Below are positions 1-64,000 of a stretch of DNA of 64,000 nucleotides, piece after piece. The first letter of the stretch is position 1; each line of letters begins with the position of its first letter. A program made the translations under genes and the position numbers. The notes beneath the pieces are model-generated. The model was not told the DNA's origin and ran no database searches. It worked only from the letters and a program-made list of their open reading frames with translations. This stretch comes from a virus, in the IMG/VR virus record IMGVR_UViG_3300027896_000024, positions 18,929 through 82,928 of that record; one strand, 5' to 3'.

Positions 1-711
1 CGGGATCTGATAACAAATATGCGGTATGCCCCTCACGGCAAAGTAAAGGTGTACTGCATAGATGAAGTCCACCAGTTGACTGCCGATGCGGCCAACGCCC
101 TGTTAAAAGTATTCGAGGATGGTATCGGCGGAAACTACGTTATTTTATGTACTACGGAACCGAACAAGGTTCTGCCTACTCTGCGGACTCGTGCCGTCAC
201 GTTTGCGATGAAGGAATGGACTCTAGATGAGGCCACAACCGCCGCAGAGGAGGTGTTTGCTGGTGAGGGATTCACCAAGATTTCAGAGGGGCAAATCAGT
301 AAGTTTGTTCAACGCATGATGGATATTGAGCAGTTGTCGCCTCGTGCGTTTTTGAATGCAATCGATGAGGTGATCTCATCGGGATCGCTGGCAGTTCTAT
401 CATCTGTCGGTGGATTTGATGCGGACACGTTAGCGATTTGTCGGGCTGTTGCTTCTGGTGACTGGGACACGATCCGGAGGATAGTCGAAGATCGGGAGGA
501 TCTGGATTCGGACCGTATGCGGGCGGCTGTTTGTGGATTCCTACGGAAGCGGTTGTTAGCGCAGGACCAGGGAACATTGGCCGCAGCGTATGCAGAGGCG
601 TTAATCCTACTTGCTTGGCACAGTTCAGAAGTGACGGGTAAGTACAGCATACTGGGAAGGATTTATGAAGCTACGGAAGCAATTTCGAAGGCATCGAATG
701 AGTCAGACTAA
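1..711 (+). CDS. dnaX: DNA polymerase III gamma/tau-like clamp loader (AAA+), 5' partial
   Basis: Walker B IDEVHQLT followed by AANALLK..E and ILCTTEPNKVLPTLRTR (SRC-like); frame is open to the window edge. Confidence 0.8.
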   Translation, partial: RDLITNMRYAPHGKVKVYCIDEVHQLTADAANALLKVFEDGIGGNYVILCTTEPNKVLPTLRTRAVTFAMKEWTLDEATTAAEEVFAGEGFTKISEGQISKFVQRMMDIEQLSPRAFLNAIDEVISSGSLAVLSSVGGFDADTLAICRAVASGDWDTIRRIVEDREDLDSDRMRAAVCGFLRKRLLAQDQGTLAAAYAEALILLAWHSSEVTGKYSILGRIYEATEAISKASNESD

Positions 712-913
712 TCGTTCCGTTCCGCTGAACGAACTCATGCTCGTATCAGATATTGTGACAGCCACGGGCCGTTCGCGAGTTGCGGTGTATAACATGATTG
801 AGCGAGGCCGTTTGGTGCCGGCATGGGTATTCGATAACGGGATTATGTTGTTCCTGAAAACGGAACTGGAAAACTTTGAATGGCCGAAACCGGGGAGACC
901 AAAAAAATCATGA
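698..913 (+). CDS. small helix-turn-helix DNA-binding protein (AlpA/Xis-like)
   Basis: DIVTATGRSRVAVYNMIERGRL HTH pattern; basic C-terminal KPGRPKKS. Confidence 0.6.
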   Translation: MSQTNRSVPLNELMLVSDIVTATGRSRVAVYNMIERGRLVPAWVFDNGIMLFLKTELENFEWPKPGRPKKS

Positions 914-1620
914 TAGCGATGGCGCATCCAGGATTAGAAAGGCAGTTAGGAGTTAATGGGGTAGTTTTGTTCTCTGGTGGCTTGGACTCGGCAGTAGTCC
1001 TGGCCTATGCACAAAGAACGGTAAATAAGGTGACTGCACTGTGCGTGAGTTATGGCCAGTCGTCACCGGAACTGAACTTCGCAATTCAGTTTTGCAACAG
1101 GCTAGGAATCGATTTTCGGATTGCTGAAATCGGTGGCATGTTTCAGGGTAGAGTAGCTCTGACTCAGGACGCTGAGCTTCCGACTTCGGATCCGAAATCA
1201 GAGGAGCAAAAAGTAACGGTTGTTCCGAATCGAAATGGCGTCCTGTTGATGCTGGGAGTTGCGGAAGCAATTATGACCGGAGCATCGAGGGTTTATTCGG
1301 GAATCCAATCGGGAGGTAGAATGCTGTATCCAGATAATCGACTAGATTATCTGGAGTGCTTGACTAAGGCGGCGTTTCTGGCAAACGACGAGTATCCAAT
1401 CGAACTTAGGCATCCGTTCTGCGGTGCGTGCAAATCAGAAATCGTAAGAGTAGGATCAGTGCTGGGAGTTCCTTTTGAACTGACTTGTTCTTGCTACCGG
1501 CGCTCTGTTGACAATCCGTTTGCATCACAACATTGCGGAGTATGCAAAGCGTGCCAAACAAGGAGAGCGGCATTTATTGAGGCGGGCGTTGAGGATCCTA
1601 CGGAGTACGAAAAGCCGTAA
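910..1620 (+). CDS. queC: 7-cyano-7-deazaguanine synthase
   Basis: SGGLDS PP-loop, VPNRN, YPDNR, C-terminal CY...CGVCKAC zinc motif. Confidence 0.92.
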   Translation: MIAMAHPGLERQLGVNGVVLFSGGLDSAVVLAYAQRTVNKVTALCVSYGQSSPELNFAIQFCNRLGIDFRIAEIGGMFQGRVALTQDAELPTSDPKSEEQKVTVVPNRNGVLLMLGVAEAIMTGASRVYSGIQSGGRMLYPDNRLDYLECLTKAAFLANDEYPIELRHPFCGACKSEIVRVGSVLGVPFELTCSCYRRSVDNPFASQHCGVCKACQTRRAAFIEAGVEDPTEYEKP

Positions 1621-1650
1621 TTTTAGTAGCTCGAAGTTGCGTGAAGGACG

Positions 1651-1694
1651 GGCGAGCCCTATATTTAGTGCGTCTAAAGGGCTCGCCATTTTTT
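1651..1694 (+). terminator. intrinsic terminator after queC
   Basis: GGCGAGCCCT/AGGGCTCGCC 10-bp stem followed by ATTTTTT. Confidence 0.75.
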
Positions 1695-1811
1695 ATGCCC
1701 GTGATTATCAACGTAGGCAAATCGATCTAGTAGGCCAAAAGGCCCCGAAATTATTTTTAGTCCGGACGGTAAAGCACTGGATTTGTAGCCGAATCCGGTT
1801 CGAAATAATCG

Positions 1812-1840
1812 TTGACAAGTATCTATATTTATTCCATAAT
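1812..1840 (+). promoter_or_regulatory. strong sigma70-type promoter driving the ribozyme-punctuated unit
   Basis: TTGACA (1812-1817), 17-nt spacer, CATAAT (1835-1840) in AT-rich context. Confidence 0.8.
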
Positions 1841-1845
1841 ATAGG

Positions 1846-2490
1846 CGAGGTTAAGGATATGAGAACGAGAACAAGCAAAAGGGAAACAAACCAAAGGCCA
1901 GAGGGGACAAGAAACCCGTCCTCGACCGGCGCGGCTTTCCCGGAGGTGGGGTTCTCGTCGAGCTTGAGCAGCCATCGCACCCTAGTTTTCTAGGCGCAGG
2001 TGGCACGGCGATCGATGATCCTAATTCGGGCTTTTGAGACTCCAAGCCGGGGCGACACGGTGAACCCGGAAGGAACAAATCGGAGAAAGCGGCTAGGTCG
2101 GCCTTAAGACTTTCACCTAAAGAAATCAGGCGAGTAGGGGAAAAGAGAGACGGGGAGACCCGGAGCATCGCGAAATCCTTTTCCAGCAAAAAGCCGGGTG
2201 AATAAAGGATCCGAGCAAAGCGAATCTGAGAGACGGCCAAATGACCCAGTGAGGGGAGGTCGTAAACCAGATGAGTCGAGCGGAGTTCCTGGAAGGGGTA
2301 ACGTCCCTAATTAGAGCGTGGGTACCTGAAAAATTCTTTCCCGTTTTGGTGGTCCGGTGGAAGGGATAAAATCTAAGGTTAGCTAATTAGCAAAAGCGAT
2401 AGACTCCGACCGCAAGTGCAGAGTTCCCGGCTATGCGGACGCCAAGCGAAAGCTCGGTAGGTTTTCTCTCAAATCTCCTGTCGAGTTTTA
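1846..2490 (+). ncRNA. candidate large structured non-coding leader RNA
   Basis: ~640 nt between the promoter and twister copy 1 with no convincing + strand gene; several hairpins (GCCATCGCACCCTAG-TTTT-CTAGGCGCAGGTGGC, CGGG-GAGA-CCCG, AGC-GAAA-GCT). Confidence 0.45.
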
Positions 2491-2551
2491 GCAGAGGGCA
2501 ATCAGGTTGTGAGACCTGGTTGTAATGCACGGTTAGGTCCCAAGTCCTAAC
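2491..2551 (+). ncRNA. twister ribozyme, permuted (open at P5 position), copy 1; predicted cut 2523/2524
   Basis: GCA GAGGG; P1 CAATCAGGT/ACCTGGTTG; TAA TGC AC; P4 GTTAGG-TCCCAA GT-CCTAAC. Confidence 0.88.
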
Positions 2552-2570
2552 ATCAAAAGGAGAGAACAAC

Positions 2571-2744
2571 ATGAAAAACAAAACATGGCCAAACGAAAAA
2601 GACGTTTGCTATGATTGCGGAAGCAACATTCCAGGACATCATACTCCGTCATGCGATTTTGCGGAACCTGATGACAAGCGCGATTTACCTGAGCAGCCTG
2701 GTACTCAATGGTGGACACGTGAAGTACCTGCGGAGTTGAAATAG
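2571..2744 (+). CDS. hypothetical 57-aa protein with CxxC..HH...C
   Basis: AAGGAGAG RBS; MKNKTWPNEKDVCYDCGS...; TAG stop overlaps ribozyme copy 2 (below ORF-track cutoff). Confidence 0.7.
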   Translation: MKNKTWPNEKDVCYDCGSNIPGHHTPSCDFAEPDDKRDLPEQPGTQWWTREVPAELK

Positions 2745-2808
2745 CAGAGGGCCGGCGTAAGCCGGTAATGCACTTGCCGGGGGCACCGGCAATCGGTCCC
2801 AAGTCCGA
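2744..2808 (+). ncRNA. twister ribozyme copy 2 (with P3); cut 2766/2767
   Basis: P1 CCGGC-GTAA-GCCGG; TAATGC AC; P3 TTGCCGG/CCGGCAA; P4 TCGG-TCCCAA GT-CCGA. Confidence 0.88.
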
Positions 2809-2854
2809 ACAAGCACAGGGAACAAAACAACACAAAAAGAAAGAGAGAAATCAA

Positions 2855-3229
2855 ATGACGACTTCGAAAAATACGACCACTGCAACCGCAACTGCAACCG
2901 CTCCTGAAACCACGGCCCCGGCAGCAGCTCCAAAGGCTCCGACCCAGGCCAAACCGGTCGCCACCAAGAAAGCGGCCGTCAAGAAGGTCTTTATCTTCGT
3001 CGCGGTGGAACCGGACCTGTACCGGCTCACAATCGGATCGAACGCGGACTCGTCCAAGATTCGTAAGCTGCGTAATCACAACGCCAAGGAGATCAAGCAG
3101 GCTGTTGAGAACGCTTCGAACTTCGCGGGCCGGCCGCCCAAGCCGATCACGTTGAAGAAAGCGGATCTGAGCAAGTTCGGTCCCAAGGCCGCGCCGTTCA
3201 CGGGTTTGAAGGCTTTCCGGATTGCGTAG
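2855..3229 (+). CDS. hypothetical basic protein with Thr/Ala-rich N-terminus
   Basis: MTTSKNTT...; purine-rich RBS region after copy 2. Confidence 0.7.
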   Translation: MTTSKNTTTATATATAPETTAPAAAPKAPTQAKPVATKKAAVKKVFIFVAVEPDLYRLTIGSNADSSKIRKLRNHNAKEIKQAVENASNFAGRPPKPITLKKADLSKFGPKAAPFTGLKAFRIA

Positions 3230-3234
3230 TTCCT

Positions 3235-3291
3235 GCAGAGGGGGTCGGCTTCGGCCGACCTAATGCACATGCTGGGTCCCAAGTCCCAGCA
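3235..3291 (+). ncRNA. twister ribozyme copy 3; cut 3261/3262
   Basis: P1 GGTCGGC-TTCG-GCCGACC; TAATGC AC; P4 TGCTGGG-TCCCAA GT-CCCAGCA. Confidence 0.9.
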
Positions 3292-3311
3292 CTTCAAAAA
3301 GGAGAGACAAC

Positions 3312-3452
3312 ATGAAGAAGTTCTTTATTTGGTTATTTCTGATGTGGGCCGTACTTCACTTCGGAGCCAAGTGGGGCAAGGAAAACCAGGCGAAGGTGGA
3401 ACAGCAGATTCACGAGTCAGGAATATTCCAGGTTGCGAATATCAACAAATAG
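3312..3452 (+). CDS. 46-aa membrane-anchored peptide
   Basis: GGAGAG RBS; MKKFFIWLFLMWAVLHFGAKW hydrophobic N-terminus; TAG overlaps copy 4. Confidence 0.65.
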   Translation: MKKFFIWLFLMWAVLHFGAKWGKENQAKVEQQIHESGIFQVANINK

Positions 3453-3509
3453 CAGAGGGCCAGGGTTCACGTCCCTGGTAATGCGGTAGGTCGGTCCCAA
3501 GCCCCGACC
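3452..3509 (+). ncRNA. twister ribozyme copy 4; cut 3479/3480
   Basis: P1 CCAGGG/CCCTGG; TAATGC GGT pairs with loop GCC (compensatory); P4 GGTCGG/CCGACC. Confidence 0.85.
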
Positions 3510-3590
3510 ACAACGAATCATTCATTCCACAACACAACAAAACGGCCCAGGGCAAGGTAGGGCTGGAAAACCACAAAAGGAGAGACAACA

Positions 3591-4055
3591 ATGACCGAGA
3601 TCAAAACAAACAAAGGCACGTTTGAACTACCGGCCGGTGTTACCTTATCGGATTTAAAATATCCGTCTTGGAAAAGTTCCAAGCGGTTTGATTATTCCGA
3701 GGTTACCAAGCTGGGCCTGGATCATTCGGATTTGGAGTTAGATTTCTGGTACGTAAATTCAATTGGCTGGTGCCTTCCGACTTTACTTATTCACAGGGCC
3801 GGACGGAGATCAGCACCGGGAACAACGGACAGAACGTATGCGGTTGGTGTAAACGGAAATCATTACCGCATCGGCCATGGACCACACGTTCAGGCTGAGG
3901 TTAAGGTGTACGTCAACAAGGCAAATTTGGATCGCCTTCGAAAGTACATCGACCTTCGGAAGTCGGGTGCGGTACACGCCAACGAAACCCGGGATCGCAT
4001 TTCAACACGGCGTATGAACACTATGAATCGTCGGAGCAGCTTATTTGGATTTTAG
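3591..4055 (+). CDS. hypothetical protein
   Basis: 154-aa ORF with AGGAGAG RBS; TAG overlaps copy 5. Confidence 0.75.
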   Translation: MTEIKTNKGTFELPAGVTLSDLKYPSWKSSKRFDYSEVTKLGLDHSDLELDFWYVNSIGWCLPTLLIHRAGRRSAPGTTDRTYAVGVNGNHYRIGHGPHVQAEVKVYVNKANLDRLRKYIDLRKSGAVHANETRDRISTRRMNTMNRRSSLFGF

Positions 4056-4120
4056 CAGAGGGGGGCCGAAAGGCCCTAATGCCCACCGGATATAGGATCC
4101 GGTCAGGTCCCAAGGCCTGA
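4055..4120 (+). ncRNA. twister ribozyme copy 5 (with P3); cut 4077/4078
   Basis: P1 GGGCC-GAAA-GGCCC; TAATGC CC pairs with loop GG (compensatory); P3 ACCGGAT/ATCCGGT; P4 CAGG/CCTG. Confidence 0.9.
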
Positions 4121-4158
4121 GGGTATTACCAAAAAAGAGAGATTAAGGAGACAATACA

Positions 4159-4878
4159 ATGAGCAAAAAGCAGAATAACGGCACTGATGATGAATCATTG
4201 GTATTCGCTGGCAAGGAGCTCACGTTGGAAGATGAGATGAACATTCTCAAGGGCGGGACAGTAGGCCTGGAACAGTTCCTCGAAAACTTCCAGTTTCTGA
4301 TTTTCGTCCTGGACGAGTCGGGTTCGATGCAAGACCGGCTGCCGAGTGGAGATACTCCGAAGCGTGAGGTTCAGAAGCGGATTATCAAACGGTATGTGGA
4401 CGAGAAGATCGGACGCAAGGCCGGCACGATGAAGATCGGTGTTGTCAGCTTCGATGATGAAGCGTCCGTTTGGCTCCAGGGTTCGTCGGATCCGGTTGCA
4501 ATCAAGGCCGCGGCGGACCAGTGCAGGGGCGGTGGCGGTACGCACCTCGGGCGCGGAATTCTCAAGGGTCTTTCATTACTCCACCGGATGAAAGATTATA
4601 TTCCCCGTCTCGTTCTTACGTCGGATGGTGAGGCACATGATCCGGCTCAGGCAATCGCCGGAGCGGAAGCGGCCAAGGCCAAGGGCGTCGTAATCGACAC
4701 GGTGTACATTGGCCCTGGTGGGGGCGGTGACGTATATGCGGATAATGCGGCTGATCTTATGCGGAGAATCGCTGAGATCACCGGCGGCGTGTTCGAGCGC
4801 GTAAACAATCAGTCGGAATTCGAAACCAAGTTTTTCGATGTGATCAAGCGCCCGTTGCTTGCAACCAGTTTGAAGTAG
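4159..4878 (+). CDS. von Willebrand factor A (vWA) domain protein
   Basis: MIDAS motif LDESGSM, GGGT, LTSDG, IDTVYIG, IAEITGG. Confidence 0.85.
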   Translation: MSKKQNNGTDDESLVFAGKELTLEDEMNILKGGTVGLEQFLENFQFLIFVLDESGSMQDRLPSGDTPKREVQKRIIKRYVDEKIGRKAGTMKIGVVSFDDEASVWLQGSSDPVAIKAAADQCRGGGGTHLGRGILKGLSLLHRMKDYIPRLVLTSDGEAHDPAQAIAGAEAAKAKGVVIDTVYIGPGGGGDVYADNAADLMRRIAEITGGVFERVNNQSEFETKFFDVIKRPLLATSLK

Positions 4879-4883
4879 TCCTC

Positions 4884-4936
4884 GCAGAGGGGGGCCGGTA
4901 ACGGCCCTAATGCACGGGCCGGTCCCAAGTCCGGTC
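4884..4936 (+). ncRNA. twister ribozyme copy 6; cut 4908/4909
   Basis: P1 GGGCCG-GTAA-CGGCCC; TAATGC AC; P4 GGCCGG-TCCCAA GT-CCGGTC. Confidence 0.9.
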
Positions 4937-4969
4937 GTCATTACAAACCACAAAAAGGAGAGAACGATC

Positions 4970-5671
4970 ATGGTATATGCTGATGATTTTCCAGAGCAAC
5001 AAAAACAACAGGAAGCGCGGAAAGCGGCTATTAGGGCTCACAGGGCCGAGATGGACGCTAAGATCGAACAGTGCACGTTGGCCTTAGTCGTCGCGTTGGA
5101 AAACTATGGCCACAAGGTAGAACGGCATGGGCACAAGCAGGACGACAAAGTGATCCTCGGCGACATCTATCATATTGACGGGGTGTACTTTTGGGATCTG
5201 CAGTTCTACGAACAAGGGCTTTACGCTCCTGGTGGATATCTCAGGGGTGCCGGAAATGGTAAACTGGCATTGCATTATCAGGATCCGAATTCAGTGCTTC
5301 AAAGGCGCGTTATCATTCGTGAGAAGAAAAGCGGTTTTGATTACAACACAATCGCCGCTACGTTGATAGCCTTGGCAGCCCCGTTAATACCGGCTGCTAA
5401 GGAACGGTTGGAGCGGGAAGCGAAGCAGGCCGAGGCCAACGCCAAAGCGGAACAGATCCGGGACATGGCGAGCGCTTTACAGCAACAGTTTCGGAGCAAA
5501 ACGTTGACGAACTTGAGTATTCAATATCAGAACTGGTGCGGCAAATTTGAGGTTTCGTTCAATACGGAGACCTTGGAAGAGGCGCAAGCAATTCTGAGCC
5601 GGTTGGTTCCGAATAAAACGGAATCGCCCGACGACGCAATCGAAGAAGCGAGGCGTAGAATACACGGTTAG
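4970..5671 (+). CDS. hypothetical protein
   Basis: start MVYADD after AAGGAGAG RBS; TAG overlaps copy 7. Confidence 0.75.
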   Translation: MVYADDFPEQQKQQEARKAAIRAHRAEMDAKIEQCTLALVVALENYGHKVERHGHKQDDKVILGDIYHIDGVYFWDLQFYEQGLYAPGGYLRGAGNGKLALHYQDPNSVLQRRVIIREKKSGFDYNTIAATLIALAAPLIPAAKERLEREAKQAEANAKAEQIRDMASALQQQFRSKTLTNLSIQYQNWCGKFEVSFNTETLEEAQAILSRLVPNKTESPDDAIEEARRRIHG

Positions 5672-5745
5672 CAGAGGGGGGCGAGCTAACACAGTCGCCC
5701 TAATGCACTAGTACATTCTTTAAGTACTAATGGTCCCAAGTCCAT
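5671..5745 (+). ncRNA. twister ribozyme copy 7 (with P3); cut 5701/5702
   Basis: P1 GGGCGA/TCGCCC; TAATGC AC; P3 TAGTAC/GTACTA; P4 ATGG/CCAT. Confidence 0.87.
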
Positions 5746-5773
5746 AAACAAAAAAGAGAGAAGAGGAGATAAC

Positions 5774-6538
5774 ATGAACCCAAGGAAGCTGTTGGCACAG
5801 CTCAGGCGGGTGTATTCACAGTTTACCAAAATGGCTAAGCAGCCGATCGAGGACAGGAACAAGTTGCTCGTATCTGCGGTGGCCATAATGGATGCTGTAG
5901 TGCGCCTGGCAATTGTTCAATACAAATCGCAACTGCCTCAGAACGCGGCCAAGCTTTTCGATATCGCGGGAAAGTGCAGAGCTAGGGCGATGAGTACAAC
6001 ATTCAACGAAGAGAAGGATTTATCACTTCGGATAGCACTTCTGAAAATGGAACAAATGATTCCCATGTTAAGCCCGCCGGCGTTTCAGCTCTATATTGAC
6101 AAGTTCAATCTTAGGGCGTCGGCACATAAAGAGGGCAAGTCGGCCAAAGGTCCCAAAGCACCACGGGCACCAAGAACACCGGCGAGCGCCCAGCCTCAAA
6201 ATCAGTATGGTGTACGGCGGAAGTTTTCTCCGGTGCCTCAAATAGTACCGGTTGGTTCGCCGCTGATTATCAACATTCTATTTGCTAATCTAAAGACCCC
6301 GTTCAGGGCGTCTTCGGCAAAGGCAAAGGCATTTCGTTTCTGGTTCGAGGACTTCCGTACTAAGGAAGAGGTCGCTCAATACCTGAACCAGGTTACCAAC
6401 GGGAAGGGCAAATCGCTAGTCTGGTTACTCTGGAACAAGAGGAACGGCGGCGACGAGTCGATGCACTGGTCGTTTATTCAAAAGGGCAACAAGAGCAAGC
6501 TGGTTGTATGCGATCCGACCAAGCTTCCGAAACCATAG
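5774..6538 (+). CDS. hypothetical protein; C-terminal domain paralogous to 15377-16192
   Basis: 254 aa; TPFRASSAKAKAF...GGDESMHW. Confidence 0.75.
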   Translation: MNPRKLLAQLRRVYSQFTKMAKQPIEDRNKLLVSAVAIMDAVVRLAIVQYKSQLPQNAAKLFDIAGKCRARAMSTTFNEEKDLSLRIALLKMEQMIPMLSPPAFQLYIDKFNLRASAHKEGKSAKGPKAPRAPRTPASAQPQNQYGVRRKFSPVPQIVPVGSPLIINILFANLKTPFRASSAKAKAFRFWFEDFRTKEEVAQYLNQVTNGKGKSLVWLLWNKRNGGDESMHWSFIQKGNKSKLVVCDPTKLPKP

Positions 6539-6601
6539 CAGAGGGGCAGCAGGCCTGAGGAACCTGCTGCTAATGCACATTCCGGGTCCCAAGTCCCGGA
6601 A
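6538..6601 (+). ncRNA. twister ribozyme copy 8; cut 6571/6572
   Basis: P1 GCAGCAGG/CCTGCTGC; TAATGC AC; P4 TTCCGGG/CCCGGAA. Confidence 0.9.
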
Positions 6602-6621
6602 CACAAAAAGGAGAGAGCAAC

Positions 6622-6840
6622 ATGGCAGAGATTTTGAAGTGCGAGAAATGCGGCCAAAAGAATAGGGTCGATATATCGCGTTTAGCTCAGTCTATGTGTG
6701 CTAAGTGCGGTTGTCCTTTATTTATTCGGCCAGCACCCGGAAGAGATCTTATTGGAGATCTGGCCAACAAGCTGGAAGCGGCAGCTAAGAATGAGAGGTT
6801 CCGTAGAACGCAGGAATACATTTATAGAAGTCGTAACTAA
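6622..6840 (+). CDS. zinc-ribbon protein (TrxC N-terminus-like CxxC..QKNRV..CxxC)
   Basis: CEKCGQKNRV...CAKCG. Confidence 0.7.
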   Translation: MAEILKCEKCGQKNRVDISRLAQSMCAKCGCPLFIRPAPGRDLIGDLANKLEAAAKNERFRRTQEYIYRSRN

Positions 6841-6893
6841 GCAGAGGGGGGCCGAAAGGCCCTAATGCACGGCTTCGGTCCCAAGTCCGAAGC
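6841..6893 (+). ncRNA. twister ribozyme copy 9; cut 6863/6864
   Basis: P1 GGGCC-GAAA-GGCCC; TAATGC AC; P4 GCTTCGG/CCGAAGC. Confidence 0.9.
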
Positions 6894-6916
6894 GTCATTA
6901 CAAAAAGGGAGACAAC

Positions 6917-7390
6917 ATGGAACCAAGACAGTTCGAGGCACAATGCTACAAAACACTGGAAGAGTACGATCGTACTTATTTCGGCAGCGTAGGCAGCGTG
7001 ATCGGGATTCGCCTTACTCGGTTTGCTAGAGATTACGAAGCACTCCAGCAGTTCGAGGCAATAACGCGAAAACGATTCGGGTTGGTTATGGTGACGCTGG
7101 GTATGTACGATTCGGAGTCTCGCCTGGTGTATCTTAATTACCACGTCAGGCACCTGGTAAATAAAGGCTACTTTACCACGGAGTTGCGGGCGGTCTTATA
7201 CCATGAGTTGATTCATGCGGTCTTGTGCAATGCGCATCAGCCTATCAGGTTAGGGCTGTACCGCTGTTATTCACAAGGCGGCCACGGACCTGCTTTTCAA
7301 AAGCTCTGGAACAGTAATAATGAGCTTCGAGAGGTAAACGTGCAGCCGTTATGTTCCGCGGTTTGGGACAGAATGGAGAAGCGGCTATGA
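6917..7390 (+). CDS. SprT-like zinc metalloprotease
   Basis: LYHELIH (HExxH) plus downstream HGPAFQ. Confidence 0.7.
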   Translation: MEPRQFEAQCYKTLEEYDRTYFGSVGSVIGIRLTRFARDYEALQQFEAITRKRFGLVMVTLGMYDSESRLVYLNYHVRHLVNKGYFTTELRAVLYHELIHAVLCNAHQPIRLGLYRCYSQGGHGPAFQKLWNSNNELREVNVQPLCSAVWDRMEKRL

Positions 7391-7968
7391 ACATCCAGGC
7401 GTTTTTCGATCAGCTTAAACTCGAACTCTCATTACTTAAACACACGGTGGATGATGAGTTCGAGATGTTTGATAATAGGCCGCTTCGGTTAACGGTCGCA
7501 GGTTCCTTGGGATCAGATTCCCAGGCAATCGCATTCGGTTTCTACGGAGATCGAAAAGTGCTTCGGGGTGCTATGAGCCCCGAGGCTATTGCTTCCGCGA
7601 TCCATATGTATCTGCAAACCAGGAACGTAGGTACCGGGGCAAAACCACAACCGAACAGAGACATTCTCAATACCAAACGGCCGTACGATCAGTACAAACA
7701 GTCACAGCAACAAAGACCTCATACAAAACCGATCAAGCCTCAGGAACCTAAACGTCGAGTTTGGGCAATGGGGCCGTCACAGTTTCAGGGTACACCGCTA
7801 GACCAGTTAAGGTTGGCGGACTTCGATGGTAAGGTTCAAACAGTCACAGTCAAGGGTGAGATCAAGACGGCATCAGACCTGGTGTTGGCGGACTTGCCCG
7901 AAAAACAACAGCTTATGCTCAAGATACTTGAGCGGGCACTCAATAGGTTGAACAAACAGTTATCCTAA
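7387..7968 (+). CDS. hypothetical protein
   Basis: ATGA overlap with the upstream stop. Confidence 0.65.
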   Translation: MNIQAFFDQLKLELSLLKHTVDDEFEMFDNRPLRLTVAGSLGSDSQAIAFGFYGDRKVLRGAMSPEAIASAIHMYLQTRNVGTGAKPQPNRDILNTKRPYDQYKQSQQQRPHTKPIKPQEPKRRVWAMGPSQFQGTPLDQLRLADFDGKVQTVTVKGEIKTASDLVLADLPEKQQLMLKILERALNRLNKQLS

Positions 7969-7983
7969 AAAGGAGAGAACAAC

Positions 7984-8385
7984 ATGGCTAAGCGAGTTTT
8001 GACTTGCGGTAATGAGGATTGCAAGCAAAAGAATAACGTCGATATGGACCGCCTGAAGGCGGCCTACTGCGGGAAGTGCTCGTTTCCGATGTACATGGCC
8101 GTCGAACTCCAAGTTCGTGAGGACGAGGAGGAGGAATCGGTCGATGATCTGATTGACGAAATGGCCGGTGCGGAAGAGGACGATGAACCGGAAGAGGACG
8201 AGGAAGATGATTCGGAAGAGGAAGCCGAGGAAATCTTTCTCTGCCCGCTTTGTGGACAGACTGAGGTACCTGAGGAAGGGCGGGCCTGCTCCAAGTGCCT
8301 AGCCGCTCAGAAAAAAGCGGCCAAGGGCAAGGCAGGGGCGAAAAAACCCGCATCCAAGGGCAAGACCAAACCGAAAGTAAACTAG
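7984..8385 (+). CDS. double zinc-ribbon protein with acidic linker
   Basis: CGNEDCKQKNNV..CGKC, D/E tract, CPLC..CSKC; TAG overlaps copy 10. Confidence 0.75.
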   Translation: MAKRVLTCGNEDCKQKNNVDMDRLKAAYCGKCSFPMYMAVELQVREDEEEESVDDLIDEMAGAEEDDEPEEDEEDDSEEEAEEIFLCPLCGQTEVPEEGRACSKCLAAQKKAAKGKAGAKKPASKGKTKPKVN

Positions 8386-8443
8386 CAGAGGGGACCGGGC
8401 CAGCACGGCCGGTCTAATGCGCAGTCCCGGTCCCAAGTCCGGG
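8385..8443 (+). ncRNA. twister ribozyme copy 10; cut 8415/8416
   Basis: P1 GACCGG/CCGGTC; TAATGC GC; P4 CCCGG-TCCCAA GT-CCGGG. Confidence 0.87.
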
Positions 8444-8492
8444 GCGCATTGTTAGTACTAACATTCATTCTCACAAAAGGGAGAAAACGAAC

Positions 8493-8681
8493 ATGGCAAT
8501 CAGTGCTGAAATCAAGGGCAAGAATTTGGTAGTGACGATTCCGGTTAACGATCCGCCTGAGCCTTCCGGTTCCGGCAAGTCGTTGGTGGTTGCGTCTTCG
8601 CACGGCAATCAGGAGACGACCTGCAAGGTGAACGGGAAGAACCTGGTGATCGGCCTGAACGCTTACATCCGCAACAAGTAG
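8493..8681 (+). CDS. small hypothetical protein
   Basis: PSGSGKSLVVASSHGN..IGLNAY; good RBS. Confidence 0.75.
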   Translation: MAISAEIKGKNLVVTIPVNDPPEPSGSGKSLVVASSHGNQETTCKVNGKNLVIGLNAYIRNK

Positions 8682-8740
8682 GCAGAGGGGGGCGGGCTAG
8701 TATAGCCGCCCTAATGCACAAGCCGGTCCCAAGTTCGGCT
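8682..8740 (+). ncRNA. twister ribozyme copy 11; cut 8712/8713
   Basis: P1 GGGCGG/CCGCCC; TAATGC AC; P4 AGCCGG/TCGGCT. Confidence 0.87.
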
Positions 8741-8760
8741 ATTCAAAAAGGAGAGAACCT

Positions 8761-9027
8761 ATGGTACACGTTCCAAGGCAGTTGACTACGGAAGAGGCTA
8801 TCATCGAGGCGTACGAGCTTACCTGGGATCAAATAGCCCCAGATATTCTAGGTCGCGATGAGACCGCCAGCGTCGATCGGGACACCGTCATGGATTGCTG
8901 CGCGGATCACGTTCGTATTCACGGCGCTATGTCCAAGGAAGTAGAGGCAGCGTACAAGCTGCTATCCTGGGAAGAAAAGAAGCGGTTGCTCAGGAAGGCG
9001 TTCCCGCACAAGACGTACGGATACTAG
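8761..9027 (+). CDS. hypothetical protein
   Basis: AAGGAGAG RBS, 88 aa. Confidence 0.7.
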   Translation: MVHVPRQLTTEEAIIEAYELTWDQIAPDILGRDETASVDRDTVMDCCADHVRIHGAMSKEVEAAYKLLSWEEKKRLLRKAFPHKTYGY

Positions 9028-9037
9028 GGAGGTTTAT

Positions 9038-9238
9038 ATGGCAGAGATCTCCAGATGGGCAAACACTCAAGCTACCGCAGAGGTTGCTTGTCCCCGTTGT
9101 GGTATGCAGGCCGGTGTTGAGTGCAGAACTCCAAAGATGCGTAGGTTATTCACAATTCACACCGAACGAGGGAATGCCTATTTTGCCAAGATAGGTCGTG
9201 ACGAATGGCTTCGTAGGTACTCAATATCAAAACACTAG
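9038..9238 (+). CDS. zinc-finger protein
   Basis: CPRCGMQAGVEC...HTER; GGAGG RBS; TAG overlaps copy 12. Confidence 0.7.
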   Translation: MAEISRWANTQATAEVACPRCGMQAGVECRTPKMRRLFTIHTERGNAYFAKIGRDEWLRRYSISKH

Positions 9239-9292
9239 CAGAGGGCGGCCGGCAACGGCCGTAATGCACAGCTCGGGTCCCAAGTCCTGAGT
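9238..9292 (+). ncRNA. twister ribozyme copy 12; cut 9262/9263
   Basis: P1 CGGCCG-GCAA-CGGCCG; TAATGC AC; P4 GCTCGGG/CCTGAGT. Confidence 0.9.
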
Positions 9293-9312
9293 ATAAAAAA
9301 GGAGAGAACAAC

Positions 9313-9756
9313 ATGGATACAATCATCGAAGATAAACATTCGTTGGCACATCTTGAACAGGTCGTGCGTAAATTGTTCGAGAGGTTGGATGTTTCCGAAC
9401 TTCGTCGTGGTCCGCATCCGATACCAACAGGGATAGGCGAAATCAAGATTGACGATGAAACGCTGGACGTATTCGGCGGCCTGTGGGCGGTTGCGTGCGA
9501 GATCACAGTAACCCGAAAGTATTTGGGTGGCCGGGGCCGCAAAGCAAAAGTTCCTGGATTTGTGGTCGGCGTCGTAGTACATCATCATAATTATCCGCAT
9601 GAACCGGATGATTACGAACCTGTTGAAACGGGCCAGTTCGAGTCACCTTACAAAGCCGCAGAGGCTCTGGCATTGTTGTATTACCAAGACCGTATCAATA
9701 GTGCGATGGAGGACATCAGCATGGCAGAGGTTGCGGAGCAGTTCCACGAAGATTAG
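9313..9756 (+). CDS. hypothetical protein
   Basis: 147 aa, cassette RBS, TAG overlaps copy 13. Confidence 0.75.
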   Translation: MDTIIEDKHSLAHLEQVVRKLFERLDVSELRRGPHPIPTGIGEIKIDDETLDVFGGLWAVACEITVTRKYLGGRGRKAKVPGFVVGVVVHHHNYPHEPDDYEPVETGQFESPYKAAEALALLYYQDRINSAMEDISMAEVAEQFHED

Positions 9757-9806
9757 CAGAGGGGGGCCGCAAGGCCCTAATGCACGAGCTGGTCCCAAGT
9801 CCAGCT
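9756..9806 (+). ncRNA. twister ribozyme copy 13; cut 9778/9779
   Basis: P1 GGGCC-GCAA-GGCCC; TAATGC AC; P4 AGCTGG/CCAGCT. Confidence 0.9.
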
Positions 9807-9835
9807 AGGCAGATCACAAAAAGGAGAGAACAACG

Positions 9836-10372
9836 ATGGCTGATAAAGAGGTAGAGGCGACATATACCGAGGAGCCGTCTAAGTATCCTGTATTCGTGCA
9901 GGAGCTTATGGATCGCTTCAAGGCCGTTGAGCGCAAGCTAACGGAAAACAAGTATCAAATGGACGCAGAGTTAAAGCGTACCCAGGAGCGCCTGGAGGCC
10001 AGTTATACCAAGCAGCGGGATTTGGACGGGCAGAAGTTAATCGTTCATTTCCTGGAAGTGTTGGATAATCTGGATTGGGCATTATCACATGCTACTGAAT
10101 CGGCCGACAGCTTTCATTCGGGTGTACGTCTAGTGGCGGATCTGTTTCGGAAGAAACTCCAGCAACTAGGCGTAGTACTCGTACCGTTGAAGGACAAGCC
10201 TTACGATCCGGAATTCGCGCAAGCTATCTTTGCACAAGAGGTAGATAAGCCCGAGTTACACGGCATCGTGCTTCAAGAACACGTCACTTGCTACGCGATT
10301 GATGCGACTATCATCCGTCCTGGTCAAGTGGTCGTAGGCAAGAAGCGGGAGGTGTCTAATGGTAGCGGTTAA
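9836..10372 (+). CDS. grpE: GrpE-like nucleotide exchange factor
   Basis: long N-terminal helix, FLEVLDNLDWAL, GV..(L)QQLGV, PYDPEFAQAI, IIRPGQVVV. Confidence 0.8.
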   Translation: MADKEVEATYTEEPSKYPVFVQELMDRFKAVERKLTENKYQMDAELKRTQERLEASYTKQRDLDGQKLIVHFLEVLDNLDWALSHATESADSFHSGVRLVADLFRKKLQQLGVVLVPLKDKPYDPEFAQAIFAQEVDKPELHGIVLQEHVTCYAIDATIIRPGQVVVGKKREVSNGSG

Positions 10373-10610
10373 GTGCTGTAAGTGTTTTCGGAATACCAAC
10401 AAGTTCCGGTGTTGTTCCTGCGGTCACAGTATTTGTACTTCATGTAAAGAGCAGACTCGAAAATTACCGGTTCGCAAGTTGGTGAGTGACGAGGACTTGT
10501 TATTCCTGTTGGAAGTATTTGAACGGTCTGGCCAGTCATTATCCTATCGGGCCAAGGTGTACCGAGTAGAGGCTATGCATCGCGGTCTTATCAAGAAGGA
10601 GGCCAAGTGA
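10359..10610 (+). CDS. Cys-rich small protein
   Basis: CCKC..CCSCGHSICTSC. Confidence 0.65.
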   Translation: MVAVKCCKCFRNTNKFRCCSCGHSICTSCKEQTRKLPVRKLVSDEDLLFLLEVFERSGQSLSYRAKVYRVEAMHRGLIKKEAK

Positions 10611-10810
10611 AAAGGAAGAGGTTGATGGTCGTTGTACAACCGGTAACAAATCTCCCGGGCTTGTATACCTGGTCAATACAACGGGCTGGCCGGGTGATTG
10701 CGATATACCCGGAGACGTACAAAACAAAGGACTCGGCTATTCGTTATGCTGAGCCCTTTGCTCAGGAAATCGGAGCAACATTCGCTACCGAAAAGGAGGT
10801 ACAGGGTTAG
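10607..10810 (+). CDS. small hypothetical protein
   Basis: GTG start with GGAGG RBS; TAG overlaps copy 14. Confidence 0.65.
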   Translation: MKRKRLMVVVQPVTNLPGLYTWSIQRAGRVIAIYPETYKTKDSAIRYAEPFAQEIGATFATEKEVQG

Positions 10811-10868
10811 CAGAGGGGACCGGTCTGAGGGCCGGTCTAATGCGCATGGTCGGTCCCAAGTCCGACCA
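10810..10868 (+). ncRNA. twister ribozyme copy 14; cut 10838/10839
   Basis: P1 GACCGGTC/GGCCGGTC; TAATGC GC; P4 TGGTCGG/CCGACCA. Confidence 0.88.
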
Positions 10869-10880
10869 AGGGAGGCACCT

Positions 10881-11549
10881 ATGAGGCGTATTTCTCGTGA
10901 GGGGTGGCGCCGGCGTAAGATCGCTGAGTACTACCAACGGCGGGACGATGAACGAATACAAAAAAGGGAGGACAACATGATTACACCAGAATATGTTGAA
11001 TGGGAAAAGGCTCAGGAGCGGGCAGCTTTTGAGTCTAAGATGCGCAGGGACGAGGCTTTGGAAAAGCAGTCCCAAGTGCAGCAGAGGAAGACAATGGCGG
11101 ATACGAGCAATCAGGATTCAGCCGTGCCGGCACAGCTCAAGGACTTGATGTTGATATTCGCTGGTAATGCATATTTCACAATTCGAAACAACACAACAGG
11201 CAATCGCTTCACGTTTCGCGTATCGGTTTCAAAACCGAATCCACAATTTCCGAACCCGGTTCACTTCGTTAGTGTACTCTGCGGGCCGGATAACCGTACG
11301 AACTATGCGTATATCGGGTTCGTCAGCAAAGCACTTCAATATCGGCACGCAGTCAAGTCAATCATCACGGAACAAGCGGTATCTGTTCAAGCTTTCAAAT
11401 GGTTACTGGCTAGGGTAGCTACTAAGCAGCCCTTGCCTCCCGAAGTGCAGATCTGGCACGAGGGTCGGTGTTGCCGATGTGGCCGAATGCTAACAGTTCC
11501 TGAGTCCATTGAGCACGGCCTAGGGCCGGAATGCTACGGGAGGATATGA
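10881..11549 (+). CDS. phage protein with C-terminal DUF6011-like zinc finger (alternative start 10977)
   Basis: CCRCGRMLTVPESIEHGLGPEC. Confidence 0.7.
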   Translation: MRRISREGWRRRKIAEYYQRRDDERIQKREDNMITPEYVEWEKAQERAAFESKMRRDEALEKQSQVQQRKTMADTSNQDSAVPAQLKDLMLIFAGNAYFTIRNNTTGNRFTFRVSVSKPNPQFPNPVHFVSVLCGPDNRTNYAYIGFVSKALQYRHAVKSIITEQAVSVQAFKWLLARVATKQPLPPEVQIWHEGRCCRCGRMLTVPESIEHGLGPECYGRI

Positions 11550-11779
11550 TGCGAGTTACTCAGATGGAACGCGCTGCGATTCTCCAGATGTTTGTACTCC
11601 CGGATGGTGTATCGTATCTCGGGGAGCAACCGGATCCGGCTGGCGGGTCGATATCACTTTATCACGATGTAGTCACAGGGTCGTCATTCATGGTTCACGA
11701 AGGCGAAAACATCGAGCAGGCGGTAAACAGAATCCGAGAATCATTTTTCCCGGAGGAATTCAAGGTTTGGGAAGCATAG
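11546..11779 (+). CDS. hypothetical protein
   Basis: ATGA overlap; TAG overlaps copy 15. Confidence 0.65.
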   Translation: MMRVTQMERAAILQMFVLPDGVSYLGEQPDPAGGSISLYHDVVTGSSFMVHEGENIEQAVNRIRESFFPEEFKVWEA

Positions 11780-11875
11780 CAGAGGGGGTGGTTGCCTTTA
11801 CAAAAGTAGGCATTAAATGGTAGGGCCTGATCCTATCAGCCACCTAATGCGGCAGTCCTGGTCCCAAGTCCCAGG
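11779..11875 (+). ncRNA. twister ribozyme copy 15 (expanded P1 insert); cut 11845/11846
   Basis: P1 GGTGGTTG/CAGCCACC with branched insert; TAATGC GGC pairs with loop GTC; P4 CCTGG/CCAGG. Confidence 0.82.
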
Positions 11876-11899
11876 CGCAGAAAATGGTTGTTGTCTCCT

Positions 11900-11951
11900 A
11901 GGCGGGCAACGGGTCTGGTGCGTTGCCAGATCCGACCCGCCCTTTTATTTT
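11900..11951 (+). terminator. intrinsic terminator ending the ribozyme unit
   Basis: GGCGGG..CGGGTCTGG/CCAGATCCG..CCCGCC then TTTTATTTT. Confidence 0.7.
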
Positions 11952-11962
11952 AGGAGTTCGCT

Positions 11963-12091
11963 ATGGAAGAACCGCTTGAGGATATAGACTTAGAGTGTCC
12001 TGTTTGCGGGTGGATATCCTGCGATCACTTATCAACGGATATTGTCATATGTCCAGACGATCGAGTTCAGTTAGTGCCAGTAAAAGAGTAG
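11963..12091 (+). CDS. 42-aa zinc-ribbon peptide
   Basis: TAGGAG RBS; CPVCG...CPDD. Confidence 0.5.
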   Translation: MEEPLEDIDLECPVCGWISCDHLSTDIVICPDDRVQLVPVKE

Positions 12092-12171
12092 TTGATTGCC
12101 CTCAGCTTGGCGTCCGTGTAGCTGGGAATTCGTGTGTTTACGCGGTTCCTGGCCGAAAGGAGGCATCCTAG

Positions 12172-13758
12172 ATGGTGTTAGCTTATGCTCCTGGGCTTAG
12201 TGTGTACATAGTGTTCTGTACGATCAAGGAAAAGAGTATTCCTGCTCGTGCGGGATTTGTATACAACAAGCTAGTTCGTAGGCGGTGGGCTACTAAAGAT
12301 CCGAATGTGGCAAATATCCTTTGGAAGTATGCTGTGCCTGCTTGTAAGGTTCAAATAGGCAAGGATCTTGTTGCGTCAAAAGTAATCCAGAAAAAATCAA
12401 AGGCAGTTAGTTCTGTTACGGAATATCCCTGTCCAGAAGGTATTGATTATCTCCCGTTTCAAAAGGCCGGAATAGACTTCATGCTGGAGCGAGATAGTGT
12501 ATTCTGTGCGGATGATATGGGTGTGGGCAAGACGATAGAGGCATTGGGTGTACTCAATACGGATACGTCGTTAATATCTATTTTGGTAGTGACAAAGGCA
12601 GTACTCAAGATAAACTGGTTAAGGGAGATACAAAAGTGGCGGGCTCGTAAAATGTCGGTGGGTATTGTCTGGCCAAATCATACGGAATTACCGAAGACAA
12701 ATATCGTCGTAATTAACTATGACTTGTTAGATAGATTTCACTTGTCCGGATTACGTAATAGAAAATGGGACTGTATCATCCTGGACGAAGGGCACTATCT
12801 AAAGAACCCGAAAAAGAAACGCACTCGTGCTGTATTTGGATATAATGACAGGAAGCGTCACTTCGTTTGTCTACCGTTAGAAGCTAGGCGTAAAATGGTG
12901 TTAACTGGAACGCCTATGGAGAACCGGCCAAAAGAATTATTTTCATTGCTTCATTGGTTAGATCCCATAGCTTGGCCCAGCTGGTTTAGATATGCGCAAA
13001 GATACTGCGATCCCAAGTTCAATGGCTTCGGAACCACGTATAAAGGGGCGTCAAATGTAGCGGAATTGAGGGCACGCCTTCGGGGTACACTTATGATACG
13101 GCGGGAGTTTACCGAGGTGTTTCCTGAGCTGCCGCCGGTTAGATACCAGATAATCGAAATACCCGTACAGAGTTCTACAATAAAAAAGCTTGTAACCCGT
13201 GAGCTGTATGATTACAATCAATTTTTACAAAAGGGAGTTTCGCGCAAGGTTGCTTTTGCAGAGATGTCGGCGTTAAGGCACCAGTTAGCCGTCTATAAGC
13301 GACCGTTAATCCAGTCATATCTCGAAGGCCTTCGTGAGGAGTCCCCAAGTAGAAAACTGATAGTGTTCGGGCATCATCACGATGTACTTGATGGCCTGCA
13401 TTTATCATTTCCTGATTCAGTTTTAGTCAGGGGTGGACAAGATGCTACCGATCGTCAGAGATCAGTAGACAAGTTTCAAAACGATATACGGTGCAACATG
13501 TTTCTTGGGTCGATTGCAGCTGCGGGGGAGGGCTTGAATTTGTACGCATCCAGTTTAGTTATATTCGGGGAATTCGATTGGCGTCCTGGTAAGATACTTC
13601 AAGCTATCGGGCGCGCTTTGAGACTGGGACAAAAGGATCGCGTTCTGATTCAATATCTCGTACTGGCAGGTTCACTTGATTTCAAGCTCATTACAACGTT
13701 CGTGAACAAGCACATAGTAAATAAGGAGATTCTCGGTGACAAAAGGGAGATCATTTGA
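12172..13758 (+). CDS. SNF2/SMARCAL1-like SF2 helicase
   Basis: ADDMGVGKT, ILDEGH, LTGTPMEN, GEGLNL, QAIGRALRLGQ. Confidence 0.9.
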   Translation: MVLAYAPGLSVYIVFCTIKEKSIPARAGFVYNKLVRRRWATKDPNVANILWKYAVPACKVQIGKDLVASKVIQKKSKAVSSVTEYPCPEGIDYLPFQKAGIDFMLERDSVFCADDMGVGKTIEALGVLNTDTSLISILVVTKAVLKINWLREIQKWRARKMSVGIVWPNHTELPKTNIVVINYDLLDRFHLSGLRNRKWDCIILDEGHYLKNPKKKRTRAVFGYNDRKRHFVCLPLEARRKMVLTGTPMENRPKELFSLLHWLDPIAWPSWFRYAQRYCDPKFNGFGTTYKGASNVAELRARLRGTLMIRREFTEVFPELPPVRYQIIEIPVQSSTIKKLVTRELYDYNQFLQKGVSRKVAFAEMSALRHQLAVYKRPLIQSYLEGLREESPSRKLIVFGHHHDVLDGLHLSFPDSVLVRGGQDATDRQRSVDKFQNDIRCNMFLGSIAAAGEGLNLYASSLVIFGEFDWRPGKILQAIGRALRLGQKDRVLIQYLVLAGSLDFKLITTFVNKHIVNKEILGDKREII

Positions 13759-14221
13759 TTTGAGCCTGTATACTGAGTCCTTGGCACGGAGGGCTTTTTT
13801 CAAGAACCTAGATAACAGTTTAGCATTGGAGGACTATAAGCAGATAGCGGCAATGTCAGTACTTAGGGCACGCAGGAGATTCAGGAAGGCAAAGAAAACC
13901 AAGTTCGAAACTTTTGCTATTCATTGTGTCAAGAACAGTCTTGTCACTATGACCCGCCGGCAAAAACCATCTGGATACGAATTAATGGAGGAAATAGCCA
14001 CAGACCCCAAGGACGATTTTGTTTTTCGTGTGCAATCATTTATTACTAGTTGTCAGTCGTTGTCGGAGGCAGCCCAACAAGTCGCCAATGGTTTATTGGG
14101 TATTTGGACATTACCAACAGTTTCGTTGACTAGCTTTCGGCGATCACTTCGAATGTCAAAGTTAGACTTCAATCGAGCCTGCAAGGAATTACGGACAAGA
14201 TTTCATGGGGAGGTAGTATAA
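13736..14221 (+). CDS. sigma-70 region 2-like transcription factor
   Basis: LEDYKQIA..VLRARRRF...KFETFAIHCVKN. Confidence 0.6.
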   Translation: MTKGRSFDLSLYTESLARRAFFKNLDNSLALEDYKQIAAMSVLRARRRFRKAKKTKFETFAIHCVKNSLVTMTRRQKPSGYELMEEIATDPKDDFVFRVQSFITSCQSLSEAAQQVANGLLGIWTLPTVSLTSFRRSLRMSKLDFNRACKELRTRFHGEVV

Positions 14222-14227
14222 CAAGAC

Positions 14228-14686
14228 ATGCAACTGAAAAAGAAGTTCAGGTTTGAGGCGAGTCATATACTATCAAAGCACCCGGGCAAGTGTTCTCGGT
14301 TACACGGCCATAGCTGGGTGTTACACGTGATGGTGGAAGGCCCTGTAAATCCAGATACCGGGTTTGTCATGGACTATGGGGATATTTCCAAGGCAGTGAA
14401 GCCTATCGTTGAGGATCTGGATCATAGGCATTTGGGAGTCTGGGATGTGTTCGCGGAGGACAGTAATATAGGTACTGCGCGTTGCCGGGCACTCCCGCTT
14501 GAGTTCTATTCTACGTCAGAGAATTTACTGATGAGGATTGCAGAACTGCTTATGATCTCATTGCCTCAGTGGTCAGCACTCAGCCTGGAAGAAACGTGTA
14601 CGTCGGAGGCATTGCTACTTCGGTGTGAATATGACCAGTTCGTAATGGATCAGAAAGAGAGGAGCGATGCAGCTGCTCGTAAATGA
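14228..14686 (+). CDS. queD: 6-carboxytetrahydropterin synthase
   Basis: FEASH, CSRLHGHSW, LDH, TSENL. Confidence 0.9.
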   Translation: MQLKKKFRFEASHILSKHPGKCSRLHGHSWVLHVMVEGPVNPDTGFVMDYGDISKAVKPIVEDLDHRHLGVWDVFAEDSNIGTARCRALPLEFYSTSENLLMRIAELLMISLPQWSALSLEETCTSEALLLRCEYDQFVMDQKERSDAAARK

Positions 14687-15374
14687 GATATTCAGGTCAG
14701 TACAAGGGGAAGGCCTACTAATGGGCCAGCCTTCCGTATTTCTCAGGTTGTCGTTGTGTAATGTCAATTGTCCGATGTGCGATACGGATTATCACCAAGG
14801 AGTCAAGGTGAGTCTTTCCGATATTGTAAAGGCTATTACCGGTCCGTATGCACGCGGCGGAATTCGTCATTTGGTGATTACAGGTGGCGAGCCGTACATA
14901 CATCCGGCATTGTCGGAGTTTCTGGCTACGATGCGGGAGCTACATCGCGATTGGCACATCACAATCGAAACGTCAGGTTCTATAGTTCCGGGCACTGTTC
15001 TGAATTTGGACTTGTTATCACTATCCCCGAAGTTTATGTCGCTAAAGCCGGCAGAAAATTCTCACATGGGATTGAATATTCTGAAGGAGTCATTCCTGCG
15101 TATCCTGGAACTGCCTCGTAAAGAGAATAGCTGCCAGGTTAAGCTAGTTTGGACAGGAGATCCTGTGGATGTTCCAGACTGGTTACCTGATATGATATCG
15201 GACTTAGCACAGAACAGTATTCCGGTATTCTTTCAGCCTATGACAGATGGCAGAGAGTTCGAATTAAATTCTTACTTAAAACTGTTTGCCAAAGTCACGG
15301 CAGCCGTTCAAAATACGTTCGGTGCATATCCTCGGACGTTACCGCAGTTGCACAAGTTCTGTAACTGGAGGTAG
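14667..15374 (+). CDS. queE: 7-carboxy-7-deazaguanine synthase (radical SAM)
   Basis: EIFRSVQGEG, CNVNCPMCDT, ITGGEP, IETSG, LSPK, PQLHK. Confidence 0.92.
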   Translation: MQLLVNEIFRSVQGEGLLMGQPSVFLRLSLCNVNCPMCDTDYHQGVKVSLSDIVKAITGPYARGGIRHLVITGGEPYIHPALSEFLATMRELHRDWHITIETSGSIVPGTVLNLDLLSLSPKFMSLKPAENSHMGLNILKESFLRILELPRKENSCQVKLVWTGDPVDVPDWLPDMISDLAQNSIPVFFQPMTDGREFELNSYLKLFAKVTAAVQNTFGAYPRTLPQLHKFCNWR

Positions 15375-15376
15375 TA

Positions 15377-16192
15377 ATGCCGAGAGTGTCATGCAAGGGA
15401 CTATGCGGCCGAGAATTCGATGAACGGTCCGCATTAGCATCTGGTGAGTTACTTATCACTGGTGTTTGTAGAGGTTGCTATAACAAGTACGCAATGAGTC
15501 CGGACGAGTGTTTCGGAAAAGGATTGTCGGATAAAACTGATGACACCTGCAAACATTGCGTCGATTATCATATCTGCTCAGGCTGGAATGCCGAGCCGGA
15601 AGGAAACAAAATGGCCAAGAAAAAGGTAGTAGAGGAAGAGGAAGAAGAACTCGAAGAAACCGAATCCGAAGAGGAAGGGGAGGAGGAAGAATTCGAGGAG
15701 GTCGAGGAAGAGGGTGGCGAGGAGCCCGAGGAGGAGGAAGAAGAGCCCGAAGAGGAAGAAGAGGAGGAAGAGGAAGAAGAGGAGGAAGAGGAAGAGCCTC
15801 CCAAAAAGACCAAAAAGGGTACGAAGCCTGCTCCAAGTGCCAGCCCGAGCAAGAAAACCGCAGGTAGTACCGGTAAGGGCACCAAAACCGCACCGGAACC
15901 GCCTCCAGCGAAGGGCAAAAAGACCGCTCCACCGCCGGCCAAGGGTGCGAACCCGGCAGCTACCAAACCGGCACAGACTCCGTTCCGCGCAGGCTCCGCC
16001 AAGGAGAAAGCGTTCCTGCTTCTGAAAAAGGGCGCGACTCAGGCCGAGCTGGTGAAGGAACTGAAGGGAATGACCGGTGATCCGTGGGCGTTCGTACAGG
16101 CCAAGTTGCTGCGCCGGACGACGGGTGGCGACAAGTCCATGTCCTGGACGATCAAAGAGAAGGAAGGCCGCTATCGGTTGATCGTGCAGTAG
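15377..16192 (+). CDS. Cys-rich/poly-Glu/Pro-Lys protein with C-terminal putative DNA-binding domain (internal start 15611 likely)
   Basis: in-frame ATG at 15611 with its own purine-rich RBS; E-tract; TPFRAGSAKEKAF. Confidence 0.7.
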   Translation: MPRVSCKGLCGREFDERSALASGELLITGVCRGCYNKYAMSPDECFGKGLSDKTDDTCKHCVDYHICSGWNAEPEGNKMAKKKVVEEEEEELEETESEEEGEEEEFEEVEEEGGEEPEEEEEEPEEEEEEEEEEEEEEEEPPKKTKKGTKPAPSASPSKKTAGSTGKGTKTAPEPPPAKGKKTAPPPAKGANPAATKPAQTPFRAGSAKEKAFLLLKKGATQAELVKELKGMTGDPWAFVQAKLLRRTTGGDKSMSWTIKEKEGRYRLIVQ

Positions 16193-16216
16193 GGCGGCAT
16201 TCTCGGGGAACCAACA

Positions 16217-16252
16217 AGGCGGCCCTAAGCAGTTCGGGGCCGCCTCTTTTTT
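16217..16252 (+). terminator. intrinsic terminator
   Basis: AGGCGGCCCT/GGGGCCGCCT followed by CTTTTTT. Confidence 0.75.
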
Positions 16253-16263
16253 GTGAGGAATTC

Positions 16264-16842
16264 ATGGACAAGCATATGGACTTTGGAACCAAGCAGTTTT
16301 TGCGTAACTTAATACAGCGCGGAGTTGTCCGGAAGGATGATCCAAATATCACAGATACACCAGGAAGAGTCAGTCGATGGGCGGACTCTTTTTTTATGTC
16401 TCAAAAGGACATGGCAAAACATATAGCCGAAATCCTGCAGGCTAGATTCCCCAGTAAAGCGGATGAAATGGTGGTTGTTACGGGAGTTACGGTCTATACT
16501 ATTTGTCCGCATCACTTGTTACCTGTGGAAATGAAAGTGTCGATTGGCTATTTACCACAGGGCTATGTTATTGGACTTTCCAAGTTGGCTAGGATTGCCA
16601 AGACTTATGCGAGACGTCCTGTTATTCAAGAGGACTACACGCAACAAGTATCCAGGGCTGTCGAGGCCGGTTTATCTCCGGATGCAGGAGTGTATGTCAT
16701 TGGAAAACACTATTGCATGGTGATGCGGGGTGTTGAGGAACCGGAATCTAAAACGGTAACCTGTGCGTTACTTGGCAAGTTCAAGAATGAAGCTCCGCGG
16801 GCTGAGTTCTTATCGCTTATGAATCATTCGCACAACGTATAA
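16264..16842 (+). CDS. folE: GTP cyclohydrolase I
   Basis: TPGRV, CPHHLLP, GLSKLAR, IQE, HYCMVMRG. Confidence 0.92.
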   Translation: MDKHMDFGTKQFLRNLIQRGVVRKDDPNITDTPGRVSRWADSFFMSQKDMAKHIAEILQARFPSKADEMVVVTGVTVYTICPHHLLPVEMKVSIGYLPQGYVIGLSKLARIAKTYARRPVIQEDYTQQVSRAVEAGLSPDAGVYVIGKHYCMVMRGVEEPESKTVTCALLGKFKNEAPRAEFLSLMNHSHNV

Positions 16843-16845
16843 CAC

Positions 16846-17034
16846 ATGAAAAAGAAACTCGTCAGAAAGCCTCCGAGGCAGGAGCTAACAAAGTTCGAGT
16901 TTCAGTGTCCCAAGTGCAAGCGGATACAACACAGGAGCGTTTGGTCGATCGCACATTATAATATTGAGCAGTTGTTTACTTGCGAATGCGGCCACAGGTT
17001 TTTATTACCGCCAATGAGGATACGCAGGCGATGA
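16846..17034 (+). CDS. small zinc-finger protein
   Basis: CPKC...CECGH. Confidence 0.6.
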   Translation: MKKKLVRKPPRQELTKFEFQCPKCKRIQHRSVWSIAHYNIEQLFTCECGHRFLLPPMRIRRR

Positions 17035-17948
17035 TTATCTATTTTGCAGGATTCTATACTTCGGGATGGGGACGCAGAAGGGATTTGATTCCCAAGAAGT
17101 TCTCGACCCTGGAGTCGTATTGGTATTTAAAGACCCGTAGGAAAAGGGCAGGCGTAGTCACCGTGAAGGAAGCCAGATGTGAGGAGATTCAGAATTTCTT
17201 TCTGGACTCTGGGGCGTACACGGCACATAGCAAGGGCATCACAATAACTCTGGACGAGTACATCAAGTACGTACACGCTAACAAAAAGTATACGACTGTG
17301 TACTGCGTACTGGATAGTATCGGGAATGCCAAGGAGACTTGGGATGCTCAGAAAGAGATGGAGAAACAGGGGCTGAATCCTTTGCCCGTATTTCACTCGG
17401 CAGAGGATGTAAAATACCTGAAGCGATATGTGGATAATTACGAGTACGTCGGAATAGGTGGTGCAGCCGGCTCCGCCAAGTGGTCTCGGGAATATTACTT
17501 CGACAGGATCCGCAGCGTATTACTTGGGCCAGGTGGAGTGCCCCGCATTCGTATTCACGGATTTGGTATTACCGAGCCACAGTACATGCTCATGTTTCCT
17601 TGGTACTCGGTGGATTCCACAAGCTGGGTGTTGCAAGCGGCGTACGGTGCGATATATGTACTATTGGGAAAGAAGTGGCACGTACTTCCGACTTCGCCTC
17701 GATATTCAAATGCCAACAAACCGGGTGCGTTTCATTGGAATCATATCTCAAAAGAGGAAAAGGATGTAATCCGGCAGAAAATGGTGGAGTATAGCCGGAA
17801 TACAAACAACGGCAAGTTCACTGAAAAGGACTTATGCAATGATGGGTATGCCCGTCAGAGTTGGAACATGCATTGTTTCATGGACCTGGTTGGGAGATAC
17901 GAGGAGTTAAAAAAGCTGGTACTTACAGCACAGGAGTTCTTTGTATGA
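17031..17948 (+). CDS. dpdA: DpdA-like (TGT-fold) DNA 7-deazaguanine transglycosylase
   Basis: FLDSGAYT, LPVFH, VGIGG, IHGFG, SVDSTSW; adjacent to folE/queD/queE. Confidence 0.75.
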   Translation: MIIYFAGFYTSGWGRRRDLIPKKFSTLESYWYLKTRRKRAGVVTVKEARCEEIQNFFLDSGAYTAHSKGITITLDEYIKYVHANKKYTTVYCVLDSIGNAKETWDAQKEMEKQGLNPLPVFHSAEDVKYLKRYVDNYEYVGIGGAAGSAKWSREYYFDRIRSVLLGPGGVPRIRIHGFGITEPQYMLMFPWYSVDSTSWVLQAAYGAIYVLLGKKWHVLPTSPRYSNANKPGAFHWNHISKEEKDVIRQKMVEYSRNTNNGKFTEKDLCNDGYARQSWNMHCFMDLVGRYEELKKLVLTAQEFFV

Positions 17949-19030
17949 TTGTGAAATTATCGGACTTTTTGGCAGCTATGAAATATGCCTGGCGGGCAGT
18001 GTCGCCAGGCGATTTTGTTTCGAACTTCCGGTTTATAAGTTTTGAGTCATTTGCAGGGTTAAAGATCCTGCGGCTCCGGGCTTTCAATGGCACGTTGGGT
18101 GTAGAGGTGGATGTTCCTACCAGAAACCCGGATGCGTTCAAGCCATTTGTGGTGGATGCGGATAGACTGATGCGTTATCTGCAGAGCTTCGACGCTGCGG
18201 ACTCGAGGGCCGTCGAGCTTACACTGGAAAAGTCCCGTTGTGTATTCAGCTTTCAGAAAGCCGGCAAGATAGCGTTAACACCGGCCCAGTTGAAGACCCC
18301 GTTTTGGAAAGCTCCCGACGAGCAGGGTGTTGACTGGTGTTTGACAATGGACAAGAAATTCAGGGAGTCCTGCAAACTGGTGTTATCTATAGCGGGATTG
18401 GACACGGCCCGACTTGTTACGCAGGGTATATTTATGGAAGGATCCAGGTTGCACGTAACATCCGGGGCCGCAATCGGGGAATCCACGGCCAAAGCAAAGT
18501 TCTCAAAGCCCATGGCAATGGTGTACGATTTCGTTCGTATCCTGGTTGAGATAGGGACGGATATTGAGGTGGGAACCGGCAAGAATTTTGTAGTAGCTAA
18601 AACAGGGACTGTCAAGTTTGTCCAGTCTTTGTTTCGGTGTCCGGCACCTGACTTCGATTCCATGTTGAAGAACTATCGGAAACCGCAAGCAGCGGTTACA
18701 GTGAACCTGAAGGAGTTCGTCGAGAAGTTCCGTCGTATTGGTAATATGACCGATCAACAAAACCGGGGAGTAAAGCTGGTATTCAAGGCCGGTATGTTGC
18801 GCTTCGGATTTGAGGATAGTGAAGTGCATGTACGTGAAGCAATTACGTACAAAGGAAACTACGATGGCGAGATTCTGTTAAATTTCGCGTATATCAAAGG
18901 GTATCTCGATGAGCTTGTGGCCCGTCCTTTAAAGCAGTTACAGTTAGGATTTATCGGGGCCGGCAAAGGTCTTGTATTCAGGATAGCTGAGCCGTTTGTA
19001 CTTGTCCTGCTTCCGATGGTGAAATTATGA
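17945..19030 (+). CDS. sliding clamp (DNA pol III beta-like)
   Basis: ~360 aa; LRAFNGTLGVEV, C-terminal ILLNFAYIKGYL..VLLPMVKL resemble DnaN. Confidence 0.65.
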   Translation: MIVKLSDFLAAMKYAWRAVSPGDFVSNFRFISFESFAGLKILRLRAFNGTLGVEVDVPTRNPDAFKPFVVDADRLMRYLQSFDAADSRAVELTLEKSRCVFSFQKAGKIALTPAQLKTPFWKAPDEQGVDWCLTMDKKFRESCKLVLSIAGLDTARLVTQGIFMEGSRLHVTSGAAIGESTAKAKFSKPMAMVYDFVRILVEIGTDIEVGTGKNFVVAKTGTVKFVQSLFRCPAPDFDSMLKNYRKPQAAVTVNLKEFVEKFRRIGNMTDQQNRGVKLVFKAGMLRFGFEDSEVHVREAITYKGNYDGEILLNFAYIKGYLDELVARPLKQLQLGFIGAGKGLVFRIAEPFVLVLLPMVKL

Positions 19031-21513
19031 AACCGGATCCACAGCAGTTGGAATTTATAGAGAACCCGACGGTCAGGAAGGTACCACGATCGTCGGGGAA
19101 AACCAAAAAACCAAAGCCATTGTTGGGATGTGACGATTGCCCTCTGAACTACCGGTTGGAGTATCGAGTGCCGGGTGATGGGGATGTCAATTCGGATATA
19201 TGGTTTGTAGGGGAAGGTCCCGGATTAAAAGAGGCACAAAGTCATCATCCGTTTGTGGGCGATTCCGGGGATCTGCTATGGGAGGAAGCAAGAAAGTTTG
19301 GTATTACCAGGGACATGGTAGCTGTGCGAAATGCGGTACAGTGTTGGCCGCCAGGAAACAGGACGCCAACGTCATTGGAAGTGAAGCATTGCATCGGATA
19401 CCTGGAAGAGGAACTGCGTAAGTATAGACCCAAAGTAGTTATCACTCTGGGAGCTACAGCCTTACAGGCATTGATGGGTAAGAAGTACAAGATCACGGAA
19501 TGTCATGGTCAGGAATTAATACGGGAAGATGGTATCAAAGTAGTACCTATATTTCATCCGTCATTTTTACTATGTAATGGAAAAGATCCTGATTTGATGA
19601 AGGTATGGCGAATCGGGATGCTACGTGGAATCAACGCTGCAAAGTCTGCGGGCCGTACGTCAATACTGGAGTCTGCCGGATTCAAGTGGACGATATTAAA
19701 GGCAAGTCGTTTTGCGGAATATCTCCGGTTTGTTATGCCTCGCTGGGCGGCTTGGGATATTGAAACACACGGCAAGGACGGGGAGCCGTTTCTTATTTCA
19801 AGTGCATGGGGAAAGAACAGAGGAATCGTTTCCGACTGGGATGAAGTGAAGCATCTGTTAGTCGAGTACATGGAGAGTAGCGCCAAGAAAGTGTGGCAGA
19901 ACGGATGCGGATTTGATATACCACGAATCGAGAGGGATTTAGGTGGAATCCGAATGGGTGGTTACGACTGGGACACGTTTGTGGCCGGCGTAACTATCGA
20001 CTCTCGTAGGGGTAGAAATAATCTGACTCGTTTAACTGAATGGGCAGCTCCTGAAATAGCAGGGTATGACGGCGAACTAGAGCGATACGTAAAAAAGAAC
20101 AAAGTACAGGATTATGCGGATATTCCCCGGGAAATCATTCTGCCGTACTCTGCGGGTGATGCGATATCAACAGGAATTGTCAAGATCAAGCAGGAGCCTT
20201 TGGCTAGCCGTCCTCTGGTAGAGTTCTATATGGAACTGGTGCGGGATGTTTTGTATCCTATGGAGAAGCGGGGTATTCGCACCGATGTAAAGTTTTTGGA
20301 TACCATGATCGCGCACTATACAAAGGAGAATGAGAAGATAATCGGACGATTAAAGGCAATGTCAGGGGAGCCCGACTTCAATCCTGGTTCGAACGAGCAG
20401 ATGTCTTGGTTTCTGTTCGATCACTTGGAATTGCCCCAAACTGGTGTTAAGCTATCACCTAAAACGAACTTGCCATCGGTGGACAAGAATACGATGGCAT
20501 TACTCAAGGGCAAGCATCCTGCGGTAGCGTTGACAACACAGTTGCGGTCGAACGATAAATCACTCAAGACCTACGGAATTCGTATTCGTAAAAATCTTGT
20601 GAATACGGATCGTTTCCGCGTGAAGTATTGGATAGGTGGTGCGGACAAGGAGGACAAGGACAGAGGGGCGGAGACGGGTCGTCTATCATCGCCTTTGCAG
20701 AATATTCCCCGTGTGAACAAGGACAATCCTAGGGCCTATGAGCCGGCAGATATATTCATTCCGGATCCGGGGTATGTATTCTTGGTGCCGGATTACTCTC
20801 AGGCTGAGTTACGCGTAGCGGCATTGTTATCTCAAGACGAACAAATGATTGAGGACTTCCAAAATAATATTGATGCGCATACCGCTGTATGCTGGAACTA
20901 TTTGGGAGTGCCGAGAGGAACAAAGCCGAACAAGGAAACCAGGGTCCGGGCGAAGGTGATTAACTTTTCCAAGATATTTGGAGCTTCTGCTAACGGGCTT
21001 GCTAGGAACCTGGGATGTTCGGTGGAAGAGGCACTTAAGCTGTTGTATAACGACATGAAAAAGTACCCGGGTTATTGGGCATGGCGGAAAGCACAGATCA
21101 TCCGGGTATGGAAGAAACGTTATGCGATGACGTTGTTCGGATTCAAACGGCCTATCGAAATTCCGGACGAGCGATTTTATTACGATCCGTTGTCATTACA
21201 ACACTGGCAGCGGCAAGCCTTGAATACACCGGTCCAGGGTACAGCTAGTCAGTTCCTGTTACTCGGAATGGTTATCATCAAAAGGTTGAATCTAAAGTCT
21301 GGTGAGATGCTGATGAACATTCACGACTCGGCACCTATGCAAGTGAAGATAGGTAAAGAACAGAAAATCGGTAAAATAGTCAAGTGGGCATTGGAAGTTG
21401 CGATTGTGGACGAGGTTCGCAAACGGTTTAATAAGGACATATCACAGGTGCCCTGGACGGTGGAAATATCAACAGGGCCTAGGTTGTCCAAGCTACAAGA
21501 AATCGCCGTATAA
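19027..21513 (+). CDS. family-4 uracil-DNA glycosylase fused to family A DNA polymerase
   Basis: N-terminal CDDC, VGEGPG, CWPPGNRTP, FHPS; exonuclease WDIET; polymerase TGRLSS, DYSQAELR, RAKVINF, NTPVQG, IHDS. Confidence 0.9.
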   Translation: MKPDPQQLEFIENPTVRKVPRSSGKTKKPKPLLGCDDCPLNYRLEYRVPGDGDVNSDIWFVGEGPGLKEAQSHHPFVGDSGDLLWEEARKFGITRDMVAVRNAVQCWPPGNRTPTSLEVKHCIGYLEEELRKYRPKVVITLGATALQALMGKKYKITECHGQELIREDGIKVVPIFHPSFLLCNGKDPDLMKVWRIGMLRGINAAKSAGRTSILESAGFKWTILKASRFAEYLRFVMPRWAAWDIETHGKDGEPFLISSAWGKNRGIVSDWDEVKHLLVEYMESSAKKVWQNGCGFDIPRIERDLGGIRMGGYDWDTFVAGVTIDSRRGRNNLTRLTEWAAPEIAGYDGELERYVKKNKVQDYADIPREIILPYSAGDAISTGIVKIKQEPLASRPLVEFYMELVRDVLYPMEKRGIRTDVKFLDTMIAHYTKENEKIIGRLKAMSGEPDFNPGSNEQMSWFLFDHLELPQTGVKLSPKTNLPSVDKNTMALLKGKHPAVALTTQLRSNDKSLKTYGIRIRKNLVNTDRFRVKYWIGGADKEDKDRGAETGRLSSPLQNIPRVNKDNPRAYEPADIFIPDPGYVFLVPDYSQAELRVAALLSQDEQMIEDFQNNIDAHTAVCWNYLGVPRGTKPNKETRVRAKVINFSKIFGASANGLARNLGCSVEEALKLLYNDMKKYPGYWAWRKAQIIRVWKKRYAMTLFGFKRPIEIPDERFYYDPLSLQHWQRQALNTPVQGTASQFLLLGMVIIKRLNLKSGEMLMNIHDSAPMQVKIGKEQKIGKIVKWALEVAIVDEVRKRFNKDISQVPWTVEISTGPRLSKLQEIAV

Positions 21514-21558
21514 TATTCAGAAGTCGTATTACTTATTCCACTGAAAAGAGAGGGGTAT

Positions 21559-22044
21559 ATGGCACAGAAGTTGGACAAGGCGACGTTTATGCAACAGGTC
21601 AAGATAAACCTTGCGGACTTGACAGTAGACATGTCGGAGCAAGCGGCCCTGTTCGCCAATTATGCAACGATGAAAGTTATCGCAGAGGACGAGGAGGCCC
21701 GTAGGAAGCTGGAGCGGGAAGCAATGGAGTACCAGCTCGACGAGAAGTTACGTAAAACACTATCGGACCCGACCGAAAAGAAAATTACGGCGGCTATCAA
21801 ACGTAATCCGGCATATGTCAAGGCCGACATTGCGTACCTGGACGCGAAGCATGTAACGTCCATGCTTTCGGTGGCTGTCGAGGCATTTGAAATGCGCGCC
21901 AGGATGTTGTCGTCGATTGGCGCATTGACAAGATCGGAAATGGAACAGCAGTACATGGGAACACCGGCGGGAAACCGGATGGCGTCCCAAGCTGAGAAGT
22001 TAGCCGATCGAGTGAAACGGAAATTACATGGTAACCAGCCGTGA
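21559..22044 (+). CDS. coiled-coil protein, UvsY-like recombination mediator
   Basis: helical; TEKKITAAI..AVEAFEMRARML; lies upstream of SSB and RecA. Confidence 0.5.
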   Translation: MAQKLDKATFMQQVKINLADLTVDMSEQAALFANYATMKVIAEDEEARRKLEREAMEYQLDEKLRKTLSDPTEKKITAAIKRNPAYVKADIAYLDAKHVTSMLSVAVEAFEMRARMLSSIGALTRSEMEQQYMGTPAGNRMASQAEKLADRVKRKLHGNQP

Positions 22045-22172
22045 GTTATTTCAGGTGTTAGTACTTATCGTAGTCGTGCAAGCGGTCTTGCTCACTTTGC
22101 AATCATGGTGGTTGTCAAAGCGGATAGCAGAAGGCGTGGCACGATTCTTTATGAATCTAGCGAAAGGAGAGT

Positions 22173-23399
22173 ATGACGGAGAGCTTGAAGGACAAAATCA
22201 AGAAGGCCAAGGAAAAGGCCGCCGCCGATCAGAAGAGTAAAGGTGGTGGCGACCTGAATCGTTGGAAGCCAGGTGCCGGGGAGGATCATTTGTTCCGGAT
22301 CCTACCACGATTGGACGCCCCGGAGCCCTGGGTGATGGGGGATGTGCATTACATCGACACTGGTGACGGCACGGCGATGCTGGGATGCGGTAGCGAGGAG
22401 TGCTATTCCTGCAACGAAAAGATCAAGCCACTTTCGGAGTCTGGTTCTAAAGAGGATCAGAAGCGGGCTCGGCGTTCCCGTAAGCAAACCAAGATCATGT
22501 TGGGCGTCGTCGATTGGCGGGATCGCAAGAAAGGTCCGCTGGTGTGGGAACCGAAGAACACTCAGTCCTGTTCGCAGTGGCTGAACATTCTCGGACTTAT
22601 CGACAACGCCGACTTCGGGCCGGATATTTATAAGGCCAAAGAGGGTCGGTTGATTACGATGTCGATGACGTCGGCGAAAAAGAAAATCGAGGGGAAGCCG
22701 CAGGATGTGTTGTCGCTCCGGACGATGCAGTGCGGTACAAAACCCTGTCCCGTAGTAATCGGAAAAACCAAGTCTGGCTTTGCCATCCAGTTAACGCTGA
22801 AGGACGGCGCGAAGAAGGTGTTTCCGCTTATGGATCTGTCGGCTTTACTCCCGGACTACGACGAGAACGCGCACCGTGCAGCCTGGGGCGAGGAAGTGAT
22901 CGAAGAGGAAGTCGAGGAAGTGGAAGATGAAGAAGCTTCCGACGACGACTTCGAAGATCTGACTGCTGATGAAAAACCGGCCAAGAAAAAGAAGAAGGCC
23001 AAACCGGTCGAGGAGGAAGAAGAGGAGGAGACCGAAGAGGAAGAGGAGGAGGAACCGGCCCCGCCCAAGAAAAAGAAGAAGCGTCCTGCTCCCGTTGAGG
23101 AAGAGGAGGAAGAAGAGCAGGAAGAATTCGAGGAGGAAGAAGAAGAGGAACCGGCGCCTCCGAAGAAGAAGAAAAAGAAACCTGCTCCTGTCGAGGAGGA
23201 AGAGGAAGAAGAAGAACTCGAAGAGGAGGAGGAAGAGGAGGAAGAGCCGGAGCCTCCAAAGAAGAAAAAGAAGAAACCGGTACCGCCTCCGGAAGAGGAA
23301 GAGGAGGAAGAGCTGGAGGAGGATTTCGAGTTCACCGAAGAGGACGAGGAAGAGCCTCCGAAAAAGGTCAAGAAACCTATCAAGAAAGGAACCAAGTAA
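22173..23399 (+). CDS. gp32-like single-stranded DNA-binding protein with very long acidic/basic repeat tail
   Basis: FRILP, H..C..C..C zinc ligands, EGRLI; C-terminal (E)n-PAPPKKKKK repeats. Confidence 0.65.
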   Translation: MTESLKDKIKKAKEKAAADQKSKGGGDLNRWKPGAGEDHLFRILPRLDAPEPWVMGDVHYIDTGDGTAMLGCGSEECYSCNEKIKPLSESGSKEDQKRARRSRKQTKIMLGVVDWRDRKKGPLVWEPKNTQSCSQWLNILGLIDNADFGPDIYKAKEGRLITMSMTSAKKKIEGKPQDVLSLRTMQCGTKPCPVVIGKTKSGFAIQLTLKDGAKKVFPLMDLSALLPDYDENAHRAAWGEEVIEEEVEEVEDEEASDDDFEDLTADEKPAKKKKKAKPVEEEEEEETEEEEEEEPAPPKKKKKRPAPVEEEEEEEQEEFEEEEEEEPAPPKKKKKKPAPVEEEEEEEELEEEEEEEEEPEPPKKKKKKPVPPPEEEEEEELEEDFEFTEEDEEEPPKKVKKPIKKGTK

Positions 23400-24284
23400 A
23401 TGAAGCCCACGGGATCGCCCAAGAAGTTGTATCCGGATATCAGTCGCCTGGTAGGTGAAGTCCAGAAAGTATTTGGTGGGGACGTCGCTACATCTGGGGC
23501 GGAAGGATTCATGATTTCCAACGTAGCGAACTGGATCGATGCCGGTCCGTTACTGAATCCTATCTTGGGCGATCCTTTGCGGGGTTTGCCATGCGGATTT
23601 TTTACTGAAGTAGCCGGCCCCGAAAGTTCGGGCAAGACTACACTGGGTTATTATCTGTTAGGACAAGCACAAAAAGCCGGTTGCATTTCTATTCTGGCGG
23701 ATGTCGAAGTATCTTATGATGCGAAGTGGGCAAGACTACAGGGCGTAAACTCAAAGCAGCTTATCAGGATCGCATCATCCTATGTGAATGCAAAGGGGAA
23801 GTTCAAAGTGGACGACCTCGACGAGGAGTTTTCAAAGTGGGAGTTTATCGCTAAGAAATCGTGGCGTATGTTTCATCGGCCCCAGTTATTGCTGGTGGAT
23901 TCAATGGCTGCGCTTATTCCCCATGAGGAATTGGTAGGAGACTTTGGGGACCGCAATGTGGCTCCGGTGGCTCGGGCACTATCCAAGAATTTCCGGAAGT
24001 TTCACAAGGTATTGCTGGAGACTAAGACGCATTGCATATTTATCAATCAGATGCGTTCTAAGATAGGCGTTATGTTTGGGGCAAAGGAACAAACGTCAGG
24101 AGGTCGGGCTAAGAATTTCTACTTTTTTGTGAGGGTGGAAGTATCCAAGAAAAAAACACTCAAGAACAAGAAGATTGGGCCGTTCGCTATTTTGTCAAAG
24201 GTGCGGAATACCAAGAACAAGTTGGCGCCTCCGTTTCGTACGGCGGATTTCCGGATATCATTTACTAAGGGAATTCAGGTATGA
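23400..24284 (+). CDS. recA: RecA/UvsX recombinase
   Basis: GPESSGKTT, LVDSMAAL, FINQMR, SGGRA, KNKLAPPFR. Confidence 0.9.
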   Translation: MKPTGSPKKLYPDISRLVGEVQKVFGGDVATSGAEGFMISNVANWIDAGPLLNPILGDPLRGLPCGFFTEVAGPESSGKTTLGYYLLGQAQKAGCISILADVEVSYDAKWARLQGVNSKQLIRIASSYVNAKGKFKVDDLDEEFSKWEFIAKKSWRMFHRPQLLLVDSMAALIPHEELVGDFGDRNVAPVARALSKNFRKFHKVLLETKTHCIFINQMRSKIGVMFGAKEQTSGGRAKNFYFFVRVEVSKKKTLKNKKIGPFAILSKVRNTKNKLAPPFRTADFRISFTKGIQV

Positions 24285-25348
24285 TATTTTTAACGAGTGA
24301 TTGGCATGTTCATAACTATCCTCAGTTCAGTAAGCCTTGGTCGCCCGGACTAAACACCCGGGCGCGCGACATTTATGAGATAGTCGGAAAAAAGATACCT
24401 GAGTTGTTACTGCAAAAGTATCAGCCCAAGGTGTTAGCATATCTCGGCGACTTCAATTTCTTCGCTTCCAATGACTACCGTTTAGAGAACCTGACTCGGC
24501 GGGCAATCAACAAGTGCGCATCCACAGTCAAATGTACCGTCGTATGTTCTGGTAATCACGACACAGTAGGAACGGACTCTGCGGATCATAACGGCCGATT
24601 GTATCTGCCTCATGCAAACTGGGCACCGTTTGTTTATAGGGAGTTCCAGTCGCAGACTAGCTGTTTGTTCTATCCTATTGGATACAATCATCCGATGCCA
24701 ACGGCGAAGGATCTGCTCCTGGTCGGGGCAGCCAAAGTGGATCATGTAATCGTGCTCATGCACAAGAACATCGAGCATGGGATAGCATCGTCGGGATTCA
24801 TTTACAGCAGCGCGAAGGAAGTGAAGATACGGAATCTGTTAGAGATCAAGAAGGAGATCCCGTCTATTATGTACTTCGGTGGGCATTACCACGATCACCA
24901 GATAATCCGTAAGTTGGTATGTATCGTGGGAGCACCCGTTCAACACCGGCGTAGTGACGAGAACTTGAATCGAGGTGTTGTGCTATTCAATCCTGAGGAC
25001 AAGTCAATCAGGAAAATAACTCTGAAAACTGGCCCGCAGTTTATCTCGACCGATGTGGATCATTTGGAAGCCTATAGTAAGTCGCCGCAGAATCATTACA
25101 TCACAGTCAAAGTGGTGGACGAGGTACAGAAGCGGACTGCTTTCGAATGGATTCGGGATACCAAGGTAAACGCCAAAGTAAAAGAACTGGACCACGACGA
25201 GTTGGTCGCCGGCGGATTTGAAGAAGAGGAGGAAGAGGTCAAAGAAGTATCGGATGCAGAATTACTCGATACCTGGTTGCAGATGAAGGCACCGGATCTG
25301 ACTTTGAGGCAGCGGGGCGAACTCGTGAAAGTGGCGGAGGCATTATGA
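24281..25348 (+). CDS. SbcD/Mre11 metallophosphoesterase nuclease
   Basis: SDWH, LGD, GNHD, GHYH. Confidence 0.85.
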   Translation: MIFLTSDWHVHNYPQFSKPWSPGLNTRARDIYEIVGKKIPELLLQKYQPKVLAYLGDFNFFASNDYRLENLTRRAINKCASTVKCTVVCSGNHDTVGTDSADHNGRLYLPHANWAPFVYREFQSQTSCLFYPIGYNHPMPTAKDLLLVGAAKVDHVIVLMHKNIEHGIASSGFIYSSAKEVKIRNLLEIKKEIPSIMYFGGHYHDHQIIRKLVCIVGAPVQHRRSDENLNRGVVLFNPEDKSIRKITLKTGPQFISTDVDHLEAYSKSPQNHYITVKVVDEVQKRTAFEWIRDTKVNAKVKELDHDELVAGGFEEEEEEVKEVSDAELLDTWLQMKAPDLTLRQRGELVKVAEAL

Positions 25349-27117
25349 TTGAGTTTACGGAACTGTACATTGCGAGGTTTCTATCTTTCGGCGGAGAGTA
25401 CACGATAAAGCTAAATAAACGCGGCCTAGTCCTCGTACAGGGCATAAACGAAGACGACCCGAATCTAGACTCCAATGATGCAGGGAAGTCAAATCTGCTT
25501 TCGGCTATCACCTGGGTGTTATTCGAGAGGTTGTCTAAGACTCTCATGAAAAACCACGGGGACGATGTTGTAAACAAAGGCCAGATAGATTGTATGGTGT
25601 CTATCAAATGGAGAAACGGTGCCAAGGAGTATTCCGTACAACGCTTTCGGAAACATAGTACGCAAGGGAATTCCTGTCAGCTATCTGGTAAGAGCGGAAC
25701 AAAATCGGCCACAAATGAGGACATAGTCAAGGCGTTGGGGATGACTTATGAGATGTTTCTGCGCTCAGTATTCTGGCCACAAAATACGTCAGTCCGTCGA
25801 TTAACAGAGTTGCGGGATTCGGACTACAAGGAACTGTTCGATGAGCTGGTGAATACGCAGCACTATGAGGACAAGCGGCTCAAAGTAAATATGCGTTTGA
25901 AAGATATTCAAGATCAGCTTGTATCCCTGGGTACTGATGTATCGGTGAAAGAGGGATTGGTTATTGCTTGCGATGAAGACATTGCGTTTATCCAAAAGGA
26001 GTTTGATACTCTTAAGGGAGTCAATGTCAAAAAGATCGAGCGCCTGATATCCCAGTTAACTATGGCGGAAAAGAAACTGGCTGATGACCGGGATATGTTT
26101 GCGAATGCGTCGTCAGAATATCTTAGGAAAACCTATCAGTTCAAAACGAAGATGGCGGATTACAAGGGATTGCTGGCGCATTTCCGTCACTTGCAACAAG
26201 GTCTGCGAGTTAAAAAGTGCAATGAATGCGGCCAAGTGCTTGCATCGAAGTTGTCTGTCGATATGCTTACACGAAAACGGAAGGATGCCAAGGCTGCTGC
26301 GTTGTTTGCCATGAACGAAGTGAAGGACCTAAAATCGGATCTGTTAAGCGCGCACAAAACCGTCATGGACAAGAACCAGGCAATCGAGGCCCAAGAGCGG
26401 GCAATCCAAACCATACAAGGAGCCATCGAGCCTATCATGCCCGAGGGCTTTATATGCGATTCTGCGGGTTTCCAACAGCTTACCGCCGCTTTTCGCCTCA
26501 AAGAAGCCGCCCAAGGGCGTCTGAGGGCAAAGGAAGGGCAAAAAACCGCCCTTTTAAGCGATCTCAATACCCTGAAATCACGGGAATCTAAGCTGCTCCT
26601 GCGCCAGTCCCGCTTTTCCTTGCTCGACCAAGCTTATGGCCCGGGTGGCCTGAGGACGCTCCGACTGATGCGACTCACGCCCCAGTTGAATCGTTACGCG
26701 GATGAATACTCTGCTAAACTTGTCGAAGGGTTGTTGAAAGTGCAGTTCTCCACGACGACGAAATTAAAAGGCGGGGACATCAGGGAGAAGTATGAGATCT
26801 TGGTGTACCGAAATCCTGAGATCGATTTCTCGTTGTCGGGTGGCGGGATGAAACGTAGGGCGGATATCATTGCTGCATTTGCCCTGGACAAGCTAAGGAA
26901 GAAGTTAACTGGCAAGGATATTAACATCCGGGCGTACGATGAAGCAACGGACGGCGTAGACGGACTTGGAGAGTTATCCATATTGGAATTGCTCAGGGAG
27001 GAATGTCCGGGAACGACATTGTTTGTTTCTCACAAGGCATATGTTGACGCAACGATGTTCGATGACACGATAACCGTCCGCCGGCGCGATAACGCCTCGA
27101 CAATAGAGGAATCATGA
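25345..27117 (+). CDS. SbcC/Rad50 ATPase
   Basis: SNDAGKSN, coiled coil with CNEC zinc hook, LSGGG, YDEATDGVD, VSH. Confidence 0.88.
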   Translation: MIEFTELYIARFLSFGGEYTIKLNKRGLVLVQGINEDDPNLDSNDAGKSNLLSAITWVLFERLSKTLMKNHGDDVVNKGQIDCMVSIKWRNGAKEYSVQRFRKHSTQGNSCQLSGKSGTKSATNEDIVKALGMTYEMFLRSVFWPQNTSVRRLTELRDSDYKELFDELVNTQHYEDKRLKVNMRLKDIQDQLVSLGTDVSVKEGLVIACDEDIAFIQKEFDTLKGVNVKKIERLISQLTMAEKKLADDRDMFANASSEYLRKTYQFKTKMADYKGLLAHFRHLQQGLRVKKCNECGQVLASKLSVDMLTRKRKDAKAAALFAMNEVKDLKSDLLSAHKTVMDKNQAIEAQERAIQTIQGAIEPIMPEGFICDSAGFQQLTAAFRLKEAAQGRLRAKEGQKTALLSDLNTLKSRESKLLLRQSRFSLLDQAYGPGGLRTLRLMRLTPQLNRYADEYSAKLVEGLLKVQFSTTTKLKGGDIREKYEILVYRNPEIDFSLSGGGMKRRADIIAAFALDKLRKKLTGKDINIRAYDEATDGVDGLGELSILELLREECPGTTLFVSHKAYVDATMFDDTITVRRRDNASTIEES

Positions 27118-27285
27118 AAGGGAGTCGAGTAAATCAGTTTCCTATTCCGAACCATTGCAACTGGTGTTGTATATTTGTTACCCAGCTTATCCGGAAGTTC
27201 ATAGAGGGTAACAGTAAGTCAGTCATACTTTCGTTATGTAATACCTGTCACGAAAAGAAGGTATGGCAAGGCAGACTGGACATAT

Positions 27286-27723
27286 ATGGTGGATCAGTTT
27301 AGAGGTAGATACTTTTTTCTATCGAACTTCTATCCCGCAACTGTCAAGTTTGAGGGATTAGTGTATCCGACAGCGGAACATGCCTACCAAGCAGCCAAAA
27401 CGGATTTCGCTGACGACCGCAGGAAAATAAGGGAGCTTCCGACTCCTGGTCAAGCGAAGCGTGCTGGTGGCCGGCATGGTTTCATTTCAATATCGCCGGA
27501 TTGGGATTCCCGAAAAACAATAGTTATGGAAGAGATTGTATATCTCAAGTTTTCTAGGCATCCGTCACTAGCCAAGTGGTTATTGGATACAGGAGAGGAA
27601 AAGCTAGTTGAGGGTAATTACTGGGGCGATACGTATTGGGGCGTTTGCAATGGTAAGGGCCAAAATCATTTGGGCCGCATCCTGATGAAGGTCAGAGCCA
27701 GGTTGAAGGAGCAAAATGAGTAA
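27286..27723 (+). CDS. NADAR family protein
   Basis: FLSNFY, TAEHAYQAAK, KF..H, LVEGNYWGDTYWG, GQNHLGRILM. Confidence 0.88.
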   Translation: MVDQFRGRYFFLSNFYPATVKFEGLVYPTAEHAYQAAKTDFADDRRKIRELPTPGQAKRAGGRHGFISISPDWDSRKTIVMEEIVYLKFSRHPSLAKWLLDTGEEKLVEGNYWGDTYWGVCNGKGQNHLGRILMKVRARLKEQNE

Positions 27724-28123
27724 ATCAAATTGGAAAGGCAGTGAACGCAAGGCAGCCAAGTTGTTTCCCGGAGGTAGTCGTCGTCTTCGCATGGGTGCGT
27801 TCTCGTCCATGGTTTCGGCGGACGATATTCGGTTTGAATGGTGCAAGGAGATAAAGCTGGGTAACCGAATTGTGAAGGTTCCCCGGGTTAGTGCCAAGCC
27901 AGGAGTGTATGTGGATGTCAAGAAAAAGGCGACCACGTCCCTGGTTACGGAGTTCGACGCGATGGAAGAAAAGTACTGTACTTCCAAATATGGTGGCCGG
28001 ATGATATTGATTACGCACAAGAAAGGGGACAGCCGACAGCTTGTTACCATGTCCGACGAGTTCTTTAAAGAAATGTTCGATGCGTGGTATACCCGGCACA
28101 TATCGGAACACAGGAGGGTGTAA
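27716..28123 (+). CDS. putative Holliday junction resolvase (PD-(D/E)xK)
   Basis: WKGSERKAAK, DD, VDVKK. Confidence 0.4.
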   Translation: MSKSNWKGSERKAAKLFPGGSRRLRMGAFSSMVSADDIRFEWCKEIKLGNRIVKVPRVSAKPGVYVDVKKKATTSLVTEFDAMEEKYCTSKYGGRMILITHKKGDSRQLVTMSDEFFKEMFDAWYTRHISEHRRV

Positions 28124-28124
28124 C

Positions 28125-28310
28125 ATGGAGGAGATACTCCAGGAAATTCGGAAGTTATCATTCGTTTTGGAAGACTTAGCTGACGTTCACGAGCAAGTCA
28201 GTGAGGGCGAATCGAAAGTATTGTTTCATGGTGTTGTCCGATATGCTGAAAGCATCCGGAACGAGGCGTATTTAACAGAGTTAGCATTATCGCGGATAAG
28301 GAGGGAATAA
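28125..28310 (+). CDS. hypothetical protein
   Basis: GGAGGG RBS; MEEILQEIRK. Confidence 0.55.
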   Translation: MEEILQEIRKLSFVLEDLADVHEQVSEGESKVLFHGVVRYAESIRNEAYLTELALSRIRRE

Positions 28311-28891
28311 TGGCGGGAGTTCTGAAGCACAGGTTTCGTGAGGCGTTTTGTCTTATGGAGTACCGGTGCGAAAAGGGCTGTTGCATCGAGAAGATCTGGA
28401 ACAGCCGGGACGGTGTAACACCGTTCATGGTTATGAACCGAAAAACACAACACATGATGAAGCATGTCAACATGCACAAGGATTTGTACGCGCCAGGGTA
28501 CACAGTTAAGCCGAGTTGCCGGATGTTTGTCAATGCGACTCCCGAACTGGTGTTGCCAACGGCAACGGACTACGTCAATCGGAATTGGAACAGGGAAGGG
28601 CCGATGCCGATGAAGGAGGCATTCAAGACTATGAAAGATGCGGTTGATTTCTATGTCAAGGAATGGTCCAAGAATGGCACTGAACCCTGGATAGTGACAA
28701 TAGCGGACAAGGACGAGCCGAAGGGCTATTATCTCAAGGCCGGCGACATTTGTCCGTTTATCTGTCCTAAATGTCAGGCCGCGATTCAGTACGATGAGAA
28801 CATCGTGCGGTTAAAGTGTTCCTGTGGATACGAAGGCACCGCAGAGGAATTCTCGGAAACAGTACTTGAGCTCCAATCGCGAGTACAATAG
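28310..28891 (+). CDS. hypothetical protein with C-terminal zinc ribbon
   Basis: WNSRDGVTPF; CPKC..CSCG. Confidence 0.65.
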   Translation: MAGVLKHRFREAFCLMEYRCEKGCCIEKIWNSRDGVTPFMVMNRKTQHMMKHVNMHKDLYAPGYTVKPSCRMFVNATPELVLPTATDYVNRNWNREGPMPMKEAFKTMKDAVDFYVKEWSKNGTEPWIVTIADKDEPKGYYLKAGDICPFICPKCQAAIQYDENIVRLKCSCGYEGTAEEFSETVLELQSRVQ

Positions 28892-28912
28892 AGAATAAAA
28901 AGGAGCTGGAAT

Positions 28913-29284
28913 ATGATTACGATGCCGACTTGGGCTTGGATATTAATTGCGGTAATCTGGATCATTGGGATCCGGGCATTACTGCCTCGGCGTAAGATGG
29001 ACAAACAAACGTCGGAGATATATTACCTGATCTCCACTGGAACACCGGTTTCGCCGGAGCTAATGAACCTGTTAAAAGACGAGGATGATGGCCTAGCCCC
29101 AAAGTTTAGGAAGCCATTTATAAGGCGTATTGGCGAATGCCCTCGTTGTGGTACCAGGTCAAAAGAAATCCTAGTGTGTCCCATGTGCGGAGATCCTGGT
29201 TGCGTTGAGCAGTGTATTCCTGGTGGCAAGGACACGACTTGTACTCGGTGCGATTCCGAAAAAGCGGACTTTGAATCTATGTGA
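28913..29284 (+). CDS. membrane-anchored Cys-rich protein
   Basis: N-terminal hydrophobic helix, several CxxC. Confidence 0.6.
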   Translation: MITMPTWAWILIAVIWIIGIRALLPRRKMDKQTSEIYYLISTGTPVSPELMNLLKDEDDGLAPKFRKPFIRRIGECPRCGTRSKEILVCPMCGDPGCVEQCIPGGKDTTCTRCDSEKADFESM

Positions 29285-29443
29285 GCGTAGTTCCATATTA
29301 CAAACCAGTTGTATTAGACTAAGAAAGGCAGGAGACGGATGCGGGGAATCTAGGATGATCTCCGGAAAAAATGAAAGTGTTTTGACCTAACGACAAGGGA
29401 GGGCTAGGTAATACTAGCCCTTCCGAATTTATGGAGGAACACA

Positions 29444-29659
29444 ATGAGTTTCGCAACGTTGGAGAGGGCAGTACTTCATGGAGCCAGAAAGTTATTCATG
29501 AATCCGACACTTCGCAAGAAGGATATCTCGGCTTGGGCAACACAGTCAGAAAATCTGGACAAGGACGACGGAGAAGTCATGGCCTACGTCCCGGACCCTG
29601 GTGTATACGTCGTACTCAAAACAAAGTGGGATAAGCGGCCAGCCAAAAAGAAAGGGTAG
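29444..29659 (+). CDS. hypothetical protein
   Basis: GGAGG RBS, 71 aa. Confidence 0.6.
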   Translation: MSFATLERAVLHGARKLFMNPTLRKKDISAWATQSENLDKDDGEVMAYVPDPGVYVVLKTKWDKRPAKKKG

Positions 29660-29661
29660 TC

Positions 29662-29877
29662 ATGGCTGAGAATCCTGGTGGGCAACGGAAAGTAACAAGG
29701 TTGGAGTTCATTAATTCCACACCGTTCGAACAGGGGTATATCAGTTATATGCAAGCGGCATGGAATTCAGATGTCCCCGAAAGGTCCCCATATGTCGAAG
29801 GATCGCCGGCCTACAAGGCCTGGTGTGAGGGGCAGCAGCGTGCGTGCATGAACGTACAGGACGGAGATGACGAGTGA
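29662..29877 (+). CDS. hypothetical protein
   Basis: FEQGY...SPY..AWCEG. Confidence 0.55.
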   Translation: MAENPGGQRKVTRLEFINSTPFEQGYISYMQAAWNSDVPERSPYVEGSPAYKAWCEGQQRACMNVQDGDDE

Positions 29878-30176
29878 AAACAATCGAGCAATTCGTAGTG
29901 GCGCACAGTGCCTGGGCAGTCCGTAAGTTCCCGGATCAAACCACGGAAGGCATTTGTAAACACATCGAGAAGGAACTAATCGAGGTCAGGGCCTGTAACG
30001 GCAAGGACTTAGTGGAATGGATTGACGTAATCATGTTAGCCCTCGACGGGTATGGACGGAATGGTGGAACACCGGAGGCCCTGCTGCCGTTACTGGACTT
30101 CAAGTTAAACAAGAACATCGACAGAGTTTGGGCGGTACAAACGGATCCGAACCAGCCTGTCGAACATATCGAGTAA
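29874..30176 (+). CDS. DUF550/MazG-like dNTP pyrophosphohydrolase domain
   Basis: W...F, HIEKELIEV, EWIDVIMLALDG, KLNKN..R.W. Confidence 0.65.
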   Translation: MKTIEQFVVAHSAWAVRKFPDQTTEGICKHIEKELIEVRACNGKDLVEWIDVIMLALDGYGRNGGTPEALLPLLDFKLNKNIDRVWAVQTDPNQPVEHIE

Positions 30177-30185
30177 GGAGGCACA

Positions 30186-30437
30186 ATGCCGCGTGTCGGA
30201 GCAACTGGGAAATTCCCGGAAGGCAAGCTAAACGATTCAGACGAAGGCGAATTGAGTATTGCCATCACCGTCGAGAAGGGCACTATCCTTGTTGTGTTCG
30301 GAACGGCGACTACCTGGATTGGAATGAATCCGGATCTGGCCGACGAAATCGGACACAAGTTGATCGAACGCGCCAAGGAAGCGCGGGAGCAGTTAAACAA
30401 AGGAGTATCACTATCCAATAGGAGATTTGTCCCATGA
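30186..30437 (+). CDS. hypothetical protein
   Basis: AAGGAGG RBS. Confidence 0.6.
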   Translation: MPRVGATGKFPEGKLNDSDEGELSIAITVEKGTILVVFGTATTWIGMNPDLADEIGHKLIERAKEAREQLNKGVSLSNRRFVP

Positions 30438-30586
30438 AACAGAGAACAGTTTTGATTGAAATCGAGATATACACTTCGGCCAAAGTGAAGGACCTGAAAA
30501 CCAGGGCGCAGGAGTTCGGCATCCCGTCGGAAGGCGACAAGGTGGAGCAGGTCCAGGTCAACGTCATCCAGCAAACCAAGAAGTAA
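30434..30586 (+). CDS. 50-aa hypothetical protein
   Basis: AGGAG RBS; MKQRTVLIEIE. Confidence 0.5.
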   Translation: MKQRTVLIEIEIYTSAKVKDLKTRAQEFGIPSEGDKVEQVQVNVIQQTKK

Positions 30587-30600
30587 ACCGAAGATGGGGA

Positions 30601-30636
30601 AGGCCGGCAAGTAATTCAATCCTACCGGCCTTTTCT
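30601..30636. terminator. terminator between convergent genes
   Basis: AGGCCGG/CCGGCCT followed by TTTC. Confidence 0.55.
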
Positions 30637-30641
30637 ATGTC

Positions 30642-31004
30642 TTAGTTCGTGAGGGATTCAATAGCGGATTGGGCTTTGGCAACATTGGGGAAGTTCATCA
30701 TGTTTCCCCAAGTCCCAAGGGACCCGTCTGCGAGGATCTGTTTGTTCCCAACAAAAGCGAAAACCGTAAGGCCAGTGCGGTATCGGTTAGTCTGAATCAT
30801 TCCGATTTGCCTGGACTCGCGGAGTACCTGAATCCGCTGGACGTAACAGCTACCATCCAAGTAGCGGAATTTTTTCTTGTTTCTCCAAACCAATCTGACT
30901 TTATTTGGACTCTCTTTTCCTATCATCATATCGTGTGTCCTTTCTTGTCTCCATACTGACAGTCTACCATAAATCGGTAGGCCGAGGTCAATGGAATAGT
31001 TCAT
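30642..31004 (-). CDS. hypothetical protein (only credible minus-strand gene)
   Basis: 120-aa ORF in a gap between + strand genes, ending at the terminator. Confidence 0.5.
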   Translation of the reverse strand: MNYSIDLGLPIYGRLSVWRQERTHDMMIGKESPNKVRLVWRNKKKFRYLDGSCYVQRIQVLRESRQIGMIQTNRYRTGLTVFAFVGNKQILADGSLGTWGNMMNFPNVAKAQSAIESLTN

Positions 31005-31286
31005 CCAACAGGACAGACGAGGACAAAAGATAATGCTAGTAAGGCATTATGGGATAGGCTAAACTCGGCTTTGTCCCTGGTTAGTAGCTAGTAGAGATGT
31101 GGGAGTATAATTGGTATAGTTATCAACAGGTTAGGAAAGAAAATTTCTAGTAACTAAAAAGGGGTGGAGGCCAGATAACAGTCAAGAATAAGACTGAGGA
31201 CCAGATAACCAAGACTAGTAATTACCAGTAAACAAAGATAGTGCAATAAGACAGCAAAAGTGTAGAAAAGACGGCGGAGGGCACGT

Positions 31287-31964
31287 ATGCGGCGTAATGG
31301 CAAGTTGGGGATGAAAGCAGCGAGTAACAAGAAAACGTTTCGAAACCCGAACGCACGAACACCGATCCAGATCGAACATGACGATGCAATCATCGCGCAG
31401 GAATACCTAAAAGGAACCACGTTATACAAGATCGGAAAGGCATTGGGCATCGGAACCACAGCCGTACAACGGGCGCTGAACCGTATCCGGGCAATGTGGC
31501 AAGCGAAGATGATGCGGGCAATCACGGAACACAAAGCCGAGCAGCTGGAAAAGCTGGACCTGCTAGAGCACGAAGCTCACTTGGCCTGGAAGCGCAGTCA
31601 AGAGGACGCGATGGAAATACAAACCACAGACCGCGTTGTCAATGCGCTCAAGGGCAAGAACCCGTTGAAGGGGCCGCCCAGTAATCAAAAGCAAAGTGCG
31701 AATCAGCCTTCCGGAACAAAAGCCAAACAAATAGATAAGACGGTCAAGGTACACGGGCAGTACGGCGACCCGAGATTCCTTAGTATCATTAAGGACTGCG
31801 TAGCCCAGCGTTGCCAGATCCTTGGACTCAATACACCGATTGCCGAGGACCCGAAGGACGCATTTGCTACACAGGATGATGTACGCAATCAAATATTGGA
31901 CCGGTTCGCGAAACTGGGACAGCCAGCACCCGATCCAAATGCACCGAAAGTAACTATCCAGTAA
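31287..31964 (+). CDS. terminase small subunit
   Basis: N-terminal HTH (TLYKIGKALGIGTTAVQR), GDPRFL..RCQILGL; upstream of TerL. Confidence 0.65.
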   Translation: MRRNGKLGMKAASNKKTFRNPNARTPIQIEHDDAIIAQEYLKGTTLYKIGKALGIGTTAVQRALNRIRAMWQAKMMRAITEHKAEQLEKLDLLEHEAHLAWKRSQEDAMEIQTTDRVVNALKGKNPLKGPPSNQKQSANQPSGTKAKQIDKTVKVHGQYGDPRFLSIIKDCVAQRCQILGLNTPIAEDPKDAFATQDDVRNQILDRFAKLGQPAPDPNAPKVTIQ

Positions 31965-32072
31965 AGGAGAACTTTATGTGGTTCGTATTTGGTTTACTCG
32001 TCGGACTAGGCCTTGGGTTGTACGGGATGTACATGCTCGTGAAAAAGGGCATAGTCAAAACCTAGGAGGCCT

Positions 32073-32210
32073 ATGGCGTACATGGGTTTCAAGAAGCTAG
32101 CGAAAAAGGTGGGCAGCAAGAAGCTAGCTGCCTGGATTGGGCGAAAGAAGTACGGAAAGAAGCGGTTCGCGGCCATGAGTAAAGCGGGCCGGCGCCGTAA
32201 ACGGAGGTAG
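32073..32210 (+). CDS. 45-aa highly basic peptide
   Basis: GGAGG RBS; MAYMGFKKLAKKVG...AGRRRKRR. Confidence 0.6.
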   Translation: MAYMGFKKLAKKVGSKKLAAWIGRKKYGKKRFAAMSKAGRRRKRR

Positions 32211-32211
32211 C

Positions 32212-32742
32212 ATGGATTTCGGGGCGTTATGCCAGCAGTGCGGTACGGACAAGGGCAAGTACTCGTCAGCGTACTCGGGCTGGCTGCGTCCCGACCGTGT
32301 TTCCCGTATATTGGAAATGGGCATAGGGGGCGGATTCTCAATTCGCCTGTGGTTGAAGTATCTGCCTAAGGCCGAAGTGGTAGTGTTCGATAATCAGGCA
32401 TCAGCCTACAGGGACGTAATCACTCTAGGAAACATGCAGCGCGTAACGGCGTACACGGGCAATCAAACGGACCTGTTATTCCTGGAATACCTAGTAAGGA
32501 AGCACGGGCCGTTTGACGTGATAGTGGATGATGCGGGCCATGTACCTGCGGAACAGCTTGAAGCATTCACGTTTCTGTTTGAACGTATGAATCCTCGGGT
32601 GATGGGCGTACCGCGAGGGATGTACATTATCGAGGACATACCAGACCCGGTGGAAAAGCATTGGGTTAGTTTAGTCACGCATACAAAGGACATCGAGCAT
32701 TCGCTAAACACGAATGAGGTTATTGTCCGCATCAGGAGGTAG
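32212..32742 (+). CDS. class I SAM-dependent (sugar O-) methyltransferase
   Basis: GTDK, ILEMGIGGG, FDVIVDDAGH, YIIEDI. Confidence 0.75.
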   Translation: MDFGALCQQCGTDKGKYSSAYSGWLRPDRVSRILEMGIGGGFSIRLWLKYLPKAEVVVFDNQASAYRDVITLGNMQRVTAYTGNQTDLLFLEYLVRKHGPFDVIVDDAGHVPAEQLEAFTFLFERMNPRVMGVPRGMYIIEDIPDPVEKHWVSLVTHTKDIEHSLNTNEVIVRIRR

Positions 32743-32743
32743 T

Positions 32744-33019
32744 ATGGCAGTACCCGAACATGTCAAAGAAATCATGGAAGGATTCGCCAAGGTGGATCGC
32801 TTTCTGGATAAGAGCATTCCGGCCAGTGACCAGTCCGCAGGACTACACGTGGCACAACGGAAGCACGATCTCGAGGGTCGTCAGATAAACCCGGACGCGC
32901 CACTGCATCCGATCATGATGAACACACGGGTTGTCAATCAAGAACCGAATCACGCGCCTCCGTCCGCGCCTTCGTTTGTTAAGGAAGGTACGGTCGATGA
33001 TGCCAGTGACAAAACCTGA
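32744..33019 (+). CDS. hypothetical protein
   Basis: GGAGG RBS. Confidence 0.5.
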   Translation: MAVPEHVKEIMEGFAKVDRFLDKSIPASDQSAGLHVAQRKHDLEGRQINPDAPLHPIMMNTRVVNQEPNHAPPSAPSFVKEGTVDDASDKT

Positions 33020-33360
33020 AACAATAGTCACCGTCGTCTGTCCAGAGTGCGGTAAACGTACACAGAGGGCATTCCGTGAGACCTGGTCGTACTGGTGCAG
33101 TTGCGGTACAGAAGGCGCACAGGAAGTCATCGAGAATAGGGAGATCCTATGAGGGCGAACGATTTAAAAAAGAAGTATCCTGAGTTATGGGATGCGATCG
33201 AGCTGAGTGTCTTGAACGACTGTGCGTTCAAGAAAATCGAGGACAGCAAAGCCCGAGTAATTGCCAGTAATGCGGCATTTGTCACTTGCTCAGCTTTTGA
33301 CTGTTATCGGAAAGCTATCGAGAGGGTAGTCACTCGTTATCACGGAACGAAAGGGAAGCG

Positions 33361-33540
33361 ATGATAGTCAGCATTCTGATATTATTGGTAGTGGTAATAT
33401 TGGCTGTCTATGCCATCGAACAGTTCGTGTCGAATCCCAGGATCAAAAAGCTGTTGGAGTTCTTGGTGATCCTGCTCGTTATCATCTGGGCGATCAACAT
33501 GTTCGTCGGGTTCGATCACGTCTGGTTCTGGCGCAGATAG
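33361..33540 (+). CDS. 59-aa two-TM membrane protein (holin-like)
   Basis: MIVSILILLVVVILAVYAI...LLEFLVILLVIIWAINMFV...WRR. Confidence 0.5.
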   Translation: MIVSILILLVVVILAVYAIEQFVSNPRIKKLLEFLVILLVIIWAINMFVGFDHVWFWRR

Positions 33541-33909
33541 GGGAGGACTTACCATGAGGAGCGGGCCGGGGAACAAACCAACATGCAAACGCCCCAGCCC
33601 GCGTGCGTTAAGGGCACCAAGGGCCGGTAAAGGGGCGCAGTCCACCGATAAACCCGCAGCACAAGCCACAGTTTCAGAGGTTCCTGCTCTATTCGTTCCA
33701 GATCCTTGCCAGACCCGCTGCGTCCCTTGCCTAGTTTGTCATATCGGGAGGTGTATATGGGGTGTCACAAGCTAGGGCATAAGATCATCAAATCGAAACA
33801 CGGGAAGTTCCGGATACGACACATGAAAGGGAAGCCTGGAACGAAAGCCGCGATGCGAAGACGATTAGCGGCATATCACATCGCCAAGAAACGTAGTGGG
33901 AGGTAGGGC

Positions 33910-35244
33910 GTGCAGTTAAACACAAGCCAGTCAGTAGCGCAGCAAATAGGAGCCCTGCCAGAGGACGAGCGCAAGGCCATATTACAGGGCATGGATAAGA
34001 ACCAGCTATTGGCTATGCAATACGACTGGAAGATGTGGGGCCGTCCAAAGCAGTTCGCACCTGTGACGGACTGGAGTACTTGGTTAATACTCGCCGGAAG
34101 AGGATGGGGCAAAACAAGAACGGGCGCCGAATGTATCCGTCACATGATAGAGAAGGAAGGGTACAAGCGTCTGGCCCTGGTAGGTGCAACGGCAGCGGAC
34201 GCGAGGGACATATTAGTAGAGGGCGAATCAGGGATACTCGCGATCAGCCCGCCATGGTTCAGGCCTCAGTACAAGCCGAGTAAGCGCCGACTCATATGGC
34301 CCAACGGAGCCGTAGCCACAGTATTCAGTGCGGACAAGCCGGACAGGTTACGTGGGCCGAACCACGATGCAGCATGGGCAGACGAGTTAGCGGCATGGAG
34401 AAACCCGGAAGCTTGGGACATGCTCATGTTGACATTGCGCGTAGGTAAAAAGATGACGCGCGTAGTGGTCACGACCACACCGAAACCATTGCCCCATATA
34501 AAGGACCTGATAGTAAAGCCAGGCGTACATGTCACGAGAGGGACGACGTACGAGAACCTGGATAATCTGAGCCCCCGATTCAAGGAAGAGGTACTCGCAG
34601 CATATCAGGGTACACGTTTAGGCAGGCAGGAGATCGACGCCGAAATACTAGATGACGCGCCGGGTGCTTTGTGGAAGAGGTCCGAAATAGACAAGCACCG
34701 AGTGACACGGGTGCCTAAGATGGCGGATTTCCTAGCGCAGATGAAGAAGATTGTGGTGGGCGTAGATCCTGAGGCATCCAGCACGGAACAGTCAGCCGAG
34801 ACGGGTATAGTCGTATGCGGAGAAGGGCTCGACGGAGAAGGTTACGTCCTGGGCGACTTCACATTACGAGGGACGCCTGGTGTATGGGGCAAGCAAGCGG
34901 TGTCCGCGTACTACCGAATGCAAGCGAATGCACTCGTAGGGGAAGCCAATAACGGCGGAGAAATGGTGGGCTTTGTCTTGCAGCAGTCAGACAAGAACTT
35001 GCCATTCAAGCTGGTGTACGCGTCAAGGGGCAAGCAGACAAGGGCCGAACCTGTAGCGACGATGGCGGAACAAGGGCGTATACATCATGTCGGATACTTC
35101 CCGGAATTGGAAGACCAGCTATGTCAATGGACACCGGGCGCAGAGAAGTCCCCGGACAGACTCGATGCTATGGTATGGGCATTCTCAGAACTATTTGTTA
35201 CGGGCGTCCAGGGCGGCGCGCGCAAAGTAAAAGGGCATCATTAA
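33910..35244 (+). CDS. terL: terminase large subunit
   Basis: AGRGWGKT, LRGPNHDAAWADE, TTTP, VGVDP, SPDRLDA. Confidence 0.93.
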   Translation: MQLNTSQSVAQQIGALPEDERKAILQGMDKNQLLAMQYDWKMWGRPKQFAPVTDWSTWLILAGRGWGKTRTGAECIRHMIEKEGYKRLALVGATAADARDILVEGESGILAISPPWFRPQYKPSKRRLIWPNGAVATVFSADKPDRLRGPNHDAAWADELAAWRNPEAWDMLMLTLRVGKKMTRVVVTTTPKPLPHIKDLIVKPGVHVTRGTTYENLDNLSPRFKEEVLAAYQGTRLGRQEIDAEILDDAPGALWKRSEIDKHRVTRVPKMADFLAQMKKIVVGVDPEASSTEQSAETGIVVCGEGLDGEGYVLGDFTLRGTPGVWGKQAVSAYYRMQANALVGEANNGGEMVGFVLQQSDKNLPFKLVYASRGKQTRAEPVATMAEQGRIHHVGYFPELEDQLCQWTPGAEKSPDRLDAMVWAFSELFVTGVQGGARKVKGHH

Positions 35245-35284
35245 TAGTATGGAGTTAAATCTAAAGCGGAAAGGAGGTGACGTT

Positions 35285-35521
35285 ATGAGAGCTAAGATCA
35301 CGGTGCTGAAAGTGGCACACGTACCGCACAGCAAGCCGGGACTGACCAAGGTGACGTTGGAAGGGATCTTCGCGACGGATCCACGGGAAGTGGAAAACGC
35401 CGAGGCTTTGAAGGCCGACCCGAACGTCAAGCTGGAATTCGTGCTGGGCGATCCGGAGGCCTTGGCCGAACTCAAGAAGGGGCAGTCGTACTTTCTTGAT
35501 TTCACGGAAGTAAAACCGTAG
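35285..35521 (+). CDS. hypothetical protein
   Basis: AAGGAGGT RBS. Confidence 0.6.
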   Translation: MRAKITVLKVAHVPHSKPGLTKVTLEGIFATDPREVENAEALKADPNVKLEFVLGDPEALAELKKGQSYFLDFTEVKP

Positions 35522-35796
35522 GACTCGTACAATGGGGGCTTACGGGCACATGTTCGTAAGCCCTCAGGGCATTATATAAGGACATCATTAATATGGACGG
35601 GCGCGATCGAGTCCTGGAAGACGACGAAGAGGATGCCTTTAGGATATTCCATGTATTCCCAGTAAGTCAGGAAGAGGAGCATTGTTTCATCAGCCGGCTA
35701 TGCAATTGTGATCCTCGGGTAGATGTATTCGAGGAATGTATCGTGATTGTACATAACCGTTTTATCTAAGTGGCGACAAGCCGCGAAAGGAGCAGT

Positions 35797-37395
35797 ATGG
35801 AGGGAGATACGATTCAAGTGGGGGATGCAACAGTAGAGTCTACTGCGGCCCCGATCGAGATGTCGGTCGCCACGCATCATCCGGAATACGACGAGATGTT
35901 GGATGAATGGAAAAAGATCAGGGATGTCCTCGAAGGTCAGTCCGCCGTAAAGGAAGCGGGCGAGGACTACTTGCCCATGCCCGATGGGCAGGATAAGGAC
36001 GATTACAAGGCGTACAAAGAAAGGGCATTATTCTACGGTGCTGTAAAGCGTACGCTGAACGGCATGACGGGGATGGTGTTCATGACTCCGCCTGAAATCG
36101 AGAACCAGCCCGAGGAGGATATAGTCCAGCTGATCCTGGACGACATCACGTTCACGGGCGTACCGATGTACGGGTTCGCAAAGTCAGCGTTCAAGGAAGT
36201 GATGGGCATGGGGCGTGTGGGTATCTGGGTGGACATGCCACAGGCAGGCAGTCCCGAGATGCGGCCTTATATGGTCATGTACGAAACGGAGAACATCATC
36301 AACTGGCGCCGTAAACGAATCAACGGCAAGATGGTCACGACTCTTGTAGTGCTCACGGAAACGTACGAAGAGCCGTACGAAGAGGACCCGTTTCTCATGA
36401 ACACCGATTTCCAGTTCCGCGTTCTGTCCCTGGATCAGCCACAGGATGCGGAGGGCAATCCGATCCTGAACGTGCCGCTGCAGTATACCGTGCGGGTGTA
36501 TCGTCCGCTGGTGGATGAAAGCACCAAGAAGTCATCGGGCTATCAGTTGTGGGAAGGGCCGATAGTCCCGACACGAAACGGGACGCCTTTGGAGTTCATC
36601 CCGTTCGTAATGGTGGGCCCGGATTCGATTACGTTCGATATTCAGTCCAGCCCCATGTTGGACATGGTGGACGTAGTCCTGAGTCACTATCAAAACAGTG
36701 CAGACCTTGAGAACGCGAGACACTGGTGCGGCCTGCCACAGCCGTACGCGGTGGGCTTTCCCGACCGAGCAGAGTACAAGATCGGCGGGAACGAGATCTG
36801 GGTGTCCACGGATGCCAGCGCGAAGGCAGGGTTCATGGAGTTGACGGGCCAGTCGATGGCTGAACTGCGCTTAGCCCTGGAAGAGAAGGAAGCGAAGTTA
36901 GCCGTGCTGGGTATGCGGTTACTTGAATCCCAAAAGAAAGCGGCCGAACAGCCCGAAGCGTTGCGCCTGAGAATGTTGGGTGATTCGAGTGTCCTGCAAT
37001 CGGTCGCCAGAACGGTGGGCCAGGGAATCACACTAGCTTTGCAATGGGCGTTGCAGTGGGCGATACCGGCATCGGCAGCAGATACCATGGTGACATTGAA
37101 TCAGGATTACGGCGATGAGTCGATGAATGCTCAAGACTTTACGGCCCTGGTCACTATGTGGCAGTCGAACGGGATCAGCTACCGAACGCTGTATTCGAAC
37201 TTGACCGCTGCAGGCATTGCGCGTGAGGGTGTTGACGCCGACGAGGAATTGGAAGAGATCCAGATCGAGCAGGAACAAGCACTTGCCAACGCACCTGTTG
37301 CTCCGGAAGAACAGCAGCCGCAGGGGACGGGCGAACTGGGACCTGTTGACACGAATATCGAAATGGATACTGCAGCAGGTAGCGAGGAGATCTAA
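35797..37395 (+). CDS. portal protein (DUF4055-like)
   Basis: follows TerL; YLP..Y..Y..RA.FY, IINW, IPFV, HYQNSAD. Confidence 0.85.
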   Translation: MEGDTIQVGDATVESTAAPIEMSVATHHPEYDEMLDEWKKIRDVLEGQSAVKEAGEDYLPMPDGQDKDDYKAYKERALFYGAVKRTLNGMTGMVFMTPPEIENQPEEDIVQLILDDITFTGVPMYGFAKSAFKEVMGMGRVGIWVDMPQAGSPEMRPYMVMYETENIINWRRKRINGKMVTTLVVLTETYEEPYEEDPFLMNTDFQFRVLSLDQPQDAEGNPILNVPLQYTVRVYRPLVDESTKKSSGYQLWEGPIVPTRNGTPLEFIPFVMVGPDSITFDIQSSPMLDMVDVVLSHYQNSADLENARHWCGLPQPYAVGFPDRAEYKIGGNEIWVSTDASAKAGFMELTGQSMAELRLALEEKEAKLAVLGMRLLESQKKAAEQPEALRLRMLGDSSVLQSVARTVGQGITLALQWALQWAIPASAADTMVTLNQDYGDESMNAQDFTALVTMWQSNGISYRTLYSNLTAAGIAREGVDADEELEEIQIEQEQALANAPVAPEEQQPQGTGELGPVDTNIEMDTAAGSEEI

Positions 37396-37397
37396 TC

Positions 37398-40300
37398 GTG
37401 CCGAAAGAACCTATGTGGAAAACCCTGCAGCGGATTGCTGACAGGGCAGCACCGAAAATGCAGCAAGCGTTTCTCAAAGCAGCAGCGTCTGCCCAGACCA
37501 AAACCAAAATGACTGCGTTAACGGACGCGATCCGTAAAGGGGATTTCGCAAAGGCATGGCAGGCACTGGACTGGGAGCGTACTGTAAATGCGGAACTAAC
37601 ACCCGAACTGCAACAGGCGCTCCTGGGTATTGTCAAGACTGCGGGCATCGAGACTATGACGGACTTGATACAAGGGACACCGTCATTTGAATTGATGGAA
37701 GCCCCGCAGTCAGTTTACGACTATGTAAACAAGCGGACAGGCGAGTTGATAACGAACATCAATCGGGATACGTTGATGGGTGTTCGAGACGCCGTGCGGG
37801 AGGCATTCTTGATGGGTAAGGGTCTGCCCGCACGGCAAATATTCACAACACTGGAAAACGCTGCGAATATCAAGGAGTCCCTGGGCCTGAACGCGAAGCA
37901 GATGAAAGCGCTCAATAAATACAGGGCTACTCTAAAACAACAGGGCGTCAGTCAACAGGCGTACCAGAAAATGACGGATCGTTACAAGACGACCCTGTTG
38001 AAGCAGCGTGCTAACACAATTGCCCGGACAGAAACCATACAGGCAGCGTGCGAAGGACAGCGCCAGATCTGGGAACAAGCAGCGGACGATGGTTCGATTG
38101 ATGCGAAGCGCTGGGAGGTGGAATGGCTTGTTACTCCCGATGACATCACATGCAAACATTGTATGACCATGCGGAACAAGCGCCGGCCTATCAAGGGCGT
38201 GTACACAGCCGGATTTTTTGCGGGTAAGAAAGGACCTGCTGCGCATCCGAACTGCCGTTGCAGTGAGCGTCTGGTGGCAAAAAAGGGAATCAAGTTCCCG
38301 ATGCAGGGCGCACCTGTCATGAACCAAGCTGCGGCCGAAGAGGCGTATGCTGCAGCGAGTGCAGGTGGAACGGAAATGACCACGCCAATGTACAACGAAG
38401 AGGAAATGGCAATCCGGTCCGCCTACGAATACGAAACCGCTTCCGAACTAGGGCTCGCAACACCCGAAGGTGGATGGCAGTCCCTGGATGTTTCCACGTT
38501 TGCGCAGACTCCCGATAGTGTTAATTTGGCATTTACGCAGACCAAGCTCCAGTTATCGAAAACCCGCAGGGATCTTCGCAAGATCGATAAAGCGATGAAG
38601 GCCGATCCTACGAACTACACGCTCAAGGGACAATGGGCGGACCTGTCAGTCAAGAAAGTCCAGCTGCTCAAGGAATTCAATCAATACAAGCAGAAGTATC
38701 CGGGCGTGAAGCTACTGAGTTCACAGGAAGCCAAGGCCGTAGCGAACAAGTTAATCTCGCCGGAAGCGGAAGCCAAGTTAGCTGCGATGGCGCCTCCGGG
38801 TTATGGCATCAAGGGGCAGCCTGTTATCGCACCAGCCGCACCAACGCCGGCCGCTGTCACGCAAGTGCCCGATAAGCCCACGATGCTACCGAACACACCG
38901 AAGGAGGGCATGTTTGAGGCGAACAAGTCAGTGACCTGGGCGAAAGGGGATTCACAGGGCGCGGGTTATGTGCTCAATGGAACGAACCTGCAAGAAGAGC
39001 AGTATGGTTTCTGGAAACAGGAATCTGATGTTGATTTAATAGGAGAACCGAAAGTTCCGCCGGTTACGAAACAGGGTCAGAAAGTATCCACAGGGGCAGT
39101 TGTAGTGGAGCCTGATGGACGTATTTGGGTAGTGGAACCAACAGGGCATTATGGTGGATATGAAAACACGTTCCCGAAAGGTGGGTGGACTGATAAGAAC
39201 TTGTCCTTGCAGCAGAACGCGATGAAGGAAGTATTCGAGGAGTTGGGAATTAAGATCAAGATCACTGGTTATTTGGGTGATTTCGAGGGTCAGACATCGA
39301 ACACCCGTTATTACCTTGCGCAACGTACAGGAGGGGCGCCATGGGTACCAGGCAAGGAAAGTCAAGCCGTTAAACTCATGACTGTAGACGATGCTCAGGG
39401 TGCCTTGAACGTAAAGCGCGATCAGGACATACTGGCCAAGGTAAAAACAATCATGGGCAAGGGTGAAGTGTACACGATTCCACCGAAACCACAGTCCATG
39501 ACTCCGGAGGATTATCTGTACACGAAGAACCAGGTGGAAATGCTGAACAGGGATTTAGCTAATCGTGAGTTGACCCTGGAAGCGAAAGCTACGGCACTTC
39601 ACGATTTGGAACACTATCAAAAAGAAATAGCGGGTTACGCTGCGAAGGATGCTGAGGCTGCTGCAAAAACAATCGCCGAAGCTCAGGTCCAGACACAGGA
39701 AGCGATTGCCAAAACGTTAGCGCAACAGGCAGCGGTTGCAGTCCCGACCCCGTCAATTATTCCTGCGAAGATAGGGCCGCCAGTACAGGGCACAGTAAAC
39801 CTGCCTTCGTACATCGAGGGCTCGGGCAAGATCAGTCCGGGGCAGATACTCAAGGCAAAGAAAGCACTCGCGGGAAAGACCGTGACGTTGAAGCCGTTTG
39901 TACAGGACGTCATCAAGCCAGGGATGTCTATTGCGCAGGCAGAAAAAACGGCATCATTATCCCGCAGAGGAATCAGGAAATTCAATAAGGAGCTGTCTAT
40001 TCTGGAACACGCTGGGATGGACGTGACCGAAGGCAAGATCGTCCTGAAAGAGATGAAGATATTCCACCAGGAATTGTTGAAGCAACTGAAAACCTATTCC
40101 GCGACGAACGGCAACGTAGTGGGCATGTTGAAGCCTCCAGGACTTCCGTCTATAGTTAAGATATCAGGTATCCCGAAATCAGTGCCGACCCAAGTATACA
40201 GTGCGCCTGTCGCGAAGACTCCGTTGTATGCGACCAAAGTATCGGTAGCACCGGGCGAACAGCTACAAGCCGAGAAGATGGTGAAAATCGGAGGGCAGAA

Positions 40301-43300
40301 AGGCAGTAACCCTGGTGGATCATATCGAGATAACCAGGGTCAGGAATGGTACATCAAGCAACCGAAGTCCGAGAGCCATGCGAAGAACGAAGTGTTAGCC
40401 GGCAAGCTATACGAACTCGCGGGCGTCGACGTTCCACAAATGGAACTAGCCCAGATAAACGGAGTAACGGGTGTAGCGTCCCGTATGGTGGCGGGTGTCA
40501 GCCAAGTGGGCGCTGCTGAAATCGGCAAGCTAGTCGGAACCTATGAGGGATTTGCCACAGATGCCTGGTTAGCGAACTGGGATGTAGTGGGCTTAGGTTA
40601 CGATAACCTATTAGCCAAAGCGGGCCAAGCAATTCGCGTTGATACAGGCGGGTCGTTACTATACCGGGCGCAGGGTACTCTCAAGGGCAGCGCGTTTACG
40701 AGTGACGTAAAGGAATTGGAATCGTTGCGGAATTCCTACAAGAACGCGCAATCAGCCAAGGTATTTGAGAACATGACCAAGGAGAAGCTGGTTGCGTCCA
40801 TGGAGAAGGTCGCAAACATAGTCCGAACTGACATCGAAAAAATGGTCATGCTGTATGGTCCTGGGACGGCTGCTGAACGCGGGGAGTTAGCGAACAAGCT
40901 GTTGAGCCGGCAAACCGACATCAGGAAAAAGATGGACGTCCTGAAGCAGGAAATAGCGGACGAACAGAGGATGGCAGCAATCCCGAAAACTCCAATGATG
41001 CCGAACCCGCTAAAGACCAAGATGTATTCGAGCCGGCAGCAGTTCTTGAATACCTTGCCCCGTAATGAGGCCGACTCTCTGGTTAGCTTTATTAAGGACT
41101 TCACGGGATCGGGATATACCACGATCAGAGAGTTTCAGAAGTATCGCGATAAGGTCATGCAGCAGTGGGAAAAGTACTACGACCGAAGTCACGCGACTCG
41201 TATGGCGGCTGAGTACGACAAGAACATTTCGAACTATACGAAGATGATTAACTCGACCAAGACTCACGAGGGCCAAGTATGGCGCGGTCTGCGTAGTGTT
41301 CAGAAGTCTGCGGCGAAAGCGAACTACCGTGAGGGCCAGACTATTGAATGGACCCAGTTGACATCGTCCTCGACATCGGAATCAAAAGCGCAAGGATTCG
41401 GCGATCACGTCCTGTTCCGCATCCAGACCAAGAACAACGGCCAGTTCATCGGGGACATATCATACTATGGGCGTGAGCAGGAAGTGATGCTGCGGAATAA
41501 CACGAAGTATCGAGTTATGAAAGTCACGGATGGATACCAGGGCAAATGGTTGTTGATTGACTTACAGGAAGCAAACGATCTTGAACAAGCCTCGTACAGG
41601 TACCTGGTGTCGAAGACGGGTAAACAGGCACTGTCTGAGTTAGCGCAGACCGAATTGCTATTAAAACAGGATTTGCAGGATGCAATGTACGCGGGTCAGT
41701 TTTCCAAGGCAGCTTCTATACGTAACCAGTTGGGCTCGATCAAGATTCAACGGCGTCAGATTGCGAATATGGAAAGTACCCGGACTATTGTTGACGAGGC
41801 ACCTAAGTTAATCAAAACGGAGGTCAGTCTTAAGGGTGTCCCGAAGAGGGTAATAAAGGACTACGATGAGAACGTACAACGCTTCAAGACAGCGGAAAAG
41901 GATTATCTCAAGTTGAAGGCCAAGTACGACCAGTTCAAGGGATGGGATGTAAAAGAGGACATGCAAATGGCGCGGGAGCGCATGCAGTATACTCGCAGGG
42001 ATATTCAAACCGCAGAGGCGGATTATCCTGAACTTAGGAGTTACGGTGCTGCTAGACTCGCGGCAAAGAAACCAGTAGTCGGGCCTAAAATAGTCAGCAC
42101 CGCGCCTGCGGTTCCTGTACCTATAAACAAACCAGTACCAGGTGTAGTGGACTTTATGAACAAGATGCCGTCCGATCACGCAACCAGCTTCAAGAAATTC
42201 ATGCAGGAGTATACGGCACAGTCATTTAAACAGTACAGGGAATTCCAGGTAAACCCTGGGCCACAGTTGAAAGCCTGGACTAAGGTATTCGGGGCGGAGA
42301 AGGCCCAGCAACTGGAACTTGAGATGCGTCGTAATTTCGAGTATCTCGATCAAGCCTTCCAAAAGGTGAAGCTAACACCTGGTGAGTTGTGGCGGGGAAT
42401 ATCAACACCGTTTAGCAAGGTCAAGGATGTCTATACCGAGGGCAACGTAGTTCGGTGGGACCAGATAACGTCAACGTCCGCCAAGGAAGGTGAGGCGTCC
42501 GTATTTATTGAGAATTCCCAGGGCAATGATACCGGATTTCTGTTCAAGATAAAAACTCACACCGGTGGCCTGGATGTAAACAAGGTCAGCCTCAGCAAAG
42601 GGCAGCAGGAGTTTTTATTGCCTCAGGGATTGAGCTTCCGTGTAACCAGGGTGACCCGAGAAGAGGGCATTACTACTGTAGAGCTGGAGGAGACTTCGGC
42701 GTCTGTATCCGCCAGCGTAGTCAAACAACTAAAACCGACCACGCATCCTGGAGTTAAGGTAGTACCTGCTAAGAAGGTTCCGAAGGAATATAAGGAACTT
42801 GCGGGTTACGCCAAGAATGAGGTGTCCGGCCGCGAGGTTTCCGTCGGTGTCCAGAAACCAACAGAACTAGCCAAGCTACCAAAGGCAGAGGGTCCCAGTA
42901 CAGTGAGGCCGGCAGTATTGAAGTCGGACTGGAAGGACACAGCTACACTGGCAAAGGCAAAAGAACAGACTGCCTCGATGTTCCCGAAAATGGAGTTAAA
43001 TATTGAGGGCATGGAAACACACGTAGCCAACAAGGTTATGAAACAGATGTCGTCGATCAGTAACGATATTCCCGAACTCAAGCAATTCGTTAAAGGGATG
43101 TCGAATGGTTGGCCGCCACCGGCGGGAGTAAAGCAAACGGCAATGTGCGCCGCAGGCCCTGGTGGGGAGATTTGGGTGAATCCCCGGGTATTCAATTCGA
43201 TACAGGGAGAAAAGGAAATCAAAGTAGCGGCCCAGAATAATTGGTCTGTTGCTAGGAACCAACAAGAAGCAATCACGCATGAGGTAGGGCACCTAGTAGC

Positions 43301-43514
43301 GGATATGCTATCGAGGGACCCGTCGATGCGTGCAGCACTTGAGGAATTCATGAACACAGCTCCTGGACGATCGAAGTTATCGATGTACGCGGTTTGGGAC
43401 AAGAAAGAGGCATTCGCAGAGGGCTTTGTACGGATGTACCAAGGCGGAAACGGACCGTATGAAAAAGCGCTGAAGCGGTTTCTATCAAAAGCGACAGGGA
43501 GAAAGTTTATATGA
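37398..43514 (+). CDS. MuF head-morphogenesis polyvalent protein: MuF + Nudix + PI3K/HipA-like kinase + two ADP-ribosyltransferases + zincin
   Basis: RANTIARTE..C..C..PAAHPNCRC; FPKGG..KEVFEELG; WYIK..NEVLA..WLANWD..RVDTGG; WRGL..TSSS..EQEV; WRGI..TSTS..QQEF; HEVGH..EAFAE. Confidence 0.85.
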   Translation: MPKEPMWKTLQRIADRAAPKMQQAFLKAAASAQTKTKMTALTDAIRKGDFAKAWQALDWERTVNAELTPELQQALLGIVKTAGIETMTDLIQGTPSFELMEAPQSVYDYVNKRTGELITNINRDTLMGVRDAVREAFLMGKGLPARQIFTTLENAANIKESLGLNAKQMKALNKYRATLKQQGVSQQAYQKMTDRYKTTLLKQRANTIARTETIQAACEGQRQIWEQAADDGSIDAKRWEVEWLVTPDDITCKHCMTMRNKRRPIKGVYTAGFFAGKKGPAAHPNCRCSERLVAKKGIKFPMQGAPVMNQAAAEEAYAAASAGGTEMTTPMYNEEEMAIRSAYEYETASELGLATPEGGWQSLDVSTFAQTPDSVNLAFTQTKLQLSKTRRDLRKIDKAMKADPTNYTLKGQWADLSVKKVQLLKEFNQYKQKYPGVKLLSSQEAKAVANKLISPEAEAKLAAMAPPGYGIKGQPVIAPAAPTPAAVTQVPDKPTMLPNTPKEGMFEANKSVTWAKGDSQGAGYVLNGTNLQEEQYGFWKQESDVDLIGEPKVPPVTKQGQKVSTGAVVVEPDGRIWVVEPTGHYGGYENTFPKGGWTDKNLSLQQNAMKEVFEELGIKIKITGYLGDFEGQTSNTRYYLAQRTGGAPWVPGKESQAVKLMTVDDAQGALNVKRDQDILAKVKTIMGKGEVYTIPPKPQSMTPEDYLYTKNQVEMLNRDLANRELTLEAKATALHDLEHYQKEIAGYAAKDAEAAAKTIAEAQVQTQEAIAKTLAQQAAVAVPTPSIIPAKIGPPVQGTVNLPSYIEGSGKISPGQILKAKKALAGKTVTLKPFVQDVIKPGMSIAQAEKTASLSRRGIRKFNKELSILEHAGMDVTEGKIVLKEMKIFHQELLKQLKTYSATNGNVVGMLKPPGLPSIVKISGIPKSVPTQVYSAPVAKTPLYATKVSVAPGEQLQAEKMVKIGGQKGSNPGGSYRDNQGQEWYIKQPKSESHAKNEVLAGKLYELAGVDVPQMELAQINGVTGVASRMVAGVSQVGAAEIGKLVGTYEGFATDAWLANWDVVGLGYDNLLAKAGQAIRVDTGGSLLYRAQGTLKGSAFTSDVKELESLRNSYKNAQSAKVFENMTKEKLVASMEKVANIVRTDIEKMVMLYGPGTAAERGELANKLLSRQTDIRKKMDVLKQEIADEQRMAAIPKTPMMPNPLKTKMYSSRQQFLNTLPRNEADSLVSFIKDFTGSGYTTIREFQKYRDKVMQQWEKYYDRSHATRMAAEYDKNISNYTKMINSTKTHEGQVWRGLRSVQKSAAKANYREGQTIEWTQLTSSSTSESKAQGFGDHVLFRIQTKNNGQFIGDISYYGREQEVMLRNNTKYRVMKVTDGYQGKWLLIDLQEANDLEQASYRYLVSKTGKQALSELAQTELLLKQDLQDAMYAGQFSKAASIRNQLGSIKIQRRQIANMESTRTIVDEAPKLIKTEVSLKGVPKRVIKDYDENVQRFKTAEKDYLKLKAKYDQFKGWDVKEDMQMARERMQYTRRDIQTAEADYPELRSYGAARLAAKKPVVGPKIVSTAPAVPVPINKPVPGVVDFMNKMPSDHATSFKKFMQEYTAQSFKQYREFQVNPGPQLKAWTKVFGAEKAQQLELEMRRNFEYLDQAFQKVKLTPGELWRGISTPFSKVKDVYTEGNVVRWDQITSTSAKEGEASVFIENSQGNDTGFLFKIKTHTGGLDVNKVSLSKGQQEFLLPQGLSFRVTRVTREEGITTVELEETSASVSASVVKQLKPTTHPGVKVVPAKKVPKEYKELAGYAKNEVSGREVSVGVQKPTELAKLPKAEGPSTVRPAVLKSDWKDTATLAKAKEQTASMFPKMELNIEGMETHVANKVMKQMSSISNDIPELKQFVKGMSNGWPPPAGVKQTAMCAAGPGGEIWVNPRVFNSIQGEKEIKVAAQNNWSVARNQQEAITHEVGHLVADMLSRDPSMRAALEEFMNTAPGRSKLSMYAVWDKKEAFAEGFVRMYQGGNGPYEKALKRFLSKATGRKFI

Positions 43515-43729
43515 CGCAGATGGTTATGCCGATGTGTGCGGTTTGTCAACACGTGAACGCAGCTGGCGAGCAGTTGACTTGCAAGGCGTTTCCTGAGGGA
43601 ATTCCGTACGATATATTGTCGAGTGAATTCGATCACAGAAAACCTTATGCCAACGATCATGGCGTACGCTTTACTATGAAGCCGGGAAGGACTTATAATT
43701 TCCCTATATACCCGACTCCGGTTGAGTAG
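43511..43729 (+). CDS. small Cys/His protein following MuF
   Basis: CAVCQH..CKAFPEGIP..DHRKP. Confidence 0.65.
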   Translation: MTQMVMPMCAVCQHVNAAGEQLTCKAFPEGIPYDILSSEFDHRKPYANDHGVRFTMKPGRTYNFPIYPTPVE

Positions 43730-43940
43730 AGAGGATTATATGTCAGCGATAACTCGGAAGGACATCGCAGCTGCCTTTGATAAAGGTCATTTGAGGGCGA
43801 CCGAACTTAGCTATCCTTTGGACTGGTACCAGCTCCAAGATGGCATCATAGTTGTGGTGCCCAAGAATCCGCCTGATTTCAAGTTTTGCGACGACCCGGT
43901 TGCCGAGCGAGCCTGGTGGGACCGCTGGACTAAGGAATAA
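43722..43940 (+). CDS. hypothetical protein
   Basis: 72-aa ORF. Confidence 0.5.
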   Translation: MSREDYMSAITRKDIAAAFDKGHLRATELSYPLDWYQLQDGIIVVVPKNPPDFKFCDDPVAERAWWDRWTKE

Positions 43941-44075
43941 CCGGGGAGGGACCTGCAGTAAAACCACGAAAATCTGCGGTTAGGGCCTGGAGGCAGGGTT
44001 TTTCGCCACCGGGACCGTACAATATACCTGTTAGCCATCATAATTCGGCCTAGGGCTCATTATCAGAGGGGTATT

Positions 44076-44705
44076 ATGGCAGTCCAGTTTGAAGGAGTAG
44101 TAGCAATTCCGACCAGAGGAGCCGTATTGACGGATGTCATGCAAGGGGTAGTCCAGAACATGGTAAATCGCATGGTATGTAGCGGCAAGTTTTGGACTAT
44201 GCGGACGACTACGAAGGACCCGATTCCGGACGCACAGAACAATGTCACCCGGGAATCACTTTTAGTAAATCCAGATATGATTTGGTACGTCGAGGAGGAC
44301 ACAGTACCGGCACCGGGAGTGCTTGGGAACATGATTCGAATGTGTACCGATGTGGTTGTAGCGGATTATAACTTGGAGAAAGGAGAAAAGGCAGTTCATT
44401 ATCGGGACGGGAAGTTACTATTCGGCGGGCTGGGTTGTATGTTAATCCGGCGTCGAGTTCTTGAACTAATCGGAGATCCCTGGTTCAGTGTCAAGGCGTA
44501 TACGATCGTTCCCGATGGTACGTTTGCGAAACAGGGATTCACACCGAAGTATGGTGGACAAGATATATCACTTTTTGCCAAGCTACAGAAACTGGGTATC
44601 AAGGCTCAGTGCGTGACAGAGAGTTATAGGTGCAAGCACCTGCGGATTGACAAGCTGGGAGAACGCGGGACTAACAACGGACTTCATACGATCCGGGAGT
44701 TATAA
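44076..44705 (+). CDS. GT-A-like glycosyltransferase (paralog of 54686-55327)
   Basis: IPTRG, VEED, GLGCMLIRR, PWF, GGQD. Confidence 0.65.
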   Translation: MAVQFEGVVAIPTRGAVLTDVMQGVVQNMVNRMVCSGKFWTMRTTTKDPIPDAQNNVTRESLLVNPDMIWYVEEDTVPAPGVLGNMIRMCTDVVVADYNLEKGEKAVHYRDGKLLFGGLGCMLIRRRVLELIGDPWFSVKAYTIVPDGTFAKQGFTPKYGGQDISLFAKLQKLGIKAQCVTESYRCKHLRIDKLGERGTNNGLHTIREL

Positions 44706-44977
44706 TGGGTAAGCTAATCGTTCTACAGACCGTCGAGAAGAAGCCAACAGTTGACGAAACGGAACCAGTGAAGGAGGTGATAGAGGTACTCGAAGAACTC
44801 ATGGTCATGGCGCAGAAGGGTGAGCTACGCGGAATCGTAGGATTGGCATTGAACACTCGACAAACAGTAGGGCATATCATCGTGGGCGATATGGACGACA
44901 GGGTGTATACGATGGTGGGCGGGCTTGACATACTCAAGGACGAGATCAAGCTTATGTACCTGGAAGCGGAGGAGTAG
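44705..44977 (+). CDS. hypothetical protein
   Basis: 90-aa ORF coupled to its neighbours. Confidence 0.55.
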   Translation: MGKLIVLQTVEKKPTVDETEPVKEVIEVLEELMVMAQKGELRGIVGLALNTRQTVGHIIVGDMDDRVYTMVGGLDILKDEIKLMYLEAEE

Positions 44978-45585
44978 TGGTGCGGTTGTCTGTAATTATC
45001 CCGACTAGGTTACCAGCGTTGCCTATTGACAATGTAACGCTGAGGACTTTGGATAAACAGTACTGGAGGGAATTTCAGATAGTCATTGTTCCTGATGTGA
45101 ACCAGAGAGGTGCAGGTTGGGCGCGGAACGTGGGATTTGCTACTCTAGGTCAGGGATTCCCGTTGACAGAATATGTCTTGTTCTCGGACGACGATATTGA
45201 ATGGGACTATCGGGCGTTAGGGTTTATGGTGGATATCCTGGATCGGCATAAGGACGCTGCGTATACGTATTGCTCGTACAAGGTAGGACACTTGTTAATA
45301 GGGCACCAGCAATTCGACGCGAACTGGTTGAAGCGAACGAACTATATCTCCACGATGTCAGTAATTCGGTCGGTTCTGTTTCCAGGGTTTGATGAGACTT
45401 TGAAACGGTTCCAGGACTGGGAACTATGGATTAGAATGTTGAGGAGCGGTTATAAAGGGGTGTATTGTGGAGCAACCTTATTTCAAACCGTTAGAAAGCC
45501 GGGAATCACGTATAACGGCCCTGTTGATTGCACTGAGGCAGAATTTGCTGTGCTTAAGAAGCACGGAGATTGGATTAATTCATGA
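44977..45585 (+). CDS. GT2 glycosyltransferase
   Basis: LSVIIPT, ARNVG, FSDDD, FDE..FQDWELW. Confidence 0.85.
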   Translation: MVRLSVIIPTRLPALPIDNVTLRTLDKQYWREFQIVIVPDVNQRGAGWARNVGFATLGQGFPLTEYVLFSDDDIEWDYRALGFMVDILDRHKDAAYTYCSYKVGHLLIGHQQFDANWLKRTNYISTMSVIRSVLFPGFDETLKRFQDWELWIRMLRSGYKGVYCGATLFQTVRKPGITYNGPVDCTEAEFAVLKKHGDWINS

Positions 45586-46211
45586 AGTTCAAGCATTTCA
45601 TTTTGACACGTTACGCGTTGCGAGCAACAGAACTGCGGGTGAAACTCACACCGGATTGGTTCCCGCACAGACTGGAACTGTTTAGGAATATCACATTACC
45701 GTCAGTGAACCGACAAACGGTGGATGGTTTTGTATGGCTGATTTATTTCAGTCCAGAGTACATGAAGGATATGGGAGAAGCCGTTCACGTTATGACCCGG
45801 TGTCCTTTTGCTTGTCCCGTTGTAATAGACAAGGGGTGTTTCGAGGAATTCAACGATGAGATGCGTGCGTCCATGGATAAATGGCTTACGGACGAGACTC
45901 ATGTTATTTCGACTCGACTGGACAACGATGACGAGATAGCCCCGGATTTCCTTGAACTCGTGCAGGCCCAGTTTAAGGGACAAGACAAGACATTTGTAAA
46001 CTTTACCAACGGCCGCAACAAAACAAAGGACGGATTTGTATTGCATCCGCATCCGAGCAACATGTTTGTCAGTCTAATAGAGAAGCGAGAGGGCTTTGAG
46101 GGCATATTCACCTGGGCACATAATATGGTGGATAAGGTTGGACCTGTCATCCAGCTACCACAAGAAGACAGGTGGACACATCACATTCATGGAAGGAATG
46201 TTTGGTTATGA
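45582..46211 (+). CDS. putative rhamnosyl/glycosyltransferase
   Basis: RLELF..ITLPSV..QT, STRLDNDD, HGRN. Confidence 0.7.
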   Translation: MKFKHFILTRYALRATELRVKLTPDWFPHRLELFRNITLPSVNRQTVDGFVWLIYFSPEYMKDMGEAVHVMTRCPFACPVVIDKGCFEEFNDEMRASMDKWLTDETHVISTRLDNDDEIAPDFLELVQAQFKGQDKTFVNFTNGRNKTKDGFVLHPHPSNMFVSLIEKREGFEGIFTWAHNMVDKVGPVIQLPQEDRWTHHIHGRNVWL

Positions 46212-47764
46212 AAATAGGTGTATTTACGTACTTTTATCCCGCATGGTGTGAAACGTTCGTCAGGCGCGAGGTAGAGGCGCTGGCAGCAATGGGCAACGAA
46301 GTAATTGTATTTCGGCTGAAAGACCCGCCACCAGGACCGCAGGTAACGTCCCCAGTAAAATCGTACTCAATACCAGAGGCTGAAAATTTCGATCTTGACG
46401 TGCTATATGGATCGTTAGCGTTTCCAGCACACGAAGCGATGTATAACTATGCACTGAAAGCAAACAAGCCTTTCGTATTTCGTCTCTGGTCTGGTTTGGA
46501 CGTGTTCCAGTACCAACGGCCGGCGTTTTATAACAAGGCAACACAGCATCCACTATGCAAGGGCACGATAGTGGAGGACCAGTTCATGGAGGACTATGTC
46601 AAGAAGCATTTGGAAGTTCGTGGTGAGATATTCCAAGTGCCGAACAGTTTGCTTATCTCCAGTTATCCGTTTACACCGTTACCAGAAAAACCAGTAATAC
46701 TGGCAGTGGGCCGTTTTATCGAGAAGAAAGGATTTATATACTTGATAAGAGCGGCGAGGATATTACCTGAGTATCAGTTCATCCTGGTAGGGGACGGGGA
46801 ACTGATGACAACGTTTCGTATGAAGACTAACAGGGCAACAAATATCAGCTTAATAGGAACTGTTGACGAAAACTCGTTGAAGCTGCTGTATCGGGATTGC
46901 TACATGCTTGTGGCTCCGTGTGTCATGGCAAAGGGGGGCGATGCGGATGGTGTCCCGACGGTAGTACTTGAGGCCATGGCTTGCGGGCGTCCTGTAGTAG
47001 GATCGGATTTGTACTCGATGTCGCAATACGTGACATCCGGGGTCACTGGGCAGTTAGTTATGCCTGCGAATACACACGCTTTAGTTAATGCGATCCAGAT
47101 ACTATGCGAGGATCGTATTAATGCACAGGCTATGGGTACTCGGGCTCGGGAATGGGCCGAGAATCGTTTAGATATAAATCACAATATTACGAAAATCTGG
47201 GATATTCTGGCTACTGGCTCTGGTAAGAAGTGGCAAGCGGCTGTTGACATTGTGGAAGCGGGCCGAACTTTGTATGGTACGCCAGAAAGGTTAGCATATT
47301 ATGCGGAAATACATAGGGAAGCGTTTGCCGCAATGTCTTTGCACGGATCTTGCTTAGATATAGGATGCGGTGATGGCCGGCTATCTCCGTATGTGTTAGA
47401 AACAGCTACAGAATACACCGGGGTGGACGTTGTAATACCAGAGTCTTCGGATTTGAATTTAGGTAAGGCCTCGGGGGAGAAACTTCCGTACGAAGATGAG
47501 CAATTCGATTCGGTGTTGGCATATAGTGTTCTCCAGCATGTAGAGCATCCGGAAGTGTTTCTATCGGAAATGCGTCGAGTACTCAAACAAGGAGGCGCTG
47601 CCGGATTCCAAATCTGTTTGGATTCGAATCCTATTTTTATGTGGTTGTGGAACGAGGAAGAGGCAACTGCATTGGTAGCTAAATATTTCCAGATACGTAG
47701 TACACATCTGATAAAGAGGACTTACAGTAAGATACTTGTTATCGATGCGCGGAGGAATCCTTAA
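46208..47764 (+). CDS. GT4 glycosyltransferase fused to SAM methyltransferase
   Basis: VGRFIEKKG, DGVPTVVLEAMACG; LDIGCGDG, LPYEDEQFD, VLQHV. Confidence 0.85.
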   Translation: MKIGVFTYFYPAWCETFVRREVEALAAMGNEVIVFRLKDPPPGPQVTSPVKSYSIPEAENFDLDVLYGSLAFPAHEAMYNYALKANKPFVFRLWSGLDVFQYQRPAFYNKATQHPLCKGTIVEDQFMEDYVKKHLEVRGEIFQVPNSLLISSYPFTPLPEKPVILAVGRFIEKKGFIYLIRAARILPEYQFILVGDGELMTTFRMKTNRATNISLIGTVDENSLKLLYRDCYMLVAPCVMAKGGDADGVPTVVLEAMACGRPVVGSDLYSMSQYVTSGVTGQLVMPANTHALVNAIQILCEDRINAQAMGTRAREWAENRLDINHNITKIWDILATGSGKKWQAAVDIVEAGRTLYGTPERLAYYAEIHREAFAAMSLHGSCLDIGCGDGRLSPYVLETATEYTGVDVVIPESSDLNLGKASGEKLPYEDEQFDSVLAYSVLQHVEHPEVFLSEMRRVLKQGGAAGFQICLDSNPIFMWLWNEEEATALVAKYFQIRSTHLIKRTYSKILVIDARRNP

Positions 47765-48382
47765 ATGCCATACGACACTGTTAGAAAATTCGAGAGGGAA
47801 ATAGCTGCTTGGACAGGGGCAAAGTATGGCATTTCTGTTGAGAGCGGGTCAGCTGCTATTTTCCTGAGTTGTCTCTGGAAACGTATCGGAGAGCACAAGC
47901 TGCCTACAACGATACCTGCGAGGACCTATCCTAGCGTGCCTTGTTCGATTATTCATGCTGGTGGAACGGTCAGTTTTCATGACTACACTTGGGCAGGAGT
48001 GTACGAGCTGTATCCCTGGGCGATATGGGATGCGGCGTTGCGCTTCCGTCCTGGTATGGCTAAGGGAATTGCGGAAGGTCTTTACTGTTTGAGTTTTCAT
48101 GTGAAGAAGCATTTGCCTATTGGGCGTGGTGGAATGATTCTTACAGATGACGAGGATGCGGCTCGTTGGTTAAAGCGGGCTCGTTTTGATGGTAGAGGGG
48201 AGTGCGACTTGTCTGAGGATAATCTCACAATGCTCGGCTGGAACATGTACATGACACCGGAACAGGCGGCTAGAGGGCTGCAACTGTTTTCGATGATTCG
48301 TCATTATTGTCCAAATGACTTGCTTGTGGCAGATCAGGGATATCCGGATCTTAGTCAGTATCCGGTTTACAGAGGAGAATAG
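47765..48382 (+). CDS. DegT/DnrJ-type PLP sugar aminotransferase (short form)
   Basis: FEREIA, SGSAAIFL, WDAA, LSFHVKK..GRGGMI, GWNMYM. Confidence 0.75.
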   Translation: MPYDTVRKFEREIAAWTGAKYGISVESGSAAIFLSCLWKRIGEHKLPTTIPARTYPSVPCSIIHAGGTVSFHDYTWAGVYELYPWAIWDAALRFRPGMAKGIAEGLYCLSFHVKKHLPIGRGGMILTDDEDAARWLKRARFDGRGECDLSEDNLTMLGWNMYMTPEQAARGLQLFSMIRHYCPNDLLVADQGYPDLSQYPVYRGE

Positions 48383-48385
48383 CTC

Positions 48386-49201
48386 GTGTCGGAACCAAAA
48401 GTTTCTATAGGTGTCGCAGTATATAATCGTCCGGAATTAGTCATCCGTACTTTAGATTCAATTATGAACCAGGATTATACCGGACAAATTGAGATTATCA
48501 TAACGGATGATGGTTCGACTGATAACACGCCAGAGGTACTCAAGGCATACGAAAAGTTTCATACCTGTTTTGAGAATCGTGTTATTAAGTATTTCTGGCA
48601 GACTCATGGTGGGATTGCGAAGGCGCACAATAACTTTCTGCGTCAGCGTACTGGAGATATATGTGGGGTTTTGGATTCCGATGACATGTATCGTGCAGCT
48701 TTTGTAACCGAATGCGTTAAAGCACTTATGTGGAATTCCGGTATCGGCCTAGTATATACTGACAATGTCTATGTAGATGGAGATGGTACCGTTCTTAGAG
48801 ACTGCCCTGCTATTGAATGGGACATGACAAGATTTCTCAATACCCGCAATATACGTGGGGATTGCTGGTTAGCCTGGTGGAAGGGCGTATTGGAATTCGC
48901 ACATTACGACGAAACATTCAAATTTGACCTGGATTACGATCTTTATTATCAGATGGCCCAACGAACTAATTTTATGAGGGTTCCTTTACCATTACACGCT
49001 GTTCGTGAGCATGGTGGTCGTTCTACAAGGTATCGTGAGGAGGCAGCGTACTATCATGCGGCAGCCCTTGCAAAATATGGCTTTTCAGTTACTTATGCTT
49101 ACAAGAGGGCTCGGGAATTTGGTATGTTTAACGAATGGCGGGATGCTATTGTGTCAGGATACAAATTTGGGAAGTTACGACGTGCAGAATTACATTTGTA
49201 G
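48386..49201 (+). CDS. GT2 glycosyltransferase
   Basis: VSIGVAVYN, DDGSTD, LDSDD, DYDL. Confidence 0.88.
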   Translation: MSEPKVSIGVAVYNRPELVIRTLDSIMNQDYTGQIEIIITDDGSTDNTPEVLKAYEKFHTCFENRVIKYFWQTHGGIAKAHNNFLRQRTGDICGVLDSDDMYRAAFVTECVKALMWNSGIGLVYTDNVYVDGDGTVLRDCPAIEWDMTRFLNTRNIRGDCWLAWWKGVLEFAHYDETFKFDLDYDLYYQMAQRTNFMRVPLPLHAVREHGGRSTRYREEAAYYHAAALAKYGFSVTYAYKRAREFGMFNEWRDAIVSGYKFGKLRRAELHL

Positions 49202-49211
49202 AAAATACTAG

Positions 49212-49239
49212 TTGAATTTGGCCGTCAGTCGCCTATAAT
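49212..49239 (+). promoter_or_regulatory. sigma70-like promoter before scaffold/capsid
   Basis: TTGAAT, 16-nt spacer, TATAAT. Confidence 0.5.
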
Positions 49240-49276
49240 CGCCTTCTGATCAAGTTGTATATTCGCGGGAGGCGAA

Positions 49277-50101
49277 ATGGCAAAGTTAGGCAAAGGTGTT
49301 TTAACCAAGGAAGAACTCGAACAGGTTCCGGAGAACTTGCGAGAGCTTTATGTCGAGAAGGACGGGAAATTCGTTCTCGATATAGAGAATGTGGACGACT
49401 TGCCCCAGGTGGGTGGTCTGAAGTCCGCATTGCAGAAGGAAAGAGACAACGTCAAGAAGCTCAAGGGCGATCTCCAGGCTACCATCGACAAGTACAAAGA
49501 CATCGACCCCGACAAGGCCCGTGAAGCAGCCAAGAAGCTAGCAGAGCTTGAGGACAAACAGCTGCTGGACGCCGGCAAGGTTGACGATGTGGTTGCCAAG
49601 CGTACGGAACGTATGCAGGCAGACCATCAGACCCAGATTCAGAAATTCCAGGAAAAGCTAACCACGACAGAGACAGAGCTGAACCAGACTCGTTCTACTC
49701 TGGCGCAGGTTCAGATCGAACGAGCCATCACGACTGTCATTATTTCCAAGACAGGCGAGGCGCTTGGAGTAGTTCCGCAAGCAATCCCCGACATTCAACG
49801 CCGAGCCAGGGAAATCTTTCAGCCCGATAGTAAGACAGGGGCGATCATTCCCCGGCGCGCCGATGGTTCTATCATTTACGGAAAGGATCCGACTCAGCCA
49901 ATGTCGATGGAAGAATGGCTCACGTCTTTACGGCCGGATTGTCCTCATTACTTCAAAACGTCTGGTGGAGCGGGTGGTGGTAGTAACGATGGCGGGGGAA
50001 CCGCTATCCCGAAGAAAAAGCGTTCCGAAATGTCGCAGGCCGAGAAAGCGGCATTTATCGGGAAGCACGGGCAGGACGAGTTCTTTAAACTGCCTGCGTA
50101 G
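49277..50101 (+). CDS. capsid scaffolding protein
   Basis: coiled coil, GLKSALQKER, Gly-rich linker, C-terminal SEMSQAEKAAFI; precedes the capsid gene. Confidence 0.75.
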   Translation: MAKLGKGVLTKEELEQVPENLRELYVEKDGKFVLDIENVDDLPQVGGLKSALQKERDNVKKLKGDLQATIDKYKDIDPDKAREAAKKLAELEDKQLLDAGKVDDVVAKRTERMQADHQTQIQKFQEKLTTTETELNQTRSTLAQVQIERAITTVIISKTGEALGVVPQAIPDIQRRAREIFQPDSKTGAIIPRRADGSIIYGKDPTQPMSMEEWLTSLRPDCPHYFKTSGGAGGGSNDGGGTAIPKKKRSEMSQAEKAAFIGKHGQDEFFKLPA

Positions 50102-50183
50102 TTCGTCAGATTCAAAGGCGGATCGTGGCGGGAGGCCAACGTTCTTAGTCAACAAACCAAGCAGTATAAGTCAGGAGTCACAT

Positions 50184-51209
50184 ATGAACGGAAAGAACGG
50201 AACAGTCATCCTGGCCCTGGTCGCGGCCGCTCGCGGTGGTGCAGGAACCAAGGCTGACTTTGTCATTTACGACGAGGAGTTCTTCGGCGGTATGACAGAA
50301 GTCCTCATGCAGAACTCGGATGCTTTTAACGGCGCGTCGAGGAACACGATTCGACTCGTGCCGAAACGGCTGAAGGGTGATTACGAAAAGGAATCGTTCG
50401 TCAAGGAGATTTCGGGTCTGATCTCCAGGCGCGACGTCGAAAGCGTCGAGGACGCGGACGATCTCAAGTTGGAACAGGGCGAACTGATTGGGGTGAAGAT
50501 CAACAGGAAGATCGGACCTGTCGCGCAGTCGCGTGACGCCTTCCGGAAGATCGCCGAAGATCCCCAGTTGTTCTCGTTCCTGCTCGGGCAGCAGTGGGGT
50601 GTTGCGGTGGCGGTGGATTACATCAACAGTGCGATCCGGGCCGTTGCAGCCGCCCTGTCTGGCATTTCCGATGTCGCTCTCACTGACTACAGTGGAGAGA
50701 CTCTCATTCACACGTATTTGGCAGAAGCTCTCGCCAAGTTCGGAGATAACTCGAAGAACATCCTTTGCTGGGTCATGCACTCCAAGGTATGGTATGATCT
50801 GGTGAAGCAGTCCATCACCGACAAGATCACTAACGTCGCTGACGTCACGATTATTCAGGGTACCGCAGCTACTCTCGGCCGACCGGCAGTTATTATTGAC
50901 AGCCCGTCGCTGGTGATTGCTGGTACGCCGAGTCAGTACGTGACTCTGGGACTGGTCCAGGATGCCGTGGTTGTCGACGAATCTGAGGAACGGGATATCG
51001 TGTCCGACGTCATTACCGGTAAGGAGAATATCCTCATGCGGCTGCAGGGTGAGTACGCGTATAACCTGAAGGTCAAAGGGTTTGCGTGGAACACGGCGGC
51101 CGGTGGTGGGTTGAATCCTTCCGATAGTGCAGTAGCCACCGATGAGAACTGGGTCCAGAAAGCGGCCAGTCACAAGTCGTTGGCGGGTGTATACCTGCTC
51201 ACCGAATAA
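50184..51209 (+). CDS. major capsid protein
   Basis: ~340 aa after scaffold; WVMHSKVWYDL, LGRPAVIIDSP; followed by a terminator. Confidence 0.85.
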   Translation: MNGKNGTVILALVAAARGGAGTKADFVIYDEEFFGGMTEVLMQNSDAFNGASRNTIRLVPKRLKGDYEKESFVKEISGLISRRDVESVEDADDLKLEQGELIGVKINRKIGPVAQSRDAFRKIAEDPQLFSFLLGQQWGVAVAVDYINSAIRAVAAALSGISDVALTDYSGETLIHTYLAEALAKFGDNSKNILCWVMHSKVWYDLVKQSITDKITNVADVTIIQGTAATLGRPAVIIDSPSLVIAGTPSQYVTLGLVQDAVVVDESEERDIVSDVITGKENILMRLQGEYAYNLKVKGFAWNTAAGGGLNPSDSAVATDENWVQKAASHKSLAGVYLLTE

Positions 51210-51278
51210 CCTGTAAAGGTTGAGCCCGGTAGCACCTGTGCGGCGGATCCGGCTACCAAGTGCGTAACCGTATAGGTC

Positions 51279-51317
51279 AGGGGCATACCGGAGAGATTCG
51301 GGTGCCCCTATTTTTTT
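51279..51317 (+). terminator. intrinsic terminator after capsid
   Basis: AGGGGCA..CCG/CGG..TGCCCCT followed by ATTTTTTT. Confidence 0.7.
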
Positions 51318-51331
51318 AACCGGAGGATATA

Positions 51332-51724
51332 ATGCTACAGGTAGTCGACGTTCCGAAGATATTGATATTTTCAGCGAATCACAACAAGCCGCTGCGCTAT
51401 GAACTGCGGACGTACGCGGAGAAGAAGTACCCGGGTGCGATGATATTCGCAAGGGCGAATGTGGCAGTACTTGCCGCGGACCTGGAAAAAGCGGACGTAA
51501 TCATCGCAACCAAGGCGGACGCCGCAATTTTGGACATGTACAAAGCCAAGGGATTCAAGGTGGATCTTTACAAACCACCGGAAGCCCAGCCGTCACCGAT
51601 TCCGGTCAAGCAAGCGGAAGTTCCTGAGGCCCCAAAAGCTCCGGAGGAACAGCCCAAGGCGGCCGCTTCTGAACCGGCCCCGGTGCCCAAAATAAAGAAG
51701 ATAAAGAAACCGCCCAGGGAGTAA
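51332..51724 (+). CDS. hypothetical virion protein
   Basis: GGAGG RBS; Pro/Lys-rich tail. Confidence 0.6.
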   Translation: MLQVVDVPKILIFSANHNKPLRYELRTYAEKKYPGAMIFARANVAVLAADLEKADVIIATKADAAILDMYKAKGFKVDLYKPPEAQPSPIPVKQAEVPEAPKAPEEQPKAAASEPAPVPKIKKIKKPPRE

Positions 51725-51727
51725 ACC

Positions 51728-52255
51728 ATGGCACTGGAAATCAACGCCCTAGTGGGCGATCCCGATGCAAACAGTTACATAGATCTCGAAGAGGCTGAGG
51801 AGTATTTCGAGTCTAGGTCGCCAGAGGCTCCGAATTGGGCAGCCGAGGAAGAGGGTGTCGATACTAACAAGATTCGAGCCCTGGTAACGGCTACCCGGTT
51901 ATTGGATGCGGAGATTGACTGGGATGGAACGATTACTTATCCCGATCAAAAACTCCGGTGGCCTCGTATCGAGTTATATGACGCCGAGGATCGGGAGATT
52001 CCGGGCGACGAGATTCCCGACGAGGTCAAATGGGCTGTTTGCGAATACGCGGAAGTCCTACTGGCAACGGACAAGACCGAGGACATGTCGTCCGCGGGTA
52101 TATCATCTTTGCAGGCGGGTTCGATCAGTATCAATTTCAGTCAGAGCCAGCCTCCGAAGCGAGTAGTATTACCCGATTACGTTTGGGACCTGGTTCGGCG
52201 ATGGGGACAACGTCGGGACGCGTCTCAGGGTAGCGCCAGATTAGTCAGAGGATAA
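51728..52255 (+). CDS. head-tail adaptor (DnaT-like)
   Basis: ANSYIDLEEAEEYF, QKLRWPR, IPDEVKWAVCEYA. Confidence 0.75.
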   Translation: MALEINALVGDPDANSYIDLEEAEEYFESRSPEAPNWAAEEEGVDTNKIRALVTATRLLDAEIDWDGTITYPDQKLRWPRIELYDAEDREIPGDEIPDEVKWAVCEYAEVLLATDKTEDMSSAGISSLQAGSISINFSQSQPPKRVVLPDYVWDLVRRWGQRRDASQGSARLVRG

Positions 52256-52256
52256 T

Positions 52257-52628
52257 ATGGCAGGCTTAGCTTCGGTTATCAAGAAAGCTATTCAAACGGC
52301 AAAGAAGGCGACCAAGGATCTGCAAATCACTATCACGCTGGAACATTGCAACGGCGATGAGAAGGAAGATGAGAAGATCGTTGGTCGCCGGACTTACGAC
52401 TCGCCGGGAGTTCAATACAGGGTTGTAGTTGACAACAAGACCCGATATGTCAGTATGGACAACGGTATTCAGGGTGTTGAGATATCGGGTATTCAGTTTC
52501 TCGACCCTGTAATGATTACGGTTCGAGATCGGATCACATTACCAAACGGAAAACAGCCTCAGATCATGTCGATTGAAGGCGTGCTGAATCCGGACGGCGT
52601 TTATTACGCCCCTAAGGTGATTTTCTAA
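52257..52628 (+). CDS. head closure protein
   Basis: position and size. Confidence 0.5.
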   Translation: MAGLASVIKKAIQTAKKATKDLQITITLEHCNGDEKEDEKIVGRRTYDSPGVQYRVVVDNKTRYVSMDNGIQGVEISGIQFLDPVMITVRDRITLPNGKQPQIMSIEGVLNPDGVYYAPKVIF

Positions 52629-53137
52629 TGCCTACTGTAAAAGACGTACTGGCACAGGGGTTTAGGCAGTGGTACACCGAAGGGAAAGAGTATTGCATCG
52701 GGGTTATCCGGAGAAACTGGCTACAGGGTCCCAGGCCTCAAAGGCTGGGCGTGGTAAGTGGTAATCTCCGGAATCGAGTTTGGGGCAAGGTGCTTTCAAA
52801 CGGTTTTGCCGTCGGAACCAACGTCCTGTATGGCATTATGTGGGAGTTGGGTATTAAAGCCCACGAGGTTGTAGCTAAGCGGGCGAAAGTACTTGCGATC
52901 CCCGTGAAGCTAGTGAAAGGGACGTCGAAATCAGGCGCCAAGAAGATGGGCGTACTGAAAACCGGAAAAGGCAAAGGTCTTATATTTCGCAAGCGGGTTT
53001 GGATTCCGAAACAAGAACCTCGTAAGTGGCTGGAACCTGGAATGCGGGAAGCATTGCCTCAGGTTCAGAAGATGGGCGTCGGTATTTTGATGCGGTCTAT
53101 CCAGAACGCAATACCTAACAGGAAAGTGTCCTACTAA
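52628..53137 (+). CDS. neck/tail-completion protein (HK97 gp10-like)
   Basis: SGNLRN..VGTNVLYG..ELG, PRKWLEP. Confidence 0.6.
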   Translation: MPTVKDVLAQGFRQWYTEGKEYCIGVIRRNWLQGPRPQRLGVVSGNLRNRVWGKVLSNGFAVGTNVLYGIMWELGIKAHEVVAKRAKVLAIPVKLVKGTSKSGAKKMGVLKTGKGKGLIFRKRVWIPKQEPRKWLEPGMREALPQVQKMGVGILMRSIQNAIPNRKVSY

Positions 53138-53138
53138 T

Positions 53139-53600
53139 ATGGCCGTCACACTGGAATCGGCATTCGAGAATTTACGAGCAGCCTTTAATACGGCATTAGT
53201 GACTACGGACGAACAAAATCCGAAGTCACTAAGCAACATGATTTCCAATACTCCAAAACACCCGGAGCATGTGGAAGAGGACGACGAGTTTCCGTATGCG
53301 TGTATGATATATTCCGGCGAGAAGCCGGAGTATGAGGGTTCAGACATGCTATGGATCCAGCCCAGCCGAGAAATGGCAGCCATCCAGATGTGGTTAGCGG
53401 TGGCGCCTTCGGAATCGGATGCACTTTCGGTGGATCTGATGAAGCTGGTAAAAGTGGTTCGCGATGTTGTTAAAGCTACCACGAGGAAAGCACAGTCAAA
53501 CGGATTCAGAGTCCGCGTTGACAGTGTAGAAACTGAGTATGAGCCATCGGGAAGATGGGGGCTTGCGGTAGTCACCGTGACTATCGGGGCGTATGACTAG
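53139..53600 (+). CDS. tail terminator
   Basis: position before the tail tube; FPYACM. Confidence 0.5.
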   Translation: MAVTLESAFENLRAAFNTALVTTDEQNPKSLSNMISNTPKHPEHVEEDDEFPYACMIYSGEKPEYEGSDMLWIQPSREMAAIQMWLAVAPSESDALSVDLMKLVKVVRDVVKATTRKAQSNGFRVRVDSVETEYEPSGRWGLAVVTVTIGAYD

Positions 53601-53639
53601 TTAACCTGGCCGATCAGCGGCCTGAATTCAGGAGACAGT

Positions 53640-54674
53640 ATGCGAGGGATTGACTTACAGATGGCGTTCAGCCTAAACAAACAGGCTGATATGAAAACCG
53701 CGATGGCGGCCGCATCGATCGACCGTTGTCTGCCGTATCGCGCCTTCGTCCCGTCGACGCAAGAATTTCCCGATGCGATCAGTGACGCACCCTGGTATGG
53801 CAAAGGAAATTCTTATGCGTCTTTCTGGGACCCGATCACCAAACAAGTGATGCTGCCCAGTAGGGAGTTTTCACTTTCGAATTTGTCGGCTCTGTTCGCG
53901 CCGGCAATGGTCATGGGCAAGGTGGAAGCGGCAACACCGGGTTCGGGTGCTGGGGTGTATAAGCACCGGTTTACTTTCCAGGATCCGTTGGCGTCCCCGG
54001 AACCGATTTACACGGCCATGATCGAGAAGATGGGCAGTATTTACCAGCGTTTGATCAGCGGCGCCGTCATCGAGCAGTTTACTCTCACGGGCGTCAGGAC
54101 GGACCATGTCACAATCGCCTGGCAGGGTTTCGCGCGCAAGATGGTGACCGATGCGACCGCACTCCCGGAGATTCCGGACTGTTCGTTTTTCAAGACCATC
54201 AAGGGGACGTTCAATTTCGGTGCTACCGGGGCCGCTGCGAACGTGTCGGCCCAGTTGGTAAGCTGGAACCTGACCGTGAACCAGAACCCGTCGAAGTGGT
54301 GGATGCCCGGTAATGCGGCCGGCGAAGAGAACCTGCTCACAAAGTGCAAGATCGGGAAGCAGTCGGCTATCGGTCAGATCGTGATCTTACTCGAAGACGC
54401 CAATCAGAAGACGTTGTTCGAGAATAACTCCGAATGCGAACTCACTATCCTACTGGTGGGCGACAAGATCGGAGCCACCGATACCAAGTATCAGGTGGAG
54501 ATCAACATTCCGCACTTGAAGATCCCCAGTGAGGCGTTCGGTGAGGAGCAGGAGCAGGTTACGTACACGATTCCGTTCACGGAGAACACGATTCTCAAGG
54601 ATCCCGATGACGACTATCTGTCCATCGAGGTTCAGTGCGACGAGAACGACGCCAAGTTGCTGGTTGCGGCGTAG
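53640..54674 (+). CDS. major tail (tube) protein
   Basis: 344 aa, beta-rich, YKHRFT; upstream of the chaperone and tape measure. Confidence 0.7.
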   Translation: MRGIDLQMAFSLNKQADMKTAMAAASIDRCLPYRAFVPSTQEFPDAISDAPWYGKGNSYASFWDPITKQVMLPSREFSLSNLSALFAPAMVMGKVEAATPGSGAGVYKHRFTFQDPLASPEPIYTAMIEKMGSIYQRLISGAVIEQFTLTGVRTDHVTIAWQGFARKMVTDATALPEIPDCSFFKTIKGTFNFGATGAAANVSAQLVSWNLTVNQNPSKWWMPGNAAGEENLLTKCKIGKQSAIGQIVILLEDANQKTLFENNSECELTILLVGDKIGATDTKYQVEINIPHLKIPSEAFGEEQEQVTYTIPFTENTILKDPDDDYLSIEVQCDENDAKLLVAA

Positions 54675-54685
54675 CGGAGTCGGTC

Positions 54686-55327
54686 ATGATTGGAGTAGCA
54701 AGACCGACAAGGGGTTTGGAGTTCGCGGAATCGGCTCAGTCTATCGAGCGTAACCTAAGGGGTGTTCCTCATATAATAGAGCGCACTTGGGACCAGCCGC
54801 TTCCGGATTCTTTTAACTACCTGTCGGACTTGCTGCTCGCAGAACCGGATGTAACCGACATTCTGTTCGTGGAAGAAGATGTGGTAGTGCCTCAGGGTGG
54901 TGTTGAGGCACTTCGGTCTGTAAACGCAGATATTGTTTCTCTTAATTATCCTTTAAAACCATCCGGCAGAATATCTGTAATGCGCGATCAGGACAAGAAT
55001 CTGCTGTGGGTGTCATTGGGCTGTACCTTGATAAAACGGCGAGTATTCGATGGTATGCAGCGTCCCTGGTTCAGAACGGCTCACACTATCGGATCAGTGC
55101 ATGAGGGGAGCTCGTGTAAGAAAAGGACGTACAGACTGGTTGCGAGTCCGTCATTTCCGTATGGTGGACAGGATGCTTACTTTTGTTGGAATGCAAAGGA
55201 AGCAGGATTCGGGCTAGATGTCGTCAATAACTTGATGGCTGATCATTTGGTGCTAGTGGCGCTGGGTGCGCCGACAACAAATGACGGTTGTCACCAGATC
55301 CGTCGGGTATGTCCGACAGGGAGTTAA
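54686..55327 (+). CDS. GT-A-like glycosyltransferase (paralog of 44076-44705)
   Basis: RPTRG, FVEED, SLGCTLIKR, PWF, GGQD. Confidence 0.65.
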   Translation: MIGVARPTRGLEFAESAQSIERNLRGVPHIIERTWDQPLPDSFNYLSDLLLAEPDVTDILFVEEDVVVPQGGVEALRSVNADIVSLNYPLKPSGRISVMRDQDKNLLWVSLGCTLIKRRVFDGMQRPWFRTAHTIGSVHEGSSCKKRTYRLVASPSFPYGGQDAYFCWNAKEAGFGLDVVNNLMADHLVLVALGAPTTNDGCHQIRRVCPTGS

Positions 55328-55330
55328 ACA

Positions 55331-56116
55331 ATGGAAACGATGAAAGAGGAAACACCAGTACCGGTGTATGAACTAACAGCAGAGACGATCGGATTCTTGT
55401 TTCGTATTCGTCACGACTCCGGCAAACCGTTTGCCGTTCATACCAAGATGAAACCTTACGACAATCGGGTCATGATCCAGTTGTTGAAGGAGCGGGCCGG
55501 CTTTATGCAACAGGCGAAGGACGACTTCGACGCCTGGGACGTGAAGGACGGTAGCGTGGTTGCCGGTCGTGAGTTTTTCGATGCGCACAAAGTTGAGGTG
55601 TCTCTGAACGGAACCGTTCTCACGGACGAGCAGTTTGAAAAGCTCGATGCCCGATACAACATTCGGGATGCTACCATCGAGCACGGATATAACGGAATCC
55701 ACCGGGTGCTGGCCGATCCTGAAGAAGAACTTAAGAAATTGGACGTCGATGACATCCTGGGAGATACTACAATCCGGATGAACTTTTCCCTGACCGACGA
55801 AAAGGGCCAGGAACAGACCGTTATCATCGAACACGCCTTTGACTACCCGAATGCGATGGATTCTCTCGCTTATGAGAGAGCCCAAATACAGCAAGGCCTT
55901 CGCGCAGGAGGGTTTAGGGTCGCTTATAACCACGAAGCCCTGAATACTCTATACAATAAGAAGATTCAGGCCGTCCTAGGTCTGGTAATCAACGGCCAGC
56001 CTTGTACGAAGGCCAACAAGGACGAATGGGTCGATCTGGTTCCCTATTTGATGAAGCGCGCGGCTCTGAACTTCATGTTCACCAGGGCCGAGAGGGCTAC
56101 AAGGGGAAACGGATAA
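55331..56116 (+). CDS. tail assembly chaperone (gpG-like)
   Basis: precedes the tape measure; ends at a slippery site. Confidence 0.7.
   Translation: METMKEETPVPVYELTAETIGFLFRIRHDSGKPFAVHTKMKPYDNRVMIQLLKERAGFMQQAKDDFDAWDVKDGSVVAGREFFDAHKVEVSLNGTVLTDEQFEKLDARYNIRDATIEHGYNGIHRVLADPEEELKKLDVDDILGDTTIRMNFSLTDEKGQEQTVIIEHAFDYPNAMDSLAYERAQIQQGLRAGGFRVAYNHEALNTLYNKKIQAVLGLVINGQPCTKANKDEWVDLVPYLMKRAALNFMFTRAERATRGNG
56104..56110 (+). other. -1 programmed frameshift slippery heptamer G GGA AAC
   Basis: XXXYYYZ in phase just before the stop; -1 frame open to 56517. Confidence 0.75.
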
Positions 56117-56517
56117 CGCTGGAGGGCTTTAGGGCCGCCCTCCGGGTACATCTGGCAGGAGGCTCTGCGGGATGCGAGCACGAACCGAATTGGCGTCAGC
56201 TATTTTCGGTGGTCGCCAGACCAGACGACTCAGCATCGAGGCGCAAATGGGCCGCAAAGTCAATCAAGGAATTGCGGCCTACTTGCCCTAAGTTGCAAAT
56301 GAATCCAACAGCTTGTTATGGTTGCCCTTCGAACCCGATAAAGGACGATCCCGATTTGGACCGGGGAGCGTACCAGATGTACTCGGGACTAATAGAAACG
56401 ATCGGAAAGTTAGTCGATGCTGTTAGGTTCGGCTTCGTGCCGGCTGATTCGATTACGCGATTAGAGTTTTCTCTAATACGCATATACGATAAATCAGTAA
56501 ACTCGCGAAGGTGGTAA
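56110..56517 (+). CDS. frameshifted chaperone extension (gpT-like)
   Basis: -1 frame ORF with no credible start or RBS of its own. Confidence 0.65.
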   Translation, partial: RITLEGFRAALRVHLAGGSAGCEHEPNWRQLFSVVARPDDSASRRKWAAKSIKELRPTCPKLQMNPTACYGCPSNPIKDDPDLDRGAYQMYSGLIETIGKLVDAVRFGFVPADSITRLEFSLIRIYDKSVNSRRW

Positions 56518-56521
56518 TTAT

Positions 56522-59500
56522 ATGCCAGAACTTGTATTCGTAGTAAAGGACCAGGGTGGACAGCTTGTACTAAACAGGCTGAACGAACTCGACAAGTCTT
56601 GGAGTAAGGTCGGGGAGTCCGGAAAAAAGTCCATGCAGGAAGGGGAGAAGGCTGCAAGTATGTTCGGCGAGTCCCTGGATGGCATCAAGGACATTGTTGC
56701 AGGTCTGGCATTAACTTTTGGTGGCATGAGTATTGCCAGTCAGATTGAGCACTGGTCGGACAAGCTAATTGGATTCGAAACCGAGTTTGCGAAGGTTACT
56801 ACGTTGTTTGATGCTAGTAGCGGGACTTATGATAACTTGAAGAACCAACTGCTGGACATCGGTGGGGAATTTGGTACTAGTGCGGATCTGGCAAAAGGGT
56901 TATTCGCTACTTTGCAGGCAGGTGTATCGACAGCGGATTCTATGGAGTTCTTGAAACAATCAACTATGCTATCGAAAACGGCGTTTATAGATACCAACAG
57001 TGCCGTGGATCTGTTGAAGGTATCTTTAAACGCTTACGGAAAAACCGTTGACGATGCGGCAGATACTTCTGAGACGTTGTTCCGTATTATGCGGACGGGT
57101 GGTGGAATAGACGCACAGGAATTGGCTCGGGGTTTAGGGCGTGTAGCCGCGGTAGCGTCTACTTTGGGTGTTCCGTTAACGGATGTGGGCGCGATGATTG
57201 CGACTCTCAAGCAGCAGTCGATTCCGGCAGCCCAGTCAGCAGTAATGTTAACTTCGGTTATGACCAAGATGACAACCGAAGGTAGCAAACTAAACAAGAT
57301 CATGAAGGAATACAATATTGATATATCGAAGGCTCGTATCCAGCAGGACGGATTCGGGGCCGTACTTGCCGACTTAGGACCGTATATCAAGGACGATACG
57401 GACTTAATGTCGGAAATGGGAATCCAGGGTCGTCAGTTGAATGCGTTCTTGTCCCTGACAACGACTTTGTCCGATAAATACAAGGTGAAACTGGAGCAGA
57501 TGGGCGAAGCCGGAAAACACATGGAAGAATCACACGCGAGGATGGAGGAAACACTCGGGGAGAAATGGGAAAAGACTATTAACAATGCCGAGAGGGCAAT
57601 GGACAAGTTCCTCGACGGTGTTGGATTCCTGAAACCTATGGTGGACAAGCTGAACGAGACCTTTACTACAGGGCACACTTGGATAAATAAGGTTGCTGCC
57701 GCGGTAATAGGACTGGCACTGGCTTTCGGAACACTCAAGATCGTGACGGTTATTTCTCAAATGTCCATGTTTGGAAATATCCTTGCCGGCCTGCAGCTAT
57801 TCACTATGGTTAGCAGTTTAGCAGATCTCCAGGCAGCGTTCAGTACATTGCTACTCGGTATCAATCCTGTCATTTTGGCTCTGGCGGTGTTGACGGCAGC
57901 GGTTATTTACTACAAGGACGAAATTTCGGATGCAATCATAGCGACTGGGCGATGGTTAGGACTTGTTGATCAGCTACCTGTTGTGACTGAGGCCAGTGGT
58001 GCTGCTACAGGGCGTATGGCGGCTCAGTTTGGAGTTTCAGCAGCGAAAATGAAGGAACTAATAACGGCGGGGGACGGTGCCGGGTTAACTCTACGGGAAC
58101 ATGCTAAACAAATTGAGGAAGTCCGTAAAAAGGTGGAAGCGGGAACACTCAGTCAGACGGACTACGAAAAGGCGTTGTTAAGACTTATCAAAACCCGCAA
58201 GATGGATACCGATGCGGAAGATAAGGCCTTCGATGCTATGAACAAAACCGGCAAGTTATCCGCCGAGGAAAAGAAGAAGGCCGAGGAATTAGCCAAAGCG
58301 ATGGAGCAGCTTGCGAATCCTGGGAAGGAGCTTGCGGAGAACCTGTCGTTAATAACTCGGGCCGGAAAGAGCACAACCGACTTTGCCAGGGCGTACAGTA
58401 AGCAGATTGTGGAAGCAGCGGATGCGGCCGACACTCTTAAGTTGTCATTACCGGCTAGTATCAAGGCTTTGTTACCACAGGCTAAGGCATTCGAGGCTAC
58501 AAAGGACAAAGCGAAGGAAGCGGCCGAAGCCGTAAAACAAGAGGCGAAGGACTTCGCGGAAAACCAGAAGAAGGCAGCGGAATTGTTAAAGAACTTGCCT
58601 CTGGTAGCCTTCGGATTCAAAAGTGACGAGATGAAACAGAACTATCAGGCTATGTTTCAACAGATGGTAGTTGTTGATTATCTCTCTGGTAAGTTTCACA
58701 ACATGGCCGAGATCTATGCGGACGCCACCGATAAGTTGAAATGGCTCGATGGTGTTATGGTGAAGAACAATGCGGATATTCGTGCTCAGGCTGAGGCATT
58801 CAAGGAGAGTATTTCCTATACCGGATTGTTGAAAGCGGCATACGAAGAACTCGGAATATCTGCGGATAAGGATCTTAAGAAGGTAATTGATGCTGAGAAA
58901 CGAATTAATGATAATCCGTTCTTGTCAAAGGGAGTGCGTACAGATGCGGTAACACAGGCTGTTCGGGATACTATGAATCAAATGGGCCAGCTAGATTCGT
59001 ATACAAAGAAAGCTCTTGATGACATGGTATTTGGAACCGACGCAGCTGTCCGGGAAAAGATGATTCCTACCTGGATGGACTACCAGCGCAGCTTGAAGGA
59101 TATCAACGGCCAGTTGGCTCCGGAAACGGTTGCTACGTTAACTAAGGTCATGACCGGGACGGATATCGTACTCAAGAAAGAGATGCTCCCGTTGTGGCAG
59201 GAGTATGTGGATTCGATTAAGCTGATATACGGTGGCCAGTTGCCAAAGGATATTGCGAAGATTGACGAGAAACTGAAAAAGCAACTGGGTGATGACGCCG
59301 GAGCAATGGCGGACGCGTTTACGCAAGAGATATCAACGATATTCACGGATTTTAGTAAGGGCGTTGCGGATATGATATTCGACGCGCAGTCTATGTCCGA
59401 TACGATAGTTGGTATCTTTAAAGAGTTTGCGAAGATGGTTGTCAGGACTATTCTCCAGGAAGCTTTCAAGCCTGTTGAGAAAGGCCTCCAGGATATCATC

Positions 59501-61816
59501 AAACAGATTTTCTCGACTGCGAATGCGGCTAAAAAAGTAACCGACACAGGTACGACAACTGGAACGTCGGGTGGTACACTTACGCCTCTTGGAAAGGACT
59601 ACGGCAGCGTACTCCAGGGTAGCTTAGGAGACTGGACTCAGGCAGCTACGACGGAAGGTTCGTCAACATCGAATGCAGCTTCGGCGACTACGACTAAGGG
59701 TCTTGCTGGATGGCTTTCCAAGATATCGGGAGGGAAGACAGGTGAAGGCACAGGGTTCGGTGGTATATTCGGATCCGAGGGTAGCTGGGGTGACTTCGGT
59801 GGAACAGCAGCGGGCGGCGCGCTACAGATGGGGGCGTTCGCTGGTGGTACCATGGCATTCATGGACTCGCTCAAGTCCAAGGGTGTTAAAGGCTGGCTTG
59901 AGGCTGTTGGGGGAGGTGCAGCAATAGGGACCGCTATTCTACCTGGTATTGGTACACTTATCGGGGCCGCAGCAGGAACTATTGTACATGGTATCGAGGT
60001 AGCGATTAGGGGTATTATCGGAAAGAATGCGTACCAAGCAGGGGCCGGTGAAGTGGGCCGAGACTTTGGTGGGGTATCTGCCAGTGAGGATGACCTGAAG
60101 AAGTTTCTTGATAACATGGGAATCGCAGAGGATAAGGCTTACGCCATCCGTAAAGATATTCTATCGAGTCCGCAGTCACTAGTTAACTTCATATACCCGA
60201 TGGCTCAGGCTCAGGGAAAGACAACGGAATTCCTAGCCTCACTGGAGAAGGTACAAACGGCTTGGGGAACGTTCGATTTTAGAAAGGCATTCGACCTGGG
60301 TAACCTTACAGGGGACTGGACGGAATTGGATAAGGCTTACAAAGCAGCGTTTCAGGATTCTGCGGCTTTGAATCAGAACGTCCCCGATTGGCAGGATAAG
60401 CTCTTGATGTTGGGTAATGCTACAAAGGAGGTAGCAAAGAGCTTCCAGGATCTGTATAAGACATTCGTTGATTCTGGTGAAGTGAGCCAGGAATTGTCGG
60501 ACTTCGTTTCGAAGAACAGAACGGATCTTGATAAGGCGGCTAAGTCGTCTGAGATGTTTGCGGACGAGCTAGCCAAGGTGGACGCGGTTATTAAGGCTTT
60601 GGGTGAACATGCCAGTGAGCTAGCCGTATTTAAAACCCTGAAGGACGGGTTCCAGTCGCTGGAGGACGGGTTAAATTCATTTAAACCTGCTATGGACGAC
60701 ATGTTTCAAACGTTTATAAACCAGGGCATTATAACGGACCAGCTAAAGGCCAAGATAACGGAGTACGGTGGCGATCTGAAAGCCTTCCAGGATACTGCAG
60801 GGTTGCTTAAGTTGAATAACTACTTTAGTGAGATGGTTCAGCACTTTAAGGATACTGGGGAGATACTACCCGACCTTAGAAAAATGTTTGAACAGTTTGG
60901 AGGTGACCTATCCGTACTTGATCAGGCAGCTGCGATGCCAAATCTCAAGGGCTTGTTAACTTCGATTACCGATCTTAAGCAGGGCTTGAACGATCTGGCT
61001 CCGGATAAGTCTCCGATTCAAAGTGTATTGGAAGGAGACTTTAGTGAGGAAGTTCAGGCACAGCTTGAGGCTATGGGCTTGGATCCGTCCAAGCTGGAAA
61101 AGATAACCGGTATGATTGACTTGATGAAAAAGTTCCAGGATGCCAGGACTGAGTTTGAGAAGACAGGTAAAATTCTACCGGGTGGGATCATGGAACAGAT
61201 GCTGGGCACTTATGGTGGTTCTGCCGGCCTTGCGGCTCTGGATAAGTACAAGCAAGGATTTAACACCGTGACGCCTCAGTTGCTGGATACCATGCAGAAG
61301 AACATGGAGAAAGCGTTCAAGGACGAACGGAAAAACGTTTACGATTATTTGGCAGACATACAGTCAAAGACTCAGACTTCCGTGGACGATATATCCTCGA
61401 AGATTGAGGACCAGTTCCAGTTGGTCAGTACTAACATCGCAACGGCATTCGAGGCCGCAAGGGTATCTGCGGTGGCTGAGATTGACAAGATACTCGCCAA
61501 GATCAAGGAAGCGAATCAGGCGTTTATCGACCTCATTACAAACGTTAACAACGGTGGTACCACAACGACGCCGACTATCCCTGGTGGAACTGGTGGCGAT
61601 GGTGGAGACGGTACTGGAGACAATACCGGAGACAACACCGGGGATGGTAGTAAGCCTTCGCAGCCGGATATTCCAATGGCGAACGCAGTATATGCTCCGG
61701 TGTATAACTTTAGTGGAGCAGTATTTAATGGGTGGGATGACTTCAAGTCTGAGGTTGCGGCCGCTACCGAAGAAGTATATCGGGATGGTGGGTTACAGTT
61801 TCTCAGAAGCAATTAG
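56522..61816 (+). CDS. tape measure protein
   Basis: 1764 aa, helical Ala/Lys-rich, TP901-like N-terminal region, hydrophobic segments. Confidence 0.9.
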   Translation: MPELVFVVKDQGGQLVLNRLNELDKSWSKVGESGKKSMQEGEKAASMFGESLDGIKDIVAGLALTFGGMSIASQIEHWSDKLIGFETEFAKVTTLFDASSGTYDNLKNQLLDIGGEFGTSADLAKGLFATLQAGVSTADSMEFLKQSTMLSKTAFIDTNSAVDLLKVSLNAYGKTVDDAADTSETLFRIMRTGGGIDAQELARGLGRVAAVASTLGVPLTDVGAMIATLKQQSIPAAQSAVMLTSVMTKMTTEGSKLNKIMKEYNIDISKARIQQDGFGAVLADLGPYIKDDTDLMSEMGIQGRQLNAFLSLTTTLSDKYKVKLEQMGEAGKHMEESHARMEETLGEKWEKTINNAERAMDKFLDGVGFLKPMVDKLNETFTTGHTWINKVAAAVIGLALAFGTLKIVTVISQMSMFGNILAGLQLFTMVSSLADLQAAFSTLLLGINPVILALAVLTAAVIYYKDEISDAIIATGRWLGLVDQLPVVTEASGAATGRMAAQFGVSAAKMKELITAGDGAGLTLREHAKQIEEVRKKVEAGTLSQTDYEKALLRLIKTRKMDTDAEDKAFDAMNKTGKLSAEEKKKAEELAKAMEQLANPGKELAENLSLITRAGKSTTDFARAYSKQIVEAADAADTLKLSLPASIKALLPQAKAFEATKDKAKEAAEAVKQEAKDFAENQKKAAELLKNLPLVAFGFKSDEMKQNYQAMFQQMVVVDYLSGKFHNMAEIYADATDKLKWLDGVMVKNNADIRAQAEAFKESISYTGLLKAAYEELGISADKDLKKVIDAEKRINDNPFLSKGVRTDAVTQAVRDTMNQMGQLDSYTKKALDDMVFGTDAAVREKMIPTWMDYQRSLKDINGQLAPETVATLTKVMTGTDIVLKKEMLPLWQEYVDSIKLIYGGQLPKDIAKIDEKLKKQLGDDAGAMADAFTQEISTIFTDFSKGVADMIFDAQSMSDTIVGIFKEFAKMVVRTILQEAFKPVEKGLQDIIKQIFSTANAAKKVTDTGTTTGTSGGTLTPLGKDYGSVLQGSLGDWTQAATTEGSSTSNAASATTTKGLAGWLSKISGGKTGEGTGFGGIFGSEGSWGDFGGTAAGGALQMGAFAGGTMAFMDSLKSKGVKGWLEAVGGGAAIGTAILPGIGTLIGAAAGTIVHGIEVAIRGIIGKNAYQAGAGEVGRDFGGVSASEDDLKKFLDNMGIAEDKAYAIRKDILSSPQSLVNFIYPMAQAQGKTTEFLASLEKVQTAWGTFDFRKAFDLGNLTGDWTELDKAYKAAFQDSAALNQNVPDWQDKLLMLGNATKEVAKSFQDLYKTFVDSGEVSQELSDFVSKNRTDLDKAAKSSEMFADELAKVDAVIKALGEHASELAVFKTLKDGFQSLEDGLNSFKPAMDDMFQTFINQGIITDQLKAKITEYGGDLKAFQDTAGLLKLNNYFSEMVQHFKDTGEILPDLRKMFEQFGGDLSVLDQAAAMPNLKGLLTSITDLKQGLNDLAPDKSPIQSVLEGDFSEEVQAQLEAMGLDPSKLEKITGMIDLMKKFQDARTEFEKTGKILPGGIMEQMLGTYGGSAGLAALDKYKQGFNTVTPQLLDTMQKNMEKAFKDERKNVYDYLADIQSKTQTSVDDISSKIEDQFQLVSTNIATAFEAARVSAVAEIDKILAKIKEANQAFIDLITNVNNGGTTTTPTIPGGTGGDGGDGTGDNTGDNTGDGSKPSQPDIPMANAVYAPVYNFSGAVFNGWDDFKSEVAAATEEVYRDGGLQFLRSN

Positions 61817-61825
61817 GAGCTAACC

Positions 61826-64000
61826 GTGACAGTCGCATATGGTCATTATCGATATTTAGTAGATTGGAACAATGACGGAGACTTCGGGGAAGGTGGCGAG
61901 GATATTTCAGCGTACGTCATCAAAAGCAACTGGAAGCGAGGTAGAGGCTCGGTATCTCCGTTAACCGGCCGCAGCCAATCTGGTAGTGCTACATTGACGA
62001 TTGATAATGCTACCGGATATTTTTCCAAGAAAAATGCGGCTAGTCCGTATTATGGCAAGATGAAACTGGGCCGTAAGGTTCGCATCGAGATGAAGATAGG
62101 TTCCGGTGGCTGGATTACAATGTTCACCGGGGAGCTTGATACAGTATCCCCTGTTGGGGCTGCCCAGCGTAGTGATAACCAGGTGACGTTAACTGCTAAG
62201 GGGATTATTACTCGATTAGGCGATCGAGCATATGTTACTGTTGAGATGCAGGTTGACATCGCGACCGGAGCCGCAGTTGCCCTGGTGTTCGATGCAATAG
62301 GATTTACAGCATACAGTGTGGACACTGGTCAGACTACAATGTCCCGCTGGTGGACTAACGGAAAAGTAGCGGCTTTGGAAGCGATCCGCCAGATAGAGGA
62401 AACCGAACTCGGATTCTTTCTTGAGGGTCGCGATGGTTCTGGTATATTCCAGGATCGTAGTTATCGGTTCACTGGTGATCGTTTAGTATCTCAGGCTTGC
62501 TATACCAACATGGTGGATGGAGCTCCCGCTGGATCATTACGATTCGAAACAATCGAGCCTATAGATAGACGGCAGGACATTTACAATATTGTGGAAGTGG
62601 ATGTCCGAGTGTTCAACAAGACAGAAGATGAAGTCTTGTGGACGCTAGTAAATATTAACGATGACACGAATCCGGGTGGAGCCCCTATACTTATTGCCGC
62701 AGGCGATACTTTCAAGGTTCGCGCGAAGTTTCCGAATCCGACTACACAGAATGGTTGGATTGCAGTTGACGAATGGGGTATTGTTGACCTGCAAGCGAAT
62801 TCGGCTGGAGACGGATCTGGGGACGATTTGACTGAGCTGTTGATACCGGCGGATCCGGTTAAGTACTCGAACGCAATGGATCTGGAATTCCACAATACTA
62901 ATGCTGTTCCTTGTTACATTACCGTATGCGTAGCTCACGGGGTAGCGGTAGTAGAGGGTGACCCGATTCCGATCACCAAGCAGGACGATGACAGCATCGC
63001 GGATATTGGTGAGAAGACTTTTACGTTCCCTGGTAAGTTCGTAACATCCGTTGAGGAAGCAACAGGGTTTGCGGAACATATTCTGAGTATTTCCAAAGAT
63101 GAGATGATGGGTTTAACCGTACAGCTGGACGCGAATGCTAGTGCGGATCATTTGTTGGAGGCTCAGACTCGTCAGGTAAGTGACAGGGTAACCGTAACCG
63201 CCGATGAGAATTCTGGACTATATGTGGATACCGACTTTTTTGTTGAGACAGAGGCTCATTCGGTAGATCACCAGAACGCAAACCGGCATAAGGTTGTATA
63301 TGAACTATCGGAAGCGACAGGGGAAGCTTGGGGACCGCTAAACGTACCTTACGTACCTAAAACCGTACCCAAGCCTCCTGGAGGGGTTTCTCCACACGTT
63401 CCAGACGACCTTTGGACTAACGCAATTAGTAATGGACTCCGGTTGTCTCTGGGGTGCGTAGCGGACAAATGGAATGAGGATATTGACGAAGGTGAGTTCA
63501 GGGCTCAGCTATTTGATGTGGGATTCTCGGCTAGTTCTGTTGACTTGCGTACTGTTGCTGAGGGAGGTACTCTAGCACATGATGGAGTAACACAATGGGT
63601 AGTCACTGGTTTGGCGGCTACTTTTGCCGGTATTGGTTACTTTATTAAGGCAGCATCCGCAGGTCGTTTGTACTTTGCTTTCCGGCTTCATAATTCGGCG
63701 GGTTATTCAGTGTGGAGTGACGGGAACGATACTCCGAACAAAGTTATTGACTATATCGATACTGAGGACGCGGCTAGTTCGGATACTGGACCACCAGCAG
63801 ACTGGGCTGTTATTGTAGTCAAGGGAATAGCTGAAAATACAGTGCGTGTGCGGGCGTCTCGTCCCAAAACAAACGGCCATAAGATATGGTTTGGATTTTT
63901 CCAAATCAAGGACGCTACTACCGGGGCATGGCGAGGACTTAGTGAGGCTTCGGGTGTAGCGGGTTCGTCAACTATACTGTACGACGGAAGCGCCCAGGCA
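61826..64000 (+). CDS. tail tip/baseplate protein, 3' partial
   Basis: AGGAG RBS plus GTG; (M)TVAYGHYRYLVDWNNDGDF...; in frame with the window end and no stop noticed (absent from the ORF track). Confidence 0.7.
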   Translation, partial: MTVAYGHYRYLVDWNNDGDFGEGGEDISAYVIKSNWKRGRGSVSPLTGRSQSGSATLTIDNATGYFSKKNAASPYYGKMKLGRKVRIEMKIGSGGWITMFTGELDTVSPVGAAQRSDNQVTLTAKGIITRLGDRAYVTVEMQVDIATGAAVALVFDAIGFTAYSVDTGQTTMSRWWTNGKVAALEAIRQIEETELGFFLEGRDGSGIFQDRSYRFTGDRLVSQACYTNMVDGAPAGSLRFETIEPIDRRQDIYNIVEVDVRVFNKTEDEVLWTLVNINDDTNPGGAPILIAAGDTFKVRAKFPNPTTQNGWIAVDEWGIVDLQANSAGDGSGDDLTELLIPADPVKYSNAMDLEFHNTNAVPCYITVCVAHGVAVVEGDPIPITKQDDDSIADIGEKTFTFPGKFVTSVEEATGFAEHILSISKDEMMGLTVQLDANASADHLLEAQTRQVSDRVTVTADENSGLYVDTDFFVETEAHSVDHQNANRHKVVYELSEATGEAWGPLNVPYVPKTVPKPPGGVSPHVPDDLWTNAISNGLRLSLGCVADKWNEDIDEGEFRAQLFDVGFSASSVDLRTVAEGGTLAHDGVTQWVVTGLAATFAGIGYFIKAASAGRLYFAFRLHNSAGYSVWSDGNDTPNKVIDYIDTEDAASSDTGPPADWAVIVVKGIAENTVRVRASRPKTNGHKIWFGFFQIKDATTGAWRGLSEASGVAGSSTILYDGSAQA

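Follow-up and report, generated by a model that had tools for sequence, protein, structure and literature searches.

We found that one operon of an uncultivated tailed phage contains 15 twister self-cleaving ribozymes that appear to be intact, and it is quite likely that these ribozymes cut a ~10-kb early transcript into gene-sized mRNAs. The operon, read as early, is in a complete 82.9-kb genome; coordinates below refer to the window, the 64,000-nt stretch of this genome that was analyzed. Using Rfam cmscan, we found matches to Twister-P5 (RF02684) at 15 of 15 sites, all on the + strand and all intergenic. Twelve of these scored 43.5-56.2 bits, above the curated Rfam cut-off for the family (37.6 bits). 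The other three, in which a P3 insert is present or P1 is enlarged, scored 37.5, 37.1 and 36.7 bits, 0.1-0.9 below the cut-off, with E values of 3e-4 to 5e-4 (window). A sequence-only reading of this DNA had listed 15 twister starts and named an Infernal search with the Rfam twister models as a check; that search confirmed each start, and the cleavage positions predicted in that reading, given below, were reproduced.

Twister 1: 2491-2551 (cmscan 2490-2549), + strand; 45.3 bits; predicted cut after 2523; P1 10 bp, P4 6 bp, T2 AC/GU
Twister 2: 2744-2808 (cmscan 2743-2808), + strand; 44.7 bits; predicted cut after 2766; P3 hairpin 7 bp
Twister 3: 3235-3291 (cmscan 3234-3288), + strand; 50.8 bits; predicted cut after 3261
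Twister 4: 3452-3509 (cmscan 3451-3507), + strand; 46.2 bits; predicted cut after 3479; L4 9 nt, T2 3 bp (GGU/GCC)
Twister 5: 4055-4120 (cmscan 4054-4119), + strand; 37.1 bits, 0.5 under cut-off; predicted cut after 4077; P3 hairpin 7 bp, T2 CC/GG
Twister 6: 4884-4936 (cmscan 4883-4934), + strand; 54.3 bits; predicted cut after 4908
Twister 7: 5671-5745 (cmscan 5670-5745), + strand; 37.5 bits, 0.1 under cut-off; predicted cut after 5701; P3 hairpin 6 bp
Twister 8: 6538-6601 (cmscan 6537-6598), + strand; 50.5 bits; predicted cut after 6571
Twister 9: 6841-6893 (cmscan 6840-6890), + strand; 48.0 bits; predicted cut after 6863; P1 same as twister 5
Twister 10: 8385-8445 (cmscan 8384-8442), + strand; 53.6 bits; predicted cut after 8415; T2 GC/GU
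Twister 11: 8682-8740 (cmscan 8681-8738), + strand; 43.5 bits; predicted cut after 8712; P4 closing pair G-U
Twister 12: 9238-9292 (cmscan 9237-9289), + strand; 49.7 bits; predicted cut after 9262
Twister 13: 9756-9806 (cmscan 9755-9804), + strand; 48.0 bits; predicted cut after 9778
Twister 14: 10810-10868 (cmscan 10809-10865), + strand; 56.2 bits; predicted cut after 10838; T2 GC/GU
Twister 15: 11779-11875 (cmscan 11778-11874), + strand; 36.7 bits, 0.9 under cut-off; predicted cut after 11845; P1 a 58-nt branched element, L4 9 nt, T2 GGC/GUC

The Rfam search found no additional twisters in the complete 82.9-kb genome, and within the window Twister-P5 was the sole Rfam family with a match at E<=1.

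The core of the ribozyme is invariant and the stems are diverged yet paired. The 23 core bases (GCAGAGGG, UAAUGC and GGUCCCAAG) were identical in all 15 copies; that is, there were 0 substitutions in 345 core positions. There were 14 distinct P1 hairpins (5 to 10 bp long) and 15 distinct P4 stems, with complete pairing in all copies and 2-5 pair types at each varying stem position. Pairing in P1 and P4 was 100% of cells, whereas shuffling the 3' strands among the 15 copies gave 56% and 65%, and none of 2000 shuffles reached the observed value. Changes in T2 were also compensatory: ten copies have AC/GU, two have GC/GU, and CC/GG, GGU/GCC and GGC/GUC are found in one copy each. Both the diverged, paired stems and the covariation of T2 had been noted in the sequence-only reading. 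The + strand of the whole genome has 20 occurrences of GCAGAGGG and the - strand has none, where ~1.3 per strand are expected. The 15-copy pattern is far beyond chance. No copy formed a P5 helix. Judged by the RF02684 matches and the core, the 15 elements are type-P5 twisters that lack the P5 helix and have P1 closed as a hairpin, the identity originally proposed for them. Based on the invariant core and covarying helices, all 15 are most likely catalytically intact.

The array lies between a near-consensus promoter and a terminator-like hairpin, the layout that had been proposed. The features of the operon are as follows.

1812-1840, + strand: sigma-70-type promoter, TTGACA-17 nt-CATAAT (consensus scan, 11/12 match)
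1847-2490, + strand: purine-rich leader, ~650 nt (sequence read)
2571-11779, + strand: 20 small genes encoding proteins of 46-254 aa, all in this orientation
4159-4878, + strand: VWA domain gene
6622-6840, 7984-8385 and 9038-9238, + strand: zinc ribbon genes
6917-7390, + strand: SprT-like domain gene
9836-10372, + strand: GrpE-like gene
10881-11549, + strand: DUF6011 gene
11899-11952, + strand: terminator-like element, a compound GC-rich hairpin, then CUUUUAUUUU

Across the first 14 kb, no other sequence matches the promoter consensus at 11/12. Immediately 5' of this promoter is a terminator-like hairpin with a T-run (~1650-1697). Promoter-like matches inside the operon were weak (9/12) and numbered 18, compared to 11.8 +/- 3.5 in shuffles. 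At the other end, the terminator-like hairpin has an inner stem of 10 bp within an outer stem, GGCGGG/CCCGCC, and the predicted fold of 11846-11955 is -42 kcal/mol. These consensus scans indicate that the operon is most likely transcribed as a single ~10-kb RNA. The leader contains no + strand ORF of at least 40 aa and no Rfam match, and its fold is not more stable than shuffles (z -0.69). Upstream of the start, most of the 20 genes have the same type of A-rich ribosome-binding region, AAAAAGGAGAGAACAAC-ATG. Beyond the seven domain genes listed, none of the remaining 13 matched Pfam at E<=0.01, and PHROG gave no match for 18 of the 20.

The ribozymes are placed regularly. Each gap of 70-138 nt contains one ribozyme; where neighboring genes overlap or are separated by <=15 nt (six junctions), there is none. 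That is, ribozymes occupy the 13 long spacers and both ends of the operon, all on the coding strand. Of 14 gene ends, 12 have a stop codon that overlaps or adjoins GCAGAGGG: in 10 of these P2 begins with the G of UAG, and in the other 2 the stop lies directly next to GCAGAGGG.

In the proposed pathway, host RNA polymerase would start at ~1847 and end at ~11950. Each ribozyme would fold as it emerges and cut between the U and AA of UAAUGC, yielding a leader of ~677 nt (freed by ribozyme 1 and ending in a P1 hairpin), 14 mRNAs of 218-1552 nt and a tail of ~105 nt. Ten of the mRNAs would have one gene and four would have two or three tightly coupled genes, 20 genes altogether, which reproduces the earlier tally of internal RNAs. 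Because of the P5 permutation, the 5' end of each mRNA would be the 3' half of the upstream ribozyme: a 5'-OH, AAUGC, the T2/P4 hairpin, a spacer rich in A and C that lacks structure, and a strong Shine-Dalgarno sequence, with 42-111 nt from the predicted cut to the start codon. The 3' end would be the 5' half of the downstream ribozyme: the stop codon, GCAGAGGG, the GC-rich P1 hairpin and a U with a 2',3'-cyclic phosphate. In bacterial RNA decay, such 5'-OH, hairpin and cyclic-phosphate ends are expected to be poor substrates for 5'-monophosphate-dependent RNases, 3' exonucleases and polyadenylation. With protected ends, each cistron would be carried on a message of its own, whose 5' UTR does not depend on context, and processing would require neither a host nor a phage RNase. 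We infer that self-cleavage probably occurs in vivo and may affect mRNA stability and translation. The array is a test bed for the biological role of twisters.

Type-P5 arrays are also found elsewhere in IMG/VR. Two complete genomes of 89 and 91 kb, both bearing terminal repeats, have 13 and 20 copies, and fragmentary phage records have at least 11, 8 and 6. These arrays are like the present one in ribozyme type, exact core and placement of the copies between small genes. In contrast, the array proteins are not shared with the present phage, portal similarity is undetectable and the DNA polymerases are only ~25% identical. Thus, the layout recurs with different cargo, and what these phages have in common is the array syntax, neither the cargo nor the phage lineage.

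It is possible, at perhaps a minority chance, that the ribozymes serve mainly as DNA-level universal junctions for shuffling small accessory genes, a function with which transcript processing would be compatible. The variable helices (P1, P3 and P4/T2) are all local hairpins, and the two halves contact each other only through P2 (GCA/UGC), T1 (GGG/CCC) and L1, which are invariant, so any gene with a 3' half before it and a 5' half after it would rebuild a working ribozyme beside any other gene of this kind. Copies with similar 5' halves were no more likely to have similar 3' halves (Mantel r -0.02, p 0.46), a comparison with low power given short, GC-constrained halves; twisters 5 and 9 have identical P1 and unrelated 3' halves. 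The recurrence of the array syntax in unrelated phages also fits, as do homologues of the DUF6011 protein (43-50% identical) in two other phage records, each with a twister following directly or after one further small gene. However, one of these homologues is within a four-gene block between twisters, indicating that unit boundaries are not conserved. In addition, invariant stretches of just 6-9 nt are a poor substrate for homologous recombination, and covariation reflects selection on the RNA fold, not on DNA. That covariation, with the unsubstituted core, makes it barely credible that the copies are selfish or relic repeats spread through spacers with no role in expression, even though selfish elements are often associated with self-cleaving ribozymes (PMC3088659). 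Every copy is on the coding strand, with one in each long spacer; no decayed copies were found in the window at E<=1 (Rfam search), and the sequence around the ribozyme units showed neither terminal repeats nor target duplications.

Two other alternatives concern the RNA. Since the stop codon is at the 5' edge of the ribozyme, GCAGAGGG and part of P1 would be hidden under a ribosome that is terminating there, and translation could disturb folding of copies that are still uncleaved. Cleavage might be modulated by this ribosome, by Mg2+ or by a phage protein, with the array setting the relative or timed expression of cistrons. We consider this unlikely. The position of UAG in P2 is in its favor, as is TA directly 5' of GCAGAGGG in 27% of 139 IMG/VR twisters, compared to ~6% expected, and the range of P1 lengths and the P3 inserts in three copies could tune rates. 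Yet compaction could equally explain the stop-codon overlap, and, apart from the ribozyme core and ribosome-binding region, the copies share no conserved element that resembles an aptamer or a protein-binding site. It is more improbable still that the excised RNAs are closed into exonuclease-proof circular messages, whether a host RtcB-type ligase joins the ends or the twister reaction runs in reverse. Such circles would be nature's equivalent of the circular RNAs expressed from engineered twister-flanked constructs. RtcB ligases (RtcB is mentioned in PMC8782182) accept 5'-OH and 2',3'-cyclic phosphate ends, the chemistry predicted for the excised RNAs. The 5' and 3' halves of neighboring ribozymes are sequence-compatible. 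Circularization or splicing was also considered for the hammerhead clusters of phages, but Perreault et al. searched for these RNAs there and detected none (PMC3088659). The phage encodes no RtcB or RNA_ligase family member, and the fragment ends lack P5-like pairing (mean duplex -1.9 kcal/mol, compared to -1.4 +/- 1.5 in mismatched pairings). The cut halves would be joined by only ~6 base pairs (P2 and T1), so dissociation, rather than religation, is expected.

We favor processing into gene-sized mRNAs, an idea with precedent. The uniqueness implied by the sequence-only reading was overstated, given the 13- and 20-copy arrays and publication of the processing idea in 2011. We found no published account of twister arrays of this size in the literature; the present array is a large and orderly instance of a layout suggested for phages as early as 2011, made of an element already known. 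Clustered hammerheads flanking prophage genes were proposed to cut long transcripts into operon- or gene-length mRNAs, and cleavage of tandem prophage hammerheads was demonstrated in vitro and in E. coli, for all copies in two- or three-ribozyme arrangements (Perreault et al. 2011, PMC3088659). There, as here, genes that vary in identity, singly or in short blocks, have several self-cleaving ribozymes around them. In contrast, hammerheads are a different class, tandem or triple in the tested clusters rather than 15 with one per long spacer, and those clusters are in prophages of cultured bacteria rather than a complete genome of an uncultivated phage. For twisters, a processing role of this kind was suggested in a 2019 review (PMC6765202). 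The twister class was defined by Roth et al. 2014 (reviewed in PMC5408937).

The RF02684 twister and the present copies share the L1 and L4 bases, P1, P2, P4, an optional P3 and T1/T2, the cut 5' of the conserved A beside P1, and termini at the P5 position. The present copies differ in lacking the P5 helix, in usually having the upstream stop within the 5' edge and in numbering 15 per transcription unit. The proposed outcome resembles that of RiboJ-type insulators and Csy4-processed synthetic operons, in which cuts between cistrons produce a defined, upstream-independent 5' UTR. Those systems are designed parts, whereas the present array is natural and would leave a hairpin at each 3' end as well.

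We found that the array copies agree with type-P5 twister ribozymes on every feature that can be checked in silico, and self-cleavage is predicted for them. In the twister class, stems P1, P2 and P4 are essential, P3 and P5 are optional, and there are two pseudoknots and conserved loops L1 and L4 (PMC5408937). At least ten bases of L1 and L4 are conserved at >97% in the class, and the scissile bond lies between a less conserved U that adjoins P1 and a highly conserved A (PMC5408937). A covariance-model search of the 64-kb window with Rfam models gave 15 matches, all to Twister-P5 (RF02684) and all on the + strand between 2490 and 11874. Twelve of the 15 copies scored above the RF02684 gathering score of 37.6 bits (43.5-56.2 bits). 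Copies 15, 5 and 7 (numbered in order along the operon) were marginally below this cut-off, at 36.7, 37.1 and 37.5 bits, because the model penalises their inserts: a P3 hairpin in copies 5 and 7 and an enlarged, branched P1 in copy 15. That is, the Rfam models, proposed as a check in the sequence-only reading, matched Twister-P5 at each of the 15 sites, and a motif-anchored parse reproduced all 15 starts and all 15 cleavage positions listed there. With the Rfam model, no twister was found outside these sites in the complete 82,928-bp IMG/VR record, of which the window covers bases 18929-82928.

Selection acts on the RNA fold of the array copies. The core blocks GCAGAGGG, UAAUGC and GGUCCCAAG (23 nt) have no substitutions across the 15 copies and match the Rfam consensus. 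The helices are variable: P1 hairpins come in 14 distinct forms and P4 stems in 15. A MAFFT alignment of the copies misaligned these hairpins, so pairs were counted from the motif-anchored parse instead. All 75 cells of the outer five P1 positions hold standard pairs, and each position shows 2-4 pair types. In P4, positions 1-5 are paired throughout, and positions 3-5 have up to five pair types. When the 3' strands were dealt among the copies, pairing fell to 56% (P1) and 65% (P4), and none of 2000 shuffles reached the observed pairing. Pseudoknot T2 had been said to covary. It pairs in every one of the 15 copies, and both of its strands vary: AC/GU occurs in 10 copies, GC/GU in two, and CC/GG, GGU/GCC and GGC/GUC in one each. 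The L4 loop is longer by one base in the copies with GGU/GCC or GGC/GUC. P2 (GCA/UGC) is invariant in the 15 copies and is neutral on structure; T1 (GGG of L1 with CCC of L4) is also invariant, which is consistent but uninformative. At the optional P3 position, copies 2, 5 and 7 have a clean hairpin of 6-7 bp.

The order of elements is that of the type-P5 permutation: GCAGAGGG, the P1 hairpin, UAAUGC, an optional P3, and P4/L4, with P1 closed and the termini at the P5 position. The scissile U-AA is immediately 3' of the 3' strand of P1 in 15 of 15 copies. The P5 helix itself is absent. The 12 nt 5' of GCAGAGGG show no more pairing with the 12 nt 3' of P4 than mismatched flanks do, and we found no P5-like pairing between fragment ends. 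Core, stems, pseudoknots and permutation all agree with the class, as expected from the initial description of these elements as twisters with P1 closed as a hairpin.

The ribozymes are placed with great regularity in the operon, which has 20 genes, all on the + strand, encoding proteins of 46-254 aa. Each of the 13 spacers of 70-138 nt contains exactly one ribozyme, and the remaining two copies are before the first gene and after the last. None is present at the other six junctions, where neighboring genes overlap or are at most 15 nt apart. These six junctions fall within gene groups 9-10-11, 13-14, 16-17-18 and 19-20, in which the genes overlap or almost touch, as in translationally coupled genes. 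The 15 copies thus delimit 10 single genes and four blocks of two or three genes. The genome is that of a tailed phage and is complete (the record is rated 100% complete). Most elements include the stop codon of the gene before them. In 10 of 14 gene ends, GCAGAGGG begins with the G of the UAG stop codon; in two others the stop codon abuts GCAGAGGG, and in two it is 5 nt upstream. The 3' side of each ribozyme is followed by an A/C-rich spacer and then by a common ribosome-binding region, AAAAAGGAGAGAACAAC-ATG, with the start codon 42-111 nt from the upstream cut.

The following features flank the array:
1812-1840, + strand: sigma-70-type promoter, TTGACA-17-CATAAT, an 11/12 match and the sole near-consensus match in the first 14 kb (motif scan)
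1847-2523, + strand: purine-rich leader of ~650 nt that separates the promoter from ribozyme 1 and lacks any + strand ORF of at least 40 aa
11846-11952, + strand: ~105-nt tail from ribozyme 15, containing GTTGTTGTCTCCT, the complement of the operon ribosome-binding consensus
11899-11952, + strand: terminator-like, GC-rich compound hairpin followed by a U-run, 3' of the array (from its fold)

Promoter-like matches inside the operon are weak (9/12), with 18 found and 11.8 +/- 3.5 in shuffled sequences. The sequence-only reading had placed all ribozymes between genes, on one strand, and between one promoter and one terminator. This layout holds: all 15 are on the coding strand, in long spacers or at the ends of the operon, with a single 11/12 promoter motif before them, a single terminator-like hairpin after them and no strong signals in between. 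The 14 internal RNAs that it predicted also stand as a layout computed from the sequence (10 single-gene and four multi-gene RNAs of 218-1552 nt, with 20 genes).

We considered whether the leader or the tail has a function of its own. The leader has no Rfam match, and the 677-nt RNA folds no better than shuffled sequences (z -0.69), which does not favor a structured leader. It does hold a 32-aa ORF (2271-2369) with GGAGG upstream. The tail was considered as an antisense RNA. Its 13-mer has exact matches of only 9-10 nt, at four start regions in the array and at one site elsewhere, and toward its 3' end it is paired within the terminator base. We regard this evidence as weak and set the idea aside.

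One ~10-kb early transcript that cleaves itself co-transcriptionally is the most economical explanation of the intact cores, the selection on the fold, the coding-strand orientation, the presence of one ribozyme per long spacer and the single motifs for promoter and terminator. Cleavage would yield a ~677-nt leader, 14 mRNAs and a ~105-nt tail. The predicted mRNAs are, in order, 243, 495, 218, 598, 831, 793, 870, 292, 1552, 297, 550, 516, 1060 and 1007 nt. The cut falls between P1 and P2, so the upstream RNA would keep the GC-rich P1 hairpin and end in a U with a cyclic phosphate, and the downstream RNA would start with 5'-OH-AAUGC followed by the T2/P4 hairpin. In bacterial RNA decay, a 5'-OH with an adjoining hairpin evades RNases that are stimulated by a 5'-monophosphate. 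Likewise, an RNA that ends in a 3' hairpin and lacks a free 3'-OH is resistant to exonucleases and polyadenylation. Only P2 and T1 (~6 pairs) would still join the cleaved products, which are expected to come apart, so that the cut would be effectively irreversible. We expect messages that are each stable on their own and carry standard 5' UTRs, produced with no protein nuclease involved.

The array heads the early region of the genome, as judged from the replication genes and then the structural genes that lie 3' of it. All genes of the phage are on one strand. The gene that adjoins the array is:
12172-13758: SNF2-type helicase, downstream of the array

Further downstream are genes for a sliding-clamp-like protein, a family-A DNA polymerase, and RecA-like and SbcC-like proteins, and then for the large terminase, portal, major head protein and a minor-tail/tape-measure-like protein. 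We saw no phage RNA polymerase among the large proteins scanned, which fits the host-type promoter. Two other parts of the genome are of separate interest. QueC (880-1620, + strand; E 1e-45) and a radical-SAM protein (14667-15374, + strand) suggest 7-deazaguanine modification of the phage DNA. Right after the portal gene, a 2038-aa protein (37398-43514, + strand) has NUDIX and NAD:arginine ADP-ribosyltransferase domains and a weak match to a Mu F-like head protein, below the Pfam cut-off. Its makeup suggests an enzyme that is packaged, perhaps ejected, and modifies the host. That its NUDIX activity might act on RNA 5' ends, and be linked to the 5'-OH messages, is pure speculation.

The proteins encoded within the array are mostly orphans: 18 of 20 have no PHROG match and 13 of 20 have no Pfam match at E<=0.01. 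Only four score above the Pfam gathering score (VWA, a phage zinc-binding domain, GrpE-like and DUF6011), and weaker matches indicate a SprT-like domain and three zinc-ribbon or RING-type motifs. The GrpE-like gene of this early operon (9836-10372, + strand; Pfam E 6e-22) has a best homologue only 32% identical among 5.8 billion proteins. An exact copy of the protein is present on a second contig, the longest on record being 82,937 bp and probably another assembly of the phage. Genes 6622-6840 and 7984-8385 (both + strand) have a common zinc-ribbon N-terminus, with weak Zn_ribbon_Thio2 matches, and contain a DNA repeat that is 78% identical (6643-6674 and 8014-8045). This similarity points to a gene duplication inside the array. 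An acidic, D/E-rich repeat is also present in the second of these genes (8119-8222). The DUF6011 gene (10881-11549, + strand) has two in-frame starts, 10881 and 10977, each with a Shine-Dalgarno sequence. The operon consensus for ribosome binding precedes the second, and the PHROG match is limited to residues 91-222. It is possible that there are two isoforms or that the start is mis-set.

The relatives of this phage are distant. The helicase is only 24-35% identical to its relatives among viral and metagenome contigs, and three loci with such relatives had no Rfam match of any kind. Among cultured phages, the portal is closest to that of Dinoroseobacter phages (34% identical). Arrays of twisters are not confined to this phage, contrary to what had been implied at the outset. 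An exact-core pattern matched more than 116 IMG/VR stretches at the least. The five IMG/VR records that we tested with the Rfam model had 13, 20, 11, 8 and 6 twisters above cut-off, and those with 13 and 20 are complete genomes of 89 and 91 kb. The five phages have no array proteins in common with the present phage and no detectable portal similarity, and their DNA polymerases are ~25% identical to its own. The idea of processing by clustered ribozymes was itself published in 2011, for hammerheads. In the literature, where the primary twister papers were reached through reviews and absence is not proven, we found no report of 10 or more twisters per operon. Two other phage records contain homologues of the DUF6011 gene: L029 (reverse strand, 9191-9772; 50% identical) and L074 (reverse strand, 8477-9552; 43% identical). 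A type-P5 twister follows each, and in L029 the stop codon overlaps GCAGAGGG just as in the present array.

It is possible, and compatible with processing, that the ribozymes also serve as joints for shuffling small genes, a reading that we think less likely than not. Each variable helix lies within one half of the ribozyme (before or after the cut), and the two halves touch only through invariant contacts. Any 5' half should thus combine with any 3' half into a working ribozyme. The 5' halves and the 3' halves show no correlation in how similar they are between copies (Mantel r -0.02), and copies 5 and 9 have an identical P1 but unrelated 3' halves. Unrelated phages have the array syntax in common but not the cargo, and a DUF6011 gene followed by a twister occurs in three different phages. 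However, identical stretches are only 6-9 nt long, unit boundaries at the DUF6011 gene vary among phages, and the relatives found were too distant to reveal actual swaps. It is rather doubtful that twisters without P5 are the universal joints of a phage gene-cassette system, in which each small early gene would carry a 3' half before it and a 5' half behind it. If this were true, adjacent cassettes would rebuild an active ribozyme and unrelated phages could trade and reorder accessory genes, with every gene automatically retaining its own processed, hairpin-capped message.

Cleavage might be conditional, tuned by the terminating ribosome or by other factors. We think this unlikely. The stop codons built into the ribozymes are suggestive, and TA is found 5' of the core in 27% of 139 IMG/VR twisters (~6% expected). 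Ligation of the fragment ends into circular mRNAs is more improbable still. The end chemistry fits ligation of the RtcB type, but the ends do not pair, the phage has no RtcB or RNA_ligase family member, and circular-type products of hammerhead clusters were sought and not found (PMC3088659). A search of the phage for the T4 Rnl1 family gave no signal, with the controls equally silent, and the sole match to AAA_33 in a search for RNA repair was a weak P-loop match below cut-off. Least probable of all, to the point of being hardly credible, is that the copies are functionless repeats, given a core with no substitutions alongside compensatory changes in the stems.

Co-transcriptional self-cleavage, the reading that we prefer, has a precedent. 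Perreault et al. (2011) described multiple hammerhead ribozymes in prophages, placed on either side of single genes or of short blocks whose genes vary (PMC3088659). Every copy of the tandem and triple hammerheads cleaves in vitro and in E. coli, and the role proposed for the clusters is to process long transcripts of phages into mRNAs the length of an operon or a gene (PMC3088659). A 2019 review extends the idea of mRNA processing to twisters and calls their purpose unresolved (PMC6765202); the role of bacterial and phage twisters has been described as speculative (PMC5408937, PMC6765202). The array is a large and very regular case of this known arrangement, and is neither a new element or ribozyme nor a new principle. 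Its value is an intact twister in every long spacer and defined predicted ends for 14 messages. It is a compact, clonable test bed for asking whether, in phages, cutting by ribozymes determines the stability of mRNAs, their translation or the modularity of genes. Compared to the hammerheads of Perreault et al., the present array likewise has ribozymes on the coding strand that flank single genes or short blocks in phage DNA. Co-transcription of the flanked genes into one RNA, to be cut afterwards, is predicted here from motifs (an 11/12 promoter, a terminator-like hairpin and no strong internal signals). Ribozymes have also been used as insulators in synthetic operons, and the array is a natural counterpart of that design.

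Follow-up and report, generated by a model that had tools for sequence, protein, structure and literature searches.

Why do the genes of one phage array stop almost exactly where a self-cleaving ribozyme begins? The window, that is, the whole stretch of 64,000 nucleotides that was analysed, carries 15 twister ribozymes of type P5 (Rfam RF02684) between 2490 and 11874, each of them on the + strand. The array is carried by an uncultivated freshwater phage, whose genome spans 82.9 kb and is estimated to be complete. The window contains 17 occurrences of the motif GCAGAGGG, where 2.4 would be expected, and 15 of these copies (2491-11786, + strand) each form the 5' end of a Twister-P5 match. All 15 twister copies covered model positions 1-58 in cmscan; 12 scored 43.5-56.2 bits with the RF02684 covariance model, above its gathering score of 37.6 bits, and the three copies with long insertions scored 36.7-37.5 bits, just under the cut-off. 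The array is laid out as follows, "G shared" meaning that the G of the TAG stop is also the first base of GCAGAGGG.

1812..1840, + strand: candidate sigma-70-like promoter, best match (TTGACA, 17 nt, CATAAT; 11/12)
2490..2549, + strand: twister no. 1, the leader copy; TA precedes, no gene ends there; predicted cut after 2523
2742..2808, + strand: twister no. 2 (2743-2808) with TAG of a 57-aa gene (2571-2744); G shared; predicted cut after 2766
3227..3288, + strand: twister no. 3 (3234-3288) with TAG 3227-3229 of gene 2855-3229; 5-nt spacer TTCCT; predicted cut after 3261
3450..3507, + strand: twister no. 4 with TAG of a 46-aa gene (3312-3452); G shared; predicted cut after 3479
4053..4119, + strand: twister no. 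5 with TAG of gene 3591-4055; G shared; 37.1 bits, extra hairpin; predicted cut after 4077
4876..4934, + strand: twister no. 6 with TAG 4876-4878 of a VWA-domain gene (4159-4878); 5-nt spacer TCCTC; predicted cut after 4908
5669..5745, + strand: twister no. 7 with TAG of gene 4970-5671; G shared; 37.5 bits, extra hairpin; predicted cut after 5701
6536..6598, + strand: twister no. 8 with TAG of gene 5774-6538; G shared; predicted cut after 6571
6838..6890, + strand: twister no. 9 with TAA 6838-6840 of gene 6622-6840; stop abuts GCAGAGGG; predicted cut after 6863
8383..8442, + strand: twister no. 10 with TAG of gene 7984-8385, the last of a three-gene block (6917-8385) with small gaps or overlaps; G shared; predicted cut after 8415
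8679..8738, + strand: twister no. 11 with TAG 8679-8681 of gene 8493-8681; stop abuts GCAGAGGG; predicted cut after 8712
9236..9289, + strand: twister no. 12 with TAG of a zinc-finger gene (9038-9238, block 8761-9238); G shared; predicted cut after 9262
9754..9804, + strand: twister no. 13 with TAG of gene 9313-9756; G shared; predicted cut after 9778
10808..10865, + strand: twister no. 14 with TAG of gene 10607-10810, which closes an overlapping block (9836-10810) that includes a GrpE homologue; G shared; predicted cut after 10838
11777..11874, + strand: twister no. 15 with TAG of gene 11546-11779 (block 10881-11779); G shared; 36.7 bits, branched P1 of 58 nt; predicted cut after 11845

The 15 twisters set apart 14 units of one to three genes, all on the + strand. 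Every real gap of the array holds a twister, and the remaining gene pairs overlap or nearly touch, those with no twister between them being overlapping or 10-15 nt apart. Genome-wide, the median gap between same-strand genes is 2 nt, and 66 of 103 such gaps measure 15 nt or less. Ahead of the leader twister (2491) lies an open frame of 34 codons without a start codon. The promoter match at 1812..1840 is a candidate start of a polycistronic transcript; the total of promoter-like sites, this match included, was not above that in shuffled sequences. A search of the array interior for terminators revealed no convincing one, the counts again not exceeding those in shuffles. A look-up of sequencing runs that contain the stretch listed one DNA run, from a freshwater metagenome that may be the source sample, and no RNA run.

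The first-pass annotation had reported that all 14 upstream genes end within 5 nt of a twister, and rechecking of the positions bore this out, at a level far beyond chance. Ten TAG stops share their G with GCAGAGGG (2742, 3450, 4053, 5669, 6536, 8383, 9236, 9754, 10808 and 11777), two stops abut it (TAA 6838 and TAG 8679) and two lie 5 nt upstream of the twister (TAG 3227 and TAG 4876). TAG was the stop codon at 13 of the 14 twister-adjacent gene ends, compared with 26 of the 90 crude gene calls that served as background for the rest of the genome (Fisher p = 6.8e-6); among the six array genes with no twister behind them, one ends in TAG. The last sense codons are unrelated among the copies, which are conserved from the stop onwards and remain so up to the ATG. 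On the 3' side, 12-91 nt (median 22 nt) separate the end of P4 from the start codon, whereas the distance from stop to twister on the 5' side is -1 to 5 nt. Two special roles of the stop codon itself were considered and rejected. First, stop-codon recoding was dismissed because the window contains no tRNA genes and TAG ends approximately 29% of the genes elsewhere. Second, designed readthrough into the UAA at the cleavage site does not fit, as this UAA is in frame in only 5 of the 14 window cases; the pooled figure, 59/129 (46%), represents a mild excess in non-independent data.

Each module consists, in order, of the stop, GCAGAGGG (the P2 3' strand and the L1 strand), the P1 hairpin, U/AA, the P2 5' strand, T1 and the P4 hairpin; past this hairpin, approximately 20 nt with a Shine-Dalgarno sequence are followed by the start codon. 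Within GCAGAGGG, GCA supplies the 3' strand of P2, and pseudoknot T2 is formed by GAGGG, the L1 strand. All 15 copies contain GCAGAGGG, TAATGC and GGTCCCAAG. Compensatory changes across approximately 200 sites back both pseudoknots, T2 pairing as GGG/CCC (173), GAG/CTC (10) or GGA/TCC (6) and T1 as AC/GT (85), GC/GC (44), CC/GG (1) or GC/GT (10), and P4 pairs were also flagged as compensated in the cmscan alignments. The P1 sequences vary among copies, and all 15 fold as hairpins with predicted stabilities of -9 to -20 kcal/mol. The U-A step next to P1 is the twister cleavage site (PMC5408937), and the 3' end of the predicted cut product is paired.

It might be asked whether the UA in front of GCAGAGGG is a structural part of this twister subtype that the genes have borrowed as a stop. 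In the window, 12 of the 15 copies have A at position -1 and 11 have UA, the gene-less leader copy included, as this explanation would predict. However, UA precedes GCAGAGGG in only 3 of 35 other sites without a nearby gene end, where position -1 prefers C or T, and C or T also occupies this position in most other sites with a stop 1-5 nt upstream. In addition, the Rfam consensus has a paired C just before GCAGAGGG, and a copy scores equally well or better when T, C or G stands at -1. We consider a structural UA highly improbable; TA is not part of the ribozyme and is absent where no gene end is nearby.

The flush stop is not confined to this phage. Random spacing, which the first-pass annotation had named as evidence against its view, can be set aside: spacing proved tight and non-random both in five further arrays and at 123 independent junctions that were collected from other phages, prophages and MAG contigs. 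Among these 123, the stop lies within 1 nt of the twister in 54% and within 5 nt in 74%, compared with 3% and 6% for random positions, and the spacer peaks at -1 (27 junctions), 0 (9) and +1 (30). Stops of long frames hardly ever fall inside the twister: over 180 sites, 143 were upstream or overlapped by one base, against 11 possible read-ins. In other phages, TAA or TGA is followed by 0-1 nt and then the twister, and the flush layout is conserved across lineages from many phyla. A megablast search of the array against deposited phages gave no match, and no Rfam family matched any of the four viral contigs on which a downstream-helicase relative (34-35% identity) is encoded. Type-P1 twisters (RF03160), sought in 151 Clostridia genomes, gave no match anywhere, controls included.

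A junction repeated in this way could also be a historical trace of module or gene exchange, the stop-to-start unit being what is copied or recombined, without functional selection on the spacing. This cassette explanation had been raised from the outset and is weakly supported: modules are more alike within arrays than between them, the nearest neighbour of a P1 stem lying in the same array in 26 of 39 cases (permutation p < 0.0005). This likeness may partly reflect base composition. Conservation running from stop to ATG beside unrelated last codons would also fit, as would the leader twister carrying TA without a gene, duplicated junction remnants such as TAGCAGAGGTA ahead of GCAGAGAG at L119:5685, and the differing gene order among three related arrays. 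Against it, a search for an integron-like integrase found no match to PF00589 (tyrosine integrase) in the 82.9-kb genome, and of the genes in the window array, a single one has a homologue among the five other arrays. Moreover, the junction forms vary (TA/G, TAA+T, TAG+C, TGA+C and others) among lineages without common genes, and they therefore point to repeated convergence on zero spacing and not to one inherited scar. Exchange of modules as the origin of the fixed junction seems quite improbable to us.

With moderate confidence, we instead read the flush stop as a packing rule of a self-cleaving polycistronic mRNA and not as a catalytic requirement of the ribozyme. Under this packing rule, the twister and the ribosome-binding region of the next gene constitute the whole intergenic gap, and self-cleavage, predicted 22-66 nt past the stop (median 30 nt retained 3' of the stop), would split the polycistron. 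The upstream product would keep an intact stop, 7-8 nt of single strand (P2/L1) and a stable P1 hairpin with a cyclic phosphate, while the downstream product would carry a 5'-OH and the P4 hairpin at its front, with the ribosome-binding site free. We infer that such cleavage occurs in vivo and that the new ends are protected. Because an open reading frame would be unable to run into the conserved core, and because any spacer would be unprotected and dispensable RNA, selection would drive the spacer to zero. TAG can overlap the twister by one base because the first invariant base is a G, and this overlap would be the tightest packing that the invariant G allows. Both edges of the gap are near minimal, since the median from the P4 end to the start codon is only 22 nt. 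Consistent with the packing rule, homologous genes in three other phages retain the flush junction despite differing neighbours. We explain the looser 3' edge by the need of an initiating ribosome for unstructured RNA; alternatively, the 5' edge could have a function of its own. At model position 1, where C or U is preferred, TAG places its A, and a fourth, optional P2 pair may therefore be lost through the overlap; this possible loss hints at selection beyond neutrality.

Such a function might lie in translation. The first-pass annotation had suggested that a terminating ribosome would cover the P2/L1 strand, and its anatomical part stands: GCA is the P2 3' strand, GAGGG is the L1/T2 strand, and the stop lies 0-1 nt away. 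The covering itself would follow from the known ribosome footprint, which should overlap this strand when the stop is -1 to +5 nt from it. Because a terminating ribosome would have to cover the P2/L1 strand, the coupling idea is physically sound. We infer that such a ribosome would thread GCAGAGGG through its channel with P1 folded at the channel entrance. It is possible, though doubtful, that zero spacing was selected since the terminating ribosome controls the twister, holding the P2/T2 strand and blocking folding while it sits on the stop. After cleavage, ribosomes would strip the 3+3 base pairs that join the products, making cleavage irreversible or preventing re-ligation or circularisation, and the fate of the mRNA would depend on translation of the upstream gene. 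The stop lies 7-8 nt from the base of P1, so that GCAGAGGG would fill the channel downstream of the A site (again by the ribosome footprint). In favour of gating, all 14 junctions are tighter on the 5' side than on the 3' side, the overlap persists despite the usual preference for C or U at position 1, and the layout recurs in many phyla. However, the distances peak at -1 to +1 nt and do not fill the window of approximately 10-12 nt that would be equally good for coupling. Furthermore, no gene precedes the first twister in any of the arrays, yet the core of this copy is intact, and products joined by only six base pairs should part unaided. Twisters fold and cut within seconds in vitro, a speed comparable to the interval between ribosomes, which also argues against gating. 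We regard as unlikely the extended proposal in which zero spacing ties the twister state to termination, ribosomes unfolding P2/T2, expelling the downstream fragment and blocking re-ligation. In excised RNA with the twister halves re-paired around a gene, such unfolding would open or reset the closed form, and translation of its own or the upstream frame would set the fate of the gene-sized mRNA. The data can be explained without coupling, by simple packing of a 3'-UTR element, because the spacer peaks at -1 to +1 and the genome-wide median gap is 2 nt. Such packing would nevertheless be compatible with a link to translation.

The array has parallels in known systems. RNase III cleaves the early polycistronic mRNA of phage T7 between its genes, and a stabilising hairpin forms the end of the upstream products; T7 needs this host protein enzyme, whereas the window RNA would cut itself, with a 5'-OH and a 2',3'-cyclic phosphate as the resulting ends. 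The RNA ligase RtcB accepts twister ends as substrates, and no RtcB gene was found in the phage genome. In synthetic ribozyme insulators and twister-flanked circular RNA cassettes, boundary ribozymes free units from their sequence context; the system in the window, in contrast, is natural. By full-length covariance matches, the copies belong with the type-P5 twister (RF02684; class of Roth et al. 2014 via PMC5408937). With this type they have in common GAGGG, U/AA and GGUCCCAAG, the P1, P2 and P4 helices, covarying T1/T2 and a permutation open between P4 and the P2 3' strand. Unlike it, the window copies have a P2 of 3 bp, with the stop-codon A at model position 1 and its partner missing, and no P5 helix is evident in the window, the open P5 position being taken by flanking genes.

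In prophages, clustered hammerheads are found on either side of single genes or of short blocks (Perreault et al. 2011, PMC3088659), and the conversion of long phage transcripts into gene-length mRNAs was proposed in 2011, with circular products as an alternative (PMC3088659). The processing of phage transcripts by clustered ribozymes is thus a standing proposal (PMC3088659; PMC6765202). The window array resembles those clusters in that genes of diverse identity lie between several self-cleaving ribozymes of the same strand, but it consists of twisters and not hammerheads, in 15 copies, one per real gap. The flush-stop rule is absent from PMC3088659, in which stop codons and overlaps have 0 occurrences, and for twisters it was not found in the literature searched, which was of limited coverage. 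According to the review PMC6765202, Felletti et al. 2017 studied twisters acting in bacterial 3' UTRs. There, too, the twister sits just past the coding region and cleavage is expected to alter mRNA stability on both sides, but the twisters were in reporter constructs.

The role of bacterial and phage twisters has been open since 2014 (PMC6765202). Should packing be the whole explanation, the flush stop would be a neat anatomical feature of an arrangement already known. A stop 0-1 nt from the P2 strand and a start codon approximately 22 nt past P4 amount to a quantitative layout rule in many lineages, which restricts the possible roles of twisters to what happens at the 3' end of translated genes and makes an interaction between ribosome and ribozyme directly testable. 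The stop-to-start module of approximately 80 nt also represents a natural design for a compact intergenic insulator.

The motif GCAGAGGG, with which each ribozyme of the array begins, occurs 17 times in the window against 2.4 expected, and a full-length match to the Rfam Twister-P5 model starts at each of 15 motif copies (2491-11786). Twelve of the 15 exceed the Rfam gathering score, and the three copies with long insertions lie within 1 bit of it. The whole genome contains 15 twisters, all of them in the array. The source record is an IMG/VR virus of 82,928 bases rated complete by CheckV, and the sole public run containing the stretch is a freshwater metagenome. These ribozymes belong to a known family and are unexceptional within it, and their arrangement is known in outline. 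A 2011 paper described clusters of hammerhead ribozymes around prophage genes and proposed that long phage transcripts are cut into gene-length mRNAs, with circular products as an alternative (PMC3088659). According to a 2019 review, hammerhead and twister ribozymes have been suggested to process polycistronic transcripts, for a purpose still undefined (PMC6765202).

The reading frames upstream of the ribozymes have strong Shine-Dalgarno sequences, and the family matches among them are VWA, SprT-like, GrpE, phage zinc finger and DUF6011. They include the following array genes:

4159-4878, + strand: VWA-domain protein
6917-7390, + strand: SprT-like protein, weak match (24.5 bits, just under the Pfam cut-off of 25.6)
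9836-10372, + strand: GrpE homologue, clear match (Pfam E = 6e-22)

A gene for the GrpE co-chaperone is unusual for a phage. A promoter scan, with site counts not above those in shuffles, gave a single near-consensus candidate promoter at 1812-1840, and the approximately 640 nt (1847-2490) separating this best match from the first ribozyme hold no convincing gene. No convincing terminator was found inside the array in a scan whose counts were also not above shuffles.

The first-pass annotation had described the upstream stop codons as built into the 5' end of the ribozymes, and re-checking of the reading frames bore out all of its stop coordinates. In ten cases the G of a TAG stop is also the first base of the motif, two stops adjoin it directly (TAA at 6838, TAG at 8679) and two lie 5 nt upstream (TAG at 3227 and 4876). 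In total, 13 of the 14 ribozyme-adjacent genes end in TAG, versus 26 of 90 genes elsewhere in the genome according to crude gene calls (Fisher p = 6.8e-6); among array genes with no ribozyme behind them, the fraction is 1/6. The mutual similarity of the copies starts at the stop codon, and the last sense codons are unrelated. Both 5-nt spacers, TTCCT (3230-3234) and TCCTC (4879-4883), are rich in pyrimidines and could form 4-5 base pairs with AGGAG in the ribosome-binding site of the next gene, past the ribozyme. Such pairing would amount to a short P5-like closure that cleavage breaks.

Compensatory changes support the fold. Over about 200 sites from the window and other records, the T2 pseudoknot takes the forms GGG/CCC, GAG/CTC and GGA/TCC, and the T1 pseudoknot the forms AC/GU, GC/GC and CC/GG. 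The 3' strand of P2 is GCA, the L1 strand forming T2 is GAGGG, and P1 is capped by a loop; the P1 stems vary between copies, and all are predicted to be hairpins of -9 to -20 kcal/mol. In the cmscan alignment, model position 1 falls on the A of TAG; this position usually holds a C, and the G with which that C pairs is missing here. We considered whether UA is itself part of the ribozyme. This was ruled out, as TA precedes the motif in only 3 of the 35 sites with no gene end within 12 nt. These sites mostly have C or T at position -1, and the same preference is seen where a stop lies 1-5 nt upstream. Therefore, the A at position 1 here derives from the stop codon and displaces a base able to extend P2. 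The leader ribozyme (2491) is also preceded by TA (TAG at 2489-2491), which closes a 34-codon open frame without ATG, GTG or TTG.

Flush stops, directly at or overlapping the motif, are general. An IMG/VR pattern scan that left the sequence upstream of the motif unspecified returned 115 stretches, and five of the records returned carry arrays of 8-20 Twister-P5 copies, in which no other Rfam family was matched. Among 129 non-identical IMG/VR sites, the stop of a frame of at least 40 codons lies within 1 nt of the motif in 46% and within 5 nt in 61%, while random same-strand positions gave 3.4% and 6.4%. A prokaryote scan with one genome per species added 25 stretches from MAGs of many phyla, with a spacer of at most 1 nt at 21 of 37 sites. 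A Eubacteriales MAG contig has 8 Twister-P5 copies in 3 kb, and a complete Vicinamibacterales chromosome has 16 copies in 6.7 kb (G007:C1:1761135-1767796, part of which is stretch L148), where the array presumably sits in a prophage. Spacing in homologous arrays is not random: the five other arrays also have flush stops, in the forms TA|G overlap, TAA then T, and TAG or TGA then C, and 123 independent junctions (sites with common flanking sequence collapsed, window excluded) peak at -1 to +1, with spacers of -1 (27), 0 (9), +1 (30) and +2 (11) and 74% at 5 nt or less. The flush-stop observation is real, statistically strong and general. Two surveyed stretches (L119:5674-5693 and L116:2789-2807) contain junction remnants resembling short stop-plus-motif duplications, for example TAGCAGAGGTA immediately before GCAGAGAG. 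Long spacers (11 and 34-35 nt) belong mostly to one large-phage lineage from a single sample:

L001, L004, L005, L006, L019, L036, L060, L076, L079, L080, L093, L094, L096: long-spacer phage lineage, 78-150 kb, nearly all from one sample

In this lineage, the twister is single, longer and has an additional hairpin, and it follows a short frame at a distance of 11 or 34-35 nt. The context is unlike that of the arrays, since the twister is followed by a conserved non-coding stretch and not by a ribosome-binding site.

One explanation of the fixed junction is historical: the stop-to-start unit looks like what gets copied. Junction duplications exist, P1 stems are more alike within than between arrays (the nearest neighbour is from the same array in 26 of 39 cases, to which base composition may contribute), and three related arrays have common genes in partly different order with flush junctions kept. 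However, the phage genome lacks a tyrosine integrase, which argues against an integron-like mechanism, and the junction forms differ across unrelated lineages, which points to repeated convergence.

Genes enter the ribozyme rarely, if at all. In 143 of 180 sites, a long frame (60 or more open codons) ends upstream or with a one-base overlap, and in 11 a long open frame enters the ribozyme. Six of these 11 end exactly at the cleavage-site UAA:

L112, L120 (reverse strand), L143, L149, L050, L065: surveyed stretches with such frames

The entering frames may be chance frames of G+C-rich DNA; if those ending at UAA are real genes, cleavage would strip their stop codon. The upstream stop and the UAA of the cleavage site share a reading frame at 5 of 14 junctions in the window and at 59 of 129 surveyed sites, which are non-independent (46% versus 33% expected).

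The scissile bond lies between the U adjoining P1 and the next A (PMC5408937). Counted from this U|A position, the predicted cut is therefore 22-66 nt past the stop (median 30 nt). The predicted upstream product ends with the stop, an unpaired stretch of 7-8 bases and then the P1 hairpin, the last U pairing with the last G of GAGGG, and the predicted downstream product consists of AAUGC, the P4 hairpin, an A-rich stretch bearing AAGGAG, and the start codon. In three copies, a GCATTA-like sequence right after P4 (TCGTCATTAC, GCGTCATTAC and GGCGCATTG at 4935-4947, 6891-6903 and 8443-8455) is complementary to UAAUGC of the cut site and could, judging from complementarity, pair with the new 5' end once cut. 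Between the end of P4 and the start codon lie 12-91 nt in the window, and the median over 147 sites including other phages is 22 nt. Spacing is tighter on the 5' side of the ribozyme than on its 3' side at 14 of 14 junctions. Array genes without an intervening ribozyme have overlaps of 4-14 nt or gaps of 10-15 nt; thus, each real operon gap amounts to one ribozyme plus one ribosome-binding region.

The best reading, in which we have moderate confidence, is that the flush stop is a packing rule of a self-processing operon, which keeps the 3' UTR minimal and fully protected. Same-strand gene gaps across the genome have a median of 2 nt (66 of 103 are at most 15 nt), both edges of ribozyme-bearing gaps are near the minimum, and the spacer distribution has a sharp zero peak without a plateau. 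With G as the first invariant base, a TAG overlap is the sole way to save one more base; an altered stop would then break the first P2 pair, which explains the TAG bias. An elongating ribosome is able to melt structure, whereas an initiating ribosome wants about 20 nt of open RNA, and this difference would account for the tighter 5' edge.

The first-pass annotation had proposed that folding and cleavage of the ribozyme may be coupled to translation. This idea is physically grounded, as the ribosome footprint unavoidably covers the P2/T2 strand, so that folding and termination would be mutually exclusive while the ribosome sits at the stop, and a post-cleavage ribosome would pull the products apart. 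We nevertheless consider it rather unlikely. The spacer peak exactly at zero, the leader ribozymes that are intact without an upstream gene, and the weak six-base-pair hold between the products argue that such coupling is not needed. Under the packing reading, when the stop occupies the A site, the channel would be roughly filled by the 8-nt GCAGAGGG and P1 would start close to the channel entrance, at about 14 nt counted from the first base in the P site, and so P1 could remain folded through termination. No bare RNA would be left between the terminating ribosome and the P1 hairpin.

Stop codons are unmentioned for the hammerhead clusters of PMC3088659. We found no description of the stop-codon rule in the limited set of literature searched, and earlier priority is possible. 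The finding is of value for its quantified layout rule.
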